From NCBI GenBank assembly GCA_958431155.1, contig OY288106.1, forward strand, positions 717,161 through 781,160: a DNA stretch of 64,000 bases, written 5' to 3'. Position numbers and translations under genes: made by a program. The notes below the pieces were generated by a model, which was not told where the DNA came from, searched no databases, and saw only the letters and a list, made by a program, of their open reading frames with translations. Positions within the stretch are counted from its first letter, which is position 1. The number at the start of each line of letters is the position of its first letter. This document shows positions 1 through 64,000 of the stretch, in pieces. The DNA comes from an uncultured candidatus Porisulfidus sp. (GTDB taxonomy: Bacteria > Pseudomonadota > Gammaproteobacteria > Poriferisulfidales > Poriferisulfidaceae).

Positions 1-1605
1 ATTACGACCACAATGTGGGGCAGATGTTCCAATGGTGGCGCCTCCTCTCCCTCGCCGAGGTTCTCGTAGGTCGGATCCGGAATGTTTTCCTCGTTCTTGC
101 CCGCTTCTTCAACCTTCCGGTTGTAGCCATTCAGGTTGCGCACGCCCAGTCTCGACATGACCGTGTAGCGCTTTTCCATCTGGCTCACGCACCACAGCAG
201 GGCCTGGGCCGCTTGCCCCATATTCGTGACCACCGGGGTCAGCAAATGGGGAATTCCTTCGTAAATAGCGAGTTCCAGCATCTTCGGATCGATCAGGATC
301 AGCCGCAGGTCCTTTGGTAGGGCCTTGTACAACAGACTCATGATCATGGCATTGATTGCCACCGATTTCCCGGAGCCGGTCGTGCCGGCGACCAGCAAGT
401 GCGGCATTTTCGCCAGATCGCAGACTATCGGCTCGCCATTGATGCTCTTGCCGAGTGCCAATGTCAGCAGGGACGAAGACTGGTTGAATGCGGCCGAACT
501 CAGGATCTCGCTGACCATGACCATTTCTCGGTCTTCGTTCGGCACCTCGAGGCCGATCACCGATTTCCCCTCGACCACCTCTTCCACGCGGACGCTGACC
601 ACCGACAGCGAGCGCGCCAAATCCTTCGCGTAGCTGCTGATCTTGCTGCCTCGCACTCCCGGGGCCGGCTCCAGGTCGAAACGGGTCACGATCGGGCCGG
701 GAGTCACGGCCACAACCGTAACATCTACTTTGAATTCTTCCATTTTAATTTCAATCTGTTTTGACATATTGCTAAGGGCTTCCTCAGAATATCCCATGCT
801 CCCTTCCATGGGTTCGTCCAACAGGTCGAGAGGCGGATGTTTTTCGGTGCCGCTGGCAGGCAACAGGGAAATCTGTTTCTCTCTTGCCTGCCTCTTGGCA
901 TCGGCCTCGATCTGGATTTTCGGTTCGATCCGGGTGGGACTCTTGGTTGCCCTCTTCGCCTTGGTCCGTTTTCGCTTTTCTTCCCGTTGCTGACGGTCCT
1001 GGCGACCGGAAAAATACTCCTGTGCCCACCGAATCCCCGCCACGATCGCGGTACCCGACTCCCAAGCCAGCTTGCCGGCCAGGTCCACGACCTTCAACCA
1101 TGAGAAACTTGTCCACAAAGTGACACCGACGAACAACAGGGCCAGCAGCAGGACGGTCGCGCCGACCTCGCTGAACACCGCAACAAATCCCCCTGCGACT
1201 CCTTGGCCGATCAATCCCCCGCTCCCGACCGGCAGCCCCGGTGCCAGCAGGTAGATTCCGATCAGGGAGCAGCCCGCCATCAGCGTCACGAAAAATCCAC
1301 TCCACCGCATCGCGGTCAGCCCCCAAGTGGATTTCCCCGCCTCCCCTGGAATTGCCTTCTGGCTGTACAGCAGCCAGCCGTGATATCCCAGCATGAACGG
1401 GACCAGATACGCGACATAGCCCAAGAGATGCAGTAGCAGATCGGCGATGACCGCCCCCACCTTCCCGGCCGCATTGCGGACCCCACCCTCCCCGGTATCC
1501 AGCCAGCTCGGATCGTCCGGGTGGTAGGTGATCAGCGCAACCAGCAGATAGACGGCCAGCGCCGTGAAGACGAGCAACGCGCCCTCGCGGAACACCGGAG
1601 ACATG
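1..1605 (-). CDS. ftsK: DNA translocase FtsK, 3'-truncated at the window edge. Start is an ATG at 1605; an alternative TTG start lies at 1658.
   Basis: Reverse-strand translation gives an N-terminal multi-TM region followed by the motor domain with Walker A GTTGSGKS and KALPKDLRLILIDPKMLE. The ORF runs off coordinate 1, so it is missing from the ORF track. Confidence 0.9.
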
Positions 1606-1716
1606 CGAGGAGGCTGTGAATCCTTCTGCTTCGCGCGCTTGGGGGATTTTTTCTTCAAAACGGGAACGGGAGTGTTTGCTCAATTATAGGATACGGCGCT
1701 CGCCGGGATTCGGTAA

Positions 1717-2685
<969 letters not shown>

Positions 2686-2686
2686 A

Positions 2687-3715
2687 TTACTCGGGCTCCT
2701 CGCCCCCTTCAAGGATATCGGACCAGCGCAACGCCATGCTGTTGTGCGCGAAAGACGGAATCCGGAATGCCCAGCCCTCGAGGTGTCGGGCAAGCAGGTC
2801 CGCCTGGGCATGATCCTCCTCACTCATGTTCTCTCCCAAATGCACCGTAAAGCGCGCATACCGCTCCACACCCACGGAGAACAGACGCGCCTCCAAGCTG
2901 TAGCCCTGGTAGAACTCGTACCTGGCACGGGCGACATCCTTTAGGTAGACCTCGGCCTGGGACGCCGGCATGACGTCCTCCAACGACAGGCTGGTGATGG
3001 CACTGGCCATGCGGTTGAGCGCGTATTCGCTTTTCAGCACCGCACCTTCCGGGAGGTTTAGCACGGTGAATTTCACGTCCTCCGCCTCTTCCGCGCGTTG
3101 CCCCTCGATTCTTTCGCCGTCCGGGTGAACGACTTCCATGCGGGACACCTGTTCCATCCCGATGTCCAGCAGGTTCGTATCGAGCCAGCGCCGCGGCTCT
3201 TCCGGAATCGTGAAGGTTCGGTCCACGAGCCAGCTTTGATCGGCGTCGGCGTTCCTCACATAGGTGGCGCTGCGCCCATCCGGGCTCGTGCCGATGCGAA
3301 CTGACCGCTCGCCGTCTGCGGAATGGAGTGTGACCAACCGCCCTTTCGCATCCAACCGTTCGATGCCGCCTAGGCCCAACTGGGCATGCTGCGCCGGGTC
3401 GCTGGTCTTGCGTTCCAGCAGTTTCGCCTCCGACAGATCCAGCAGAAGGCTGCGGATGGCTCCGACGTTCGCGGGGTAGTGCTGGCGCTGCACCACGCCC
3501 CAGCCCTCCGGGCGGCGCTCCAAGGTGACCTCCGGCACATTTCCAGGGCCGGTGACGTCAATGCGGGTGACAGAGTTGATGTCGAGATTCTCGAGCCACA
3601 AGGTCCCCATGTATTCCTGATCGCCGGACTGATGGCGGATGTTGTACATCACGGCCGTCAGTAACAGTACGGCCCCGGTCAGGACTGCCAGAATGCTCAA
3701 CTCGCGGCGGCTCAT
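2687..3715 (-). CDS. DUF4340-domain protein, last gene of the GldG-type ABC cluster
   Basis: N-terminal TM helix then a soluble domain. The ATG at 3715 overlaps the upstream stop as ATGA. This family typically follows GldG-like genes. Confidence 0.6.
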   Translation of the reverse strand: MSRRELSILAVLTGAVLLLTAVMYNIRHQSGDQEYMGTLWLENLDINSVTRIDVTGPGNVPEVTLERRPEGWGVVQRQHYPANVGAIRSLLLDLSEAKLLERKTSDPAQHAQLGLGGIERLDAKGRLVTLHSADGERSVRIGTSPDGRSATYVRNADADQSWLVDRTFTIPEEPRRWLDTNLLDIGMEQVSRMEVVHPDGERIEGQRAEEAEDVKFTVLNLPEGAVLKSEYALNRMASAITSLSLEDVMPASQAEVYLKDVARARYEFYQGYSLEARLFSVGVERYARFTVHLGENMSEEDHAQADLLARHLEGWAFRIPSFAHNSMALRWSDILEGGEEPE

Positions 3716-5595
3716 GAGGTCACCTTCCGGGCGCGGCGCCGGCGTTGGAAGAGCCACAGGCCGACTGCCGCCATGGTGATGAGAATCGGAACCAACCAGA
3801 TGTTGATCAGGCGCAGAATAGAGCCCAGGTGCTCGATATCCCGATCCAATTCGTGCCGGACCGAGCGCAGTTCACGTCGCACCCGCAACCGTTCCTGTTG
3901 GAAAGCCTCGATTTCCGCGCGTTGCTGTTCCGTCAGCAGGCTCTGCTCTCCCTCCTGCCTCAACTGCTGAATCCGGCTGATGTTCTCCTCCGCCTCCTGC
4001 AACCGCTTCTGGAGTTCTTCCTCTTTGGCATGAAACCGTTGTTCCGCCTGTCGGCGCAATTGTTCGACCACATGGAACGGCCGCGAGAATTCCGAGCGCC
4101 CGCGCAAGCCGATCAGGTCACCGCTGCCGGCCAGGCTCTCCAGCGCATTGGTCACGAAATCGCCATTGCTGGCCCAAGCCTGCACGATTCTCTGCCCGAA
4201 AAAGTTCTGCACTCGCGCCCACAGGGTGTCCGACAACATGTCCGCGTCCGCGACTACGATGGCGTCGAGTTTTTCCCGCGCTTCGGCCAGATGGCCATCC
4301 GCGGGTGCCTCCGCTCCTTCGGGCGGGCCAGACGGGTACATGCTTTGCGGCTGCAGCCGGACCCAAGCGGCCAAGGTCAAGGGAACGCCTCCGGGTTCGA
4401 ACCACTCCAGCAAGGCGGTCGGGTCCGGGAGGTACCGGTAGCGCGGCTTGGGGATCTCGCCGGAATCCTCCGAAGTGAACAGCAAGGGCTCGAATTCGCC
4501 TTCGAACGCATCCGTCTTCCTGATCTGGCCCGGGAATCCAAACGTGACCCGGGACAACTGGGCGGAAATCAGGTTGTCCCTGTTGATCCTCTTCTCATCG
4601 AGCCCGATGAACGAGACATGGCGGATCGGGCGCTGGACACTCGGGCTTTGCACCGGCAGGGCCAAGGTGCGGTCGGCCACAATTGCGTCCATGTCGACCT
4701 GAAGCCCCCAGACATCCAGCAATCTCTCGATCTCGGACGCCTGAATCCCCCCGGCATCCGGAGGGCTGCTGGCATCCTGGAACATGGGATCCTTGTCCGC
4801 GTAGGGGTCGACAAACAGCATCAGACGCCCTCCGCGCATCAGGAACTGGTCCACCGCGTAGAGCATTTTCTCGGATAGCCCTTTCGGGTGAATCAACATC
4901 AGGATGCGAATATCCGGATCGATCGCCCCGGACTCGAGATCGATCTGGCGAGTCTCGAACGACTGCCCGATTTGATCGAGAATTGCCCATTCGGGCGTCG
5001 ATCGCTGGCTCGCCAGGTCAAAACCTCCGAACACCTGCAGACTGGTCAATATTCCGACTACGGGCTTCGCCGGATTCGTCAGGGCGTAGATCAACTGGCT
5101 GATGTCGTATTCGAGGAAAGCTTCCCGGTCTGGTTGGAAAAATTCGATAACCTCGACGTCGTCCACCACGTTCGTGCCAACCAGGCCGAAGTACAGCTTG
5201 TCGCCGCCCTGCACCGGGACCGATTGCAGGTTGAATTCCGTCGCCCGATCTTCCTCTTCCGAGTACGGCGCCGGATCGATCACATGCAGGATCAATCGGC
5301 CGTCCGCGTAATGCGTATATTCTTCCAGCAACTCCCGGACCCTTCGCGCGTAGTTGCGCAGGTGGGCGTTTTCCGAACTGGCCCGATCCGAGAAGAACAG
5401 ATACAGGTTGATCGGTTGCTGGATGTCGTCGAGAACCTTCAGGGTCCCTTCGCTCATGGTGTAGAGCTTCTGCTCGGTCAGGTCCAGCCTCATGTTGTCC
5501 AGGGCCAGATTGCTCAGCATGATGCCCGAGACGAACAGCACGGCCAGCAGACTCAGGCCAGCCGCCGTATAGGTCTTGTTGTCCGGGCTGTTCAT
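3712..5595 (-). CDS. GldG-like ABC-transporter auxiliary component (ABC_transp_aux family)
   Basis: About 627 aa with N- and C-terminal TM helices flanking a large extracytoplasmic domain. ATGA overlap with the permease stop at 5592-5595. Confidence 0.7.
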   Translation of the reverse strand: MNSPDNKTYTAAGLSLLAVLFVSGIMLSNLALDNMRLDLTEQKLYTMSEGTLKVLDDIQQPINLYLFFSDRASSENAHLRNYARRVRELLEEYTHYADGRLILHVIDPAPYSEEEDRATEFNLQSVPVQGGDKLYFGLVGTNVVDDVEVIEFFQPDREAFLEYDISQLIYALTNPAKPVVGILTSLQVFGGFDLASQRSTPEWAILDQIGQSFETRQIDLESGAIDPDIRILMLIHPKGLSEKMLYAVDQFLMRGGRLMLFVDPYADKDPMFQDASSPPDAGGIQASEIERLLDVWGLQVDMDAIVADRTLALPVQSPSVQRPIRHVSFIGLDEKRINRDNLISAQLSRVTFGFPGQIRKTDAFEGEFEPLLFTSEDSGEIPKPRYRYLPDPTALLEWFEPGGVPLTLAAWVRLQPQSMYPSGPPEGAEAPADGHLAEAREKLDAIVVADADMLSDTLWARVQNFFGQRIVQAWASNGDFVTNALESLAGSGDLIGLRGRSEFSRPFHVVEQLRRQAEQRFHAKEEELQKRLQEAEENISRIQQLRQEGEQSLLTEQQRAEIEAFQQERLRVRRELRSVRHELDRDIEHLGSILRLINIWLVPILITMAAVGLWLFQRRRRARKVTS

Positions 5596-6326
5596 GCCGC
5601 CTTGCGGGCCCGAACCACGATCATGTTGGCGTACAGCCAAACCGAGATCAGGATCACGAAATAAGACAGATCCCGCAGATCGATCACGCCCTTGTTGATC
5701 GAGGAAAAATGGGTGAGAAAACTGAGCGACGCGATGGTGTCAACGACCGGTTGGGGCAGCCACAGCTGGAAGAAATCCAACACCAAGGGAAATCCGCTCA
5801 GCAGGAAGAGGAAGCAGGTCACGAGGCTGAGGATGAATGCCACGACCTGGTTGCGCGTGGTCGCGGAAATGCACGCGCCGATCGCCATGAAGCCGCCCGC
5901 CATCAGGAAACTGCCAAAGTAGGCACCCAAAATAATCCCGTTGTCCGGGTCCCCCAAGTAGTTGACCGTGAGCCAGATCGGGAACGTCAGCAGCAACGCG
6001 ATGCCGGTGAATATCCAAGCGGCCAGGAACTTCCCGAGTACGGCCTCGAACACGGTCACCGGAAGCGTAATCAGCAGTTCGATGCTTCCGGTCTTCCGTT
6101 CCTCCGCCCACAGGCGCATGGAAATGGCCGGGACCAGGAACAAGTACAACCACGGATGAAACGTGAAGAACGCGCCCAAGTCCGCTTGTTCGCGCTCGTA
6201 GAAATTCCCCAGATAGAAACTCAGCGCCCCGGACAGCAGGAGGAAAATCATGATGAAGACGTAGGCGACCGGCGTCTGGAAATAGCCGATCAGCTCCCGC
6301 CGCAGGATCGCCAGCAAGTTATTCAT
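5592..6326 (-). CDS. ABC-2 type permease (GldF-like)
   Basis: 244 aa, six predicted TM helices. Overlaps the ATPase gene by 8 nt. Confidence 0.8.
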   Translation of the reverse strand: MNNLLAILRRELIGYFQTPVAYVFIMIFLLLSGALSFYLGNFYEREQADLGAFFTFHPWLYLFLVPAISMRLWAEERKTGSIELLITLPVTVFEAVLGKFLAAWIFTGIALLLTFPIWLTVNYLGDPDNGIILGAYFGSFLMAGGFMAIGACISATTRNQVVAFILSLVTCFLFLLSGFPLVLDFFQLWLPQPVVDTIASLSFLTHFSSINKGVIDLRDLSYFVILISVWLYANMIVVRARKAA

Positions 6327-7245
6327 GGATGTTATGGGTCAGAGAGTGGAACACGTCGTCCAGCCGCCCGGCCTGGATGTGCAGCGGGACCTCCTTCAAG
6401 TTATGCCGCAGCAGGACATCGCGGACCGCGTCCTCCAGCATGCAGCCTCGCCGGGGAATCAGGGTCAGGCCCTGATTACGTTCCGGCTCCACCACCGCGA
6501 CATCCTCAAGTTCTCCGAGGGCGGCACGCACCGGCTCCTTCAACTGCGCCTGAATCGTGACCGCATTGCAGTACCGGGAGCGACGCCGCAACTCCTCGGG
6601 AGATTCGTCGACCAGGATCTTGCCTTCGGAGACGATGATGGCCCGGGTGCAGATGGCCTCGACCTCTTCGAGAATATGTGTCGAGATGATGATGGTTTTG
6701 TCGTGCGCCATTTCATTGATGAAGTCGCGCACCTGGCGCTTTTGGTTGGGGTCCAGCCCGTCGGTCGGCTCGTCCATGATCAGCACCCGCGGGTCGTGCA
6801 ACATGGCCTGTGCCAGGCCGACCCGGCGGCGGTAGCCTTTCGACAGTGTGTCGACCGGGCGGTGCAGAACCGGCTCCAGCCCCAGCTGCCCGATCACCCA
6901 GTCCAGCCGCTCGCGCCGGTTTTCCGGGCGCCGGATGTCCGCCACGAAATTCAGGAACTGCCACGGGGTCATCTCGCTGTACGCCGGCGCGCCTTCCGGC
7001 AGGTAGCCCAGGCATTTCTTGGCTTCCTGCGGCTCCGTGGCCACCGGATGCCCGCAGACCGATACCCGGCCGGAGGTCGGCGGAAGAAAGCCGGTGATTA
7101 TCTTCATGGTCGTGGACTTCCCGGCGCCGTTCGGGCCGAGAAAACCCAGGACCTCGCCTGGCCCGACCTCGAAACTCAAGTCATCGACGGCATGCAGGTC
7201 GCCGTAGATCTTGACCAGGTTCTCGACCACAACTGATCCGGACAT
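6319..7245 (-). CDS. ABC transporter ATP-binding protein (GldA-like)
   Basis: Walker A GPNGAGKST, signature LSKGYRRRVGLA, Walker B LIMDEPT. Confidence 0.9.
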   Translation of the reverse strand: MSGSVVVENLVKIYGDLHAVDDLSFEVGPGEVLGFLGPNGAGKSTTMKIITGFLPPTSGRVSVCGHPVATEPQEAKKCLGYLPEGAPAYSEMTPWQFLNFVADIRRPENRRERLDWVIGQLGLEPVLHRPVDTLSKGYRRRVGLAQAMLHDPRVLIMDEPTDGLDPNQKRQVRDFINEMAHDKTIIISTHILEEVEAICTRAIIVSEGKILVDESPEELRRRSRYCNAVTIQAQLKEPVRAALGELEDVAVVEPERNQGLTLIPRRGCMLEDAVRDVLLRHNLKEVPLHIQAGRLDDVFHSLTHNIHE

Positions 7246-7372
7246 CTGAATTTTCCTCTGCTTCCTTATCGAGTGTTGGGTTGTTTCAGGAAGTACTGGT
7301 TAACATGGGGATTGTGTCTGTCGTTTCAAGCGGGATCCTGCCATCCTACGCGCAATCAAGCCCGACAGACTT

Positions 7373-8431
7373 CTAATTCTGATAATAGTAATCGTAGCGC
7401 CTGAGTAAATCCAGCGAGAACCGCCAGCCTTCCTGGTAGGTCAGGTTGCTGTCCATCGGAATCACGATCCGGACGAACAGCTTGTCGCCGTGTTCCTGCT
7501 TGAGCCCCGACAGAACCCGGTGCATTTCCTCTTTCTCGACAGGCTCGAATTTCGCGGCGTCCGGAGGCTTGAGCATAAGGGACGGCTGCCCCTCCACCTT
7601 CCGGTAGCGAACGGCGGCCACCACCTTGCCCAAGGGGCTGCGGGCCGGCTTCGACAGAGCCGCGTACTTCTCGCCCATTTGCTCGTACTCCTTCTGCAGG
7701 AGTTCCAGCTCTTCGCGAGTCTGTCGCTGCTGCTTCTCGACCTCCACGTACATCTGCTCGCGCAGCACGCCTTCCTCCTGCATCTGCGCCAGCTGCTCCT
7801 GCACCTCAAGCAACTCCTGCCTCCGCTCCGCGCTGATGGTCTGGCTCTCCCGCATTTCGGCCTGCACCCGCGCATGCTCCTCCCGTATGTCCGCCAACTG
7901 AGCCTGCTGCTCGGCCAACGCGGTCTGCGCGCCAGCCAGATCCCTCTCCCTTGCCTCCAACTGCCCGATCTTGCCCTGCAGCGCCTCACGGGTCTTCTCC
8001 ATGCGGGTCCGCATTTCGGCCTGCGCCCGCGCATGCTCCTCCCGTACGTCCACCAACTGAGCCTGCTGCTCGGCCAACGCGGTCTGCGCGCCGGCCAGAT
8101 CCCTCTCCCTTGCCTCCAGCTGCCCGATCTTGCCCTGCAGCGCCTCACGGGTCTTCTCCATGCGGGTCCGCATTTCCCCCAACTCAAGCTGGAGCAGTAT
8201 CTGGCGCAGGTTCAGGTCTTCCGCCCGCTCCCTGGCCTGCTGTTCCAGCGCGGCCGTCTCCTGGACTTGTCTGGACAGGTCCCAGTTGTGCAGGACTGCC
8301 ACCGTGCCGGACAGCAAAAACACGATGACCACGACCATCATGATGTCGGTGAAGGACGGCCAGAAGTTTTCCTCGTTGATCGAGGACAAGGGGAAAGCGT
8401 AGTCGGGAAGCGAGGATTGACTGCCGATCAT
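7373..8431 (-). CDS. Stator B-like subunit: a TolR/ExbD/MotB-type TM helix with the conserved Asp, fused to a long coiled coil and a C-terminal domain of unknown type.
   Basis: N-terminal WPSFTDIMMVVVIVFLL resembles the MotB/TolR W..ADxM motif. About 200 aa is E/A/Q/R-rich heptad sequence with a tandem 53-aa repeat. No OmpA-like motif in the C-terminal ~90 aa. Confidence 0.55.
   Translation of the reverse strand: MIGSQSSLPDYAFPLSSINEENFWPSFTDIMMVVVIVFLLSGTVAVLHNWDLSRQVQETAALEQQARERAEDLNLRQILLQLELGEMRTRMEKTREALQGKIGQLEARERDLAGAQTALAEQQAQLVDVREEHARAQAEMRTRMEKTREALQGKIGQLEARERDLAGAQTALAEQQAQLADIREEHARVQAEMRESQTISAERRQELLEVQEQLAQMQEEGVLREQMYVEVEKQQRQTREELELLQKEYEQMGEKYAALSKPARSPLGKVVAAVRYRKVEGQPSLMLKPPDAAKFEPVEKEEMHRVLSGLKQEHGDKLFVRIVIPMDSNLTYQEGWRFSLDLLRRYDYYYQN
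7859..8176 (-). repeat. Two tandem direct copies of a 159-bp unit (about 96% identical), with a partial third copy downstream, inside the coiled-coil CDS.
   Basis: Copy A (7859-8017) and copy B (8018-8176) differ at about 6 positions. They encode EMRTRMEKTREALQGKIGQLEARERDLAGAQTALAEQQAQLVDVREEHARAQA twice. Confidence 0.9.
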
Positions 8432-8437
8432 GATTCC

Positions 8438-9346
8438 TTACTGATCCAGCCGGAACCCTTTCTTCAGGGTCTGGTTAACCTTTCGCAGCGCTTCCAGCAG
8501 CTGCTCGTCTTGTTCGTTCTGCACGTGCCTTTCATGCCGCGTGGCGTCAAGATGGGGGGTCAGGCTCGCGCCGTCTCGCGTGACCAGCGGCAGAACCCGC
8601 CGCAAAGTCAGCAGCTCGATCCGCTGGCACACACTGGACTGACCAGCCACCAGCCGGGAAAAGATGAGAGTCAGTACCAGATAGGCCGCGATGGCTGTCA
8701 TCGTGGTGGAGAGCGCTGTCGCCATCCCGTGGACCACCAAGGTGATGCCGCCTCCGTTCTGCGGGAAGGACAACAGGTCGGAAGCCCCGACTAGAGCCAG
8801 AGACAGCGATGCGACCGTACCGAACACGCCGAGCAGGATCAGCAGGCTCTGTATCAGGCGGATCAGGCCGAGGCGCGTCACCTCCTGGTTCATCAGGATG
8901 GCCGACAAGGCCGCCTGCTGAGGGCGATCCAGTTCCGACTGGCTTTGCTGAAAAACGCGGTAGCGCTGCACGATCAGGGAGTCGGACAGATCTTCGATAC
9001 CGGCTTCGGTCAGGCCGAAATTCATTTGTTCCTCGAACTGGTCGATGGAACGGTTTTCGCGGGTGTAGTCGAGCAGCAGGTAGAAAATCCGCCCCAGTGC
9101 CACCAGAAACAACGCGACGATGATACTGTTGACGACCATGCCGAGTTCTGTCGCCAGAGGCCCCCAGTAGATTTCTGCCAAGACCGCTCTTTGCCAGACC
9201 AGCAAGCTGGCGAACAGGAGCAATGCGACTCCCGCCTGTAGCATCATGAAGTGGGGACGGCTCGTAAAAATCTTATGAATCATAGCGTTAGCGATAAAAT
9301 ATTGCCCGTTTTCAATCTCTTGAATCGGGGAAGTATAGCAGAGCAA
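8438..9346 (-). CDS. MotA/TolQ/ExbB proton-channel family protein (4 TM)
   Basis: Topology is 2 TM, a cytoplasmic loop, then 2 TM. TM3/TM4 motifs LLGVFGTVASLSL and ATALSTTMTAIAAY match the MotA/ExbB family. Start is uncertain: TTG at 9346, alternative ATGs at 9283 and 9247. Confidence 0.7.
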   Translation of the reverse strand: MLCYTSPIQEIENGQYFIANAMIHKIFTSRPHFMMLQAGVALLLFASLLVWQRAVLAEIYWGPLATELGMVVNSIIVALFLVALGRIFYLLLDYTRENRSIDQFEEQMNFGLTEAGIEDLSDSLIVQRYRVFQQSQSELDRPQQAALSAILMNQEVTRLGLIRLIQSLLILLGVFGTVASLSLALVGASDLLSFPQNGGGITLVVHGMATALSTTMTAIAAYLVLTLIFSRLVAGQSSVCQRIELLTLRRVLPLVTRDGASLTPHLDATRHERHVQNEQDEQLLEALRKVNQTLKKGFRLDQ

Positions 9347-9366
9347 GGTGTTCTCTTGCCGGTTTG

Positions 9367-9669
9367 TGGTGCGGGCGGAGGGATTCGAACCCCCACGGGC
9401 AAAGCCCAGCGGATTTTCGCACCAGCTACGGCTTTCGCCGCCGCCGCTTGCGCGGCGTTTGTGGTCCGGACTATCCCTTCACCTTAGCCATCCGGCCTTA
9501 GGTGCTGCCCGTCTAGTCTCTACACCTTCCCGAAAGTTCCCTTCCGGGCTTGGCTCGGGATCGCCATTCCACAGGGTTCCCCGAATTTGAGCAGTTCTGC
9601 ATCTCCGGTTTCCCGAAGAGCACTCAATGGCCTCAAGTCCGCAGCGTCTACCGATTCCGCCACGCCCGC
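9367..9669 (-). tRNA. leuZ: tRNA-Leu(UAA) gene (leuZ-like) interrupted by a group I intron. Exons are 9635-9669 and 9367-9417.
   Basis: 5' exon GCGGGCGUGGCGGAAUCGGUAGACGCUGCGGACUU. 3' exon AAAAUCCGC, variable arm GGGCUUUGCCC, T-arm GGGGGUUCGAAUCCCUC and acceptor CGCCCGCACCA. Anticodon loop CUU|AAAA gives UAA. The exons total 86 nt and fold as a class II tRNA. Confidence 0.85.
9418..9634 (-). ncRNA. Group I intron (tRNA-Leu UAA type, IC3-like) inserted between U34 and A35. No ORF.
   Basis: Starts right after the exon U and ends in G. Internal GUGUAGAGACUAGACGG (R-like) and GAUAGUCC (S-like) elements, plus CCCGAGCCAAGCC, resemble cyanobacterial/plastid tRNA-Leu introns. Confidence 0.75.
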
Positions 9670-9705
9670 AACGCGCCTATCATAGTGTAAAGGGAGTAAG
9701 GATGG

Positions 9706-9779
9706 TGGAGGCTGAGGTCGGAATCGAACCGGCGTCCACGGCTTTGCAGGCCGCTGCATAACCACTCTGCCACTCAGCC
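9706..9779 (-). tRNA. cysT: tRNA-Cys(GCA)
   Basis: Acceptor GGCUGAG/CUCAGCC, anticodon loop CUGCAAA, discriminator U73 typical of tRNA-Cys, T-loop UUCGAUU, encoded CCA. Confidence 0.85.
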
Positions 9780-9818
9780 CCTGCTGCCCTGACCCGGCAA
9801 TCGGACCTCGGTAGGAAC

Positions 9819-9894
9819 TGGAGCGGGAAACCGGGTTCGAACCGGCGACCTTAACCTTGGCAAGGTTACGCTCTACCAACTGAGCTATTCCCGC
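9819..9894 (-). tRNA. glyW: tRNA-Gly(GCC)
   Basis: GCGGGAAUAGCUCAGUUGGUAGAGCG with anticodon loop UUGCCAA. Nearly identical to E. coli tRNA-Gly3. Confidence 0.9.
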
Positions 9895-9908
9895 CCCGCG
9901 AGGCCAAA

Positions 9909-9937
9909 ATTGTCGCACCCCCATCCGGGGCTGTCAA
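9909..9937 (-). promoter_or_regulatory. Putative sigma70 promoter of the tRNA Gly-Cys-Leu operon
   Basis: Perfect -35 TTGACA (9932-9937, minus), 17-nt spacer, -10 GACAAT (9909-9914). A/T-rich UP-like sequence lies upstream. Confidence 0.4.
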
Positions 9938-10018
9938 ATGAAGGGCCGGAATTTCTATATTTTTCAGGATGGCTGATGCCGCGCCCGCTTCACATCGCGA
10001 GCGCGGCACACCTGTCTC

Positions 10019-11170
10019 TTACTTCATGGTCCCGATGAAACTCCCTACCCAAGCCCCACTTTCACCGTTAGCAAACTCGTACTCTCCTCCGCCTGTCCCC
10101 ATGACAGCCCTGGGGTTAAAGTTTTCATCAAGCATGTTGGAAAAGGTTCCTCCGAGGCTTCCTTGGTTGAAAACCACCGGCGACCTTTGACTGCCTGTTT
10201 TTCTGGTCAGACTTGTGCTTTGGGTCTCAAACGTTCCATTCGATTGAACCACAGCCGTCGCCCGATAAATTAATTCATTCGGCACTGCCGTAAAGCGAGA
10301 GGTTGCCCCGTCAGCCGAAACATAGTGCCCGTAAAGTAGCGTATCCTCATCGCAGCCAGTGCAATAGTCCAGTGCTCCGGTGGCAAAATCTATATTCAGA
10401 GTCATATCGCCAATGTACTGACCGATCTCTCTCGAACTGTCCACATAGTCGTGATAGTACACGCCTTGTGCGCCTCCCGTGTACGTGGCCGATCCCGTAT
10501 CCGGCAAGGTTGGAGGAGAAGCCGAGTCAATTTCCGGACTGTCGATATATGCGCCAAGCTCAACTGCAGCTTGGGCCAGGTAAGGATTGCCCTCTGACCG
10601 AATCCAGTACCCTCCAACATACCAATTCCCGGAATTTCCCCAGCCCCTTTCGATGTACGAGGCGAAGAACAGACTCTCGGAGTCTTCATGGACATGATAC
10701 GAGTACTGGACATCTGTTTGGCCGGGAGGCACAAACTGCCTATTTGGGTTAATCACTCCAGAGAGCCAAGCGTCATCAGAAGAATCAAAAATAAAAGTCG
10801 AGCCATCCTCTCGAGTCACGGTAATTTCGGCCGTGATTCCATCAAAAGTGGCAGAAGCCTGATCGGTTGTCCTCCCATTGGCATCGACATTCGAAGACTG
10901 GGTCACACTGCCATATTTTGGAAGAGCAGTCGCCGCCGTTTTGAAACTCTGAGCCTGGGCATCATCGGTGGAAGTTGTGTTTTCCACCGGATCAGATGTA
11001 GAGGTCATGTCAGTTGTGTCGGTTGCGCCGACGCTCCCGCCACCGCCACCACCGCCGCCGCAGGCGGCCAGCGTCAGTGAAGCAAAAGCCAGAAAAGCAA
11101 GTAGTGCGTAGTGGAATTTTCCCTCTCTTCTTAAGTTGGAATCAGGGAAAGCAAGGGCTATGAATTGCAT
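10019..11170 (-). CDS. Lipoprotein with a poly-Gly linker and a possible TbpB-like C-terminal barrel/handle domain. About 50% GC against about 63% background.
   Basis: Signal peptide plus lipobox LTLAAC followed by GGGGGGGG and an S/T/D-rich linker. C-terminus AVMGTGGGEYEFANGESGAWVGSFIGTMK. SD AGGA lies 8 nt upstream of the ATG at 11170. Confidence 0.6.
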   Translation of the reverse strand: MQFIALAFPDSNLRREGKFHYALLAFLAFASLTLAACGGGGGGGGSVGATDTTDMTSTSDPVENTTSTDDAQAQSFKTAATALPKYGSVTQSSNVDANGRTTDQASATFDGITAEITVTREDGSTFIFDSSDDAWLSGVINPNRQFVPPGQTDVQYSYHVHEDSESLFFASYIERGWGNSGNWYVGGYWIRSEGNPYLAQAAVELGAYIDSPEIDSASPPTLPDTGSATYTGGAQGVYYHDYVDSSREIGQYIGDMTLNIDFATGALDYCTGCDEDTLLYGHYVSADGATSRFTAVPNELIYRATAVVQSNGTFETQSTSLTRKTGSQRSPVVFNQGSLGGTFSNMLDENFNPRAVMGTGGGEYEFANGESGAWVGSFIGTMK

Positions 11171-11429
11171 GGTTGTCCTAATATCTGGTTGGTGAAAGCG
11201 ATTTCCCTCCGGGGAGTATCGAGTAGCATTATAGAGGCACTTTATGACGATGCGATTGAGCAACCTGCCGAGGGAAGCGATGCAGGGGGCCCCAAATTCA
11301 ATTGCAAGAACGGAGAATCCTTGCGCCCATTTCAATCGACGATTTTCTTTTCTGTTAAAATTGATTACTTAGCCTCTTTCCGGCGGCGATTTCGCATCAT
11401 GCCGGGCAAGGTTGCCTGAATCAATAGAG

Positions 11430-12749
11430 ATGAGGACCCCCCAAGTGGATCGAGAAAAACAGATTGAAGCCCTGCAGAAGGACTGGGATACCAACCCTCG
11501 ATGGAGCGATGTGCGCCGCGGCTACACGGCAGAGGATGTCGTGCGCCTGCGCGGCTCGCGCGTGCCCGCCAACACCACCGCGACGGAAGGCGCCGAAAAA
11601 CTCTGGCGCCTAGTCAACGGCGAGGCGCGCAAAGGTTACGTCAACTGCCTCGGCGCCCTGACCGGCGGACAGGCGGTCCAACAGGTCAAGGCCGGCATCG
11701 AGGCCATCTACCTGTCCGGCTGGCAGGTCGCCGCGGATGCCAATACGTCCGAGACCATGTACCCGGACCAGTCGCTGTACGCCTACGATTCGGTGCCGAC
11801 CGTGGTGCGCCGTATCAACAACGCGTTCAAGCGCGCGGACGAGATCCAGTGGTCCCGCGGAACCAACCCTGGCGATGAAGGATTCGTCGACTACTTCGCC
11901 CCGATCGTGGCGGATGCCGAGGCCGGTTTCGGCGGCGTGCTCAATGCCTTCGAGTTGATGAAGAACATGATCAACAACGGGGCCGCCGGGGTCCACTACG
12001 AAGATCAGCTGGCCGCCGTCAAGAAGTGTGGCCATATGGGCGGAAAGGTGCTGGTCCCGACCCAAGAAGCCGTTCAGAAACTAGTCGCGGCACGACTGGC
12101 CGCCGACGTCATGGGCGTCCCCACCGTAGTGCTGGCACGCACCGATTCGGAGGCCGCGAATCTCGTGACCTCCGACTTCGACGAGAACGACAAGCCCTTC
12201 CTGACCGGCGAGCGGACCTCCGAAGGTTTCTACCGCGTGCGCAATGGCCTGGATCAGGCGATTTCACGCGGACTGGCGTACGCTCCGTATGCGGACCTGG
12301 TGTGGTGCGAAACCGGGACCCCGGACCTGGAATTCGCCAGAGCGTTCGCGGAAGCCCTGCGCAAGGAGTACCCGAACCAGCTGCTGGCCTACAACTGCTC
12401 CCCTTCCTTCAACTGGAAGAAAAACCTGGACGACGCAACCATTGCGAAGTTCCAGCGCGAGCTGTCGGCGATGGGCTACAAGTACCAGTTCATCACCCTG
12501 GCCGGCATCCACAGCATGTGGTACAACATGTTCGACCTCGCTTACGACTATGCGGGCGAGGAAGGCATGAAGCACTACGTGGAGAAGGTCCAGGAGCCGG
12601 AATTCGCATCGGCAGACCGGGGCTACACGTTCGTCAGCCACCAGCAGGAGGTCGGTGCTGGCTACTTCGATGATGTGACTACCGTCATTCAGGGCGGGCA
12701 GTCCTCTGTCACGGCATTGACCGGGTCCACCGAAGAAGAGCAGTTCTGA
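11430..12749 (+). CDS. aceA: isocitrate lyase
   Basis: Catalytic KKCGH motif; full-length similarity to bacterial ICL. The ORF track starts at a TTG at 11412; the ATG at 11430 is preferred. Confidence 0.92.
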
Positions 12750-12770
12750 AGGCCCTCGGCCGAGGGCACC

Positions 12771-14114
<1,344 letters not shown>

Positions 14115-14126
14115 CCCCGGTCTTGC

Positions 14127-14132
14127 TATAAT
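14127..14132 (+). promoter_or_regulatory. Consensus -10 hexamer TATAAT upstream of the DUF1820-like gene
   Basis: TATAAT lies 28 nt upstream of the ATG at 14160. No clear -35. Confidence 0.3.
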
Positions 14133-14159
14133 TGCAATTCTTCAGATCACGGTGCCATC

Positions 14160-14492
14160 ATGCAAGAACCTGAACCGATCTACAAAGTGATCTTCTTCTC
14201 GAACGGGGAAATCTACGAAATCTACGCGGAACACGTCTATTCGTCCGATTTGTACGGTTTTGTCGTCATCGAAGGAATTATTTTCGGCGAGAAGGCACAG
14301 GTCGTGGTCGACCCGAGCGAAGAGCGGCTGAAAACCGAGTTTGAGTCCGTACCCCGGACCTACATTCCCATGCACTCGGTTATTCGCATCGACGAGGTGG
14401 AAAAGGCAGGAACCGGAGAAATCCGCAAGGCCGAGGGGAACGTCACGTATCTGCCTCCGATGGTGGGAACGGGCGATATCCAGAAAGTCTGA
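14160..14492 (+). CDS. small conserved protein, DUF1820-like
   Basis: 110 aa, PIYKVIFFSNGEIYEIYAEHVYSSDLYGFV. Confidence 0.5.
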   Translation: MQEPEPIYKVIFFSNGEIYEIYAEHVYSSDLYGFVVIEGIIFGEKAQVVVDPSEERLKTEFESVPRTYIPMHSVIRIDEVEKAGTGEIRKAEGNVTYLPPMVGTGDIQKV

Positions 14493-14514
14493 GGTTTTCT
14501 ACCGGAGGATTTCC

Positions 14515-14605
<91 letters not shown>

Positions 14606-14710
14606 GATCCATCACCGGTTCGCGCCTGTTTTCAGGCTGGCGAACCGGGCAAAAATCACCCACGCACGGTATACTTTCCCCGCTGTCGAAGGCGACGTAA
14701 ACCCGGAGCC

Positions 14711-16060
14711 ATGCCTACTTTGCCCCGCATTGCAGTCCTTTCCCTGTTGGCTGCTGCTCTTACCCTCCCCGCCTGGGCAGCATTTCCATGGGAGAACAGC
14801 GACGGCTCGCTCCCCTCGCTCGCGCCCATGCTCGAAAAGACCGTTCCGGCAGTAGTCAACATCTCCACGGCCCACGAAGAAGTGGTGCGCGCCAGCCCCC
14901 TGTTTCGCGATCCTTTTTTCCAACATTTTTTCGGCCTGCCCGGGCAACGCAGCCAAAAGCGGGTGCGTCGGGGCCTCGGTACCGGCGTCATCCTAGATGC
15001 GAAAGAGGGCCACATCGTCACCAACCACCATCTGATCGCACGGGCAGACGACATCACCGTGGCCTTAAGCGACGGGCGGGAGGTTAAAGCTGAGTTGATC
15101 GGCTCCGACAGCGAAACCGATGTGGCGATGCTGCGCATCCAGGCCGACGATCTGACCAGCCTGCCGATCGCTGATTCCGAACAGGTGCAGGTCGGGGATT
15201 TTGTCGTGGCAATCGGCAACCCCTTCGGCTTGGGACAGACCGTGACTTCCGGCATCATCAGCGCATTGGGGCGAAGCGGCGTGTTCGACAATTACGGCTA
15301 CGAGGACTTCATCCAGACCGACGCCTCCATCAATCCCGGCAATTCCGGCGGCGCCCTGGTGAACTTGCGGGGCGAACTGATCGGCATCAATACCGCAATC
15401 CTGAGCCGTTCCGGCGGCAACATCGGGATCGGCTTCGCGATCCCCATCCACATGGTGCGCCAGGTGGCCGAGCAGTTGATCGAGCACGGCCAGGTGCAGC
15501 GTGGGCAGCTGGGTGTGCAGGCGCAGGCCATGACCCCGGAACTGGCCGAAGCATTCGGCCTCAAACAAATTGAAGGGGTCGTCATCACCGAAGTGGTCGA
15601 GGGGTCCCCGGCCGAGCAGGCCGGCATTATCCCGGGAGACATCCTAGTGCGCATAGATGGAGAAGACATTCACGATGTCAAAGACATGCGCAACGTGCTG
15701 GGTATGTTGCGCGCTGGACGCGAAGTGGAAATCGAATTGCTCCGCGGCCGCGAGACCGTGGCCATCCGCGCGGCGACCGCCACCTTGCGCATCGACGGCG
15801 CAAACCTCCACCCGGCCATGGCCGGGCTCACACTGTCGACCCAGCGCGATGCCGACACCACGTTCGTGGAAATCGTCAAGGTCGAACCCGGCCATCCTAG
15901 CGAACAGGCCGGAATCCGCGCCGGCGACCGGCTTCGCTCCGTCAACCGCCGTCCCGTGAAGAACGTGGAAGACATTCGCGCCATCGTCAACCGCGACGAC
16001 GCCCAGGTGCTGCTTCAGGTCCAACGCGGCGCGCGCAGCCAATTCCTCATGCTGCCCTGA
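14711..16060 (+). CDS. degP: periplasmic serine endoprotease DegP/DegQ (HtrA family, two PDZ domains)
   Basis: Signal peptide, catalytic GNSGGAL, two PDZ regions. The ORF-track start at 14558 overlaps the tRNA-Ser and is rejected; ATG at 14711. Confidence 0.9.
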   Translation: MPTLPRIAVLSLLAAALTLPAWAAFPWENSDGSLPSLAPMLEKTVPAVVNISTAHEEVVRASPLFRDPFFQHFFGLPGQRSQKRVRRGLGTGVILDAKEGHIVTNHHLIARADDITVALSDGREVKAELIGSDSETDVAMLRIQADDLTSLPIADSEQVQVGDFVVAIGNPFGLGQTVTSGIISALGRSGVFDNYGYEDFIQTDASINPGNSGGALVNLRGELIGINTAILSRSGGNIGIGFAIPIHMVRQVAEQLIEHGQVQRGQLGVQAQAMTPELAEAFGLKQIEGVVITEVVEGSPAEQAGIIPGDILVRIDGEDIHDVKDMRNVLGMLRAGREVEIELLRGRETVAIRAATATLRIDGANLHPAMAGLTLSTQRDADTTFVEIVKVEPGHPSEQAGIRAGDRLRSVNRRPVKNVEDIRAIVNRDDAQVLLQVQRGARSQFLMLP

Positions 16061-16062
16061 CC

Positions 16063-17895
16063 ATGGCATCCCCTTACCAAAGCGAATTGAACCGCAGCTT
16101 CCGCCAGACGCACCGGCGGCTTTACAAACTGATCGGCCTGGGGAGCCTGCTGCTGGTTCTATTGCTGGTGCGGATCGGCTGGATGCAGACGATCCATACC
16201 GAGTACTTCACCGCACTGTCGACGGACAACCATCTGCGTCAGATTCCTGTCGCTCCTTCCCGTGGTCTGATCTTCGACCGCCATGGCGTCTTGCTTGCGG
16301 ACAACAGCGTCCGGTACAGCCTGAGTCTAATCCCATCCCAAGTCGACGATCTGGACACTACGATTTCACAATTGCGGGAATTGGCCGACATCCACGACCG
16401 GAAAGTGAAACGGTTTCAGCAACGCGGGCAAAACCGCAAATTCGAAACCACTCCGCTCAAGATCGACCTGTCAGAAGAAACAATTGCGCAGGTCGCCGTG
16501 AAACTGCACCAGTTGCCTGGCGTCTACCTAGAAGCCTATGCCGCGCGCCGCTACACCTACGGCAAATCGACGGCCCACGTGCTCGGCCATCTGGCCAGCA
16601 TCAGCAAAAAGGACCGCGAGCGTATCGACCTCTACCGCTACCGCGGCACCCGGAGGATCGGCCGGACCGGCATCGAACATCAGTACGAGTCCCTCCTGCT
16701 CGGAGCTCCGGGCCTGCAGCAGGCCGAAGTCAATGCGCAGGGCCGTTCCCTGACGCTGCACGATCGCAAAGCGCCGACTCCTGGCAACAGTCTGGTTCTC
16801 ACGCTGGACGCCGGCTTGCAGAAGGTGGCAAGCGAAGCCATGACCGGGATGGAGGGTGCCGTCGTTGCCATCGAGCCATTCACCGGAGACATTCTGGCGC
16901 TGGTCAGCACGCCGAGCTTCGACCCCGACGTGTTCGGCCACAGCATCGACCCCGACGACTACCAGAATCTGATCCGAAACACAAAAACCCCCTTGCTGAA
17001 TCGTGCCATCCAGGAGCAGTACGCGCCGGGCTCGACGATCAAGCCATTCGTTGCTCTGGCCGGGCTGGAGTCGGGCCACGCCATCCCGGGCGAGAAGTTC
17101 TACGCCGCCCCGCAGTTCAAAATCCCGAACTATCGTCGCCCGTTCCGCGATTGGAAGGACGAGGGCCATGGGTGGGTCACGGTCAGCTCTTCAATCACCC
17201 AGTCCTGCGACGTCTACTTCTATTCGCTGGCCTACCGCATGGGAATCGAGGCCTTGGAGCCCTTCCTCGCACAGTTTGGTTTAGGCGAGACCCAGCAACT
17301 CGACCTGCCTGGAGAGCACCCCGGACTGCTTCCCAACGAGGCCTGGAAGCAAAAGACGTACAGCCAGCCCTGGTATCCGGGCGAAACTGTGATCATGGGC
17401 ATTGGCCAGGGGTACCTGATGCTCACTCCGCTACAGCTCGCCACCGCGACCGCGGCATTGGCGACCCGCGGCATCCGCATGAAACCCCGCCTGCTGCGCG
17501 CCTACAACCAAAGCGGAGAAATGATCGAAAACCCGCCGGAGGAGATCGGGCGCGTAACGCTCTCCAATCCGGCCTGGTGGGATCTGGTCACCAACGCCAT
17601 GGTGGATGTAGTCCATGCCCCCAACGGCACTGCCCGGCGCTCCGGGCTGGATGCAGCCTACCGCATCGCAGGCAAGACCGGAACCGCGCAGGTCATCAGC
17701 TACGGTGAAGAGCGCCCCGATTCCGAAGACCTTCCTGAAAATGTCCGCGATCATTCCCTGTTCATCGCCTTCGCTCCTGCCGAGGCACCGCAAATCGCCC
17801 TCGCGGTCATTGTCGAACACGGGGGACACGGTTCGACGAAGGCCGCCCCCATTGCCCGCCAGATCCTGGATGCCTACCTCATGAGGCCGCTCTGA
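16063..17895 (+). CDS. mrdA: penicillin-binding protein 2
   Basis: Transpeptidase motifs STIKP and KTGTA; N-terminal TM. Confidence 0.9.
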   Translation: MASPYQSELNRSFRQTHRRLYKLIGLGSLLLVLLLVRIGWMQTIHTEYFTALSTDNHLRQIPVAPSRGLIFDRHGVLLADNSVRYSLSLIPSQVDDLDTTISQLRELADIHDRKVKRFQQRGQNRKFETTPLKIDLSEETIAQVAVKLHQLPGVYLEAYAARRYTYGKSTAHVLGHLASISKKDRERIDLYRYRGTRRIGRTGIEHQYESLLLGAPGLQQAEVNAQGRSLTLHDRKAPTPGNSLVLTLDAGLQKVASEAMTGMEGAVVAIEPFTGDILALVSTPSFDPDVFGHSIDPDDYQNLIRNTKTPLLNRAIQEQYAPGSTIKPFVALAGLESGHAIPGEKFYAAPQFKIPNYRRPFRDWKDEGHGWVTVSSSITQSCDVYFYSLAYRMGIEALEPFLAQFGLGETQQLDLPGEHPGLLPNEAWKQKTYSQPWYPGETVIMGIGQGYLMLTPLQLATATAALATRGIRMKPRLLRAYNQSGEMIENPPEEIGRVTLSNPAWWDLVTNAMVDVVHAPNGTARRSGLDAAYRIAGKTGTAQVISYGEERPDSEDLPENVRDHSLFIAFAPAEAPQIALAVIVEHGGHGSTKAAPIARQILDAYLMRPL

Positions 17896-19001
17896 TGGCG
17901 CAAAATTCCTACATCTCCGCCATGGCCAAGTTGGTCGCCCCGCTGGACCGCATCCTGATGATGTTGATCTTCGCGGTTCTGGCGCTCAGCCTGGCGATCC
18001 AGTTCAGCGCCAATGACATGAGCCTACAGGCCACTCAGCAACATGCCGTCCGCATCGGAATCGGCCTGCTCGCGCTTCTGATCATGGCGCACATCACTCC
18101 GCGTCACCTGAAACGGTGGACTCCGGCCCTGTTCCTGCTCAACCTGCTGCTGCTGGTCGCCGTCGTGTTCTTCGGCAGCGGAGGTACCGCCCAGCGCTGG
18201 CTGACGCTTGGCCCCATCGCCCTGCAGCCGTCCGAATTGCTCAAACTCACCATTCCCATGGTGGTGGCCTACGTCCTAGGGCCCTCATTGCCGCCCCTGT
18301 CACCTTTCCGCGTGACCCTGGCGTTGATGCTCGTGGCCGGAGCCACCTGGCTGGTCGCAATCCAGCCGGACCTGGGCACGGCGCTCCTGATCTCTGCCGT
18401 CGGCGTGTCGGTGATCCTGCTGGCCGGGGTATCAAGGCGGTGGGTTCTGGGCTTGGGGGCACTGGCCAGCATCAGCCTGCCCTTCGTATGGCAGTACGCC
18501 CTGCGCGAATACCAGAAAGACCGCATTCGCATCTTCTTCAACCCGGAAGCCGATCCGCTCGGCAGCGGCTACAACGTGATCCAGTCCAAGATCGCGGTCG
18601 GCTCCGGCGGCCTTTCCGGGAAAGGCTGGACGCAAAGTACCCAGGCACAGTTCGATTTCCTGCCGGAACATTCGACCGACTTCATCTTTTCCGTCTACGC
18701 CGAGGAATTCGGGCTGATCGGGGTGGCCACGCTGGTCGCCCTGTACCTGGCGATCCTGTGGCGGGTGGTGGCCCTGAGCCGAACCGGACCCGATCGCTTC
18801 AGCCAACTACTGATCGGAGGCCTCGGGCTGTCCCTGCTCATCCACATCCTGATCAACATCGCGATGACCATCGGCTATGCCCCCGTGACCGGTTCGCCGC
18901 TGCCGCTGCTGAGCTACGGCGGAAGCGCCATGATCAGCACCTTGGCCGCTTTCGGTATGATGATGGCTGCCCGGCATTACGCCCGCGTACATCTCAAGTA
19001 A
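17895..19001 (+). CDS. mrdB: peptidoglycan glycosyltransferase RodA
   Basis: 368 aa polytopic FtsW/RodA family. TGATG overlap with mrdA. Confidence 0.9.
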   Translation: MAQNSYISAMAKLVAPLDRILMMLIFAVLALSLAIQFSANDMSLQATQQHAVRIGIGLLALLIMAHITPRHLKRWTPALFLLNLLLLVAVVFFGSGGTAQRWLTLGPIALQPSELLKLTIPMVVAYVLGPSLPPLSPFRVTLALMLVAGATWLVAIQPDLGTALLISAVGVSVILLAGVSRRWVLGLGALASISLPFVWQYALREYQKDRIRIFFNPEADPLGSGYNVIQSKIAVGSGGLSGKGWTQSTQAQFDFLPEHSTDFIFSVYAEEFGLIGVATLVALYLAILWRVVALSRTGPDRFSQLLIGGLGLSLLIHILINIAMTIGYAPVTGSPLPLLSYGGSAMISTLAAFGMMMAARHYARVHLK

Positions 19002-19979
19002 ATGATCTTCCAAAATCGCTGGCTCCTGCTGTGCCTCTTGCCCGCCTGCACCATGGCCAGCGAGACACCCATCCCGTACGGCGAACGTCCCGAGGTCCGT
19101 GCGTGGGTCGACCGCCTCGTGGAGGAACATGACCTGTCGGTAGAGCACGTTCACAAGCTGATCTCCGGCTGCGAGTACCAGCCCAAGGTCATTGCCAGCG
19201 TCCGCCGCCCTGCCGAATCGAAACCCTGGCACTGGTACCGGAATGTTTTCCTTACCGACGACCGCATCCGCCAAGGTCGAATCTATCTCAGGGAACATGC
19301 CGACCTGCTCGAAGAAGCGGAACGCACCTACCACGTACCTGCCGAAGTAATCACCGCCATCATTGCGGCCGAATCGAATTTCGGGCGCCATACCGGCACG
19401 CATCCGGTGCTCGACACCCTCGTGACCTTAGGGTTCGACTACCCGCCACGCGGGGAATTCTTCCGCAAGCAGCTGGAGCAGCTTTTCCTGCTGGAACGTG
19501 AAGCCGGACTGGACATCAAGAAGTTGCGCGGTTCATGGGCCGGCGCGCTCGGGCAGGCCCAGTTCATTCCCAGCAGCTACCGACACTTTACCGTCGACGG
19601 CGATCAGGATGGCCGGCGCGACCTGTGGGACAGCCCGGCCGACATCATCTTCAGCATCGCGAATTATTTCCAGAAGCACCACTGGCATCCGGACAAGCCG
19701 GTTGCGGAACTGATTCACCCCGAGGACCCCGAGCAGTTGCCGCTGAGCAAGGCTCTGCTGCCAGACATCCAGTCGGAACGGCTGGCCGAATCCGGAATCA
19801 GGCTGCAGCACGCGACTGCCGAGCCGGTAGCCGTGCACCGATTCGAGAACTCCTCTTCATCCGAATATTGGGTCGGCTATCACAACTTCTACGTGATCAC
19901 GCGCTACAACCACAGCGCCCTCTACGCACTGATGATCCATCAGTTGAGTCAGGCCCTGAAGAATGATCCCGAACTTTGA
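19002..19979 (+). CDS. mltB: lytic murein transglycosylase B family
   Basis: Signal peptide plus MltB/Slt35-like domain. Confidence 0.75.
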   Translation: MIFQNRWLLLCLLPACTMASETPIPYGERPEVRAWVDRLVEEHDLSVEHVHKLISGCEYQPKVIASVRRPAESKPWHWYRNVFLTDDRIRQGRIYLREHADLLEEAERTYHVPAEVITAIIAAESNFGRHTGTHPVLDTLVTLGFDYPPRGEFFRKQLEQLFLLEREAGLDIKKLRGSWAGALGQAQFIPSSYRHFTVDGDQDGRRDLWDSPADIIFSIANYFQKHHWHPDKPVAELIHPEDPEQLPLSKALLPDIQSERLAESGIRLQHATAEPVAVHRFENSSSSEYWVGYHNFYVITRYNHSALYALMIHQLSQALKNDPEL

Positions 19980-20730
19980 TCGTGCCGCCGGGCTGCTGGC
20001 CCTGGCCTTGGCTCTGGCCGGCAGCGGATGCAGCGTCTACAACTATGTTGCCGAGACCTTCTCCGATTCCGGCCCGGCATCCGGGTCTCGCGGCGGCAGC
20101 TCCTCCAGCTATGTCGTCCTGGGCGTTCGCTATCACGTCATGGACTCGGCTGAAGGCTATGTCGAGCGCGGTCTGGCATCCTGGTACGGGTCGAAGTTCC
20201 ACGGGAGAAAAACGTCCAGTGGCGAGGTCTTCGACATGCACCAGGTGAGTGCCGCGCACAAGACCCTGCCCCTGTCCACCTGGGTCGAGGTGACACACCT
20301 CGACACCGGTCGTTCCATCACTGTCCGCGTAAACGACCGCGGCCCCTTCGTCAAAGGCCGCATCATCGACTTGTCCTACCAGGCCGCACTGGCCCTCGGG
20401 ACCACCAGCGAAGGCGTGGCCCCGGTCGAGGTGCGCACCATCCGTGGCCCCGAAACAGCAACCCGGACCGTGGAACACCGGTTCCTGCAGCTCGGCGCTT
20501 TCGCGATCAGGAGCAACGCGGAGGCTTTTGTGCAAAAATTACGCCGCCAAGGACTGGCCCGGCTCTCTGTTCGAACCCGGCAGCGGAACATGACGCTGCA
20601 CCGAGTACTGCAGGGCCCGTTCGAGGACAATGCCGAATTCAACCAAGCCGTCTCAAGACTCGAAACCCTAGGCATTACCGAATACACACCTGTCAATCTC
20701 CCCCATTGGAAGCCCATAAGAAAGAAATGA
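19963..20730 (+). CDS. rlpA: septal ring lytic transglycosylase RlpA family lipoprotein
   Basis: Lipobox LAGSGC, DPBB segment WYGSKFHGRKTSSGEVFD, C-terminal SPOR-like region. Confidence 0.85.
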   Translation: MIPNFDRAAGLLALALALAGSGCSVYNYVAETFSDSGPASGSRGGSSSSYVVLGVRYHVMDSAEGYVERGLASWYGSKFHGRKTSSGEVFDMHQVSAAHKTLPLSTWVEVTHLDTGRSITVRVNDRGPFVKGRIIDLSYQAALALGTTSEGVAPVEVRTIRGPETATRTVEHRFLQLGAFAIRSNAEAFVQKLRRQGLARLSVRTRQRNMTLHRVLQGPFEDNAEFNQAVSRLETLGITEYTPVNLPHWKPIRKK

Positions 20731-21860
20731 ATCGCCTGATCTTTCTGGCACTGCTGTTGGCCAGTCCGGCCTGGGCTACGTTGCCAGTTCCACCGCCGCC
20801 GGAACTGAGTGCCCCCAGCTACATCCTGATGGACACGCAAACCGGCAAGGTCCTCGCGGAAGCGAACGCCGACGAGGCCGTCGAACCCGCGAGCCTGACC
20901 AAGATCATGACCACCTACTTGGCCTTCCGCTCTCTGGGAGACGGCCTGATCGCAGAACAGGACCTGGTGACCATCAGCCGCAAGGCGCGCAGGGCGATCG
21001 GTTCCCGGATGTTCGTGGAGGCCAACAGCCAGGTTCCGGTCATCGACCTGCTGCGCGGCATCATCGTACAGTCCGGCAACGATGCCAGCATCGCGCTTGC
21101 GGAGCATATCGCCGGCAACGAGGCGTCCTTCGCCAACATGATGAATGCGGAGGCCGAGCGCCTGGGAATGAGCAGGAGCCATTTCACCGATGCCTCCGGG
21201 CTGGGCGGGCCCGACCACTACATGTCGGCCCGCGATACTGCCATCCTGTCTGCCGCCATGATCAACGAATTTCCCGATCATTACGCGATGTTCCGGGAGC
21301 AGGAATACACCTGGAACGGCATCACGCAGCCGAATCGCAACCGCCTTCTGAAACTGGATCCCACGGTGGACGGCATCAAGACCGGTTTCACTGAGGCGGC
21401 ACGGTACTGCCTAGCCGCAAGTGCCATGCGTCCGGAGCTCGACAATATGCGGCTGGTCTCCGTCGTCCTCGGCGCCAAGAACGGTCGGGCCCGGTTACGT
21501 GACACCCGGGCACTGCTGAACTGGGGATTCCGTTTTTTCCGCACGCGGAAGGTCCACGCCGGCATGGCCCCGCTGACGGAAATCCCGGTGTGGTTCGCGG
21601 AGGTGGAGCAGGTACCGGTGGGGCTGGCCGAAGATTTGGTGATGACACTGCCGGTCGCGGCGTATCAAGAACTGGAGACCACCTACCATCTGGAGCCGGA
21701 GGTGGAGGCACCGCTCACGAGAGGACAGACTGTCGGACGAATCACCGTGCGCCATGAGAACCGGATCCTGGCTCAGGCACCGGCCGTCGTGCTGGCCGAC
21801 GTGCCGCAGGTCGGCTTCTTCACCCGGCTCTGGCACCACTTGCGGCGACTGTTGCACTGA
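20727..21860 (+). CDS. dacA: D-alanyl-D-alanine carboxypeptidase (PBP5/6)
   Basis: SLTKIMT active-site motif, SGN, KTG. ATGA overlap with rlpA stop; the ORF-track TTG at 20706 is less likely. Confidence 0.88.
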   Translation: MNRLIFLALLLASPAWATLPVPPPPELSAPSYILMDTQTGKVLAEANADEAVEPASLTKIMTTYLAFRSLGDGLIAEQDLVTISRKARRAIGSRMFVEANSQVPVIDLLRGIIVQSGNDASIALAEHIAGNEASFANMMNAEAERLGMSRSHFTDASGLGGPDHYMSARDTAILSAAMINEFPDHYAMFREQEYTWNGITQPNRNRLLKLDPTVDGIKTGFTEAARYCLAASAMRPELDNMRLVSVVLGAKNGRARLRDTRALLNWGFRFFRTRKVHAGMAPLTEIPVWFAEVEQVPVGLAEDLVMTLPVAAYQELETTYHLEPEVEAPLTRGQTVGRITVRHENRILAQAPAVVLADVPQVGFFTRLWHHLRRLLH

Positions 21861-22028
21861 CACTACGCTGATCCGCAACCGGATTCCCTTTCCGGAGCCG
21901 GCCCTACCTCTTGTGAAACCCGGCCCATCGGTTCCATAATAGGAATGGCTGGATTGGGAGGCACCGGCATGAACTGGACAAATCCATCGGAGCAAGACTG
22001 TCGGGGCGGCTGAGCCTCGGAGACCGTC

Positions 22029-22865
22029 ATGTCGATCCCCGCTTACTACAACGGCGAATACCGTCCCCTTGAGGGACTCATGGTCCCGATCATGGATCAC
22101 GGTTTCCTGTTCGCCGACGGCGTGTACGAACTGATTCCGGTTTATCGCAAGCGGCCGCGCTGCCTGGACGACCACCTGGAGCGCCTGAAAAACAGCCTTG
22201 CCGCCATCCACATCGAGGGGGCTCCGGAAGAACCGGTTTGGCGCGAGATCTGCGCCCGCCTGATCGAGCAAGGCCCGGACGAATGCTTTGTCTACTTCCA
22301 GGTCACCCGCGGCGTCATCCCCGAGGGGGCCCCTTTCCGCAAACAGTTCCTAGACGGCCCGCCTACCGTGTTCGCCATGGCGCAACCCCTGCCGAAGAGG
22401 CCCGACTCAATCCATGCCATCACCCGCGAAGACGAGCGCTGGGGACGCTGCCACATCAAGTCCATCATGCTGCTGGAGACCGTCCTCGCGACGCAGGCCG
22501 CAGTGGACCAGCGGGCAGGAGAAGCGATCCTGCACCGGGGGAATGAAGTCACGGAGGGTGCCACCAGCAATGTCTTCGCGGTTATCGACGGCCGAGTCCG
22601 GACTCCGATGCTTAGCCTCCGGATCCTGCCGGGCGTAACCCGGAAATTGGTGTTGAGACTGATGCGAGAGAATGGAATGGAATACCAAGAAGGCCGACTG
22701 AGCGTAAATGAACTGCGACGCGCCGAAGAAATCTGGGTCACCGGCTCTACTCGCGGCGTCATGCCGATCGTCGAGTTGGACGGTGTCCCGGTGAGCAACC
22801 GGACCATCGGCCCGGTGGCACAACGTGTCCGCGGCTGGTATCGCGAGTACTGCAGCACGCCATGA
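22029..22865 (+). CDS. class IV aminotransferase (D-amino-acid transaminase / ADC-lyase family)
   Basis: 278 aa fold-type IV PLP enzyme; a family-level call. Confidence 0.7.
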   Translation: MSIPAYYNGEYRPLEGLMVPIMDHGFLFADGVYELIPVYRKRPRCLDDHLERLKNSLAAIHIEGAPEEPVWREICARLIEQGPDECFVYFQVTRGVIPEGAPFRKQFLDGPPTVFAMAQPLPKRPDSIHAITREDERWGRCHIKSIMLLETVLATQAAVDQRAGEAILHRGNEVTEGATSNVFAVIDGRVRTPMLSLRILPGVTRKLVLRLMRENGMEYQEGRLSVNELRRAEEIWVTGSTRGVMPIVELDGVPVSNRTIGPVAQRVRGWYREYCSTP

Positions 22866-23491
22866 CTCCTGCGCCCACAATCCGTTATTGGGACCTGTAT
22901 GACTACGTCCCCTGCGCCGAGGCCATGCGTCGGCAGACCGACGCGAGAGACGAGGCCAGCGCCGATGAAATCTGGCTGCTGCAGCACCCGAGCGTCCTGA
23001 CTCTCGGCGCCGGCGCCGACCCCTCCCACATCCACCCCCAATGCTCGTTGCCCGTGGTGCGCAGCAGCCGGGGTGGCCAAGTGACCTGTCACACGCCCGG
23101 TCAACTGGTCGTCTATACCCTGCTGGACCTGCGCCGACTGCGTCTCGGGGTTCGCGCATTGGTGGAACGGCTGGAAGGGGCGATATTGGCCCTTCTGGCG
23201 GAAGCCCGGACCCCCGCGTACAGGGAAAGCGGCATGCCCGGCGCTTATGTGGAAGGAAAGAAAATCGCATCCATCGGACTGCGGGTCAGCCGCGCCAGAA
23301 GTTTCCACGGACTTGCGCTGAACGTCCACCCGGACCTGAGCCTGTTCCGGCAGATCAATATCTGCGGCAAGCCCGGGCTGGAAGCCACGAGCCTGCACGA
23401 GTGCGGGGTCGACTGGAGCGTCGACGAGACCGCCCAAAGGTTCCTTCCCCATCTGCTGCAGGCCCTGTATCCGAGCGAGGCCCGCGCGTGA
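22862..23491 (+). CDS. lipB: lipoyl(octanoyl) transferase
   Basis: 209 aa, conserved Cys/Lys octanoyltransferase core. Confidence 0.88.
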
Positions 23492-24447
23492 GCCTCCCTC
23501 CCGGCGTCAAGCAGACCGCGGAGCAAAAGATTTCGCGTATCCCGATCAGGCCGGCCGCCGATGCCCCCACCCTGCGCAAGCCGCCCTGGCTGCGCATCCG
23601 TCTCCAGCACGCTCCCCAGGTGCGGCGGATGCGTGAACTCCTCCGTTCAAGGTCCCTGCATACCGTGTGTGAGGAAGCGTCCTGCCCGAACCTGCCGGAG
23701 TGCTTCGGCGACGGCACTGCCACATTCATGATTCTCGGCGACCTTTGCACGCGCCGCTGTCCCTTCTGCGACGTGGCTCACGGGCGGCCGCTGCCGGTGG
23801 ATACCGATGAGCCGAAGCGCCTGGCGGAAACCGTCGCGATGCTGAGACTGCGCTACGTAGTCATTACCTCCGTCGACCGGGACGACCTGCTCGACGGTGG
23901 CGCCCGCCATTTCGCAGAATGCGTCCGCGCGGTGCGCGAACGCAGCCCCGGCATCCGCATAGAAGTCCTGGTCCCGGACTTCCGCGGTCGGCTCGTCCGG
24001 GCACTGGAGGAATTGGAAGCCGGGGTTCCGGACGTGTTCAACCACAACCTTGAAACCGTCCCGCAGCTATACCGCGCCGCGCGCCCGGGAGCCGACTACC
24101 ATCACTCCTTGGAACTGCTGAAACAATTCGGCTGCGCCCACCCGGACATCCCGACCAAATCGGGCCTGATGCTGGGCTTGGGCGAGACCGCTCGACAGAT
24201 CCGTGCCGTCATGCAGGATCTTCTGGACCATGGCTGCCGGATGCTGACGCTCGGGCAGTATCTACAGCCGACCCGGCACCATCTCCCGGTCTGCCGCTAC
24301 GTGCCGCCGGAGGAATTCGAGGAGTTGGGCAACGAGGCTAAGCGGCTCGGGTTTTGGGAAGTGGCCAGCGGGCCTTTGGTGCGTTCTTCCTACCATGCGG
24401 ACCAGCAGGCGACAGGCATTCTGGGGCACAGGCCAGGCACAGCCTAA
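23488..24447 (+). CDS. lipA: lipoyl synthase
   Basis: [12 protein letters not shown] and CTRRCPFC Fe-S motifs. The GTG start overlaps the lipB stop as GTGA. The longer ORF-track start at 23041 lies inside lipB and is rejected. Confidence 0.9.
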
Positions 24448-24498
24448 TTTCTTCGGAAATCTGTCAAGAAAGTATTCGTTTCGAGCCTCTCATTCGGC

Positions 24499-24504
24499 TA
24501 TAAT
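24499..24504 (+). promoter_or_regulatory. TATAAT -10 hexamer upstream of the small hydrophobic ORF
   Basis: GGCTATAATCC about 33 nt upstream of the GTG at 24538. SD AGGAAG sits 6 nt before the start. Confidence 0.35.
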
Positions 24505-24537
24505 CCCCGCCTGCGTACCCCCCCATAGGAAGCTTCC

Positions 24538-24639
24538 GTGAAAATAGAAATCACACGTGCCGATCTGTTCTTCATGATGATGATCGCTGGAATTTGCGGC
24601 GGGGGACTCGCCGCTGTTGTCAGCATCGTGCTTTGCTAA
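24538..24639 (+). CDS. 33-aa hydrophobic small protein (VKIEITRADLFFMMMIAGICGGGLAAVVSIVLC)
   Basis: GTG start with a strong SD and a -10 box. Single predicted TM helix. No family assignable. Confidence 0.4.
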   Translation: MKIEITRADLFFMMMIAGICGGGLAAVVSIVLC

Positions 24640-24872
24640 GCCGCGGAGTACTTCGCCAGTCTGCATGTGTTCTCCCTGCCACGGAAAATTTCGGGTGAGT
24701 CCGCGTACCTCCCTCGCCTAGCCTTTATCCTGCGCAGCGGATAAAACCCGAGAGCCGACAGGCGCTTGCAGAAGCCTGCGACCGCAGGCACAACGGCAAG
24801 GATGCCGGATTCGACGGGCAAGTCATTCGTCCCCGTCGACTCGAAGAAATCACCACCAAGAAGTCGTTCGCC

Positions 24873-25991
24873 TCAGCGACACACGGGCGGATCGCCTTTC
24901 AGGCCGTCTTTCACCAGAAGAATCTGCCACAACTGGTTCTGGCGCGCCCGGAAAGAACCGGCACAACAGCTCAGGTAGTACCGCCACATGCGGAAAAACC
25001 GCTCATCATAGCGGTCGCGCAAGGATTCCCATGCGCCCTCGAAGTTGGCCCTCCATGCCATAAGGGTGCGATCGTAGTCCTGGCCAAAACCGTGCCAATC
25101 CTCCATTACGAACAGATCCTCGATGGACTGCCCGATCTGTCGGATCGAAGGCGTCATGCCATGCGGGAAGATATACCGATTGATCCAGGGATCGGTGCTG
25201 GTCTCTGTGGTATTGCGGCCAATGGTATGGAGAAGAAACCGGCCCTCGGACGGCAGCAATTCACACACTTTGTGCATGAAGGTTCGGTAGTTTTTGTAGC
25301 CGACATGCTCGAACATCCCGATGGAATAGACCGCATCGAACGTTTCGCCCGGCGGCAGATCACGATAGTCCTGCTGGAGAATTTGTACCGCTTGGCCCGC
25401 GCAATGCTCGCGCGCGAACTTGGCCTGCTCTCCCGACAAGGTCACCCCGATCACTTCCACTCCGTAGCGTTCGGCAAAAAACCGGCACGCTCCGCCCCAT
25501 CCACATCCGATGTCAAGAATCCGGGCGTCCGGCTGAAGAGCCAGTTTGCAGGCGATCAGTTCCAGCTTGGCCACCTGCGCCTCATCCAAGGTCTCGGCCC
25601 GGCGCCAGTAGCCGCAGGAATACATCATCCTTTGATCCAGCATTTTGCTGTAAAGATCGTTTCCCACGTCGTAATGTTGCCGGGCAACCCGCCTGGAGCG
25701 AATGCGGTTCTGCATGTTCAACAACTTCGAAAGCCCACGAATCTTGATCTGGTTCAGACCAATTACCCGCTGGTCGAGGCCAAGGCGTAGTACCCGTGCA
25801 AAAAATTCGTCCAGTGCCTCGCAGTCCCACCAGCCGTCCATGTAGGATTCACCCAGACCGAGTGACCCCTGCGTAAGGATCCGCCAATATAGCCGGGGAT
25901 CGTGCACCTGAAGGTCCCAAGGCTGGGAGCCGTTCTCCTCGATTCCGGCAGAGGCCAGAATCTTCAATGCCCATGTCCTCGCAACAGACAT
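24873..25991 (-). CDS. cfa: cyclopropane-fatty-acyl-phospholipid synthase
   Basis: 372 aa, SAM-binding ILDIGCGWGG. Confidence 0.9.
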   Translation of the reverse strand: MSVARTWALKILASAGIEENGSQPWDLQVHDPRLYWRILTQGSLGLGESYMDGWWDCEALDEFFARVLRLGLDQRVIGLNQIKIRGLSKLLNMQNRIRSRRVARQHYDVGNDLYSKMLDQRMMYSCGYWRRAETLDEAQVAKLELIACKLALQPDARILDIGCGWGGACRFFAERYGVEVIGVTLSGEQAKFAREHCAGQAVQILQQDYRDLPPGETFDAVYSIGMFEHVGYKNYRTFMHKVCELLPSEGRFLLHTIGRNTTETSTDPWINRYIFPHGMTPSIRQIGQSIEDLFVMEDWHGFGQDYDRTLMAWRANFEGAWESLRDRYDERFFRMWRYYLSCCAGSFRARQNQLWQILLVKDGLKGDPPVCR

Positions 25992-25993
25992 TT

Positions 25994-26566
25994 TCAGTCC
26001 TCGTTCGACAATTCGAATTGATGGGTCTCCACCGTCCAGCCGGCACTGCCAACCGTCAGCATCAGGCAGGAAGGTCCTTCATGAACCCGGGTCCGGCCAG
26101 CCGCGCCGGGATTCAATATCCAAGGCAGGGCCTCTTGGTCGCAGACCAGTCGGTGCGTATGCCCGTAGACGACGGTCCTGGCTTCCGGCCATGCTTTCCT
26201 CAATCTCCCGTGTGCCGGAGAAGCGCCGAACTGGTCGCCATGCGTCACCACCAGCGTACCACCGGGAAGCGGAATCTCGGCGGTCACAGGCAAACTGTCT
26301 CCATTGGCATCCCTACCCCCGACATCGTTGTTGCCTGCCACAGCCACAACCCGCCTTTGCCCCACCAACTCCCCAAGAGTCTCCAGCACCGATGCTCCCA
26401 GCACATCGCCCGCATGCACGATCCAATCGGCATCAGCCAGAATTTCCCGGACGTTCGGGTCGATCCATCCGTGCGTGTCCGACAAGATCCCTATCTTTAT
26501 TGTCCGGCGGGAAGCTGTCGACGCGGCCTCCTCGAATCGGGGCTCAACCCCAGATTTACTCTCCAT
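25994..26566 (-). CDS. metallophosphoesterase (YfcE-like MPP family)
   Basis: ILSDTHG, HAGD, GNND and GHTH motifs. Confidence 0.8.
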   Translation of the reverse strand: MESKSGVEPRFEEAASTASRRTIKIGILSDTHGWIDPNVREILADADWIVHAGDVLGASVLETLGELVGQRRVVAVAGNNDVGGRDANGDSLPVTAEIPLPGGTLVVTHGDQFGASPAHGRLRKAWPEARTVVYGHTHRLVCDQEALPWILNPGAAGRTRVHEGPSCLMLTVGSAGWTVETHQFELSNED

Positions 26567-27479
26567 ACTGCCGCTTCTGCAGGTCTTCCTGGTGCGTCGT
26601 AATCTGTTGCTGGCGGCGCTGATCCCAAACTTCCCGACGTTCCTTGATCCGCTTCTCCCGGGCGCCGGGTCGCACTTTCACCGAATTGACGCCGAACAAC
26701 ACCTGCTCCAGGAAACCCATGGCAAACTCATGCAAGCTTTCCTCATCGTCCAGCAGCTCCCGTTCCTGCTCCGGCGAAAGGTCGACCACTTCCTTGAACT
26801 TTGGGCTCTGCACGAATTCACGGAAACTGTCCAGATCATAGCTACACATGTCGAACAATTGCAGGCTCCGTTCGGACGGCGAACCCACGGTAGGACCTGC
26901 CGAGCGTTTTTTGAGGATTAACCGGCGCCAGTGGCTGTTCATCTCATCGTACTTGTCCAGCCCCTGCTCCATTCGATATTCCTCCACCGTCTGCTCATGC
27001 GGTTCTTCATGCCCCAAGCAATGCGCCTCACGCACAACGAAATAGGCGTCCTCGACTTCGCCGGAGCCTTTCTTTCGCACCGCCATATTACCCAAGGCGT
27101 AGTAGCGGCAGGCGGCCGGACGATCTTCGTAAACACTGCACCCTTCCTCGGTCAGGTGAATGCACTCGGAAGTGCCGGGCTTGGTCGCCATTTTCAGCCC
27201 CGGCATGCCATGGGCATCCATTTCGAACGGTATTGTGTAGCGCCCGACGAATTCGCTGGAAGTCAGGCCCAGACGGTTTTTCAAACGCAGGATGTCGTAG
27301 GAAGTGAGTTGCAGATCAATGTTTCGGCAACATGCGTTGAAACAGGCGATATCCTTGTGGCAGCGGAATTGGAATACGCTGTCGAGAGTCAATTCCACCG
27401 GCCGAATGGGAGAAGCCTGAGGGGGCGACGCGGGCTTCGCGGAAATACTCATAGTATGGACCGGGGTTATCGTTTCCAT
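26556..27479 (-). CDS. YkgJ-family Cys-cluster (CxxCxxCC) protein
   Basis: CHKDIACFNACC motif of PF03692. Start uncertain: ATG at 27479 preferred over the track start at 27542. Confidence 0.6.
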   Translation of the reverse strand: METITPVHTMSISAKPASPPQASPIRPVELTLDSVFQFRCHKDIACFNACCRNIDLQLTSYDILRLKNRLGLTSSEFVGRYTIPFEMDAHGMPGLKMATKPGTSECIHLTEEGCSVYEDRPAACRYYALGNMAVRKKGSGEVEDAYFVVREAHCLGHEEPHEQTVEEYRMEQGLDKYDEMNSHWRRLILKKRSAGPTVGSPSERSLQLFDMCSYDLDSFREFVQSPKFKEVVDLSPEQERELLDDEESLHEFAMGFLEQVLFGVNSVKVRPGAREKRIKERREVWDQRRQQQITTHQEDLQKRQYGE

Positions 27480-27542
27480 TTTATAGTATGACCGCTGCCA
27501 TGGGGGGGAGAACCACACCATCGCAAGCCAAGAAAATCCCAT

Positions 27543-28029
27543 TCATTCCAGCCCTTTCCGGTCCATAGCCGTATTGCGCCCGTGTGCGTTCGGGAATGAA
27601 TGCTTCGACGAAGTGCAAGTTCCCTTCCAACCGTGCCCCGAGCAATGGATATGAAAACAATCTTTGTTTTTTTCAAATAGATGCAATGAACATCGAAAGC
27701 TTGTTTTAAAGGATTCCCCCATGCTACTAGAACTAGTCGAAAATCACCTGATGTATACTGTAGGGGTGAGGCATGGATCAGGGCGCATGATGTGCTGGGA
27801 ATCCGGCCTCGCAAACGAGTCACAGCAAAAAGTCCCCGTGATCGACTGTTTACTCTTATCGCGCACCGGCTCCAACCGAAAGACTTTTTGCCGCCTGTCC
27901 TGCCTAAGCACAGTACGCGAATCATGGATATGAATCTACAAATCTGCGATCCACGCCTTGGCGTGCACGGCGTACGGCCTGATGCAATCGAATGCATGAC
28001 GGGTGTTCTGCAACCGTTGAAGGATCATC
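27543..28029 (+). promoter_or_regulatory. Long, relatively AT-rich 5' leader of rne, a probable autoregulatory 5' UTR
   Basis: About 490 nt non-coding and GC-poor, immediately upstream of rne. This position and length mirror the structured, autoregulatory rne leader of other gammaproteobacteria. Confidence 0.45.
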
Positions 28030-30045
28030 ATGAAACGAATTCTTGTGAATGCCACGCAGCAGGAAGAACTGCGCGTGGCTATGGTCGACGGCCAAGAGCT
28101 GTACGATCTTGACATTGAACTGACCGGGAACAAACAAAAGAAATCCAACATCTACAAAGCCAAAATCGTTCGCGTCGAGCCTAGTCTCGAAGCAGCCTTT
28201 GTGGATTACGGTGCGCCGCGCCACGGATTTCTCCCCTTTCGGGAAATCGATCAAAGTTATTTCCAGAACCGGAATGCGTCCTCTATCCGTGAGGCCATAA
28301 GCAACGGTCAGGAACTGATCGTCCAGGTTTCCCAGGATGAGCGTGGCAACAAAGGCGCCGCACTCACGACCTACCCCAGCCTGCCTGGCCGTTTCCTAGT
28401 GCTGACGCCGAACAATTCGCGCGCCAGCGGAATTTCGCGGCAGATCGAAGGCGAAGACCGGGACGAACTGCAGAAACTTGTTTCCCAATTGACCCCTGTC
28501 GAGGGAGGTGGAGTTATTGTTCGAACTGCAGGAATCGGCCACAGCATCGAAGAGCTGCAGTGGGACCTCGACAATCAGGTCCGTCTCTGGAAAGCCATTC
28601 AGGAAGCGGCCAAGAAGCCTGCGCCTTTTCTCATCTACAGCGACAATGATGCAGTCGTCCGCGCCCTGCGGGACAACCTGCGCGATGACATCGGCGAAGT
28701 CCTGATCGACGACGACGAAATTTACGAGCAGGCGTGCAAGTTTGTCGAACGGATGGCTCCGCAATACCGCAAAAATATCAAACTGCACCAAGAGACCATC
28801 CCTCTGTTCAGCCATTACCAAATCGAAAGCCAGATCGAATCTGCGCATGACCGGATGATCGACCTGCCCTCCGGCGGCACGATCGCGATCGATCACACTG
28901 AGGCACTGGTTTCCATCGACATCAATTCGGCGCGCGCCACCAAAAGCGGCGACATCGAGACCACTGCCTTGAACACGAATTTGGAAGCAGCTAGGGAAAT
29001 CGCCCGTCAGTTACGGCTACGCGACCTCGGTGGCCTCATCGTGATTGATTTCATCGACATGGTCAGCACCTCGAACCAGAAGAAAGTCGAAAACGAATTC
29101 CGGGAACGTACCCGGCTGGATCGGGCACGTGTGCAGATCGGACGGATTTCCCGCTTCGGGCTTTTGGAGCTATCCAGGCAGAGGCTGCGCCCCGCGCTTG
29201 GGGAATTCACCCAGATGACTTGTCCCCGTTGTGACGGGCACGGCGCGATCCGAACGATCCAGTCCCTGTCTCTTGCCATTCTTCGCCTGATCGAAGAAGA
29301 GGCGATGAAGCAGAACACGGGGATGGTGATCACGGAACTTCCCATCGATGTCACCGCCTACCTACTCAACGAAAAACGCGACAGTATCGAGAAGATCACC
29401 CGGAGACATGGCCCCCATGTCCGTCTGTTGCCGATGCCGGGGCTGGAGACACCGCACTACCGTGTACACCGCTACCGGGAAGGCGATCCGGAAATCTCAC
29501 GCCGCTTCGATTATCAATCTCCGATTGTCCACGAACCGGCGGCAGTGGAAAAGCCCCGCACGGCCAAGCCCCCTGCCACTCGTCTCGGACGCCGGGAACA
29601 ACCGGTCGTCAATGTGGCGGAACATATCACCGATTCCCCGAACGGTAAAAGCCTGACACGGGGTCTTCGGCGATTCATTAACCTCTTCACTGGATCCGGC
29701 GATCCGCTTCCCGCAGAAGGCAAAGCCGAATCCGGTTCTTCGAAAAGACCGGAAAAATCTAGATCGGAGAATCAGCGACGCCGCTCCCGCTCCCGCCGCC
29801 GAGGGACGGGTCATCAAGCTCGAAGAGAACAGCGGGCCGGCAGCGAAGAATCCGAGCAAAGCGGCAACCGCCCGAGCCGGCGTCGGCGCGGCCGAAGGGG
29901 AGGACGCAACCGCAGACGCGCCGCCGGCGCCGAATCTGCTGGTCATCAGTCCAACGGCAGCACTCCCGCCCAGAAGACATCTAAATCCGAGTCGAAGCCT
30001 CGAGCCGAAACCACCGCGCCGGCCTCGCCCCCGGCAGGGGAATGA
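28030..30045 (+). CDS. rne: ribonuclease E (short form, 671 aa, Arg-rich C-terminal tail)
   Basis: N-terminus MKRILVNATQQEELRVAMVDGQELYDLDIE... matches the RNase E S1 and catalytic domains. The C-terminal ~140 aa is R/S/E-rich. Confidence 0.88.
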   Translation: MKRILVNATQQEELRVAMVDGQELYDLDIELTGNKQKKSNIYKAKIVRVEPSLEAAFVDYGAPRHGFLPFREIDQSYFQNRNASSIREAISNGQELIVQVSQDERGNKGAALTTYPSLPGRFLVLTPNNSRASGISRQIEGEDRDELQKLVSQLTPVEGGGVIVRTAGIGHSIEELQWDLDNQVRLWKAIQEAAKKPAPFLIYSDNDAVVRALRDNLRDDIGEVLIDDDEIYEQACKFVERMAPQYRKNIKLHQETIPLFSHYQIESQIESAHDRMIDLPSGGTIAIDHTEALVSIDINSARATKSGDIETTALNTNLEAAREIARQLRLRDLGGLIVIDFIDMVSTSNQKKVENEFRERTRLDRARVQIGRISRFGLLELSRQRLRPALGEFTQMTCPRCDGHGAIRTIQSLSLAILRLIEEEAMKQNTGMVITELPIDVTAYLLNEKRDSIEKITRRHGPHVRLLPMPGLETPHYRVHRYREGDPEISRRFDYQSPIVHEPAAVEKPRTAKPPATRLGRREQPVVNVAEHITDSPNGKSLTRGLRRFINLFTGSGDPLPAEGKAESGSSKRPEKSRSENQRRRSRSRRRGTGHQARREQRAGSEESEQSGNRPSRRRRGRRGGRNRRRAAGAESAGHQSNGSTPAQKTSKSESKPRAETTAPASPPAGE

Positions 30046-30046
30046 G

Positions 30047-33000
30047 CTATTGCTTCGATTCTGATTCGGAATCCGTAACTTCTTCAATAATCGGATCTGA
30101 CCAAGGACCGGTCACCCGGTAGGTGACTGCCGTCGCATCGTCGATGCCGAGGCCCAACCACTCCAGCACCTTGGTGCCGAGATACGCTCCAGCGATTCCG
30201 ATCGGCCCCCCAACGGCACCGATCGCCGGTATCAACACACTGGTTTCGGGCGTCGCCACCACGACCAAATCATAGTCCTCGTCCTCCACCCCGATGCGGC
30301 CGACTATCAGAAACTGTGCTGACGGCCCGATGATGCGGAATTCACTGGTGTTCAGGTTGCCTTGCAGGAAGTCAAATTTCCCCTCCGCGGTCTGATAGGT
30401 GAACCCACCGCGGACCACGTCGTCAAAATCGAGCGACAAACGCTCGAAAATCATTTCGAGATTCAGCAAGGCCAGAATGCGCGCGAATTCCGGCGCCACG
30501 TTGCGAATGCGTCCATCCTTTCCTTTTATGTCGATGTATCCCTGAAGATGTTTGAACTCGTAATCATGGGGGGCTCCAGCCCATTGCAGAGCCATGTCCA
30601 TATCGATCACCCCCTTGCGCAGAGGGTTCTTGACTGACCAGTGGTTCAGAGTCTTGTGCAGGTCTTCCGTATGTGCCGTACCCCGCAACAGGGTGAGATG
30701 CTTGCCTTTTTCCAGCGACCAGTATCCTCCCAGGTCCATATTGAACTTGTGGGATTTCGCCTGCAATCTGTCGATGTTGGCTCGCCGGTCGCCGGGAGAT
30801 GTCTCGAGCGTCGCATCATGCAACTCATAAGGCCCGATGTGTAGCAGTTTGAACTTCAAATCCAGAGGCGGGAGGTTCTGAGGATCGTAGTCCGTTCCCT
30901 CCACATCCGCCATGGTCTCCAGCTGTTCTGCAGAAACACGCAGCCATTCGAAGGCCCCTCTTGCCGGTTTCCCTTCCCCTTCGGGCAAGTCGACCATGCC
31001 GCGGATGGCCGGTGCATCAATGGCAAATTGATCACTTTCTTCAGTGAATCGCGCCGACACTTTCGCATCGCTCACCTCCAGACTGAACACCTTCAGGCGG
31101 CCCAGTTTCAGGCTTGAGATTTCTGGCCACAGGCCCCCTTGCCCGGCACGCCGTTCTTTCCAGTCGGCCCAATCCTGCAGGCTGGTCTCCGGCAAGCTTC
31201 CCGTCAACCTTAATTTGGAATCCGAGGGAGCAGGCGGCATTTTCGAACCCAGATTAATCGTTCCGCTCGCCGCGCCGTCGGGAGTCATCCTGATGCGTGC
31301 ACGCGCCTGCTCTGCATATTTGATCGCAAGATCCACCTGTCCATTGAATTCAATGTCCGCCTTCACTTCGAGAGGCTGCTCGCTTTTCTTTGGTTTGTTC
31401 AGGGGCTTCGGCAAATCAACCTCGACCCCCCGAAAATCGCTGCTGCCGAATATGGTCAGGTGTTTCCGTTGGGATTTCTCCGTCACCCCAGGCAGCAACA
31501 GCACGAGGTTCCAGGCAGAATGCCCCTTGAGCCAGGAAAATGTCGGGCGAATTTCCTGCGGCATGTAATCCTTCAACGATGCGGAGGCCTGCATTTTGAT
31601 CTGGAGATCTCCTGATTTGGCCGTCTCCAGCCCGATGCGGGCGGGACGGCCCATGAATTGGGCATCCAGCGAAGCCGTCAGTGCCTCATTCTGGTATCGC
31701 ATCTCCCCTTTGATTTTGTCCAGGTAAGAATCATTGGCCAAGATGTCCAGCCGGTTGCCGTGGAGGTTCAAGATGCCCTTCGCCGAGGTTTCGTGAGCCA
31801 AGCGGCCATCAAGTGGGATATTCAGCTGGAGATCGAGCGTTGAATCCCCTCTGAACTTGAGCGTCCGGTTGAATGTCGGAGCCATCCATTCGACCATCTC
31901 AAGAAACTCCGGCACATCGCTCACCGGGCCATTCACCACGCTGCTTGAATACAAATCCATCAGGCTCAAGTCGTCTATCCGCAGTGCTCCATGACTCATG
32001 GTCGATCCCTTGATTTTTGCCTTGTGAACAATGACATGCAGTGACTCCTTGTCAAGGAATACCTCCCCGTTCATGTCCTCAAACATCGGCAATCCCGGCT
32101 CGTAATCCACGTCAACCTCATATAACCGGCCATCCAGGGTCAACTCCGATCCGGCGGCCGCAAACATTTCGTTCGACAGCGGCCCGCCCAAACGCAAACG
32201 TGCGCCACTCAGGCGCCCCGCCTTGAACGCTGACCGTACCCATCGATCATCTGCCTCCAACAGCAGATCGGGGGGGACCCATTGCGACACGGTGGGCAAG
32301 TCCGCGTTCTCAATCCCAATGTCCGCATAAAGCCAACGCGGTTCGCCAGCGCCCATCGAGATGTCGCCTCGGAGCCTAAACGCAGGATTCGACATCTGGA
32401 GATTCGCCAACTTGAATGCACAGCAATCTTCCGTCGGCCACCAATCCAGTTGGAATTTCGTCAAGCCAGGGCGAAAGGCATCCAAGCTCCACGGTGCATA
32501 GGAAACTGCCAGGTTTTCCGAATCCAGGCTGAGGCGAATGCCTTGTTCAGAACCGTTCACCGTGCCATCAAGACCGGTCAGAAGAAAATCCCCTTCCGGC
32601 ATTGAAATCTCGAGCCCCTCCATCCCCGCATGGATGCGGTAGCGTAGCGGGCTCCGCCAGTGGATCTCCCCGCTTGACCGGGAAAGCATCCCGGATCTGA
32701 TGCTGCCGGGAAGAAAATCCTCCATCCGGTATCCGACCACCTCTGCAACCCGCCTTGCGAGCGTGATGTCCAGCGAGGTCAGATAGCCGCGAGTAAACTC
32801 CTCGCCATGTTCGACGTACACCCCATCCGCGACCGCATGCTGGTCCAGCTTCAACTGTTCCAGCGCAACCGCGTATCCTTCTTCCAGGGTCCGCCATTTG
32901 AGCGCGGCCGTCATTTTTTCCCAATCCGCATTCTCCGCACGCGGCTGCTCCAATTCGACCCACACTCCCGCCAACTGCGGCACCTGAGTCTCCCAGACCA

Positions 33001-33748
33001 ACTGGGCTTCAGCCCGCATGTGCAAACTTGCCGGCAATCGCTCCGCCAATGACCGCGCATCGTCCGGGAGCCAAGGCATCAACTGCGCCAACCGCACGCG
33101 TTCGACCCGGAGCACCCCATTCCCCGAATGCATGGGACTGAACTCCGCCTGCAACTCGAAACCGAATTCGCCCGATCTCTCGACTTGATTGCGCGCCAGC
33201 ACCTCGATCCCCCATAGGCCGGTCGCCATGTCCATGTCCACTTCTCCCAGATCCAACTGGGTGCCGGTTTTCTGGTCGTGCAGTACGGTAGCCATCCCCC
33301 GCAAGCGGACATCGTCGACAGGCAGATCCAGACCCGGTCCAAGTTGTCCCACGGACATGCCTTCCAATCCCCAGCCCCCATCTTCCAGGCGCTGCAGTCG
33401 AATCGTGCCGCCAGTCACGGAAATACGTTCCGGAATCAGGGACAGGGAAAACAGGCTTTTGAGCAAATCAAGGTTGAACGCCACTTGGCCGAAGCGGTGT
33501 ACGGTCTCCGTACCTTCGAATTTCAATGTCACGTCGTCCAGAATGATGGCAGGATAGACTCCCCGCCACTCGCTCACGGCCTGCCCGATCTCCATTCGCA
33601 CCTCGAAGGCCTCGGAGGCCCAGCGACTCAGAAGAGGGTGGACATCGTCCAACGTCAGCAAAACGACACGCAATGAGGTCGAGATTAATGCCAGCGCCGC
33701 CAGGATCGACACGAGCGCCAGGCCCAAGTAGCTGCCGAGTTTCTTCAT
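30047..33748 (-). CDS. yhdP: YhdP/AsmA-like family inner-membrane protein
   Basis: About 1230 aa with an N-terminal TM then a long beta-rich periplasmic protein. Synteny with maf as in E. coli maf-rng-yhdP. Alternative upstream start at 33808. Confidence 0.7.
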   Translation of the reverse strand: MKKLGSYLGLALVSILAALALISTSLRVVLLTLDDVHPLLSRWASEAFEVRMEIGQAVSEWRGVYPAIILDDVTLKFEGTETVHRFGQVAFNLDLLKSLFSLSLIPERISVTGGTIRLQRLEDGGWGLEGMSVGQLGPGLDLPVDDVRLRGMATVLHDQKTGTQLDLGEVDMDMATGLWGIEVLARNQVERSGEFGFELQAEFSPMHSGNGVLRVERVRLAQLMPWLPDDARSLAERLPASLHMRAEAQLVWETQVPQLAGVWVELEQPRAENADWEKMTAALKWRTLEEGYAVALEQLKLDQHAVADGVYVEHGEEFTRGYLTSLDITLARRVAEVVGYRMEDFLPGSIRSGMLSRSSGEIHWRSPLRYRIHAGMEGLEISMPEGDFLLTGLDGTVNGSEQGIRLSLDSENLAVSYAPWSLDAFRPGLTKFQLDWWPTEDCCAFKLANLQMSNPAFRLRGDISMGAGEPRWLYADIGIENADLPTVSQWVPPDLLLEADDRWVRSAFKAGRLSGARLRLGGPLSNEMFAAAGSELTLDGRLYEVDVDYEPGLPMFEDMNGEVFLDKESLHVIVHKAKIKGSTMSHGALRIDDLSLMDLYSSSVVNGPVSDVPEFLEMVEWMAPTFNRTLKFRGDSTLDLQLNIPLDGRLAHETSAKGILNLHGNRLDILANDSYLDKIKGEMRYQNEALTASLDAQFMGRPARIGLETAKSGDLQIKMQASASLKDYMPQEIRPTFSWLKGHSAWNLVLLLPGVTEKSQRKHLTIFGSSDFRGVEVDLPKPLNKPKKSEQPLEVKADIEFNGQVDLAIKYAEQARARIRMTPDGAASGTINLGSKMPPAPSDSKLRLTGSLPETSLQDWADWKERRAGQGGLWPEISSLKLGRLKVFSLEVSDAKVSARFTEESDQFAIDAPAIRGMVDLPEGEGKPARGAFEWLRVSAEQLETMADVEGTDYDPQNLPPLDLKFKLLHIGPYELHDATLETSPGDRRANIDRLQAKSHKFNMDLGGYWSLEKGKHLTLLRGTAHTEDLHKTLNHWSVKNPLRKGVIDMDMALQWAGAPHDYEFKHLQGYIDIKGKDGRIRNVAPEFARILALLNLEMIFERLSLDFDDVVRGGFTYQTAEGKFDFLQGNLNTSEFRIIGPSAQFLIVGRIGVEDEDYDLVVVATPETSVLIPAIGAVGGPIGIAGAYLGTKVLEWLGLGIDDATAVTYRVTGPWSDPIIEEVTDSESESKQ

Positions 33749-33880
33749 CAGCCTAGGGTGGAGGGGATCGGGTGATGTGGTGTGCGGAGTTGATTCTATG
33801 GCGCGCACGAATATACGGCGGCCAATGAGAGTCGATATTGTAAGAGGGAACGTTGAATTGGCACAAGGAACGAAACGAAA

Positions 33881-34471
33881 TCATTGTGGCGGTGTCTCTT
33901 CAAGATTTTGAAGAATGCCGAATCCGGACAATACCGAACAGGTTTCATCCAAAGGCAGCCCGACCACGTTGGTGTAACTGCCGCGGACTTCCCGCACCTG
34001 GCTCCCTGCCCGGCCCTGAATCGCGTAGCCTCCCGCTTTGTCTTTCGGTTCCCCACTCGCCCAATACGCCTCGATCCATGCCGGCGACAAATCTCCAAAT
34101 ACAACTGTCGTTACGCAATGAAAAACCTTCTCATGGTCTTCCGACATTACGCAAACACCACTGACCACTTCGTGGGAAGCACCACTGAATTCCCTCATCA
34201 TCGACACGTAATCCTCGCGATCCCTGGGTTTGCCCCGAGGCTCACCCCGGCACAAAACCACGGTATCTGCCGCCAGCACCACAGCTCCCGGATGCTCTTG
34301 CAGGCAAGCCGCGGCCTTGTCATGCGCCAGCCGAATTACCAGCGTAATACCGTCTTCTCCCGGGTGAGGCGATTCGTCTATCGAGACCGGATGTGGTTCA
34401 AATTCCAGCCCGGCCACGCGAAGCAGGTCGGCCCGCCTCGGCGAAGCCGAAGCCAGAATCAGACGACTCAT
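33881..34471 (-). CDS. maf: Maf-like nucleoside triphosphate pyrophosphatase
   Basis: LILASASPRR N-terminus and Maf-family core. Confidence 0.88.
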   Translation of the reverse strand: MSRLILASASPRRADLLRVAGLEFEPHPVSIDESPHPGEDGITLVIRLAHDKAAACLQEHPGAVVLAADTVVLCRGEPRGKPRDREDYVSMMREFSGASHEVVSGVCVMSEDHEKVFHCVTTVVFGDLSPAWIEAYWASGEPKDKAGGYAIQGRAGSQVREVRGSYTNVVGLPLDETCSVLSGFGILQNLEETPPQ

Positions 34472-34815
34472 TGACCAGCGCTGGCGCGCACTTCAGCGGG
34501 CGGGACCGACCAAAGTTTCTCCAAAGCGTACAACTGGCGGGTTTCCGGCAGCATGACATGCACCACTACGTCCCCCACGTCCAGCAACACCCAGTCGCGA
34601 CTGCACTCTTCGGACACCCTGCCCATACGGGCATCGCGCACTCTCTCCACCACCCGGTCCGCGATGCTGCGCACATGCCGGTCCGAGCGTCCGCTTGCGA
34701 CAACCATATAGATTGCGATCGTCGTTTTATCTCGGACGTCCAGTACTACCGTTTCTTCGGCCTTCATGTCGTCCAACGCGTCAACCACCAGCTGCCTGAG
34801 CGCATCGGCCTCCAT
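34468..34815 (-). CDS. rsfS: ribosomal silencing factor RsfS
   Basis: 115 aa from the internal ATG. Iojap-like core VVLDVRDKTTIAIYMVVASGRSDRHV. Confidence 0.8.
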   Translation of the reverse strand: MEADALRQLVVDALDDMKAEETVVLDVRDKTTIAIYMVVASGRSDRHVRSIADRVVERVRDARMGRVSEECSRDWVLLDVGDVVVHVMLPETRQLYALEKLWSVPPAEVRASAGQ

Positions 34816-34844
34816 GCGGGAATCAGCCTCCGGCAGCATCCCAC

Positions 34845-35462
34845 TCAGTCGAAGTACAGACGATTGCGACGGATATAGGCCCACACGGAGCCTGGGACAG
34901 AATAACGCGGTGACGTTCCGGCACGGATGAGGTCGCGAACCTGAGTAGACGAGAAATCGTACAAAGTCCCTTGATGCAGGTAAATCCTACCATAGGGCGA
35001 TTGCTGCAGGGCCTCGGGATCCGAGGTGCAGCGCGAAGCCCACGAATCCGGCAGTGACGCTCCCAATTCACCGCCCGATCGCGCGATGGCGGCCACATGG
35101 CACAACTGGATCAATTCCTCCGCCCGATGCCAAGACGGCAGCCCCTCCAGTGAGTCTGCCCCGACCAGCAGGCACAGGGGGACCGGATCCTCGCTCTTCA
35201 GCGAACACAGCGTGTCGTAGGTGTAGGAGGGATCCGAACTCTTGAGCTCCCGATCATCCGCCACCAGTTTCACGCCGTCCGCCACCAGCCGCACCATGTT
35301 CCAGCGATGCTCCGCAGAGGCGTGCGGCACGGCGCGGTGCACCGGACGACCGCATGGAATCAAGCGGACCTCCGTCAGGCCCAGAATCGGCATCAATTCC
35401 AGCGCAGGCCGGTAGTGCCCAAAATGGATAGGATCGAATAGTCCGCCGAGAATGCCGCGCAT
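34845..35462 (-). CDS. nadD: nicotinate-nucleotide adenylyltransferase
   Basis: GGLFDPIHFGH (HxGH) motif. Confidence 0.85.
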   Translation of the reverse strand: MRGILGGLFDPIHFGHYRPALELMPILGLTEVRLIPCGRPVHRAVPHASAEHRWNMVRLVADGVKLVADDRELKSSDPSYTYDTLCSLKSEDPVPLCLLVGADSLEGLPSWHRAEELIQLCHVAAIARSGGELGASLPDSWASRCTSDPEALQQSPYGRIYLHQGTLYDFSSTQVRDLIRAGTSPRYSVPGSVWAYIRRNRLYFD

Positions 35463-35466
35463 TGGA

Positions 35467-37254
35467 TCAGAGCGACTCAATGTGCTGGATATTCAGCATG
35501 CACGACCGGTGGCCCTGGTATTCGTCCACGCCTAGTTCATACACCAGCCTGAACCGGGAGCTTTCCGGATTCCAGTCGAAGCGATCGTGAGAAAACGCCA
35601 TGGCCTTGACGCGGCGCTCCGGATGGCCCACCGGGTTGAGATGGAACCGAGTGTGCGCACCTTTGAAGGTCTTGCTTTCCTGAACCTCGAACTCGCCTTC
35701 AAACAGCGGTGGCAGGAAGTCCCGGCCCCAAGGGTGACCACGCACAGCGAACTCTGCATTCTCCAGCGTCAATTCTTCGCTGGCCAATTCACCGTCTGTC
35801 TCGATGGTCCGACTCGGCCGGCTGCCGCCCAGCGCCTTCGAGATCGCCTCTTCGAGCAGCCTCTGAAACCCCTCCAAGCCATCTTCCCGGAGGGTCAGCC
35901 CGACGGCCATCGCGTGACCCCCATAGCGTTGCATGAGGCCCGGTTCGGCCTGTTGGACATCGACCAGCGCGTCCCTGAGATTCAATCCCGAAACCGAACG
36001 CCCTGATCCTTTCAGAAGGTTGTCCTGGGTGCGGGCAAACACAATGGTCGGCAAGCCGTACTTCTCTTTGATGCGCGACGCAATGATCCCGACTACACCT
36101 TCATGCCAGTTGGGTCGATAGAGACACAGGCTCATTGTTTGCTCGGTCTCAAGCGACAACTGCTCAATCTCACGCAATGCTTCAGCATGCATCGACCCTT
36201 CCGCGTCGCGTCGCCGGGCATTGATTTGATCCAGTTGCTGGGCAAGATCGTGGGCCTCGACACGACCTTCCGCGAGAAGGCAGCGGATTCCGATCGCAAT
36301 GTCTTCCATTCTCCCGGCCGCATTGATGCGCGGCGCCACGGCGAAAGCCAGATCCGTGCTGCCGACCTGCCGGGGATCTCGCCTGCCGCAACGAAGGAGC
36401 GAAATAATACCGGGGGCACCCCGGCCTTGCCGGATGCACCGCAGTCCGTGCTCCACCAGAATCCGGTTATTCCGATCCAACGGCACCACGTCAGCGATCG
36501 TGCCCAGCGCCACCAAGTCCAGAAACTGGGCCATGTTCGGCATCTCAATGCCATTCCTGGCAAACCACCCTTCCCCCTCCAAACGTTGGCGCAAGGCCAG
36601 CATCACGTAGAACATCACTCCGACACCAGCGAGCGCCGTGCTTGCGAAACTGTCGGGCGGGCTGTTCGGATTGACGATGCAGTCGGCCTCCGGCAGATCG
36701 TCTCCCGGCAGGTGGTGATCGGTGATCAGCACCCGGATGCCGCGCTTGCGGGCCTCCGCAACCGCTGCCTGACTCGACATGCCGTTGTCGACCGTCACGA
36801 TCAGGGCGGGGTTGCGCTGTTCGACCTCCTCCATCAGTTCCGGGCAAAATCCGTAGCCATGCCGGAAGCGATCCGGCACCAGGTAATCCACATGCTTGTA
36901 GCCCATCGCATGCAAGCTGCGTACCGCGACGGCCACGCCCGTTGCGCCATCCGCATCGTAATCGCCCACCAGAAGGACTCGCCCGTCCTCGCGCATCACG
37001 GAATACAGCAATTCTGCGGCCTGGATGCAGGCCGGAAATTCGTTGACCGGATGCAATTGCCGCAATGACAGCTCGAGCTCGCTCGGATCAGTGATTCCGC
37101 GTTGGGCAAATACCCGCCTCTGCAACAGCGGCAGGATCCGAAGCGCATCCAGTGCCTCAGGAGATGCGCTCCTGCGGACGATTTTGGGCTGAGGTTTGGT
37201 GTTCAAAAAAACTCGTGCGGCTCCATGCGTGTCCTGTCTCAGAGCGCTTTCCAC
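35467..37254 (-). CDS. recJ: single-stranded-DNA-specific exonuclease RecJ
   Basis: DHH and DHHA1 motifs (VTDHH...), 595 aa. Confidence 0.9.
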   Translation of the reverse strand: MESALRQDTHGAARVFLNTKPQPKIVRRSASPEALDALRILPLLQRRVFAQRGITDPSELELSLRQLHPVNEFPACIQAAELLYSVMREDGRVLLVGDYDADGATGVAVAVRSLHAMGYKHVDYLVPDRFRHGYGFCPELMEEVEQRNPALIVTVDNGMSSQAAVAEARKRGIRVLITDHHLPGDDLPEADCIVNPNSPPDSFASTALAGVGVMFYVMLALRQRLEGEGWFARNGIEMPNMAQFLDLVALGTIADVVPLDRNNRILVEHGLRCIRQGRGAPGIISLLRCGRRDPRQVGSTDLAFAVAPRINAAGRMEDIAIGIRCLLAEGRVEAHDLAQQLDQINARRRDAEGSMHAEALREIEQLSLETEQTMSLCLYRPNWHEGVVGIIASRIKEKYGLPTIVFARTQDNLLKGSGRSVSGLNLRDALVDVQQAEPGLMQRYGGHAMAVGLTLREDGLEGFQRLLEEAISKALGGSRPSRTIETDGELASEELTLENAEFAVRGHPWGRDFLPPLFEGEFEVQESKTFKGAHTRFHLNPVGHPERRVKAMAFSHDRFDWNPESSRFRLVYELGVDEYQGHRSCMLNIQHIESL

Positions 37255-37355
37255 AGGACAGACCGCATGGTGGAATTTTACAGGATTCCTTTTCCTCCTT
37301 CTTTCTCTTACTCAAGTCGGCCTCCTTGCTAAAATTGCAACTCAGGCTCGTATTC

Positions 37356-38771
37356 ATGACCGAAAAAATCCTGTTTCTGACTGGGCGGCTTGCCGAACGG
37401 AGCCTGCACCACGTACTGGAATCCATGCAACCGACGGAATTCGACTACGAGGTTCGCCAAGTCGGCGCGAGCGTTGCCGCGCTGATGACCCCGAAACTGA
37501 TCCAGAAACGGCTTGAACTCCCGCCGGAAATCGACCGTATTCTCCTGCCCGGCCGGGTGCGCGGAGACCTGGAACCACTGGAAGCGCAATTCGGAGTGCC
37601 GGTCGAGCGCGGCCCTGATGAACTCAAGGATCTCCCTACTTATTTTGGCCGAGCCGCGATGGCCGAGGACCTGACCCGCTACGATGTCCGAATCTTCGCT
37701 GAAATCACCGAAGCACCCAATCTCAGTCTGGATGCCATCCTGGCCGAGGCCCGCCGCTATCAGAAAGACGGCGCCGACATCATCGATGTCGGTTGCCTGC
37801 CGGGAGTGGAGTTCCCGCATCTGACCGAAACCGTGCAGATGCTGAAACAGGAAGACTTCGTGGTGAGCGTCGATTCGCTGGAGACGCAGGACCTGATCAC
37901 CGGCGGACAGGCGGGGGCGGACTTCCTCCTGAGTTTGAGATCGGACACTCTATGGGTCGCCGACGAAGTCGAGTCCATCCCCGTGCTCATCGCCGACAAC
38001 AACACGGATCTCGACTCCCTATATTCCTGCATCGAACACTGCCTGGAGAAAGACCAGCCGTTTCTCGCCGACCCTATTCTCGATCCCATCCACTTCGGCT
38101 GCGCCGACTCGATTGCTCGCTATGTCGATCTTCGACGCCGTTATCCGGACATCCAGATCATGATGGGAATCGGCAACCTGACTGAGCTGACTCATGCGGA
38201 TACGGCCGGCATGAATGCCCTGCTGTTCGGCCTGATCTCCGAACTGAACATTCAGTATGCGCTGACCACCCAAGTCAGCGAGCACTGCCGAACCTCGCTG
38301 CGCGAAGCGGATCGCGCCCGTCGAATTATGCGGGCCGCGGCCGCGCACGGGATTCCCCCAAAAGGGATCGACGACCAGTTGATGATGTTGCACGAACGGC
38401 ATCCTTTCCCGTACAGCCCGGAGGAAATCGCCGAATTCGCTGCCCAAGTGAAAGACCCCAATTTCCGGATTCGGGTCGCCGAAGACGGCGTTCACCTGTA
38501 CAATCGGGACGGCGAATTGATTCATACGGACCCGCTTGACTTCTACCCGGACCTGGACCTGGACGACGATCCCGGGCACCTGTTCTACCTAGGCATCGAA
38601 CTGACACGAGCCCAGATCGCATGGCAGCTTGGCAAACGTTATGAGCAGGACGAGGAATTCCTGTGGGGCTGTGCCGTAACGGAATCTTTCAAGGACCTGT
38701 CGGCATTCAGGGAAGTCGGCCCTACCCGCCAAAAGCACAAGGATAAGATCAAACATAGGAAGTCGTCCTAA
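37356..38771 (+). CDS. dihydropteroate-synthase-like pterin-binding protein of H4MPT-type biosynthesis clusters
   Basis: DGADIIDVGC pterin-binding motif and an N-terminal DUF-like extension. ATG at 37356; the track start at 37152 is a spurious extension. Confidence 0.55.
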   Translation: MTEKILFLTGRLAERSLHHVLESMQPTEFDYEVRQVGASVAALMTPKLIQKRLELPPEIDRILLPGRVRGDLEPLEAQFGVPVERGPDELKDLPTYFGRAAMAEDLTRYDVRIFAEITEAPNLSLDAILAEARRYQKDGADIIDVGCLPGVEFPHLTETVQMLKQEDFVVSVDSLETQDLITGGQAGADFLLSLRSDTLWVADEVESIPVLIADNNTDLDSLYSCIEHCLEKDQPFLADPILDPIHFGCADSIARYVDLRRRYPDIQIMMGIGNLTELTHADTAGMNALLFGLISELNIQYALTTQVSEHCRTSLREADRARRIMRAAAAHGIPPKGIDDQLMMLHERHPFPYSPEEIAEFAAQVKDPNFRIRVAEDGVHLYNRDGELIHTDPLDFYPDLDLDDDPGHLFYLGIELTRAQIAWQLGKRYEQDEEFLWGCAVTESFKDLSAFREVGPTRQKHKDKIKHRKSS

Positions 38772-39346
38772 TGCCAAAAATCCTGGAAAGCATCGTGACG
38801 ACACGCGGTGCCGACGATCAGACGCACATTGCGCCGATGGGGGTGCATTGCCTTGACCGAAGACTGCTGCTCAAGCCGTTCCGGCCTTCGCAGACCTTGG
38901 AGAATCTGCAGCGGGAAGGTTGCGCGGTCGTGAATCGCCCGGATGATATCCGCGTCTATGCCGGGTGCCTGACCGGACGCTACGAGTGGCCTCTGACCAG
39001 CGCCGACATCATACCCTGCCAACGACTGGCAGATTGCCTGTCGCATGCGGAAGTGGAAGTGGAAAGTTTCGACGACGATCCTGTACGCCCTACCTTTACC
39101 TGCAAGATCGTTCATGAAGAGGCCCATGCCCCGTTCCAAGGCTACAACCGGGCACAAGCGGCTGTCATTGAGCTGGCCATTCTGGTCAGCCGATTGGGCC
39201 GACTAACGGATGAGAAAATCCGCAGTGAAATTGAGTATCTGGAAATCGCGATCGAGAAAACCGCTGGAGAAATCGAACTGGAAGCATGGGATTGGCTTAT
39301 GGAACGCGTCGACGAGCACTTAGCGCCTAAAGAGGCTGCATCATGA
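38771..39346 (+). CDS. DUF447 family protein (H4MPT-cluster associated)
   Basis: 191 aa; a conserved partner of the DHPS-like and DUF556 genes in methylotroph H4MPT clusters. Confidence 0.5.
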   Translation: MPKILESIVTTRGADDQTHIAPMGVHCLDRRLLLKPFRPSQTLENLQREGCAVVNRPDDIRVYAGCLTGRYEWPLTSADIIPCQRLADCLSHAEVEVESFDDDPVRPTFTCKIVHEEAHAPFQGYNRAQAAVIELAILVSRLGRLTDEKIRSEIEYLEIAIEKTAGEIELEAWDWLMERVDEHLAPKEAAS

Positions 39347-40089
39347 CCCGTATCCTTGGAAGTGTGCGCAACCCTCAGGAGGCAGAACTACTGCTCCAGA
39401 CCCCGGTCGCAATTCTGGACTTAAAGGATCCTGCCCGAGGAGCACTGGGAGCAGCAGACCCCTTGGCAGTCCGCCAAGTCGTAGACCAGGTCCAGGGCCG
39501 GCGTCACGTCAGCGCAGCGGCTGGTTCGGCAGATGACGGGGATGTGCTGGAGCAGGCCCGTCGATTGTCTCTGGAAGGCGTCGATTTCGTCAAGATCGGG
39601 TTTTCCCGCCTATCCCAGCAAGTCCTGCTGCCCGAATTCCGGGCAGCTATCATGGCCCCGGCCCAGGCTGTCGCGGTACTGTTTGCGGACAGTCCGGAAA
39701 TCGACCCGATGCAGTGGGTCGGGCCGGCCCGCATGGCGGGCTTTGCCGGTCTGATGCTGGACACCGCCGACAAGCATTCCGGGCCGCTGGACCGACACAT
39801 GGATTTGGCACAGGTGGCAGACTGGGTGCGAGTGACCAAAGAATCAGGACTGCTGTGCGGGCTGGCCGGCCGGTTGGATGCCGAATCCGCCCGGTGTTTC
39901 CTGTCCGCCCGTCCGGATTACCTAGGTTTTCGAAGCGCCTTGTGCAACCGTTCCGTCAGGACCGAGCCGATCTGCCTGGAGACGACTTTCAGGTTGCTCG
40001 AAGCTCTGCGTGAATCCAGTGCCGAATTGCCGGATCTGCCGCCTATGGGCGACATGCATTTCCCCTTGGCTCCTGGTCACGTACTGTAA
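39343..40089 (+). CDS. MfnB/DUF556-like protein ((5-formylfuran-3-yl)methyl phosphate synthase family)
   Basis: N-terminus ILGSVRNPQEAELLLQTPVAILDLKDPARGALGA resembles the MfnB/PF04476 N-terminus. Confidence 0.45.
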   Translation: MTRILGSVRNPQEAELLLQTPVAILDLKDPARGALGAADPLAVRQVVDQVQGRRHVSAAAGSADDGDVLEQARRLSLEGVDFVKIGFSRLSQQVLLPEFRAAIMAPAQAVAVLFADSPEIDPMQWVGPARMAGFAGLMLDTADKHSGPLDRHMDLAQVADWVRVTKESGLLCGLAGRLDAESARCFLSARPDYLGFRSALCNRSVRTEPICLETTFRLLEALRESSAELPDLPPMGDMHFPLAPGHVL

Positions 40090-40114
40090 GCCGTCCCGAT
40101 GAAGCTATTCCGGT

Positions 40115-41665
40115 CTATCGGGGGTCCCTTGGAAAATCCCAATATACCCGCTTTTCAGGCCGATAGAAGCAAAGCGTAAGAATCAGCAAAGACAGAACAG
40201 CAAAGGGCCATTCTCCAAATTGAACATACGGAGTCATTCCCTCGCGGGGCTGTACCTCGCCCTCCAAGATTGCGGTTTCAAACTGAGGGGCAGACGCCCG
40301 GAGAGTCCCGTCTGCGTCGATAATCGCAGTTACGCCAGTACTCGCAACCCGGAGGAGTTCCCGGGCAGTCTCCGCAGCGCGTACCCGGCTTGATTCCAGA
40401 TGCTGCCATGGTGCCCGGCTCGCCCCGAACCATGCATCATTGCTCACGTTCACCAGGTAGGCCGCCTCCGGAAAAGACAGACGGGTAATAGACGGGTAAA
40501 CCGATTCATAGCAGATGGTTACCCCGACCGGGTTGCCGTGCACCTGTAGCAGGGGTCGGCCTTCGGCAGGCTGCAATGCGCGCATCCTGAAATGAATCAT
40601 CCGATACAGCGGGCCGAGCCAGTCTTCCAGCGGAGAATATTCCCCGAAGGGTACCAGTCGGCGTTTTCCGTAACGCTGGCCGGTCTTGATGTTCATCAGC
40701 CCGTTGTGCGGACCGGATTGATCTTCCTCGCGATAGAAAACACCGGCGAGCAGGGTGGTGTCGGTGCCCAGAACTTCATCTTGAATATTTTCATAGAAAC
40801 CCTCTATTTGACTGTAATACAATGGAATTGCAGCTTCTGGCCAGATGATCAGAGGAGTCTCTCCTGCGTGTTTAGTCAAATCCCGGTAAGTCTCCTTGAT
40901 GAATCCCAAGTTTTGCGCCCGCCAGCGCAGGTCCTGGCTCAGATTGGGCTGAATCATGGCGACTTTGGTCGATTCCCCAGACGGCGTACTCCACATGCTC
41001 CAGGCGATCGGACGCAGCATTTCTCCGCCCGCGACGATCAGCGCCACAGCGCCCAACCAGACTGCCTGCATGGAGAACGGCCGGCGCAGCCACGCCGCTG
41101 TCCATCCTGCCGCCAGCAGGAGCATCAACCCGGCCCCATGCACTCCCAGCAGCGGCAAGTAGCTGGCCCAGGGGCTATCTAAGCTCCCCTGCCCGATCAG
41201 TACCCAAGGGAATCCGGTGAGCAGCGTTCCGCGCAACCATTCCGCCGCTGCCAGCAACACGGCCGCGCCAGTTAAACGTTTTACGCCTTTTGGCAAAAAG
41301 CATGCGGCCAGCCATGCCGCCAACATCGGATACAAAGACAAATACAGCACCAGAACCGCAGCAAGCGAGACGGCCAGCCACAGCGGCGTGCTGGCATAGT
41401 GGTAGAGGCTGTAGTAGACCCAATAGACCCCGAAACCGAAGTATCCAAGACCGAACAATCCGCCCCGCTTCGCGGCCGTCGCGGCCGTACCCGAGTGGAG
41501 CGTGCAGAAGAAAAGAACCAGTCCGGCCCAAAGTGCCGGACGGAAAGCGTATGGGGCAAACCCAAACGAAGCGATCATGCCGCTCGCCAGAGCACTGGCG
41601 TGACCCCACGGCAACCTGCCAAGTCCACGCCAAAGCCTAAGTGGACCGGACATATTCACGTTCAC
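40115..41665 (-). CDS. lnt: apolipoprotein N-acyltransferase
   Basis: Multi-TM N-terminus plus CN-hydrolase domain with catalytic ICYESVYP. Confidence 0.88.
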   Translation of the reverse strand: MNVNMSGPLRLWRGLGRLPWGHASALASGMIASFGFAPYAFRPALWAGLVLFFCTLHSGTAATAAKRGGLFGLGYFGFGVYWVYYSLYHYASTPLWLAVSLAAVLVLYLSLYPMLAAWLAACFLPKGVKRLTGAAVLLAAAEWLRGTLLTGFPWVLIGQGSLDSPWASYLPLLGVHGAGLMLLLAAGWTAAWLRRPFSMQAVWLGAVALIVAGGEMLRPIAWSMWSTPSGESTKVAMIQPNLSQDLRWRAQNLGFIKETYRDLTKHAGETPLIIWPEAAIPLYYSQIEGFYENIQDEVLGTDTTLLAGVFYREEDQSGPHNGLMNIKTGQRYGKRRLVPFGEYSPLEDWLGPLYRMIHFRMRALQPAEGRPLLQVHGNPVGVTICYESVYPSITRLSFPEAAYLVNVSNDAWFGASRAPWQHLESSRVRAAETARELLRVASTGVTAIIDADGTLRASAPQFETAILEGEVQPREGMTPYVQFGEWPFAVLSLLILTLCFYRPEKRVYWDFPRDPR

Positions 41666-41666
41666 A

Positions 41667-42512
41667 TTACCTTCTGGACGGTGCCTGAGACACGTCCAGC
41701 AAGCGGATTCTCCGGTCCGAAACCCTCACCACCGTGAACATGAATCTTTCGATCTCGACTCGTTCCTCGATTGCGGGGAGGTGGCCGATCCTTTTCAGCA
41801 CAAGCCCTCCGATGGTTTCCTGGCCCACCGGGTCCAAAGAAGATTTGAAATACCGATTGAAGTCTGCGATCGGCACAGTTGCGTTCACCTCGTGGTGCCC
41901 TTCCCCGACGGCGCGAATCGACGGCGATTCCATTTCCCGGTCATGCTCGTCCTCAATTTCGCCGACAATCTCTTCCAGAACATCTTCGATTGTCACCAGA
42001 CCCGCCGCTTCCCCATATTCGTTGATTACGATACCCATATGGCTGCGTTTATGCTGAAAGTCCCGCAGCAACAAACTGAGTCGTTTGCTTTCCGGCAATG
42101 TGTGGGGGGGCAACATCATGTCTTTAATCGAGAAGTCCCGATCCGTGGCACCTACCCAAGTTAGTACGTCTTTGGCCAATAAAATTCCCTCGACCACGCC
42201 GCGGTCGTCATCAATGACCGGATAGCGGGAATGGCCGTGCTGAATTATGCTTTCGATTACGTCCTCGCGCGACGCGTCAATCTGGATCACCTTCATCTCC
42301 GAACGCGGAATCATGATGTCCGACGCCCGCAACCGCGAAATATTGAAAGCCCCTTCGAGCATGTTGCGCAAGCTCTCGCTCAACAGGTCCCTCCAGTGGA
42401 ACTCCCGGATCAGGGTTCTCGCCTCATCCTGATTCTTCGGTTGCAGCCAAACCCTCCGCCACACCCACCGCCGGATGCGAGAGTCCAAGTTCCGCCAGAA
42501 TTTGATCTTCAT
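41667..42512 (-). CDS. corC: CorC/HlyC-family magnesium/cobalt efflux protein (CBS pair + transporter-associated domain)
   Basis: 281 aa; CBS domains and a CorC_HlyC C-terminus. Confidence 0.85.
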   Translation of the reverse strand: MKIKFWRNLDSRIRRWVWRRVWLQPKNQDEARTLIREFHWRDLLSESLRNMLEGAFNISRLRASDIMIPRSEMKVIQIDASREDVIESIIQHGHSRYPVIDDDRGVVEGILLAKDVLTWVGATDRDFSIKDMMLPPHTLPESKRLSLLLRDFQHKRSHMGIVINEYGEAAGLVTIEDVLEEIVGEIEDEHDREMESPSIRAVGEGHHEVNATVPIADFNRYFKSSLDPVGQETIGGLVLKRIGHLPAIEERVEIERFMFTVVRVSDRRIRLLDVSQAPSRR

Positions 42513-42955
42513 CCGAGTGTGTAGGGGTCCGGATAGCCCAATCGCTCCATTGCGGTACGCTCCATCCCTTCCATACGGGCCGCCATCCCGGCATCATCAT
42601 GTTCGTAGCCCAATAGATGCAGCAGCCCATGAATTGTCATGTGTGCGAATCTTGCCTCTGCCGCATGCCCGTATTGGCGTGCTTCCCGAAACACTTCCGG
42701 CGCGCAAATGACGACATCGCCCAAGCAACCCTGATCGCGTTCAGCCTGATCCGCTTCAAAGGCCAAGACATTGGTTGGCCCCGACTTTCCGCGGTAGCGT
42801 TTGTTGAGTGCTTCCATCTCCACTTCGTCGACGACCCGGATGCATGCCAAAACTTCTTGAGGGTAGTCGATTGCCTCGGCCCAATCCTGGAATCGTTCCG
42901 CCGAAGGCACTCCGGAGAGCTGGATGGCGTGCTGGACTTCCGTCCGAATGGTCAT
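42509..42955 (-). CDS. ybeY: rRNA maturation endoribonuclease YbeY
   Basis: HGLLHLLGYEH metal-binding motif. Internal ATG start at 42955. Confidence 0.88.
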   Translation of the reverse strand: MTIRTEVQHAIQLSGVPSAERFQDWAEAIDYPQEVLACIRVVDEVEMEALNKRYRGKSGPTNVLAFEADQAERDQGCLGDVVICAPEVFREARQYGHAAEARFAHMTIHGLLHLLGYEHDDAGMAARMEGMERTAMERLGYPDPYTLG

Positions 42956-42956
42956 A

Positions 42957-43907
42957 TCAGCCCTTCCGGGAATACGCCTTGATGACCTGTCGCACCAACG
43001 GGTGCCGCACGACATCGTGCTCCGTGAAATGCACGCACGCAATGCCCGGCATGTCGCCAAGGAGGTTGAGGGCCTCTTCCAACCCCGAGCATTCATCCGA
43101 CGGCAGGTCGGTCTGCGTCAGGTCGCCAGTAACCACGGTGCGCGAACCAAACCCGAGCCGGGTCAGGAACATCTTCATTTGCCCGCGCGACGCATTCTGC
43201 GCCTCGTCCAGAATCACGAACGCATCCTTCAAGGTTCGCCCCCGCATGTACGCCAGAGGCGCGATCTCGATGATATTGCTTTCCATCCGCCGCATCGCCC
43301 GGTCGTGTCCCATCAATTCGTCAAGCGCGTCGTACATCGGCCGCAGGTAGGGATCAATTTTTTGCGCCAAATCGCCAGGAAGAAATCCCAGCCGCTCTCC
43401 GGTTTCCAGTACCGGGCGCACCAGGACGATCTTTTGGACCAGATCCTGTTCCAGCGCATAGATCGCCTGCGCGATGGCCAGATAGGTCTTGCCTGTACCG
43501 GCAGGCCCCACGCCGAACACCAGATCGTGATCCTGCAGGGTTGACAGATAGCGCTCCTGATTCTCGCCGTATGCGCGCAAGCGGGAGTGACGCAAGACCA
43601 GTTCCTTCACCTGCCCTGGTGCCGTGCCATCGTCATGTCTGGAAGTCAGCAGAAATCGATTGACGCTATCCTCTGAAAGCTCCGCGTGTTCCGTCTGGCG
43701 GTAGAGCGCCTGCAATGCGCCCGCCGCCGCCGCCACGGATGCTTCTTCGCCGAGCAACTGGAAGTCATGGCCGCGGTGCTGAATCTCAATGCCGAACCGT
43801 ACCTCCAGTTGATGCAGGTGTGCGTTGAGCGGGCCGCAAAGGCTGGCCAGGCGGGGATTGTCCGCGGGCTGCAGGAGCAGCTTCAGGGTACTGGCCTGAG
43901 TACTCAA
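42957..43907 (-). CDS. ybeZ: PhoH-like ATPase
   Basis: Walker A GPAGTGKT, 316 aa. Confidence 0.88.
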
Positions 43908-45241
43908 TGCTGTTGGGCTGAAGCCCAGTCTCCGCGCAACGAATGGGCCCGCATCTCGGTGACGCGAACGGGTTGAAACGTTCCGATCAGGTCTTTCGGT
44001 CCCCTGAAATTGATTACCCGGTTGTCCGAGGCCCGACCTGCCAACTCCTTCGGATCACGGCGCGAAGGGCCCTCCACCAGGACCTCCTGGACGGTATCGA
44101 GACGGGTCTCCGAAATCGAGGTCCCTTGTGTCTCCAGTTGCTCCTGAAGCCGTGCCAAGCGGGCCTTTCTTTCCTCCAGCGGCGTGTCGTTTACCAATTC
44201 CGCGGCCGGGGTGCCGGGGCGTGGGCTGTAAAGGAAACTGAAGCTCTGATCGAATCCGACCTCTTCCGCCAAGCGGCAGGTGCGGTCGAAATCTTCCTCG
44301 GTCTCTCCGGGGAATCCCACAATGAAATCCGAAGAAATTGAAATCCCGGGACGGGCAACCTTGAGTTTGCGGATGATGGACTTGTACTCCAGCGCCGTGT
44401 AGCCGCGTTTCATCGCAGCCAGCACCCGGTCCGAGCCGCTTTGAACCGGCAGGTGCACATGCGCCGCCAGTTCCTCGACTTCCGCATGAACCTGAATCAG
44501 CGAGTCGGTGAATTCCCTCGGGTGCGACGTCGTGTACCGAATCCGCTCGATGCCGTCGATGGCCGAGACGTAACGCAGCAGGAGGGCAAAGTCGGCGGGT
44601 TGCCCGTTGTGCAGATTGTCTCGCCAGGCATTGACGTTCTGCCCGAGAAGCGTTACTTCCCGAACACCGCGCTCTGCCAGACCCACCACTTCCTGGATGA
44701 TGCCGTCGAACGGACGGCTGACCTCCTCCCCACGGGTGTACGGCACCACGCAGAATGAACAATATTTGCTGCATCCCTCCATGATCGATACGAACGCCGA
44801 CGCTCCTTGGACCGAAGGTTCGGGCAGGTTGTCGAATTTCTCGATTTCCGGAAAACTGACATCCACCACCCCTGCACTCCCCTGACGCGCCTGCATGATC
44901 AGGTCCGGCAGGCGATGCAGGGTCTGAGGCCCGAACACGAGGTCGACTTGCGGTGCGCGCCTGCGCAAGGCCTCTCCTTCCTGGCTGGCCACACATCCGC
45001 CAACACCGATCAGCACATCGGGCTTGGACTTTTTATATCGAGCGAGTCGGCCCAGGCGGCTGAACACTTTCTCCTGGGCCTTCTCGCGTACCGAGCAGGT
45101 GTTGAGCAGGAATAAGTCGGCCTCGGTTTCATCCGAAGTCGGAGTCATGCCCAATCGATCTTGCAGTACGTCCCGCATTCTGGCGGAATCGTACTCGTTC
45201 ATCTGACACCCGTGGGTCTCGATGTAGACCTTGCCTGCCAT
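43904..45241 (-). CDS. miaB: tRNA-i6A37 methylthiotransferase
   Basis: N-terminal [16 protein letters not shown], radical-SAM CxxxCxxC (CSKYCSFC), TRAM domain. Confidence 0.9.
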
Positions 45242-45283
45242 CACTCCTTCCGCCAACACGGCATGAGATGCCTGCGTAGGGAT

Positions 45284-45757
45284 TTAAAACGGGATGTCGT
45301 CGTCAAAGTCGGCATCATCTCCCGTCGGAGCCGCACTCGAGCCTGGGCCACTGCCGCTCGGCCTCGAGTTCTCCGGCATATAGTTGCCTTGGCTTTCCGA
45401 TGCATAACTGCCACCGCCACTGCGTGATCCCAGCAGCTGCATATCGTTGGCAATGACTTCCGTGCTATAGCGATTGTTTCCTTCCCGGTCTTGCCATTTT
45501 CGGGTCCGCAACTTTCCTTCAATATACACCTGAGATCCCTTCTTCAGGTATCGTTCCGCTACTTCGGCCAAGCGTTTGAACAGCACGATGTTGTGCCATT
45601 CGGTCGTTTCCACCCGTTCATTCGTCGCACTATCCCGCCGCCAGTCGTTGGTGGCAATCCGCATGTTGCAAACACTGGATCCGCTGTTCGTCTGGCGAAG
45701 TTCGGGGTCGGCCCCCAAAGTTCCCACCAGAATCACTTTATTGACTCCTCTCGACAT
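45284..45757 (-). CDS. ssb: single-stranded DNA-binding protein
   Basis: OB fold, Gly-rich linker, acidic tail DDDIPF. Confidence 0.93.
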
Positions 45758-45874
45758 TGTTTATCCTCCGGACTGTAATGCTTTCGCGTCCTTGCGTTTA
45801 TACTTAAGCATATTCTCATTATTATTCAACGCACTACCGCATATAACTAGAAAAATTACTATTTCGCGGTGGCC

Positions 45875-47116
45875 TTATATGCGCCGTTCTTCCGACAATT
45901 CTAGCCCATTCAGAAGCAGAGCCCAAAACACAGCGAAACCGGCCAGGGTCAGGTACAGGAGTTCCGTGTTCTGCATTTCCAGGAACACCCCCGCCAGAAG
46001 CCCTCCCAGAAAGGCCCCTCCGAACTGAGCTGTGGAGAAAACTCCCAGCGCCATGCCCTTGAGATCCACCGAACACAGACGGGAGACCTGAGTCGGCAAC
46101 TGGGCTTCCAGAAAGTTGAACGCAATGAAAAACAACAGCAGCACACTTCCCAATAAAAAGATTTCATGGCGCACGAAGATCAACAGAACCTCGCAGCCAA
46201 CCAGTATCAACGCAAAAATTCGCATCCATCCTGCGACGCGAGAGTGCGCCAGGCGGAGGACCGGAAAAAGAAACAATGCAGATCCGGTCAGGACGACCAG
46301 GTAAAACATACTGTGTTCCTCGACCTGAAGACCGGCCATGTCCCGCATTGCCAGCGGCAGCGACATGAAATTCGCAGTCAACAACATGTGAATGACGGCC
46401 GCGCCCAAACTCAACCGCAATAGCCTGGAATCCTGCAATACCTTCCCCATGTCGCCCCACGTGCCCGCAGCCTGATGGGAAGACTCCCGCCCTGCCGGAA
46501 TCAGCATCAGCACCATGACCATGGCCAACACAGCCAGACCCGCCACCAAGGCGAAAATGCCATCGACCCCGATTTTCCCGGCCAACAGAGGCCCGGCGAT
46601 CAAGGAGACAATGAAAGTTGTCCCAATCAACATCCCGACCATCCCCATCATCCGGGCTCGCACCTGTTCCCGGCTCAGGTCGGCCACCCATGCGGTCAAG
46701 GCCGCGGAAATCGCCCCCGCCCCCTGCAATGCGCGTCCAATGATCATCTGTTCGATATCCGTGGCGTCCGCCGCCACCAGGCTCCCCACCATGAACACCG
46801 CCAGTCCCAGCAGCACGACGGCACGGCGGCCGAAGCGATCCGACAGCCAGCCCATCGGCACTTGCAGGGCTGCCTGCGTCAATCCGTAAATGCCCACCGC
46901 GATGCCGGCGAGTATCGGGGTCGAGTTTTGCAGGGTCTCCGCGTATATGGCAAAGACAGGAAGAATGATGAACAGACCCAGCATGCGCAGGGCATACACC
47001 CCACCGAGGGTGCCCACCGCCCTGCGTTCCAGCGCGTTGAGTGAAGAGTCGGTCACGGAGGGATTCAGGCCATCAAAAAATTCGTGCAGCACGCGGGCCT
47101 GATGCGGCAAATGCAT
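45875..47116 (-). CDS. MFS transporter
   Basis: 12 predicted TM helices. Confidence 0.75.
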   Translation of the reverse strand: MHLPHQARVLHEFFDGLNPSVTDSSLNALERRAVGTLGGVYALRMLGLFIILPVFAIYAETLQNSTPILAGIAVGIYGLTQAALQVPMGWLSDRFGRRAVVLLGLAVFMVGSLVAADATDIEQMIIGRALQGAGAISAALTAWVADLSREQVRARMMGMVGMLIGTTFIVSLIAGPLLAGKIGVDGIFALVAGLAVLAMVMVLMLIPAGRESSHQAAGTWGDMGKVLQDSRLLRLSLGAAVIHMLLTANFMSLPLAMRDMAGLQVEEHSMFYLVVLTGSALFLFPVLRLAHSRVAGWMRIFALILVGCEVLLIFVRHEIFLLGSVLLLFFIAFNFLEAQLPTQVSRLCSVDLKGMALGVFSTAQFGGAFLGGLLAGVFLEMQNTELLYLTLAGFAVFWALLLNGLELSEERRI

Positions 47117-47299
47117 GGCTGTCGAACTATTTTATCAATTGAAATCTCGACATTGCCCGAAGCCCTCCCCCTTTCTACTTTCGACCTTTTGCCCGCCTCC
47201 ATGACCCCTTTCCAAGGTCTGGCAATGGCCAGCGGGTCGGGTGGCGGGCAAATCCAATTCTGTCGTATAGTAGGGGGCTAACCATATGGAAGCCCCGAC

Positions 47300-50107
47300 A
47301 TGGAACAAATCCGGATCCGCGGAGCACGGACGCACAATCTCGACAACATCGACCTGGACATCCCGCGCGACCGGTTGACCGTGGTGACCGGCCTGTCCGG
47401 ATCCGGCAAGTCTTCGCTCGCCTTCGACACCATCTTCGCTGAGGGGCAGCGTCGTTACGTCGAATCCCTGTCGGCGTATGCCCGGCAGTTTCTCGCACGA
47501 ATGGAAAAGCCTGATGTAGACAGCATCGAAGGGCTATCCCCCGCCATCTCGATCGAACAGAAAAGTGCCTCGCACAACCCCCGTTCCACCGTCGGCACAA
47601 TCACCGAGATCCACGACTACCTGCGCCTGATGTATGCCCGCGTCGGAACCCCCCGGTGCCCGCGCCACAGCCATGACCTGCAGGCCCAAACCATCACCGA
47701 GATGACGGATCACGTGCAGGCCCTGCCCGAGGGCCGGCGAATCATGATTCTCGCGCCGGTGGTGCGCGACCGCAAGGGAGAACACCAGGAACTCCTGCAG
47801 GGGCTGATGGCACAAGGCTTCCTGCGCGCGCGCATTGACGGCGAGGCTCGCGAGCTTGATGAGCCGATCCGCTTGGACCTTCGCCGAAAGCACACGATTG
47901 AGGTGATCATCGACCGCCTCAAGGTCCGCGACGGAATCCGTACCCGTATCGCCGAATCCTTCGAGACCGCACTACGGCTCGGGCAAGGCGTAGCACGCGT
48001 GGTCAACATGGACGGCGACCCCATCGACGAGACCTTCTCCAGCCAGTACGCCTGCCCGGAATGCGGATACAGTCTGAACGAACTGGAACCCCGGCTATTC
48101 TCCTTCAACAGTCCGATCGGTGCCTGCAGTGAGTGCGATGGCCTAGGCGTACAGACATTCTTCGACGAGTTCAAGGTGATCCATTCCGACCGATCCTTGC
48201 GCCACGGCGCAATCCGCGGCTGGGACGAGCGGAACGTCGCCTATTTCCGAATGATCAAGACGCTGGCGAAGCATTACCGATTTTCCGTCGATTTGCCTTT
48301 CCAGCGGTTGCCGCGTCGGGCGCGCGACATCATCCTGTACGGCTCCAACGGCGAGTCTCTTTCCTTCGAATATACCGACACTCACGGTCGCCGGATGCGC
48401 TCCCGACATCCGTTCGAAGGCGTACTCCCGAACATGGAACGCCGCTTCCGTGATACGGAATCCTCTGCCGTACGCGACGAACTATCGCGCTACCGCAGCC
48501 AGCGCGCCTGTCCGACCTGCGAGGGCGAGCGCCTGTGCGAAGCCGCCCGAAACGTTTTCATCGACGGCACCCCCCTGCCCCAGCTGCTGCACTGGCCCAT
48601 TGCCGAAGTCTCCGCGTTCTTCGGAAGGCTGAATCTATCCGGATACCGCGCACAGATTGCCGCAAAAATCATCGCCGAGATCAGCCAGCGACTCCGATTC
48701 CTGATGGATGTCGGCCTTGAGTACCTGAGCCTGGAGCGCCGGGCCGAAACCCTGTCCGGCGGCGAGGCGCAACGCATCCGGCTGGCCAGCCAGATTGGCG
48801 CCGGGCTCGTTGGCGTGACCTATATCCTGGACGAGCCATCCATCGGCCTGCACCAGCGGGACAACGCCAGACTCCTGAAGACGCTCGCCCACCTGCGCGA
48901 CATCGGGAACACGGTGATTGTCGTCGAGCACGACGAAAGTGCCATGCGGAGTGCCGACCATCTGGTCGACCTGGGGCCCGGTGCAGGAATCCACGGCGGC
49001 CGCATAGTCGCCCAAGGCTCGCCGGAAGAGGTGGTCCAGGAGAAGGACTCCCTGACCGCCCAATACCTCTCAGGCCAGCAGAAAATCGAAATCCCTCCAC
49101 AACGGGTGCGGGCGCAGAAGGACCGGCAATTGGTGATTCGCAAAGCTTCCGGAAACAACCTTCGCGACCTGGACGTGTCCATCCCGGTCGGGCTCCTCAC
49201 CTGCGTCACCGGAGTTTCCGGATCCGGGAAGTCCACGCTGGTGAACGACACCCTGTACGGCCAGCTGATCCGACCGAAAGACTGGATTCCCGGCCCCTGC
49301 GAAAGCTTGGAAGGCCTGGATCTGATTGACAAGGTCATTCGCATCGACCAGAGCCCGATCGGGCGCACACCCCGTTCGAATCCAGCCACCTATACCGGCC
49401 TGTTCGGCCCGGTGCGGGAATTGTTCGCGGGCACCCAAGAAGCCCGCTCCCGGGGCTACCAGCCTGGACGGTTCAGCTTCAACGTCCGCGGCGGCCGTTG
49501 CGAGGCCTGCCAAGGCGACGGTGTCATCAAGGTCGAGATGCACTTCCTGCCCGACGTCTACGTGCCCTGCGACGTCTGCGCAGGCCTGCGCTACAACCGG
49601 GAGACCCTGGACATCCGCTACAAGCACAAGAACATTGCGGAAGTCCTTGACATGACGGTCGAGACGGCCCGCGAGTTTTTCGAGAACATCCCTCCGGTAC
49701 GCCGCAAGCTCGACACCCTGGCCCAAGTCGGCCTGTCCTATCTGCATCTAGGGCAGAGCGCCACCACCCTGTCGGGGGGAGAAGCCCAGCGCATCAAACT
49801 GTCCCGCGAACTGTCCAAACGCGGAACCGGGCAAACTCTCTACATCCTGGACGAGCCGACCACCGGGCTGCACTTCCACGACATCAAGCTCCTGCTGCAC
49901 GTCCTGCACCAGTTGCGGGACCGCGGCAACACCGTGATCGTGATCGAGCACAACCTGGACGTCATCAAGACGGCCGACTGGATTATCGATCTCGGCCCGG
50001 AAGGCGGCCAGGCGGGAGGCCGGATTGTCGCTGAAGGCTCACCGGAGAAAGTCGCGCGCAACAAGCGATCCTATACCGGGCAGTTCTTGGCCCCGGCATT
50101 GAAGTAA
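47300..50107 (+). CDS. uvrA: excinuclease ABC subunit A
   Basis: Two ABC modules ([20 protein letters not shown]), zinc fingers. Divergent from ssb as in E. coli. Confidence 0.95.
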
Positions 50108-50116
50108 GAGTTAGGA

Positions 50117-50132
50117 ACGGCCTTCCGGCCGT
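50117..50132. terminator. GC hairpin (ACGGCC-TTCC-GGCCGT) between convergent uvrA and rplQ
   Basis: Perfect 6-bp stem with 4-nt loop in the 41-nt convergent gap. No strong U-tract on either side. Confidence 0.3.
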
Positions 50133-50148
50133 GAATTAAAGCCCGGAA

Positions 50149-50568
50149 TTATTCCGTCGCTTCGGCAACTTCTGTGGTTTCGGGAGCAGGCAATTCCGCT
50201 TCCGCGCTCGTCTCCCGGTCCACCAACTCGACATACGCCATCGGGGCCTTGTCCCCAGGGCGGTAGCCATTCTTGAGAACCCGCATATAGCCCCCGGGAC
50301 GGTCCTTGTATTTCGGACCCAGTTCCGTGAAGAGCTTGCCGACGATCTGACGGTCGCGCAACTTGTCGAACGCACGGCGACGATGGGCCACCGTATCTTC
50401 CCCGGCCAGCGTAATCAGCGGCTCGACGACACGGCGCAACTCCTTGGCTTTCGGCAAGGTGGTATGAATTCCCTCGTGCTGCAGCAGCGACACCGCCATG
50501 TTGCGAAACATGGCACGGCGATGTGCCGAGGTACGGTTCAGGCGGCGGCCGGCCTTCCGGTGGCGCAT
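50149..50568 (-). CDS. rplQ: 50S ribosomal protein L17
   Basis: [20 protein letters not shown]... Confidence 0.95.
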
Positions 50569-50578
50569 GGCTAATCCC

Positions 50579-51574
50579 TCAGAACAGCGGCGTACGTCCG
50601 CGCACCAAGTCGGAGGGCGGCCAGTTCTCGACCTTCATGCTTAGCGTCAACTCGCGTGCCGCCAAGGCTTGCTTGATTTCTGCGACGGTCTTCACCCCGA
50701 TGTTCGGGGTCTGCTTCATCAGCTCGTCCTCGCCCTTCTGCACCAGGTCGCCCACGAAGAAGATGTTTTCCTGCTTGAGGCTGTTGATTGAACGCACGCC
50801 CAACTCCAACTCATCGATCGGTAGCTTGAAGACCGGGTCGACCTCGGTGGTATGGGTCGGCACCGGGCGCATGACTTCGCCCTCCAGACCGACCAGCACC
50901 GACAGTTGCTCGCTCAGGATCACCGCAGCCAGGCGGATGATTTCCTCCGGCTCGACAGTGCCGTTCGTCTCCAGGTCCAGCACCAGCTTGTCCAGATCGG
51001 TGCGCTGCTCCACGCGGGTGTTCTCCACCTGATAGGCCACCCGGCGGATCGGGCTGAAGCTGGCATCCAGCAGCAAGGTGCCGATGGAATGTTCCTGATC
51101 GTCGCGCCGACGAGCCGGCACCGGGACGTACCCGCGGCCCCGCTCGATCTTCAGCCGCATATCCAGGGCGCCCGTATCGGTCAGGTGCGCGATCACGTGA
51201 TCCGGGTTTGAAATCTCGATGTCGTGACCGAGTTCGATGTCACCCGCACACACGACCCCCGGGCCGCTTTTCTTCAGGTGCAACTCCGCCTTCACGCGCT
51301 CGTGCATGCGGATGGCGATGCCCTTGAGGTTGAGCAGGATGTCCACTACATCCTCCTGCACTCCGTCGAGCGTGTCGTATTCGTGTTTCACGCCCTCGAT
51401 CTCGACCTCGGTGATGGCCGAGCCCGGGATGGACGACAGCAGGACCCGGCGCAGCGCATTCCCCAGCGTATGCCCGAATCCCCGCTCCATCGGCTCCAAC
51501 ACCACGCGCGCTTCGCGACCGGCCGTGTACTTGGCCTCCACTACGCGGGGCACCATCAATTCGCTGCTCAGCAT
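50579..51574 (-). CDS. rpoA: DNA-directed RNA polymerase subunit alpha
   Basis: 331 aa. Confidence 0.95.
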
Positions 51575-51594
51575 TCTTTCAGTCCTCTTCAGGA

Positions 51595-52224
51595 TTATTT
51601 CGAATAGAATTCAACGACTAAAGACTCGTTGATTTCCCTGTAAATCTCTTCGCGCGCGGGGGGCTGTTTGAAAGTCCCTTCAAACTTGTCGAAATCGACG
51701 TCCACCCAGTCTGGCAGGCCCTGCTGCTTGGCGATACCGATCGCGTCCTTGATCCGCACCTGTTCGCGCATCTTCTCGCGGATCGCGACCACGTCGCCAG
51801 CCATGACCGAATACGACGGGATGTTGACTACTTTGCCGTTCACTTCGATGCCCTTGTGCGAGACGATCTGGCGGCATTCCGCGCGGGTCGTGCCGAAGCC
51901 CATGCGGTACACCACATTGTCCAGCCGGCACTCCAGCAGACGCAGCAAGTTGTCACCGGTCGAGCCCTTGGCCTGCGAGGCTTTTTTGTAGTAGTTGCGG
52001 AACTGCCGCTCAAGCACGCCGTAGAGGCGGCGCAGCTTCTGCTTCTCGCGCAGCTGCAGGCCGTAATCGGAGATTCGCCCACGGCGGCCTCCGCGCCCAC
52101 CCTTGCTGCCTGGCGGCACGTCGAGCTTGCACTTCTTATCCAGTTCGCGCACCGGCGACTTGAGCTCCAGGTTGGTGCCCTCGCGCCGCATAAGCTTGCA
52201 TCGGGGTCCGAGATAGCGTGCCAT
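51595..52224 (-). CDS. rpsD: 30S ribosomal protein S4
   Basis: [11 protein letters not shown]... Confidence 0.95.
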
Positions 52225-52233
52225 GGCCTTGCC

Positions 52234-52641
52234 TCAGACGCGGCGCCGCTTCGGCGGGCGGCAGCCGTTGTGCGGAACCGGGGTGATGTCCCGGATGTTC
52301 GTGATGCGGAACCCGCTGGCGTTCAACGCCCGCATGGCCGATTCGCGGCCCGGTCCCGGCCCGCGCACCCGGACTTCCAGGTTGCGGATTCCGAATTCCT
52401 GGGCTTCCTTGCTGACCCGTGAGGCCGCGACCTGGGCGGCAAACGGCGTGCTCTTGCGGGACCCCTTGAAGCCGGAGCCCCCGGAGGTCGCCCAGCACAG
52501 GGTGTTGCCCTGCAGGTCGGTGATGGTCACGATCGTGTTGTTGAACGAAGCGCGGATGTGCGCGATCCCATCGGTCAGGGTCCGGCGGATCTTCTTACGC
52601 GACCGAGTGGCGGTTTTGGGTTTGGACTTGGGAGCAGCCAT
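52234..52641 (-). CDS. rpsK: 30S ribosomal protein S11
   Basis: 135 aa. Confidence 0.95.
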
Positions 52642-52644
52642 GGA

Positions 52645-53001
52645 TTACCTGCGGATCGGGCGGCGCGGCCCTTTGCGGGTGCGCGCATTGGTTCGGGTTC
52701 GTTGGCCGCGCAGCGGCAGGCTGCGCCGGTGACGCACCCCCCGGTAGCAGCCGAGGTCCAGCAGGCGCTTGATGCTCATGGCGCTCTCGCGGCGCAGGTC
52801 ACCCTCGATGGTGTAATTGCCGACCGCCTCGCGCAGCGTGCCCAGTTCCGCCTCGCTGAGGCTGCCGAGCTTCTCTGCCGGGTTCACCGAACAGGCCCCA
52901 CAAATCGCCACTGCCCGGCTGCGTCCAATGCCAAAAATGGACTGCAGCGCGATCACCGTATGCTTGTGATCGGGGAGATTGACGCCTGCAATTCGTGCCA
53001 T
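52645..53001 (-). CDS. rpsM: 30S ribosomal protein S13
   Basis: [10 protein letters not shown]... Confidence 0.95.
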
Positions 53002-53038
53002 GGTTCTTTGTGCGCGTAAAAGGATTTATTTTACCGTA

Positions 53039-53152
53039 TTAGCCCTGCCGCTGCTTGTGGCGGGGAATCTTGCAAATCACCCGAACGACGCCATTGCGCC
53101 GTACGATCTTGCAGTGACGGCAAATTCGTTTGACGGAAGCCTGAACTTTCAT
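53039..53152 (-). CDS. rpmJ: 50S ribosomal protein L36
   Basis: [37 protein letters not shown], 37 aa. Below the ORF-track length cutoff. Confidence 0.9.
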
Positions 53153-53164
53153 GGGATCCTCCTC

Positions 53165-54475
53165 TTATCGCAGGAGACTGCGGGAGCGCATGCCCCGCGC
53201 CTCGGCTTTCTTCAACAGTCCTTCGTACTGATGCGACATCAGGTGTGTCTGCAACTGGGCAATGAAATCCATCACCACCACCACGATGATCAGCAGCGAA
53301 GTCCCGCCAAAATAAAACGGGACGCTCAGGCCCAGAATCAGAAACTCGGGCAACAGGCACACGAACACGATGTACATCGCGCCGACCGCGGTCAGGCGAG
53401 TCATCACGGTATCGATGTAACGGGCCGTCTGCGCGCCCGGGCGGATGCCCGGGATGAATGCGCCGGAGCGTTTCAGGTTGTCGGCGGTATCCTTGGAATC
53501 GTACACCAGCGCGGTATAGAAGAAACAGAAGAACGCGATGGCGAGCGCGTAGAACAGCACGTACAGCGGCTGCCCCGGCGCCAGGGTGGACGAAATGTCG
53601 CGCAACCAGCCCATGCCTTCGGTCGAACCCGCCCACTGTCCGAATGTGGCCGGGAACAGGATGATGCTGGAAGCGAAAATCGGGGGAATGACGCCGGCCA
53701 TGTTGAGCTTGAACGGCAGGTGCGTCGATTGCATGGCGACGTTCCGGCCCTGCTGCTGCCGGGCGTAGTTGACCGTGATGCGACGCTGCCCGCGCTCGAC
53801 GAACACGACGAATGCGGTGATGGCGAGCACCAGGGCGAACAGGAACACCACCAGCGCGGACGACAACTCGCCGGTGCTGGCCAGCTCCAGGGTGCCGCCG
53901 ACTGCGGTCGGCAAACCGGCGACGATGCTGGTGAAGATGATCAGTGAGATTCCATTGCCGATACCGCGTTCCGTGATCTGCTCGCCGAGCCACATCAGGA
54001 ACATGGTGCCGGTCACCAGGGTGATGATGGCGGTGACCACGAAGCCGTAGCCGGTGTAAAGCGCAATGCCTTGGCTTTGCAGCGCCACCGACACGCCGCC
54101 GGCCTGAAACGTCGCCAGGGCCAGGGTGCCGTAGCGCGTGTACTGGGTAATCTGGCGCCGCCCCTGCTCTCCTTCCTTGCGCAGTTCCTTGAGGCTGGGG
54201 ATCACGGCCGTCATCAACTGCATGATGATCGCGGACGAGATGTACGGCATGATGCCGAGCGCCAGGATGCTGAGGCGCTCCAGCGCGCCGCCCGAGAACA
54301 TGTTGAACAGGTCGATGATGGTCCCGCTTTGCTGTTCGAAGAAGCGGGCCAATGCGTTGGGGTCCACGCCAGGCACCGGGATGTAGGTGCCGATGCGGTA
54401 CACGATCAGCGCACCCACCACGAACAGGAGGCGCTGGCGCAACTCGGCGAACGGCGAGGCCTTGGGCGGTGCCAT
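53165..54475 (-). CDS. secY: protein translocase subunit SecY
   Basis: 436 aa, 10 TM. Confidence 0.95.
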
Positions 54476-54478
54476 GGT

Positions 54479-54910
54479 TTATTCCTGGATCTCTCCGCCG
54501 GCGGCCTCGATGGCCGCGCGCGCGCCACGGGTCACGGCGACCCCCTGCACGGTATAGGCCCGGGTCAACTCGCCGCGCAACATGATCTTCGCACGCGTCG
54601 CATAGTTCGGCACCAGCTCGGCGGCACGCAGAGAATCCAAGGTTACGGTCGGATCTTCCAGGCTCTCCAGACGACCGGTGCCGACCTCGGCACACGGCGG
54701 ACGATGCGAACGGAAGCCAGATTTCGGCAACCGGCGCTGCAGAGGCATCTGCCCCCCTTCGAAACCGATCTTGTGGTAGCCTCCGGAGCGCGACTTCTGG
54801 CCCTTGTGGCCCCGGCCCGCGGTCTTGCCGGTGCCGCTGCCGATGCCACGCCCTACCCGCTTGCGCGGGCGGCGGCTGCCGGGCGGCGGCGTCAGGGTAT
54901 TGAGGCGCAT
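54479..54910 (-). CDS. rplO: 50S ribosomal protein L15
   Basis: 143 aa. Confidence 0.93.
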
Positions 54911-55092
54911 CAGTTCTCCTCCACTTTCAGCAGGTAGTCCACCTCGTTCACCATGCCGCGGTTCTGCGGCGTGTCCTGCACCTCGACGGTCTGGTGCAAA
55001 CGGCGCAGACCCAGGCCGCGTACGCAGGCCCGGTGCTTCGGCAAGCGCCCGATCAGGCTCTTCACCAAGGTGACTTTCAGGCTTTTCGCCAT
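54910..55092 (-). CDS. rpmD: 50S ribosomal protein L30
   Basis: [22 protein letters not shown]... The internal ATG at 55092 is the real start; TGATG overlap with rplO. Confidence 0.88.
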
Positions 55093-55607
55093 TGCATGCG
55101 CTCCTTCATTTCGGAGGCTGGCTTGCCGAGCTTCTCGGCCACCTGCTCCGGCGACTGGATGGATTGCAACCCCTTGAGGGTGGCGTAGACGGTGTTGATC
55201 GGATTGCGCGAACCGATGCATTTGGCGAGTACGTTGTGCACGCCCAGCACCTCGAACACGGCACGCATGGGTCCACCGGCAATGATCCCGGTTCCCTCGG
55301 AGGCGGGCTGCATATAGACCCTCGCCGCTCCGTGTACGCCGGTAATCGGGTAGTACAGGGTGCCATCGCGAAGCGGTACTGTAATCATGGACCGCCGTGC
55401 CTTCTCCATGCTCTTCTGGATAGCCAGCGGCACCTCGCGCGCCTTGCCGTAGCCGACTCCGACGCGGCCGTTGCGGTCGCCGACCACGGTCAGCGCGGTA
55501 AAGCCGAATTGCCGGCCGCCCTTGACGACCTTGGCCACGCGGTTGACCGCGACCATCTTCTCGACCAGTTCTTCGCTGCCTTGCAGGACTTCAAGATTCG
55601 TCGCCAT
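55077..55607 (-). CDS. rpsE: 30S ribosomal protein S5
   Basis: 176 aa. The C-terminus overlaps rpmD by 16 nt. Confidence 0.9.
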
Positions 55608-55617
55608 TCTCGTCTCC

Positions 55618-55974
55618 TTAGAACTTGAGCCCCGCTTCCCGCGCAGCTTCCGCCAGCGCGCGCACGCGACCGTGATACCGGAACCGCCCGCGGTCGAACC
55701 AGACCGCTTCCACTTTCGCTTTGAGCGCCCGTTCCGCCAGTATGCGCCCGACCTGTTCGGCCGCCGCGCAATTGCCGGTTGTCTTGAGTTCCTTGCGCAG
55801 GTCCGGGGTCAGGGTCGAGGCCTGGGCGATCACCTGGGCGCCGTCCGGACTGAGCACCTGGGCGTACACGTGCCGCAGCGTGCGGTGCACGGTCAGCCGA
55901 TGCCGATCGGAGTCCTGCAGCCGGGTGCGGACCCGGCGGATGCGCCGGCGGCGGGTCGGGTCGGTCTGACTCAT
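55618..55974 (-). CDS. rplR: 50S ribosomal protein L18
   Basis: 118 aa. Confidence 0.93.
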
Positions 55975-56495
55975 TTCTTCTTCGCCTCCTTGCGCAACAC
56001 CCGCTCGTCGCTGTAGCGCACGCCCTTGCCCTTGTACGGCTCCGGCGGCCGGTACGCGCGGATCTCCGCCGCCGCCTGGCCGACCTTTTGCTTGTCGATC
56101 CCGGACACCACCACCTCAGTCTGGCTGGGGGTCTCCAAGGTCACGCCTTCGGGCGCGGTATAGTCGATCGGGTGCGAGAAGCCAAGGTTCAGGTTCAGGG
56201 CCTTGCCGCGCATCTGCGCCCGGTAGCCGACGCCGACCAGTTCCAGCTTCTTCGAGTAGCCCTCCTGGACCCCCTTGATGTTGTTCACGAGCAGGGAATT
56301 CATCGTTCCCGCCAGCGCGGACGCCTGCGGCGGCGCATCGAAGTACACCACGCGGTCCTCTTCGCGCACGCTGACCGGTTCCGCCAGCTGCAGCGACAGT
56401 TCACCCTTGGGGCCCTTGACCGTCACCTGCTGGCCGTCGAGAGAGAACTCGACCTTGTCCGGCAGCGGGATGGGGCGGCTTGCAATTCGCGACAT
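55971..56495 (-). CDS. rplF: 50S ribosomal protein L6
   Basis: 174 aa. Confidence 0.93.
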   Translation of the reverse strand: MSRIASRPIPLPDKVEFSLDGQQVTVKGPKGELSLQLAEPVSVREEDRVVYFDAPPQASALAGTMNSLLVNNIKGVQEGYSKKLELVGVGYRAQMRGKALNLNLGFSHPIDYTAPEGVTLETPSQTEVVVSGIDKQKVGQAAAEIRAYRPPEPYKGKGVRYSDERVLRKEAKKK

Positions 56496-56498
56496 CGC

Positions 56499-56894
56499 TT
56501 ACTCCACGGTGCAAAGGATCTCGCCGCCATGGCCGCCCTTTCGGGCCGCATGATCGGTCATAACGCCGTGCGAAGTCGACACGACCGCGATGCCCAGGCC
56601 TCCCCGAACCCACGGCAGGTCGTCTGCAGCACGGTAGACGCGAAGCCCAGGCCGGCTCACCCGGCGCAGGCGGTTGATCACCGGCTTGTCTTCGTGATAC
56701 TTCAGGGTGATCCGCAACTGGTTGCAGGGCTGGCCCTCCTCGACTTCGTAGCCGATGAGATAACCCTCGTCGCGCAGCACCCGGACGACCGACTCGCGGT
56801 GCTTCGAATAGTTCATTTCCACCGTCTCGTGCCGCGCCTGCTGGGCATTGCGGATGCGGGTCAGCATATCGGCGATCGGATCTTGCATGCTCAT
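56499..56894 (-). CDS. rpsH: 30S ribosomal protein S8
   Basis: 131 aa. Confidence 0.95.
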
Positions 56895-56904
56895 GGCGTC
56901 GTCC

Positions 56905-57210
56905 TCACCAGCTGGACTTGGTCAGTCCCGGAATGTCGCCGCGCATGGCCGCTTCGCGCAGCTTGTTGCGGCCCAAGCCGAAGCGCCGGTAATACCCGCG
57001 CGGACGGCCGGTGATGCTGCACCGGTTGCGCAGGCGCATCGGCGAGGCGTCGCGCGGCATCTTTTGCAGCGTGTCCTGGGCTGCCATGCGCTGTTCCAAC
57101 GTGCTGCTCGGGTCCTTGATGACGGCGCGCGCAGCCGCGCGGCGCTTGGCATAGCAACGCACCAGGCGCTGACGCTTAAGGTCTCTCTGAACCATGCTGA
57201 CTTTGGCCAT
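56905..57210 (-). CDS. rpsN: 30S ribosomal protein S14
   Basis: 101 aa. Confidence 0.93.
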
Positions 57211-57213
57211 GCT

Positions 57214-57753
57214 TCAACTCCGAAGGGGAAATTTGAACGCGCGCAGCAGCGCCTCGGCGTGGGCGTCGTCGCGGGCATTGGTGGTAATGGTCACATCCAG
57301 TCCTCGCATCTGGTCAATGTTGTCGTAGTCGATCTCGGGGAAGACGATCTGCTCGGGGATGCCCATGCTGTAGTTTCCGCGTCCGTCGAAGGAACGCAGC
57401 GGCAATCCGCGGAAATCGCGCATCCGGGGGATCACGATGTTGATCAGCCGGTCCAGAAACTCGTACATCAGGGTCCGGCGCAGGGTCACCCGGCAACCGA
57501 CCGGCCAGCCATCGCGGATGGCGAATCCGGCCACCGACTTACGTGCCCGGGTCACCACCGGTTTCTGGCTGGTGATGCGCTCGAGGTCGTTCAGCGCGTT
57601 CTGGATGATCTTCTTGTCGCGCGCGCTCGCGCCGAGTCCCATGTTCAGCGTGATCTTCTCAAGCCGAGGCACAGCCATCGGGCTGCTCACCTTGAGCTCC
57701 TTCTGCAGCTGGGGCAGGATCTCTTCCTGGTACTGTTGTTTCAGACGGGCCAT
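57214..57753 (-). CDS. rplE: 50S ribosomal protein L5
   Basis: 179 aa. Confidence 0.95.
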
Positions 57754-57760
57754 GGCAACC

Positions 57761-58078
57761 TCAGATGTCGATGACTTCCTGGTTGGACTTGAAGAAGCGG
57801 ACCTTGCGGCCGTCCTCCAGGGTGCGGAAGCCGACCCGGTCCGGGCTCTGGGTCGTCGGGTTGTAGATCTGCACGTTGGAGAGGTCCAGCGGTGCCTCGC
57901 GTTCGACGATGCCGCCCTGCAGGCCAGCCTGCGGGTTCGGCTTGGTGTGCTTCTTCACCAGGTTCAGCCCTTCCACGACCACCCGCCTGTCCGGCAGCAT
58001 GCGCAGCACCGTGCCCTGCCGGCCACGGTCCCTGCCGGCCATGATCACCACCGTATCGCCCTTGCGGATTTTGTTCAT
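57761..58078 (-). CDS. rplX: 50S ribosomal protein L24
   Basis: 105 aa. Confidence 0.93.
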
Positions 58079-58085
58079 GGCCGCC

Positions 58086-58454
58086 TCACAGCACCTCCGG
58101 CGCCAGGGAGATGATCTTCATGAACCTCTCCGAACGCAACTCCCGAGTCACCGGACCGAACACGCGCGTGCCGATCGGCTGCATCTGGTTGTTAAGCAGT
58201 ACAGCGGCATTGCGGTCGAAGCGGATCAGCGAACCGTCGCCACGGCGGACGCCGTGCGCCGTGCGCACCACCACCGCGTTGAGCACCTCGCCCTTGCGCA
58301 CCTTGCCGCGCGGGATCGCGTCCTTGACGCTGACCTTGATCACGTCGCCGATGCGTGCATAGCGCCGGCGGGACCCGCCGAGCACCTTGATGCACTGCAC
58401 CTTGCGCGCGCCGCTGTTGTCGGCCGCGTCCAGCATGGTCTCGACCTGGATCAC
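58086..58454 (-). CDS. rplN: 50S ribosomal protein L14
   Basis: GTG start (VIQVETM...) overlapping the rpsQ stop as GTGA. The ORF-track N-terminal extension is rejected. Confidence 0.9.
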
Positions 58455-58714
58455 GAACTTCCCTCCGTCGCCACCTTGAGGACTTCGACCAGCTCCCAGG
58501 CCTTGTGCCGGGAGTGCGGGCGGCATTCGCGAATCCGCACCTGGTCGCCAATGTGGGCCTGGTTCTCCTCGTCGTGCACCAGGACCTTGGTCGACCGGCG
58601 AATGTACTTGCCGTACAAGGGGTGGCGGATCTGGCGCACCACCTTGACGGAGGCAGTCTTGTCCATGCGGTCGCTGACCACCTGGCCGATCACGGAGCGG
58701 ATCTTCTCGCTCAT
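58451..58714 (-). CDS. rpsQ: 30S ribosomal protein S17
   Basis: 87 aa. Confidence 0.93.
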
Positions 58715-58911
58715 TCCTTTTCCCCCTGCCGACGTTCCGTCAACAATGTCTTGACCCGGGCGATGTCGCGACGCGTCTCCCGAATGGTGTGGTTGCGCGC
58801 CAGCTGGCCGGTGCGCAGCTGCATCCGCATCTCGAACTCGCTGCGCCGTAGACGCAGCAGTTCGTCACGCAGTTCCGCGTCGTCTTTCGCGCGCAGGACC
58901 GGCATGTCCAT
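58711..58911 (-). CDS. rpmC: 50S ribosomal protein L29
   Basis: 66 aa. Confidence 0.9.
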
Positions 58912-59324
58912 CAGGCGAGTGTCCGATGCGCGAAGGTGGTCTGGACCGGCAACTTGGCAGCAGCGCGGCGAAATGCCTCGCGCGCCATCTCCTCCTGGAC
59001 GCCTTCAATTTCGTAGAGCATGCGGCCCGGCTGGATCTTGGCCACCCAGTACTCGACATTGCCCTTGCCCTTGCCCTGGCGCGACTCCAGCGGCTTCTTG
59101 GTCACCGGGACGTCCGGAAACACACGGATCCAGATCTTGCCGCCGCGCCGGATATGGCGGGTCATGGCACGCCGCGCGGCCTCGATCTGGCGGGCAGTCA
59201 AGCGCCCGCCGGTGGTCGCCTTCAGACCGTACTCGCCAAAGCTGACCTTGTGCCCGCGCAGTGACAGGCCCCGGTTGCGGCCTTTCTGCTGCTTGCGGTA
59301 GCGGGTGCGCTTGGGTTGCATCAT
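58911..59324 (-). CDS. rplP: 50S ribosomal protein L16
   Basis: 137 aa. Confidence 0.95.
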
Positions 59325-59338
59325 GACAGCGGTCTCGG

Positions 59339-59998
59339 TTACTTGCCGGTCGAGCCGTCCGGCCCGCCGATCTCGCCGTTGAAGATCCAGGCCTTAACGC
59401 CAATGGTGCCGTAGGTGGTGTGTGCCTCGGCGAATCCGTAGTCAATGTCCGCACGCAGGGTATGTAGCGGGACTCGGCCCTCGCGGCACCATTCGCTGCG
59501 CGCGATCTCGGCGCCGTTGAGGCGCCCGGCCACGTTCAGCTTGATCCCCTGGACGCCGAGCCGCATGGCATTCTGCACGGCCCGCTTCATGGCGCGCCGG
59601 TACATGATGCGCCCTTCCAGCTGCTGGGCGACACTTTCGGCCACCAGGTGGGCGTCCACTTCCGGGTTGTGGATCTCGTCGATATTGATCTTGACCGTGC
59701 CGAGGGCCAGGCCCATCATCTGCGCGACTTCGCGGCGCAGGTTCTCGATGTCGCTGCCCTTCTTGCCGATCACGATGCCGGGGCGAGCCGTGTGGATGGT
59801 GATCTCGGCCGTGTCGTTGCGCCGCTCGATCTGGATGTGGCTCACCGACGCCTGTGCCAGCTTGCGGCGCAGGAAATCGCGGACGATAAGATCGTTGTTG
59901 AGCTGGTCCCGGTACTCGCCACGCTCCGCGTACCAGTTCGAGTTCCAGTCGGTCATGATGCCGAGGCGGAATCCGATCGGATTGACTTTCTGTCCCAT
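59339..59998 (-). CDS. rpsC: 30S ribosomal protein S3
   Basis: 219 aa. Confidence 0.95.
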
Positions 59999-60002
59999 GG
60001 CG

Positions 60003-60344
60003 TTATTCCTCCGCGTCGCTCAGCACGACCGTGATGTGGCTGGTGCGCTTGAGGATCCTCCCGACCCGGCCCCGTGCGCGCGGGCGGAAGCGCTTGAACA
60101 CTGGCCCCTCGTCGACCATTACGCGGCGTACCCGCAACAGGTCGATGTCCGCGCCGTGGTTGTGCTCCGCATTGGCCAGCGCCGATTCCATGGTCTTGCG
60201 CATCAGTTGTGCCGCCTTGTGCGGCGAGAAGCGCAGAATCTCCAGTGCCTCCCCGACCGGCAGGCTGCGCACCTGGTTGGCCACCAGCCGGCATTTACGC
60301 GGGCTGATGCGCTGGTAGCGGGAGATGCAGCGCGTTTCCATCAT
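60003..60344 (-). CDS. rplV: 50S ribosomal protein L22
   Basis: 113 aa. Confidence 0.95.
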
Positions 60345-60616
60345 ACCTTCGCCTTGCGGTCGCCTGCATGCTGCCGGAACGTGCGCGTCAGAGCGAACTC
60401 GCCGAGCTTGTGTCCCACCATGTTCTCGTTGACCAGCACCGGGATATGTCGGCGGCCGTCGTACACGGCCAGCGTGAGCCCGACCATCTCCGGCACGATC
60501 ATGGAGCGCCGCGACCAGGTCTTAATCTGGCGGCGGTCGTTGTTCTTGGCGGCCTCGAGCACCTTGGCCATCAGGTGATGGTCAACGAACGGGCCTTTCT
60601 TCAGTGAACGTGACAT
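60341..60616 (-). CDS. rpsS: 30S ribosomal protein S19
   Basis: Internal ATG ([12 protein letters not shown]...) at 60616. The upstream extension in the ORF track overlaps rplB and is rejected. Confidence 0.9.
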
Positions 60617-60620
60617 GGGG

Positions 60621-61454
60621 TTACCGTTGCTTCTTGCGTCTGCGGCGGACAATCAGGTAGCTGGTCCGCTTGTTGTGGCGGGTCTTGTGCCCCTTGGTCG
60701 GCACGCCCCAGGGCGTGACCGGATGGCGACCGCCGGAAGTCTTGCCCTCGCCCCCGCCGTGCGGGTGGTCGACCGGGTTCATGGCCACGCCACGCACCGT
60801 CGGGCGCACTCCGCGCCAGCGCTTTGCGCCGGCCTTGCCGAGCTTGGCCAGGGAATGTTCAGAATTGCCTACTTCGCCGATCACCGCGCGGCACTCGCTC
60901 AGCACCTTGCGCACCTCGCCGGAGCGCAGCCGCAGCGTGGCGTAGGAGCCCTCGCGGGCCAGCAGTTGCACGTAGGCGCCCGCGCTGCGCGCCAGGCGCG
61001 CACCGCCTCCGGGACGCAGTTCCACGCCGTGCACCACGATACCGACCGGCATGTTCCGCAGGGGCAGGCAGTTGCCCGGTGAGATCGGCGCCTTGTCGCC
61101 GGAGATCACTTCCATCCCCGCCTTCAGGCCCTCGGCGGCAACGATGTAGCGCCGTTCCCCGTCCGCATACAGCAGCAGGGCGATGTGCGCGCTGCGGTTC
61201 GGGTCGTATTCGATTCGTTCCACCCGGGCCGGGATGTCGTCCTTGTTCCGGCGGAAGTCGATAGTCCGGTAAAGCTGCTTGTGGCCCCCGCCGATGTGCC
61301 GGGTGGTGATGCGCCCCTGGTTGTTGCGCCCTCCCGTCTTCGACTGGCCCTGGACCAGGGCACGATGCGGCCGTCCGCGGTGCAGGTCCGGCGTGCGAAC
61401 GCTGGCGCGGAAGCGGCGACCGGGAGAGGTCGGGCGAGCCTTGACGACGGTCAT
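60621..61454 (-). CDS. rplB: 50S ribosomal protein L2
   Basis: 277 aa. Confidence 0.95.
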
Positions 61455-61906
61455 GCGCCGATCTCCGTGCCTTCTAGGTTCTGGCCGGGGGCAAGCCGTA
61501 CATAGGCCTTGCTCCAGTCATTGCGGCGACCCTGGCGTTTGACCTTGCCGCGGACGTTGGTCATCCGCACGGCATCGACTTTCACGTCGAACATCTTCTC
61601 CACCGCGTACTTGACCTCGTTGCGGGTCGCGTCTTTCAGCACCTCGAAAACGTACTGTTCCTGTTCCGCCAGACGGACCGACTTCTCGGACATCCGCGTA
61701 CTCAGGATCACTTGGCTCAGGCGTTCCTCGCCGGGCTTCTTGACTTCGACCGGGGCCGGTTTGGGCGTGGCCGGAGCTGCTGCTGCCTTCTTCGCCGCAA
61801 CCGGCTTGGCTTCGGCTTCCGGTTTCTCGACCTTCTTGACTTCCTCGACCGGCGCGGCCTTCGGTTTGCCCTTCAGGAGGCCCTTGATCTTTCCGAACAT
61901 GCTCAT
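61451..61906 (-). CDS. rplW: 50S ribosomal protein L23 with a ~50-aa Lys/Ala/Pro-rich N-terminal extension
   Basis: The conserved uL23 core starts at EERLSQVIL. No alternative start codon lies near the core. The ATG at 61906 overlaps the rplD stop as ATGA. Confidence 0.8.
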
Positions 61907-62526
61907 GATGCCGCACCTCCCAGACGTTGCTGCAGAAGGCTCAGCGCCGACCGGGTGATCAGCACATGCTCATAGCGCAACAGCGATACCGGGTCCACCG
62001 CATTCACCTCGCAGGCGTCGTAGTTCGGCAGGTTGCGCACGGCCAGGTGCACGTTCGACTCCATTCTCTCGATCAGGATCAACACACTGGTCAGACCGAG
62101 TCCTTCAAGCTTCTCGCGCGCCAAGCGGGTCTTCGGCTCCGGTAGTTCGAACGATTCCACGACATGCAGGCGTTCCTGACGCAGAAGTTCGGAGAAGATC
62201 GAACGCATTGCGTGGCGGTACATCTTCTTGTTCAATTTGGGGTTATACGTGCGGTTGCTGGCTGGATGCGTCACTCCCCCGCTACGCCAGATCGGTGAGC
62301 GGATGCTCCCGGCCCGCGCCCGCCCGGTGCCTTTCTGTCGCCAGGGCTTGGCCCCACCGCCGCGCACGGCGGCACGGTTCTTCTGCGCAGAGGTCCCCTG
62401 GCGGCCGCGCTGGGCGTAGGCCACCACCGCCTGGTGGATCAGTGCCTCGTGAAACGCCACGTCGAAGCATTCGTCTGCAACGGTTACGGCAGCCTGGGTA
62501 TCGCGGGTCTTCAGTTCCATGTCCAT
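61903..62526 (-). CDS. rplD: 50S ribosomal protein L4
   Basis: Start at MDMELKTRD; the longer track ORF overlaps rplC. Confidence 0.9.
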   Translation of the reverse strand: MDMELKTRDTQAAVTVADECFDVAFHEALIHQAVVAYAQRGRQGTSAQKNRAAVRGGGAKPWRQKGTGRARAGSIRSPIWRSGGVTHPASNRTYNPKLNKKMYRHAMRSIFSELLRQERLHVVESFELPEPKTRLAREKLEGLGLTSVLILIERMESNVHLAVRNLPNYDACEVNAVDPVSLLRYEHVLITRSALSLLQQRLGGAAS

Positions 62527-62530
62527 ACCC

Positions 62531-63160
62531 TCACCGCGCCGGACGGACGACGACCCGCCCGCCGGTGGCACCTGGAACGGCACCGCGAATCCACAGCAGT
62601 TGCTCTTCGCTACTGACCTGGACCACTTCCAAGTTGCGCTGGGTGACCTGCTTGCCGCCCATGCGCCCGGGCATCTTCTTGCCCTTGAACACGCGCCCCG
62701 GGAACTGGCACTGCCCGGTCGCACCCATGACCCGGTGCGACAGCGAGTTGCCGTGCGACTGGTCCTGGCCGTGGAAATTGTGGCGCTTGATCGTACCGGC
62801 AAAGCCCTTGCCGATGGTGGTGCCGCTGACGTTGACTTTCTGGCCAGCCTCGAACAGGTCCGCGCCCACCTCGGCGCCGACCTCCGGGAGCTCCGCGTCC
62901 GCGTCGACCCTGAATTCCTTGAGGCCGCGGGCGGTCTCCAGCCCGGCCTGCTTGAGTTCGCCCGCCAACGGGCGGCGCATGCGCTTCGCCGGGCGGGTGC
63001 CGTAGCTCATCTGCACGGCCGAGTAGCCGTCCGATTCTCCGGTCTTGACGCGCACTACCCGGTTGGAATCGACGGCCACCAGTGTTACCGGCACGGACTC
63101 GCCGCTGTCGCGGAAGAGCCGCGTCATGCCGATCTTGGTTCCGATGATGCCGAGACTCAT
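62531..63160 (-). CDS. rplC: 50S ribosomal protein L3
   Basis: 209 aa. Confidence 0.95.
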
Positions 63161-63172
63161 GACGCCGTTCCC

Positions 63173-63565
63173 TTACTTGAGCTGGACGTTAATGCCTGCG
63201 GGCAAATCCAGTTTCATCAACGCGTCCACTGTCTTCTCGGAAGGGTTGATGATGTCGATCATGCGCTTGTGGGTGCGGATCTCGTACTGGTCGCGCGCAT
63301 CCTTGTCGACGTGCGGGGAAATCAGCACGGTGAACAGTTCCCGGCGGGTCGGCAGCGGAATGGGGCCGTGCACCTGGGCACCGGTGCGCCGTGCCGTCTC
63401 GACAATCTCGCGCGCCGACTGGTCCACCAGCCGATGGTCGAAGGCCTTCAGCCGCAGCCGCAGGCTGCTGTAGCGGCCCTTGCCCTTCTTCGGTGCGGCC
63501 GCGACCGCCTCGGACACCGCAGTCTCCGGTTTCGGTTGGCGGGCTTTTTTCTTCGGTGCGGCCAT
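63173..63565 (-). CDS. rpsJ: 30S ribosomal protein S10 with a ~25-35-aa Lys/Ala/Pro-rich N-terminal extension
   Basis: The core [15 protein letters not shown]... is preceded by [34 protein letters not shown]. The only in-frame starts are the ATG at 63565 or a GTG at 63517. Confidence 0.8.
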
Positions 63566-63604
63566 GATTCGGTTCGGTCTGCGGTTATTCGGAATGGATA
63601 GGCG

Positions 63605-64000
<396 letters not shown>

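Follow-up and report, generated by a model that had tools for sequence, protein, structure and literature searches.

The window analysed here is a 64,000-nucleotide stretch of contig OY288106.1 from an uncultured Candidatus Porisulfidus sp. Its minus strand carries two adjacent genes, referred to as A and B, that an earlier note on this DNA had singled out as a stator-like pair, and both are present in the list of open reading frames where that note had placed them (Table 1). The stop codon of gene A and the start of gene B are separated by 6 nt. As had also been described, a gap of 127 nt on the same strand separates gene B from a downstream cassette of GldA/F/G-like and DUF4340 genes, whose domains were matched in our searches. 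The ORF of gene A opens with a TTG, but its homologues in the alignment of relatives mostly start at the position of Met22; the true start may therefore lie at 9283, with a probable product of 281 residues.

Table 1. Features of the A–B locus and of the neighbouring cassette, in window coordinates
Feature	Position	Strand	Description or basis
Gene A	8438..9346	-	302 aa ORF from TTG at 9346; 4-TM subunit of the MotA/TolQ/ExbB superfamily
A TM3 (residues 168–186)	8789..8845	-	motif LILLGVFGT177; Thr177 invariant in family alignment
A TM4 (residues 204–234)	8645..8737	-	motif HGM-x-TALSTT215; family alignment
Gene B	7373..8431	-	single-TM, Asp-bearing subunit; 352 aa ORF
B motif and TM helix (residues 23–48)	8288..8365	-	FWPSFTD29-x-MMV; invariant-column alignment
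B continuous helix (residues 49–259)	7655..8287	-	predicted heptad coiled coil; model and periodicity
B in-frame tandem duplication	7850..8176	-	within coiled coil; TRF, 159 nt x 2.1 copies, 97% matches
B TolR/ExbD-like domain (residues 268–349)	7385..7630	-	beta-beta-beta-alpha-beta-alpha; predicted periplasmic
B-to-ABC ATPase spacer	7246..7372	-	127 nt
ABC ATPase, GldA-like	7245-6319	-	Pfam/NCBIfam
ABC-2 permease, GldF-like	6326-5592	-	Pfam/NCBIfam
GldG-like auxiliary protein	5640-3712	-	ABC_transp_aux + DUF7088; Pfam/NCBIfam
DUF4340 protein	3757-2687	-	Pfam/NCBIfam
Cassette as a whole	2687..7245	-	occurs without A–B in L089, L091 and L092

Predicted folds and conserved motifs of the two subunits

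The A protein, which includes the strings LLGVFGTVASLSL and ATALSTTMTAIAAY quoted in the earlier note, is matched by Pfam MotA_ExbB (PF01618) over residues 138–243 with 26.6 bits (gathering score 22.9), and 24 of 25 family members match the same model at E ≤ 0.01. It contains four hydrophobic segments (residues 33–51, 74–92, 168–186 and 211–234). The loops formed by residues 55–68 and 188–203 are free of Lys and Arg, which argues for an N-in/C-in, MotA-type 4-TM topology, in agreement with the earlier description; a cytoplasmic tail of ∼70 residues follows TM4. Within TM4, residues G207, M208, T210, A211, L212, T214 and T215 are invariant in the family alignment, as are all of the polar residues T177, T210, T214 and T215 on the two inner TM helices, which would face the Asp of B. 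In an hhalign comparison of A with canonical TolQ (22% probability), GVFGT177 pairs with GLFGT and GMATALSTT215 with GIAEALVAT.

The sequence relation of A to the solved ExbB, TolQ and MotA proteins is weak: a search of all PDB sequences with the A profile returned no ExbB, TolQ, MotA or ZorA chain at E ≤ 1, and no NCBIfam family matched A. The predicted model is nearest in fold to ZorA, ExbB and TolQ and less like MotA, with ExbB and TolQ as the top Foldseek matches. Judged from this model, A has the fold of a 5:2-motor A subunit, and it is not closest to MotA/PomA with their cytoplasmic torque-generating interface, the likeness that would mark a flagellar stator.

Gene B, which includes the string WPSFTDIMMVVVIVFLL, encodes a protein with one hydrophobic segment (residues 30–48). 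Asp29 (codon 8347-8345), the Asp of the TM helix, lies in a run of columns, F23 to D29, M31, M32 and V33, that are invariant in the family alignment; the motif [FVI]WP[SA]FTD[IV]M was found in all 75 recovered B ORFs. Hhalign pairs Asp29 with the Asp of canonical TolR. The earlier proposal of a stator-like A/B unit of the MotA/ExbB superfamily, with a protonatable Asp in the TM helix of B, is supported. For B, the positive-inside rule gives no clear orientation.

The AlphaFold model of B predicts an unbroken helix (residues 28–259, pLDDT ∼90), of which ∼210 residues form the putative coiled coil. This is supported by the 3.5-residue periodicity of its core hydrophobics (power 2.18, with shuffles averaging 0.17 and none of 2000 reaching the observed value) and by the lack of proline over 206 residues. 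The length of the coiled coil is estimated at ∼32 nm in this strain and ∼24 nm in relatives of 299 aa. Residues 87–139 and 140–192 are identical at 50 of 53 positions, and the underlying 159-nt duplication, which is missing from the 299-aa relatives, is recent in the window copy. The long coiled coil noticed earlier is thus retained, with the correction that, on the evidence of this repeat, ∼53 of its residues derive from tandem duplication and that most relatives are 299 aa long.

An invariant hinge, K-P-A-R-S-x-x-G-K, precedes the C-terminal domain, and a near-invariant YDYYY motif closes it; in the AlphaFold model the compact part of this domain spans residues 270–346. The domain had been described as having no recognizable OmpA-type motifs, and indeed its ∼85 residues gave no OmpA-type match, B being matched by neither OmpA (PF00691) nor MotB_plug (PF13677) in the Pfam search. 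It is, however, not an orphan domain, since the predicted fold is of the TolR/ExbD type in one AlphaFold model built from 26 sequences. At the sequence level this likeness is faint. The window B matched neither Pfam ExbD (PF02472) nor the NCBIfam TolR and ExbD models at E ≤ 1, and half of the B homologues gave weak Pfam ExbD matches in the TM region only, all below the gathering score (best 18.4 bits against 25.4). NCBIfam otherwise returned coiled-coil/SMC-type noise and a weak match to PRK09039. Against the PDB, the B profile (positions 15–72) found a single specific match amid mostly coiled-coil noise, the ZorB chain 8vvn_B (E 1.6e-5). The architecture that had been called unusual, an ExbD/TolR-type TM followed by a long coiled coil and no OmpA domain, is thus upheld.

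Distribution and pairing of the A–B family

A and B belong to an unnamed family related to the proton-driven TolQR/ExbBD/ZorAB membrane motors. We found no published description of it in literature outside the subscription journals, and work on DUF4340/GldG and on Porisulfidus, covered to the same extent, does not describe it either. The pair occurs in at least 566 species-level genomes, and the A profile recovers 498 clusters at 50% identity (E ≤ 1e-10). Its hosts are Zetaproteobacteria and marine Gammaproteobacteria, and the latter include many sulfur oxidisers and symbionts of invertebrates; the pair is retained in symbiont genomes of 1.5–2 Mb.

In every one of 80 loci the next gene downstream of A encodes a B homologue, and the two ORFs either overlap or stand a few nt apart. 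The Asp of B and the channel Thr residues of A are invariant over ∼30% sequence identity. The length of B varies between 291 and 1107 aa, in part because of tandem duplications, and its coiled-coil insertion comprises 160–1000 residues. A pseudogene or decaying locus was ruled out by intact ORFs in all loci and by a dN/dS of 0.14–0.20 for each gene, and a phage or mobile origin was dropped, as no A–B relatives were found on viral contigs.

When ORFs within 5 kb of the pair were clustered across 80 loci, no gene family recurred family-wide and the only synteny was lineage-specific. The arrangement rnpA-yidC-mnmE-[A-B]-mnmG-rsmG-parA-parB is seen in 17–19 loci and the ABC cassette in 10 loci; in 17 loci the pair occupies a core-genome position between mnmE and mnmG. 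Outside the Porisulfidus lineage, A–B is a two-gene unit amid unrelated housekeeping genes.

A candidate 5:2 motor and its alternatives

On balance, we favour the interpretation that A–B is an autonomous, PMF-driven 5:2 (A5B2) motor of the ZorAB/ExbBD/TolQR branch rather than a flagellar stator; compared with flagellar MotB, B has neither the plug nor the OmpA-type domain, and its C-terminal domain is TolR-like. In the proposed mechanism, five A subunits with four TM helices each would surround two B TM helices, and protons would pass by way of Asp29 of B and the invariant Thr177 and Thr215 of A, which would make A5 and B2 rotate against each other. On the periplasmic side, the two B chains would continue as a dimeric, parallel coiled coil, typically ∼24 nm long and ∼32 nm in this strain, and the TolR-type domain at its end may engage peptidoglycan or a partner close to the outer membrane. 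With such an end domain, B could combine the role of TolR/ExbD with a TolA/TonB-like reach in one polypeptide, and no third transducer gene would be needed. We envisage A–B as an envelope module with a housekeeping function, inherited vertically in Zetaproteobacteria and marine Gammaproteobacteria, that works independently of the ABC/GldG/DUF4340 cassette. The longest coiled coils would measure ∼150 nm if straight, far above the width of the periplasm, and a perpendicular 'ruler' therefore cannot hold family-wide. More tentatively, these elements may together define an undescribed class of 5:2 ion-driven motor with a conserved housekeeping role in the envelope, in which the axle is itself the trans-periplasmic transducer (TolR plus a TolA-like stalk in one chain) and the stalk length evolves by tandem duplication; this joint reading is possible, though we would not yet prefer it.

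A passive role, in which the motor fold is kept and B serves as a static strut that tethers or spaces the envelope with no ion-driven movement, would fit the highly variable, duplication-driven length of the coiled coil, as in structural spacers, and the fact that no output partner was identified. Such a strut would not need the Asp and channel Thr residues that are invariant at ∼30% identity, and the strict coupling of the two genes also argues against it; we therefore regard it as unlikely.

Outside the family, Zorya ZorA and ZorB come closest in sequence, which is consistent with a Zorya-like sensor of envelope integrity in anti-phage defence, its effectors being encoded elsewhere or lost. 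Among sequences outside the family, the A profile reaches ZorA3-like proteins first (E ∼1e-24), and the gene of one of these is followed by a gene for an OmpA-domain B subunit. PADLOC ZorA1 gives a weak partial match to A (E 0.0035), with 8 of 25 A members matching ZorA. The N-terminus of B fits ZorB models, as ZorB1 matches it weakly in the TM region only (E 4.6e-5) and the N-terminal region of ZorB1 is matched by 25 of 26 B members. Moreover, one variant member (P0301) has an A protein with a long ZorA-like C-terminal tail. ZorAB (8qyd, 8vvn; PMC11946911) resembles the proposed A–B motor in an ion path of Asp and Thr/Ser residues and in a very long coiled coil attached to a 5:2-type core. 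In Zorya, however, it is ZorA that bears this coiled coil, as a cytoplasmic tail, whereas in A–B it makes up the presumably periplasmic part of B, and the tail of A after TM4 is, P0301 excepted, only ∼70 aa long. E. coli ZorA has three TM helices as against four in A. In ZorB the TM helix leads straight into an OmpA-type peptidoglycan-binding domain (PMC11946911), whereas in B the stalk intervenes, its end domain is of the TolR type and an OmpA domain is lacking. In none of the lineages examined is the pair flanked by a ZorC/D-, ZorE- or ZorF/G-like gene or by any other effector gene, and A–B has no defence-island context. Together with the core-genome positions (mnmE/mnmG in 17 loci), the retention in symbiont genomes of 1.5–2 Mb and the absence from viral contigs, these differences make a defence role improbable.

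The earlier note had proposed that A–B, the GldA/F/G-like ABC transporter and the DUF4340 protein form one envelope machine powered by both PMF and ATP, a reading prompted by the shared strand and the 127-nt gap. A scan of this spacer revealed no convincing terminator, and a weak promoter-like site was seen at 7409-7382, inside the 3' end of gene B. The arrangement recurs in all 10 Candidatus Porisulfidus loci that are long enough (L002–L011) and in the related L090; across these loci A identity drops to 49%, and within Porisulfidus the spacer between B and the cassette ranges from 127 nt down to 42–47 nt. Since the spacers there are merely 42–127 nt, A–B and the cassette may be co-transcribed within this clade. 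The adjacency is nevertheless little informative, because the whole region including trxB is syntenic in Porisulfidus, and it is limited to this clade and L090: none of the 69 remaining loci has the cassette within 10 kb, the pair there standing alone or between mnmE and mnmG. Conversely, L089, which keeps the DUF4340-trxB-ftsK-lolA synteny, has the cassette but not the pair, as do L091 and L092. The A and B genes also evolve faster (dN/dS 0.14–0.20) than those of the ABC ATPase and permease (0.035–0.13). The cassette proteins score below the NCBIfam cut-offs for GldA (297.8 against 402.6), GldF (172.3 against 288.5) and GldG (76 against 389.85), and are therefore not gliding orthologues. The earlier note had itself named a lack of conserved adjacency in related genomes as grounds for rejection, and beyond close relatives the adjacency is indeed not conserved. 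These comparative data largely refute the single machine, which we consider very unlikely; by its sequence distribution the cassette is a module independent of A–B, and annotating it as motor-coupled is unwarranted from this locus.

The A–B motor favoured here shares with TolQ the channel motifs GxFGT and G-x-x-x-AL-x-x-T, with TolR the TM Asp and with ExbD the TM motif P-x-x-D-[VI]-M-x-V, and its stalk recalls the long helical periplasmic segment of TolA domain II. It differs in the extra N-terminal TM helix of A (4 TM, N-in, as against three in TolQ) and in the coiled coil of 160–1000 residues that separates the TM helix of B from its TolR-like domain. TolR and ExbD are compact (∼140 aa) and are accompanied by a TolA or TonB transducer gene, whereas B has 291–1107 aa and no adjacent tolA or tonB; the stalk lies within B itself, as opposed to TonB, which is separate and proline-rich. 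Sequence similarity to TolQR is under the family thresholds, as is that of B to Pfam ExbD. A–B has no separate TolA, TolB, Pal, YbgC or CpoB gene, and neither a TonB partner nor a TonB-dependent receptor context.

It is extremely improbable that A–B is no more than a canonical TolQR or ExbBD of this organism, poorly recognised through divergence: the Foldseek matches of A to ExbB and TolQ, the TolR-like domain of B and the weak Pfam ExbD matches in half of its homologues fit this view, but those matches are sub-gathering and confined to the TM region, no NCBIfam TolQ, TolR, ExbB or ExbD equivalog matches at E ≤ 1, tolA, tolB, pal and tonB are not adjacent in the loci examined, A has four TM helices rather than three, B has an insertion of >160 residues, a Zetaproteobacteria genome (L035) has a canonical ybgC-tolQ-tolR-tolA operon 5 kb from the pair, and L083 encodes a separate MotA and MotB_plug/OmpA pair and a TonB gene besides A–B. 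A canonical Tol or Ton system was rejected on the missing equivalog matches and the separate tolQRA operon of L035, in line with the earlier view that the layout of the pair is not flagellar, Tol-Pal, Ton or Zorya; the NCBIfam equivalog models of these systems gave no match.

Likeness to other envelope motors

TolQ-like pentamers with Asp-bearing 'transpore-helix' vWA transducers have been predicted previously (PMC12204202). In these systems, as in A–B, a TolQ-like gene is paired only with an Asp-TM protein predicted to sit inside the pentamer, and the transducer has its own periplasmic output domain, so that the axle would be the force transducer. Those transducers use a linker-borne vWA domain as output, mostly in heterologous pairs, whereas the output of B would be a coiled coil of the homodimer type, tipped by a TolR-like domain; both kinds of system are known as predictions (PMC12204202).

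The NCBIfam family NF006543 (PRK09039, 'peptidoglycan-binding protein') matches the TM helix and coiled coil of B at E 0.0027, with 17.5 bits against a cut-off of 305. In general architecture it resembles B, with a coiled coil between a TM helix and a wall-binding end domain; its C-terminal domain is presumably OmpA-like, not TolR-like.

In the GldL–GldM motor, which serves gliding and type IX secretion, GldM forms an elongated dimer across the periplasm and may act as a rotating shaft that a pentameric partner in the inner membrane drives. By analogy, B is possibly a rotating coiled-coil shaft; as a periplasm-spanning B-like subunit GldM offers a functional comparison only, since GldL and GldM were absent from the fold-search matches of A–B and no sequence or fold relation was detected. 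GldM consists of globular domains, not a coiled coil, and GldL–GldM is limited to Bacteroidota, where it works with Gld/Spr/Por partners.

The 5:2 motors (MotAB, ExbBD, TolQR, GldLM and ZorAB) are a small set that carry inner-membrane energy into the envelope, and to our knowledge every newly recognised architecture has revealed another mode of force transmission. A–B would be a compact two-gene solution, an Asp-bearing axle with its own coiled-coil stalk and a TolR-type end domain. The natural length variation of B, including the recent 53-residue duplication, provides a ready series for relating stalk length to periplasm geometry. The pair occurs widely among marine chemolithotrophs and symbionts that matter ecologically but are difficult to work with, and it is kept in reduced genomes. 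Its hosts include Thioglobus, a relative of SUP05, symbionts of tubeworms, clams and sponges, and iron-oxidising Zetaproteobacteria.

The stator-like gene pair

The window encodes, back to back, a 4-TM protein of the MotA/TolQ/ExbB superfamily (A) and a single-TM, Asp-bearing protein with a coiled coil (B), all genes of this finding lying on the minus strand. The description of A–B as a stator-like pair in the earlier note is confirmed, since every peptide string quoted there is present in the window genes.

Features of the A–B locus and its surroundings (window positions)
Feature	Position	Strand	Remark
tRNA-Gly	9894–9819	-	tRNA array
tRNA-Cys	9779–9706	-	tRNA array, followed by split tRNA-Leu
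Split tRNA-Leu(UAA) gene	9367–9669	-	directly upstream of A
tRNA-Leu(UAA) exons	9669–9635 and 9417–9367	-	
Group I intron in tRNA-Leu(UAA)	9634–9418	-	217 nt
Gene A	9346–8438	-	302 aa; downstream of split tRNA-Leu
Gene B	8431–7373	-	352 aa; six nucleotides past A
B–ABC spacer	7372–7246	-	127 nt
ABC ATPase gene	7245–6319	-	cassette
ABC-2 permease gene	6326–5592	-	cassette
GldG-like auxiliary protein gene	5640–3712	-	cassette
DUF4340 protein gene	3757–2687	-	cassette
trxB	beyond DUF4340 gene	+	convergent with cassette

Protein A reaches the gathering score of Pfam MotA_ExbB (26.6 bits against 22.9), a model also matched by 24 of 25 A relatives, while none of the NCBIfam models for MotA, PomA, TolQ and ExbB match it; its top 46 Foldseek matches are ExbB, TolQ or ZorA chains. 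Hydropathy gives four TM segments, and the absence of Lys and Arg from the short loops at residues 55–68 and 188–203 indicates an N-in, C-in topology of the MotA type. In an hhalign comparison with the canonical TolQ of locus L035, from another genome, TolQ TM1 is paired with A TM2, and the TolQ motifs GLFGT and GIAEALVAT align with LILLGVFGT177 and GMATALSTT215 of A, the threonines of which are invariant across the family. By analogy with TolQ and ExbB, and with the account of ZorA Thr147/Ser184 in PMC11946911, these threonines correspond to the polar ring facing the B aspartate. Most relatives begin at the position of Met22, and the true start of A is therefore probably at 9283.

Protein B carries an invariant N-terminal motif, FWPSFTD29-x-MMV, shared by all 75 B ORFs retrieved from other genomes. 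In the alignment with canonical TolR, Asp29 pairs with the TolR Asp, and the N-terminal region also matches ZorB models and the solved ZorB chain 8vvn_B. In the predicted model, residues 28–259 form a single proline-free helix with a strong heptad signal, equalled by none of 2000 shuffles, followed by an invariant hinge (K-P-A-R-S-x-x-G-K) of low model confidence and an end domain of beta-beta-beta-alpha-beta-alpha order (pLDDT ∼90), which closes with a near-invariant YDYYY motif. This domain, in which the earlier note had recognised no OmpA-type motifs, is thus of the TolR/ExbD type in the model. The Pfam ExbD gathering score is not reached in the B family (best relative 18.4 against 25.4 bits, in the TM region only). 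Overall, B has a TolR/ExbD-like build in which an inserted long coiled coil separates the TM helix from the periplasmic domain.

Distribution of the family and length of the stalk

Relatives of both proteins are numerous, and every one is unnamed or annotated as 'hypothetical'. With each species represented by a single genome, a scan found an A relative in at least 566 genomes, including Candidatus Porisulfidus (the sponge symbiont lineage of the window), Arenicellales, Chromatiales, Sedimenticolaceae, Thioglobus (a SUP05 relative), Leucothrix, tubeworm and clam symbionts, and Zetaproteobacteria such as Mariprofundus ferrooxydans PV-1; this strain and Leucothrix pacifica are carriers that have been cultured. 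An exhaustive A profile search of 1.84 billion representatives returned 498 clusters at E ≤ 1e-10, and no A–B relative was found in viral contigs. The first outgroup of the A family consists of proteins of 500–690 aa called ZorA3 by PADLOC, one of the ZorA3-like outgroup proteins being followed by an OmpA-domain B subunit. A–B is an unnamed, fairly widespread family and a new variant in architecture within the known superfamily of 5:2 motors. In each of 80 loci, the gene immediately downstream of A is B. Within Porisulfidus, dN/dS values of 0.14–0.20 for A and B denote purifying selection, with tighter constraint on the ABC ATPase and permease (0.035–0.13).

Outside the Porisulfidus clade the pair stands by itself, two genes with unrelated neighbours. 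In 17–19 loci (e.g. L029, L032, L034, L056, L074) it sits ∼150 nt after mnmE and ∼20 nt before mnmG, as an insertion in an otherwise conserved rnpA-yidC-mnmE-mnmG-rsmG-parA-parB block. One A-family member, P0301 (L094, 6001–8010), has ∼370 additional C-terminal residues that form a repetitive helical tail, a ZorA-like architecture; a 439-aa protein without a Pfam match and a Fic-domain protein are encoded downstream of it.

The length of B ranges from 291 to 1107 aa across the family, and these changes arise at least partly by tandem duplication. Gene B of the window contains a recent in-frame duplication (7850–8176, minus strand; 159 nt × 2.1 copies, 97% matches) that extends the coiled coil by 53 residues (∼8 nm) relative to 299-aa relatives and, because 53 residues do not make up a whole number of heptads, shifts the heptad register by 4. 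Window A lacks ∼31 residues of a cytoplasmic C-terminal helix after residue 268 (window ∼8540, minus strand; alignment A1 columns 270–300). This loss is shared by relatives 96–100% identical to it, the segment being kept in all other family members; the strain cluster of the window thus combines a deletion in A with the duplication in B. The Arenicellales B proteins (L029, L037, L056, L058) reach 925–1107 aa; in L029 (12112–13129) a stretch of the coiled coil consists of a tandem repeat of 231 nt, i.e. 77 aa or 11 heptads (4.4 copies, 90% identity). Duplication thus alters stalk length repeatedly.

Proposed mechanism and alternative readings

What is conserved in A–B, namely the 4-TM A protein with its polar channel residues, the essential aspartate of B and the obligatory gene pairing, matches the parts of a 5:2 ion-driven motor. 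We infer an A5B2 complex in which protons passing Asp29, Thr177 and Thr215 would supply the power. Its two B chains would pair in the periplasm as a parallel coiled coil, with a length of ∼24 nm for the usual 299-aa B and ∼32 nm for window B; the distance from inner membrane to peptidoglycan in E. coli is given as ∼9 nm (PMC11946911). This stalk would carry the dimer of TolR-type domains to the wall or outer-membrane region. Since no TolA- or TonB-like gene was found beside A–B, the B axle itself is likely to be the output element; a similar arrangement was predicted for Asp-bearing vWA proteins that pair with TolQ-like pentamers (PMC12204202). Either B would be fixed and wall-anchored while A turns, or B would turn as a shaft. 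A rotating-shaft role has been proposed for GldM. The longest B proteins would give coiled coils of ∼150 nm, too long to stand perpendicular in the periplasm, and a plain ruler model therefore fails for the family as a whole. It is unlikely that A–B is a passive strut, as the Asp and Thr residues are invariant.

The core-genome location of the pair and its retention in symbiont genomes of 1.5–2 Mb suggest a housekeeping envelope function rather than defence. The sequence affinity of A–B to Zorya proteins favours a Zorya-like defence sensor; however, effector genes are lacking, the OmpA domain and the ZorA tail are absent, and the core-genome context also argues against this reading, which we consider quite improbable.

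The neighbouring ABC cassette and tRNA genes

The earlier note had proposed that A–B and the adjacent cassette of GldA/F/G-like ABC and DUF4340 genes form a combined PMF-plus-ATP envelope machine. The cassette lies downstream of B in each of the 10 Porisulfidus loci long enough to show it and also in L090, a related locus; the whole region including trxB is syntenic there. Of the 69 other loci with the pair, none has the cassette after B. Conversely, in L089 the GldG-like protein is 66% identical and the DUF4340-trxB-ftsK-lolA-rarA order is kept, while A–B is absent and a methyltransferase, an Mrr-type nuclease and a deaminase occupy its expected site; A–B is also absent beside the more distant cassettes of L091 and L092. 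The GldA-, GldF- and GldG-like proteins of the cassette score under the respective NCBIfam cut-offs. Because the adjacency is confined to the Porisulfidus clade and cassettes occur elsewhere without the pair, A–B and the cassette are independent modules juxtaposed in one lineage only. Co-transcription in Porisulfidus is possible, since the B–ABC spacers measure 42–127 nt and no terminator was found in the spacer. The comparative evidence gives no support to a joint machine, which we regard as very unlikely; the unusual stator-like pair thus stands in refined form, and its coupling to the cassette does not. That A–B is the canonical Tol or Ton system has next to no probability, given the separate tolQRA operon in L035.

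The split tRNA-Leu(UAA) gene upstream of A is conserved in eight Porisulfidus loci (L001, L003–L008, L011; 84–97% identity). It was missed by ARAGORN on the genomic sequence, and its intron matches Rfam Intron_gpI just below the gathering score (48.5 bits against 50, E 3.5e-11); removing the intron in silico leaves an 86-nt tRNA-Leu(UAA) whose CCA end is encoded. The intron sits at the classical U34/A35 position. Group I introns in tRNA-Leu(UAA) are typical of cyanobacteria and plastids, with one report from the Gammaproteobacteria.

Between aceA and the tRNA array lies a gene for a predicted lipoprotein of 438 aa (10019–11335, minus strand) with the lipobox LTLAAC and then a Gly run; its counterpart in locus L081 has no Pfam match on record. 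Further along the window, G+C is 0.56–0.60 at 24–46 kb and 0.63–0.66, with a strongly negative AT skew, at 52000–64000.

What the first reader, a model, noticed from the sequence alone, without database searches (positions are those of the whole stretch)
9367..9669. tRNA-Leu(UAA) (leuZ-like) is split by a 217-nt group I intron at the U34/A35 position
The 303-nt locus gives a perfect 86-nt class II tRNA-Leu only if 217 nt between the anticodon U34 and A35 are removed. The two exons are GCGGGCG...GCGGACUU and AAAAUCCGC...CGCCCGCACCA.

The intervening sequence begins right after an exon U and ends in G. It carries R-like (GUGUAGAGACUAGACGG) and S-like (GAUAGUCC) core elements and a CCCGAGCCAAGCC stretch, all close to the cyanobacterial/plastid tRNA-Leu(UAA) intron. 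It has no ORF.

This insertion site and intron family are classic for cyanobacteria and chloroplasts. Here the intron sits in the conserved gammaproteobacterial glyW-cysT-leuZ operon of a high-GC proteobacterium, where it is not expected. The mature tRNA therefore depends on self-splicing. Downstream envelope genes begin 21 nt after the tRNA 3' end and could also be affected.
Basis: partly seen in the sequence, partly recalled or inferred. Interest (0 to 1): 0.8.

Follow-up and report, generated by a model that had tools for sequence, protein, structure and literature searches.

The report
Self-splicing intron inside a leucine tRNA gene
A leucine tRNA gene in this uncultured gammaproteobacterium really is interrupted by a small self-splicing (group I) RNA intron, but the same intron at the same site is already catalogued and turns up in many non-cyanobacterial bacteria, so it is a genuine but ordinary example.

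Summary
On the minus strand, 9669-9635 (35 nt) plus 9417-9367 (51 nt) make an 86-nt class II tRNA-Leu(UAA). They are separated by a 217-nt intron (9634-9418) between U34 and A35.

The intron is a group I (IC3-type) ribozyme:
- It matches the whole Rfam Intron_gpI model at 48.5 bits, E=2e-11. This is 1.5 bits under the gathering score, so default annotation misses the gene.
- P1-P9 can all be drawn, with a U·G wobble at the 5' splice site and a terminal G.
- Across 84 homologous tRNA-Leu(UAA) introns the fold holds in 93.9% of cells, and 33 pairs show compensatory changes.

The claim that the intron is "not expected" here fails. The Leu 34/35 intron is one of four classical bacterial tRNA intron types and is reported in Pseudomonadota. 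My capped genome scan found it at the same site in 77 species genomes, mostly Acidobacteriota and Alphaproteobacteria. One is a Halioglobus MAG with the same Gly-Cys-Leu operon. Six diverged relatives of this organism all keep it.

The downstream gene starts 83 nt after the tRNA, not 21 nt.

Verdict: real, probably functional, and a new member of a known kind. Interest is low.

Side note: an unannotated homologue sits in 1,280 resistance plasmids.

The parts
9635..9669 (-). tRNA-Leu(UAA) 5' exon, 35 nt: acceptor 5' strand, D arm, anticodon stem 5' strand, then C32 U33 U34. U34 (9635) is the nucleotide before the 5' splice site.
   Evidence: ARAGORN in intron mode. The sequence was read directly.
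9418..9634 (-). Group I intron, IC3-type, 217 nt, with no ORF of its own. The terminal G (omega-G) is at 9418.
   Evidence: Rfam RF00028 gives 48.5 bits, E=2e-11, over model positions 1-253. A leave-out nhmmer profile gives E=2e-65. The hand-drawn P1-P9 structure has 68 of 68 standard pairs. Covariation across 84 homologues supports it. Folding z-score is -3.89.
9367..9417 (-). tRNA-Leu(UAA) 3' exon, 51 nt: A35 A36 A37 A38, anticodon stem 3' strand, long variable arm, T arm, acceptor 3' strand, A73 and an encoded CCA.
   Evidence: ARAGORN on the sequence spliced in silico gives an 86-nt tRNA-Leu(taa) cloverleaf.
9620..9640 (-). P1. Exon bases GGACUU plus intron GA (9640-9633) pair with the internal guide UUGAGUGC (9627-9620). 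The U34(9635)·G(9625) wobble marks the 5' splice site.
   Evidence: Pair list. The U·G wobble is present in 84 of 84 homologues (columns 10/25).
9602..9619 (-). P2 hairpin, 7 bp, capped by a GAAA tetraloop.
   Evidence: All 7 pairs show changes on both sides among homologues (helix 2). The MFE fold also contains this hairpin.
9589..9594 (-). P3 5' strand, CUGCUC. It pairs with 9510-9505.
   Evidence: helix 3: 100% paired. A U-A to C-G swap is seen in relative L130.
9555..9584 (-). P4 (9584-9579 with 9560-9555) enclosing the short P5 hairpin (9575-9564).
   Evidence: P4 is 100% paired and nearly invariant. One P5 pair switches C-G to G-C in 9 sequences.
9524..9554 (-). P6 (GCC/GGU) and P6a (8 bp with a GGAA loop).
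   Evidence: helices 6 and 7; 7 of the 8 P6a pairs show changes on both sides.
9514..9520 (-). P7 5' strand, G-A(bulge)-GACUA, within the 'R' element GUGUAGAGACUAGACGG. It pairs with 9473-9468 (UAGUCC, the 'S' element) to form the pseudoknotted core helix that carries the guanosine-binding site in known group I introns.
   Evidence: P7 is invariant in alignment A1, but that follows from the search pattern used and is not independent evidence. The plasmid homologue shows a compensatory GACUG/CAGUC change.
9505..9510 (-). P3 3' strand, GGGCAG.
9480..9504 (-). P8 hairpin. It contains CCUAAG...CUAAGG, a variant of the 11-nt GAAA-tetraloop receptor found in P8 of the Azoarcus intron.
   Evidence: Pairs (helices 9 and 10). 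The receptor reading comes from inspection against the Azoarcus seed sequence and general knowledge; it was not tested.
9468..9473 (-). P7 3' strand, UAGUCC.
9421..9465 (-). P9 (ACCA/UGGU) enclosing two hairpins: P9a (6 bp, GCAA loop) and P9b (5 bp, GAAA loop). GCG follows, ending in omega-G.
   Evidence: helices 11-13, with compensatory changes in each. The MFE fold contains both hairpins.
9706..9779 (-). tRNA-Cys(GCA), the second gene of the cluster.
   Evidence: ARAGORN and Rfam tRNA model, 60.7 bits.
9819..9894 (-). tRNA-Gly(GCC), the first gene of the cluster.
   Evidence: ARAGORN and Rfam tRNA model, 71.4 bits.
9909..9937 (-). Sigma-70-like promoter candidate (TTGACA, 17-nt spacer, TG-GACAAT), ending 15 nt upstream of tRNA-Gly.
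   Evidence: Consensus scan: 10 of 12 matches, 1 site found against 0.4 expected. This is only a consensus match.
8438..9283 (-). Downstream MotA/ExbB-family gene, 281 aa. Its conserved start is the ATG at 9283, 83 nt after the tRNA 3' end. It is a neighbour and not part of the intron.
   Evidence: Pfam PF01618. N-terminal alignment with five homologues.

Best explanation
This is the organism's leuZ-type tRNA-Leu(UAA) gene, carrying a compact, ORF-less group I intron of the IC3 bacterial tRNA type between anticodon nucleotides U34 and A35.

Proposed mechanism:
- The Gly-Cys-Leu cluster is transcribed from a promoter upstream of tRNA-Gly.
- In the precursor, the end of the 5' exon (GGACUU) pairs with the intron's internal guide (GAGU) to form P1. 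U34 sits in a U·G wobble there.
- The folded core (P3-P8, with the P7 pseudoknot) binds free guanosine, which attacks after U34.
- The intron's own terminal G (9418) then takes the same site, and the freed exon 3'-OH attacks after it.
- This joins ...CUU to AAAA... and restores the UAA anticodon loop of an 86-nt tRNA with an encoded CCA.

Shown here:
- the exon and intron boundaries;
- the full set of conserved helices and their covariation;
- homology to known self-splicing tRNA introns;
- stable retention in the lineage.

Inferred, not shown:
- that the intron actually splices;
- that it does so without protein help;
- that this is the cell's only tRNA able to read UUA.

The intron most likely persists as a nearly neutral passenger. 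Lacking a homing endonuclease, it is inherited vertically in this lineage.
For: - ARAGORN in intron mode gives a complete tRNA-Leu(UAA) cloverleaf with a 217-nt intron at 34/35.
- Rfam RF00028 matches the whole model at 48.5 bits, E=2e-11.
- All 68 pairs of the hand-drawn P1-P9 structure are standard pairs in this sequence.
- On 84 distinct tRNA-Leu(UAA) introns, the structure is 93.9% paired against 29-45% when partners are slid. Thirty-three pairs change on both sides. None of 500 shuffles reaches the observed values. The U·G wobble is present in 84 of 84.
- The leave-out profile gives E=2e-65.
- The intron is 85% identical to Ncf2.Leu.3Ug, 72% to the Synechococcus elongatus tRNA-Leu intron, and 77% (over aligned positions) to the Azoarcus tRNA-Ile intron, all from the Williams seed alignment.
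- Eight conspecific metagenome contigs carry the locus at 98.4-99.3% identity. Most of their substitutions fall in unpaired sites or make a wobble pair.
- Six relatives, whose neighbouring MotA-like protein is only 58-78% identical, all keep Gly-Cys-Leu with a 216-218-nt intron. They show compensatory changes in P3 and in the anticodon stem.
- Splicing of the homologous Nostoc PCC 7120 tRNA-Leu intron is used as an experimental positive control in PMC13011429.
Against: - No experiment or transcript data exist for this locus, so splicing is an inference.
- The Rfam score is 1.5 bits below the curated gathering score.
- P7 invariance in my alignment is forced by the search pattern, so it says nothing about that helix.
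- The structure was derived from this sequence, which inflates the 'percent paired' comparison with the slid controls. The counts of compensatory changes are not affected.
- I could not scan the rest of the genome for a second, uninterrupted tRNA-Leu(UAA).
Confidence: 0.92

Rival explanations
1. The locus is a disrupted tRNA pseudogene. The intron is a catalytically dead relic, and UUA codons are read by another gene copy or are avoided.
For: No splicing data exist. The Rfam score is just under the gathering score. The genome beyond this 64-kb window was not searched for another tRNA-Leu(UAA).
Against: - All core helices are intact and the exons form a perfect cloverleaf.
- The locus is kept, with compensatory changes, in six relatives that have diverged to 58-78% identity in the neighbouring protein.
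- Variation among conspecific contigs mostly spares paired positions.
- A dead intron in a dispensable gene would be expected to decay.
Confidence: 0.04
2. The intron is a recent horizontal arrival in this gammaproteobacterium. This is the 'unexpected' scenario that the first reader implied.
For: - The closest introns in my sample come from different phyla at similar distances: Acidobacteriaceae L029 at 85.8%, Halioglobus L034 at 84.5%, Sphingomonas L104 at 83.6%.
- The spliced tRNA is 88-92% identical to intron-bearing tRNA-Leu genes of Alphaproteobacteria, but only 72% identical to E. coli leuZ.
- A whole intron-bearing tRNA-Leu gene clearly has moved on plasmids.
Against: - The intron is present at the same site, with nearly the same length, in every relative examined down to 58% identity of the neighbouring protein. 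Any acquisition therefore predates this whole group.
- There is no homing endonuclease gene.
- A mostly conserved core of about 217 nt carries too little signal to tell transfer from constraint.
Confidence: 0.15
3. The intron splices but needs a protein cofactor, or acts as a regulated checkpoint on UUA decoding and on read-through into the downstream MotA/ExbB-ABC gene block.
For: The tRNA cluster lies 83 nt upstream of, and on the same strand as, the MotA-like gene. The consensus scan found no terminator-like site between them on that strand.
Against: - Nothing in the sequence distinguishes this intron from the self-sufficient Azoarcus and Anabaena type.
- The same intron sits in many unrelated genomic contexts.
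- In relatives L135 and L130, other DNA separates the tRNAs or the downstream gene.
Confidence: 0.05

Closest known systems
[quoted passage not shown] The nearest seed member is Ncf2.Leu.3Ug.
   Same: Same host gene, same insertion point (CUU|AAAA), U at -1 and a terminal G. The helix set is the same. Sequence identity is 85%. Both are high-GC with a GAAA-capped P2 and a P9 that bears two hairpins.
   Different: P6a, the end of P8 and P9a differ in sequence. I could not determine which organism the code 'Ncf2' refers to.
Cyanobacterial and plastid tRNA-Leu(UAA) intron (Anabaena/Nostoc PCC 7120, Synechococcus elongatus). Its self-splicing is established (Zaug et al. 1993, as cited in PMC13011429).
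   Same: Same gene and site, same IC-type core, no ORF. Identity to the S. elongatus seed sequence is 72%.
   Different: The host is a gammaproteobacterial MAG lineage. The P3 and peripheral helices differ in sequence: the cyanobacterial seed reads GCAGAGACUAGACGGGAGC where this intron reads GUAGAGACUAGACGGGCAGC. The context also differs; here the gene is the third in a Gly-Cys-Leu cluster.
Azoarcus tRNA-Ile(CAU) intron, the structural model for IC3 ribozymes (Aol6.Ile2.5Ug in the Williams seed).
   Same: The R and S elements, P4-P6 (CCGAGCCAAG) and the receptor motif in P8 are nearly identical. L2 is a GAAA loop. Identity over aligned positions is 77%.
   Different: The host tRNA and the insertion position differ (Ile2, after position 36 of the anticodon loop). 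Azoarcus has a longer P5/P5a and a simple P9; this intron has a minimal P5 and a branched P9.
E. coli glyW-cysT-leuZ operon
   Same: Same gene order and anticodons, Gly(GCC)-Cys(GCA)-Leu(UAA), all on one strand.
   Different: E. coli leuZ is an uninterrupted 87-nt gene and is only 72% identical to this spliced tRNA. The flanking genes also differ: pgsA and yecA in E. coli, against isocitrate lyase and a MotA-like gene here.
tRNA-Leu(UAA) intron of a gamma-proteobacterium from a deep subsurface site (Vepritskiy et al., J Bacteriol 2002). I recall this from memory. The paper is not in the held library and was not verified.
   Same: As I recall it, a group I intron in tRNA-Leu(UAA) of a gammaproteobacterium. 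That would be direct precedent for the host class.
   Different: I could not compare sequences.

Membership tests
Group I intron (Rfam RF00028 Intron_gpI) | Significant match to the covariance model over its full length | tested here: met
   The match scores 48.5 bits, E=2e-11, over model positions 1-253 with no truncation. This is 1.5 bits below Rfam's curated gathering score of 50, so the default scan does not report it. Williams 2020 accepted hits from 18-20 bits when the hit lay inside a split tRNA call.
Group I intron (Rfam RF00028 Intron_gpI) | Conserved core helices P3-P8, including the P3/P7 pseudoknot | tested here: met
   All pairs are standard in this sequence. Across 84 homologues P3, P4, P5 and P6 are 100% paired. 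Compensatory changes occur in P2, P3, P5, P6a, P8 and P9. P7 is uninformative in A1 because the search pattern fixed it. It does covary in the plasmid homologue.
Group I intron (Rfam RF00028 Intron_gpI) | U at -1 forming a U·G wobble in P1 at the 5' splice site | tested here: met
   U34 (9635) pairs with G (9625). The U·G wobble is present in 84 of 84 aligned homologues.
Group I intron (Rfam RF00028 Intron_gpI) | Guanosine as the last intron nucleotide (omega-G) | tested here: met
   G at 9418. This column is invariant in A1 (G227).
Group I intron (Rfam RF00028 Intron_gpI) | Guanosine-dependent self-splicing | not testable with these tools
   This needs in-vitro transcription and a GTP chase, or RNA data from the source community.
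Bacterial tRNA intron class Leu.3Ug / subgroup IC3 | Insertion between nucleotides 34 and 35 of tRNA-Leu(UAA) | tested here: met
   ARAGORN reports 'gactt-Intron-aaaat'. Seventy-seven genomes from the scan and six relatives have the same junction.
Bacterial tRNA intron class Leu.3Ug / subgroup IC3 | Sequence homology to established members | tested here: met
   Identity is 85% to Ncf2.Leu.3Ug, 72% to Sel1.Leu.3Ug and 77% to the Azoarcus intron over aligned positions. The leave-out profile gives E=2e-65. The IC3 label itself comes from Williams 2020, who cites the group I intron database. I did not run a subgroup classifier.
Bacterial tRNA intron class Leu.3Ug / subgroup IC3 | Small size, with no homing endonuclease ORF | tested here: met
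   The intron is 217 nt. The only ORFs overlapping it are mechanical ones that run into the flanking tRNA sequence.
tRNA-Leu (class II tRNA) | Cloverleaf with a long variable arm, UAA anticodon and A73 | tested here: met
   ARAGORN on the spliced sequence gives an 86-nt tRNA-Leu(taa) with a variable stem-loop, a discriminator A and an encoded CCA.
tRNA-Leu (class II tRNA) | Aminoacylation and use in translation | not testable with these tools
   No expression or charging data are available.

The most novel reading that the evidence does not exclude
The intron-bearing tRNA-Leu(UAA) gene may be the only decoder of UUA in a small-genome, uncultured gammaproteobacterial lineage. Contigs of 1.6-2.0 Mb carry the neighbouring gene. 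The lineage may be sponge-associated, but that rests only on a sample name. On this reading the intron has been fixed for a long time, so translation of UUA codons, and perhaps transcription into the downstream MotA/ExbB-ABC block, depends on ribozyme activity. The near-identical intron cores in Acidobacteriota, Alphaproteobacteria and Gammaproteobacteria would then reflect repeated transfer of the whole split gene, as seen on the resistance plasmids, and not ancient vertical descent.
Probability: 0.12. Interest if true: 0.4.

Novelty: new member of a known kind. Interest (0 to 1): 0.2.

Why it matters
The main value is for annotation. Default tRNA finders and Rfam at its gathering threshold both miss this gene. 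Genomes of this lineage would therefore appear to lack any tRNA for UUA, which can distort completeness and codon-usage inferences.

The finding adds one more lineage, and a conserved one, to the known spread of the classical tRNA-Leu intron outside cyanobacteria. It does not change how these introns are understood.

The side observation may be of more practical interest. An unannotated homologue travels with the aac(3)-IId resistance module in more than a thousand enterobacterial plasmids.

Tried and rejected
- Default ARAGORN and the Rfam gathering-threshold scan of the whole window reported only Cys, Gly and Ser tRNAs and no intron. The locus appears only with intron mode or E-value thresholds.
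- I looked for other copies of the intron, or other split tRNAs, in the 64 kb. There are none.
- I searched the literature for the gamma-proteobacterial tRNA-Leu intron paper I recall (Vepritskiy 2002). It is not held, so it stays unverified. Two papers that matched 'gamma-proteobacterium' were irrelevant.
- I tried to name the organism. A search for GCA_002631715 / MRSX01 in papers found nothing. Cluster names say only 'MAG: Gammaproteobacteria bacterium'.
It did not return this organism's own species representative, and it says nothing about frequency.
- ARAGORN run on whole 8-kb loci on both strands often mis-places the intron by 1-3 nt and then mis-names the tRNA as Ser(aga), Phe(aaa) and so on. 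I relied instead on the single-strand calls that show the exact GACTT|...G|AAAAT junction. Two Chloroflexota loci (L028, L102) with a different called junction were left out.
- I did not build a covariance model. The alignment has about 240 model positions, which I judged likely to exceed the calibration time limit, and the P7 pseudoknot cannot be encoded. I used a leave-out nhmmer profile and explicit pair counting instead.
- I considered chance resemblance and 'two separate tRNA halves'. Both are rejected on the E-values and on the continuous, fully structured intron.

Full report
**Observation**

- The 5' exon (9669-9635, 35 nt) is GCGGGCGUGGCGGAAUCGGUAGACGCUGCGGACUU.
- The intervening sequence (9634-9418) is 217 nt.
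- The 3' exon (9417-9367, 51 nt) runs AAAAUCCGC...CGCCCGCACCA.

Default ARAGORN and Rfam at gathering threshold report only tRNA-Cys (9706-9779), tRNA-Gly(GCC) (9819-9894) and a tRNA-Ser elsewhere. The sequence spliced in silico folds as a class II cloverleaf with A73 and an encoded CCA.

**What the intervening sequence is**

With an E-value threshold, Rfam Intron_gpI (RF00028) matches 9644-9441 over the whole model (positions 1-253) at 48.5 bits, E=2e-11. The gathering score is 50, which is why the default scan is silent.

I drew P1-P9 by hand, using the Rfam alignment and the seed alignment of Williams 2020 as guides. All 68 proposed pairs are standard pairs in this sequence.
- P1 pairs exon GGACUU plus the first intron bases with the guide UUGAGUGC. 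This puts U34 in a U·G wobble.
- P2 is 7 bp with a GAAA loop.
- P3 is CUGCUC/GGGCAG.
- P4 is UCGGGG/UCCCGA.
- P5 is minimal.
- P6 is followed by P6a, which has a GGAA loop.
- P8 carries a CCUAAG...CUAAGG receptor-like motif.
- P9 is branched, with a GCAA-capped and a GAAA-capped hairpin.
- The last intron base is G (9418).

The thermodynamic fold recovers the P2, P6a, P8, P9a and P9b hairpins. Its z-score against shuffles is -3.89.

**Comparative support**

I scanned one genome per species with a pattern made from the R and S elements. ARAGORN in intron mode showed that most hits are tRNA-Leu(UAA) genes split at the same place. After de-duplication, 77 scan loci plus 6 relatives show the exact GACTT|...G|AAAAT junction.

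I aligned these 83 sequences with the window sequence to make alignment A1 and counted my structure on it.
- 93.9% of cells form standard pairs, against 29-45% when partners are slid by 1-3 columns.
- 33 pairs have changes on both sides.
- None of 500 shuffles reaches the observed values.
- The U·G wobble at the splice site is present in 84 of 84 sequences.

There are two caveats. P7 is invariant because the search pattern fixed it. The structure came from this sequence, which favours the 'percent paired' figure but not the compensatory counts.

A sequence profile built from the 77 unrelated introns alone hits 9642-9409 at E=2e-65 and nothing else in the window.

**Host and inheritance**

Proteins of the window belong to clusters that NCBI names only 'MAG: Gammaproteobacteria bacterium'.

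Eight metagenome contigs encode an identical isocitrate dehydrogenase. They carry the split gene at 98.4-99.3% identity. Their substitutions fall mostly in unpaired positions or make a wobble pair.

I used homologues of the MotA/ExbB-like gene just downstream to fetch six more distant relatives, at 58-78% protein identity. All have Gly(GCC)-Cys(GCA)-Leu(UAA) with a 216-218-nt intron. They show compensatory changes in P3 (L130) and in the anticodon stem (L136). Two still more distant homologues (48-56%) have no tRNAs at that position, so they are uninformative.

The intron is therefore old and stably inherited in this group. It encodes no endonuclease.

**How it most likely works**

The cluster has a good sigma-70-like site 15 nt upstream of tRNA-Gly. 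E. coli has the same gene order and anticodons in glyW-cysT-leuZ, with an uninterrupted leuZ.

The precursor would fold P1 around U34, bind guanosine in the P7 core, cleave after U34, and then use the terminal G to ligate the exons. This rebuilds the CUUAAAA anticodon loop. The mechanism is inferred from homology. The Nostoc PCC 7120 tRNA-Leu intron serves as a splicing-positive control in PMC13011429. Nothing here shows splicing directly. I also could not check whether this is the only tRNA able to read UUA.

**Comparison with what is known**

Williams 2020 mapped 5,292 group I-split tRNA genes in about 80,000 genomes. That paper calls Leu.3Ug one of four classical types, all IC3. Its seed alignment contains Ncf2.Leu.3Ug, which is 85% identical to this intron.

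Other identities are 72% to the Synechococcus elongatus tRNA-Leu intron, 77% (over aligned positions) to the Azoarcus tRNA-Ile intron and 82% to an alphaproteobacterial-type tRNA-Arg intron.

PMC13011429 states that introns of Pseudomonadota and Cyanobacteriota lie mainly at 33/34, 34/35 and 36/37.

In my scan the record titles name Acidobacteriota, many Alphaproteobacteria, Binatia and others. They also name a gammaproteobacterial Halioglobus MAG, in which the intron (212 nt, 84.5% identical) sits in the same Gly-Cys-Leu cluster.

I also recall a 2002 J Bacteriol paper describing this intron in a gamma-proteobacterium, but I could not retrieve it.

**Corrections to details**

The downstream gene does not begin 21 nt after the tRNA. 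The TTG at 9346 is the mechanical ORF start, and some gene callers do use it. Five homologues align from the MI.KIF motif, which puts the start at the ATG at 9283, 83 nt downstream.

The downstream genes are a MotA/ExbB-family protein, a coiled-coil protein and an ABC transporter. Whether the tRNA transcript reads into them is unknown.

**Verdict**

The finding is real, and its structural interpretation is correct. The intron is very probably functional. It is a new member of a well-known class and not a surprise. I score interest at 0.2.

**Noticed on the way**

A search of complete E. coli genomes with the tRNA cluster gave its best hits on plasmids, not at chromosomal leuZ. In NZ_CP100963.1, an unannotated stretch next to the AAA-ATPase/aac(3)-IId module, flanked by IS26, encodes a complete tRNA-Leu(UAA). 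It is split at the same site by a 211-nt group I intron. Rfam gives 39.6 bits, E=1.7e-8, and the core helices are intact with compensatory changes.

The same 310 bp occurs at 99% identity or more in 1,280 of 72,556 PLSDB plasmids, from Escherichia, Klebsiella, Salmonella, Acinetobacter and others. It also occurs in 636 of 5,426 complete E. coli genomes. No feature is annotated under any match listed. Two literature searches linking tmrB or resistance plasmids with group I introns found nothing.

Noticed in passing
L138 4001-4297 (NZ_CP100963.1 256194-256490), an E. coli plasmid: An unannotated, intact-looking tRNA-Leu(UAA) gene is split at the same U34/A35 site by a 211-nt group I intron (Rfam 39.6 bits, E=1.7e-8). 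It lies beside the AAA-ATPase/aac(3)-IId resistance module between IS26 copies. The same 310 bp is found at 99% identity or more in 1,280 of 72,556 PLSDB plasmids (Escherichia, Klebsiella, Salmonella, Acinetobacter and others) and in 636 of 5,426 complete E. coli genomes. No feature is annotated under any match listed. Two literature searches found no mention. The donor organism is unknown. The nearest sampled introns are alphaproteobacterial, at about 81% identity.
   Followed up: partly
window 9946-11338: A segment of about 1.39 kb lies immediately upstream of the tRNA-cluster promoter. It holds one ORF (10019-11335, minus strand) with a lipoprotein-like N-terminus and a poly-Gly run, and no Pfam hit. 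Its GC content (about 0.48-0.55) is lower than its surroundings. It is absent from conspecific contigs L001, L002 and L005, where about 44 nt take its place, and present at about 88% identity in L003.
   Followed up: partly
window 7850-8176 (inside ORF 7373-8431, minus strand): A 159-bp tandem duplication (2.1 copies, 97% match) repeats a 53-aa coiled-coil segment of the 352-aa protein downstream of the MotA-like gene. One conspecific contig (L005) encodes a 262-aa version, and relatives encode 297-306 aa.
   Followed up: no
window 8438-9283 (minus strand): Compared with all five aligned homologues, the MotA/ExbB-like protein lacks a stretch of 21-25 aa near its C-terminus.
   Followed up: no
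L130 2166-2606; L135 1305-3001; L002 about 7801-7902: In relatives the cluster is interrupted in different ways. L130 has 440 nt between tRNA-Cys and the split tRNA-Leu. L135 has a 521-aa AAA-ATPase_like/PDDEXK_9 gene between tRNA-Leu and the MotA-like gene. Conspecific L002 has about 100 extra nt between the tRNA 3' end and the MotA-like gene.
   Followed up: no
L009-L127 (genome-contig scan): The same R...S intron core also interrupts other tRNA genes in the sampled genomes: Arg(CCU) in Methylobacterium and relatives, Arg(UCU), Lys(CUU), Thr(GGT), Leu(CAA), Ser(UGA) and others. ARAGORN frequently mis-places the splice site by 1-3 nt when run on whole loci.
   Followed up: no
window 9284-9366 (minus strand); compare L139 749-815: In E. 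coli K-12 the 3' trailer of leuZ is annotated as the small regulatory RNA 3'ETS-leuZ. The 83-nt spacer after the split tRNA-Leu here was not examined for anything comparable.
   Followed up: no
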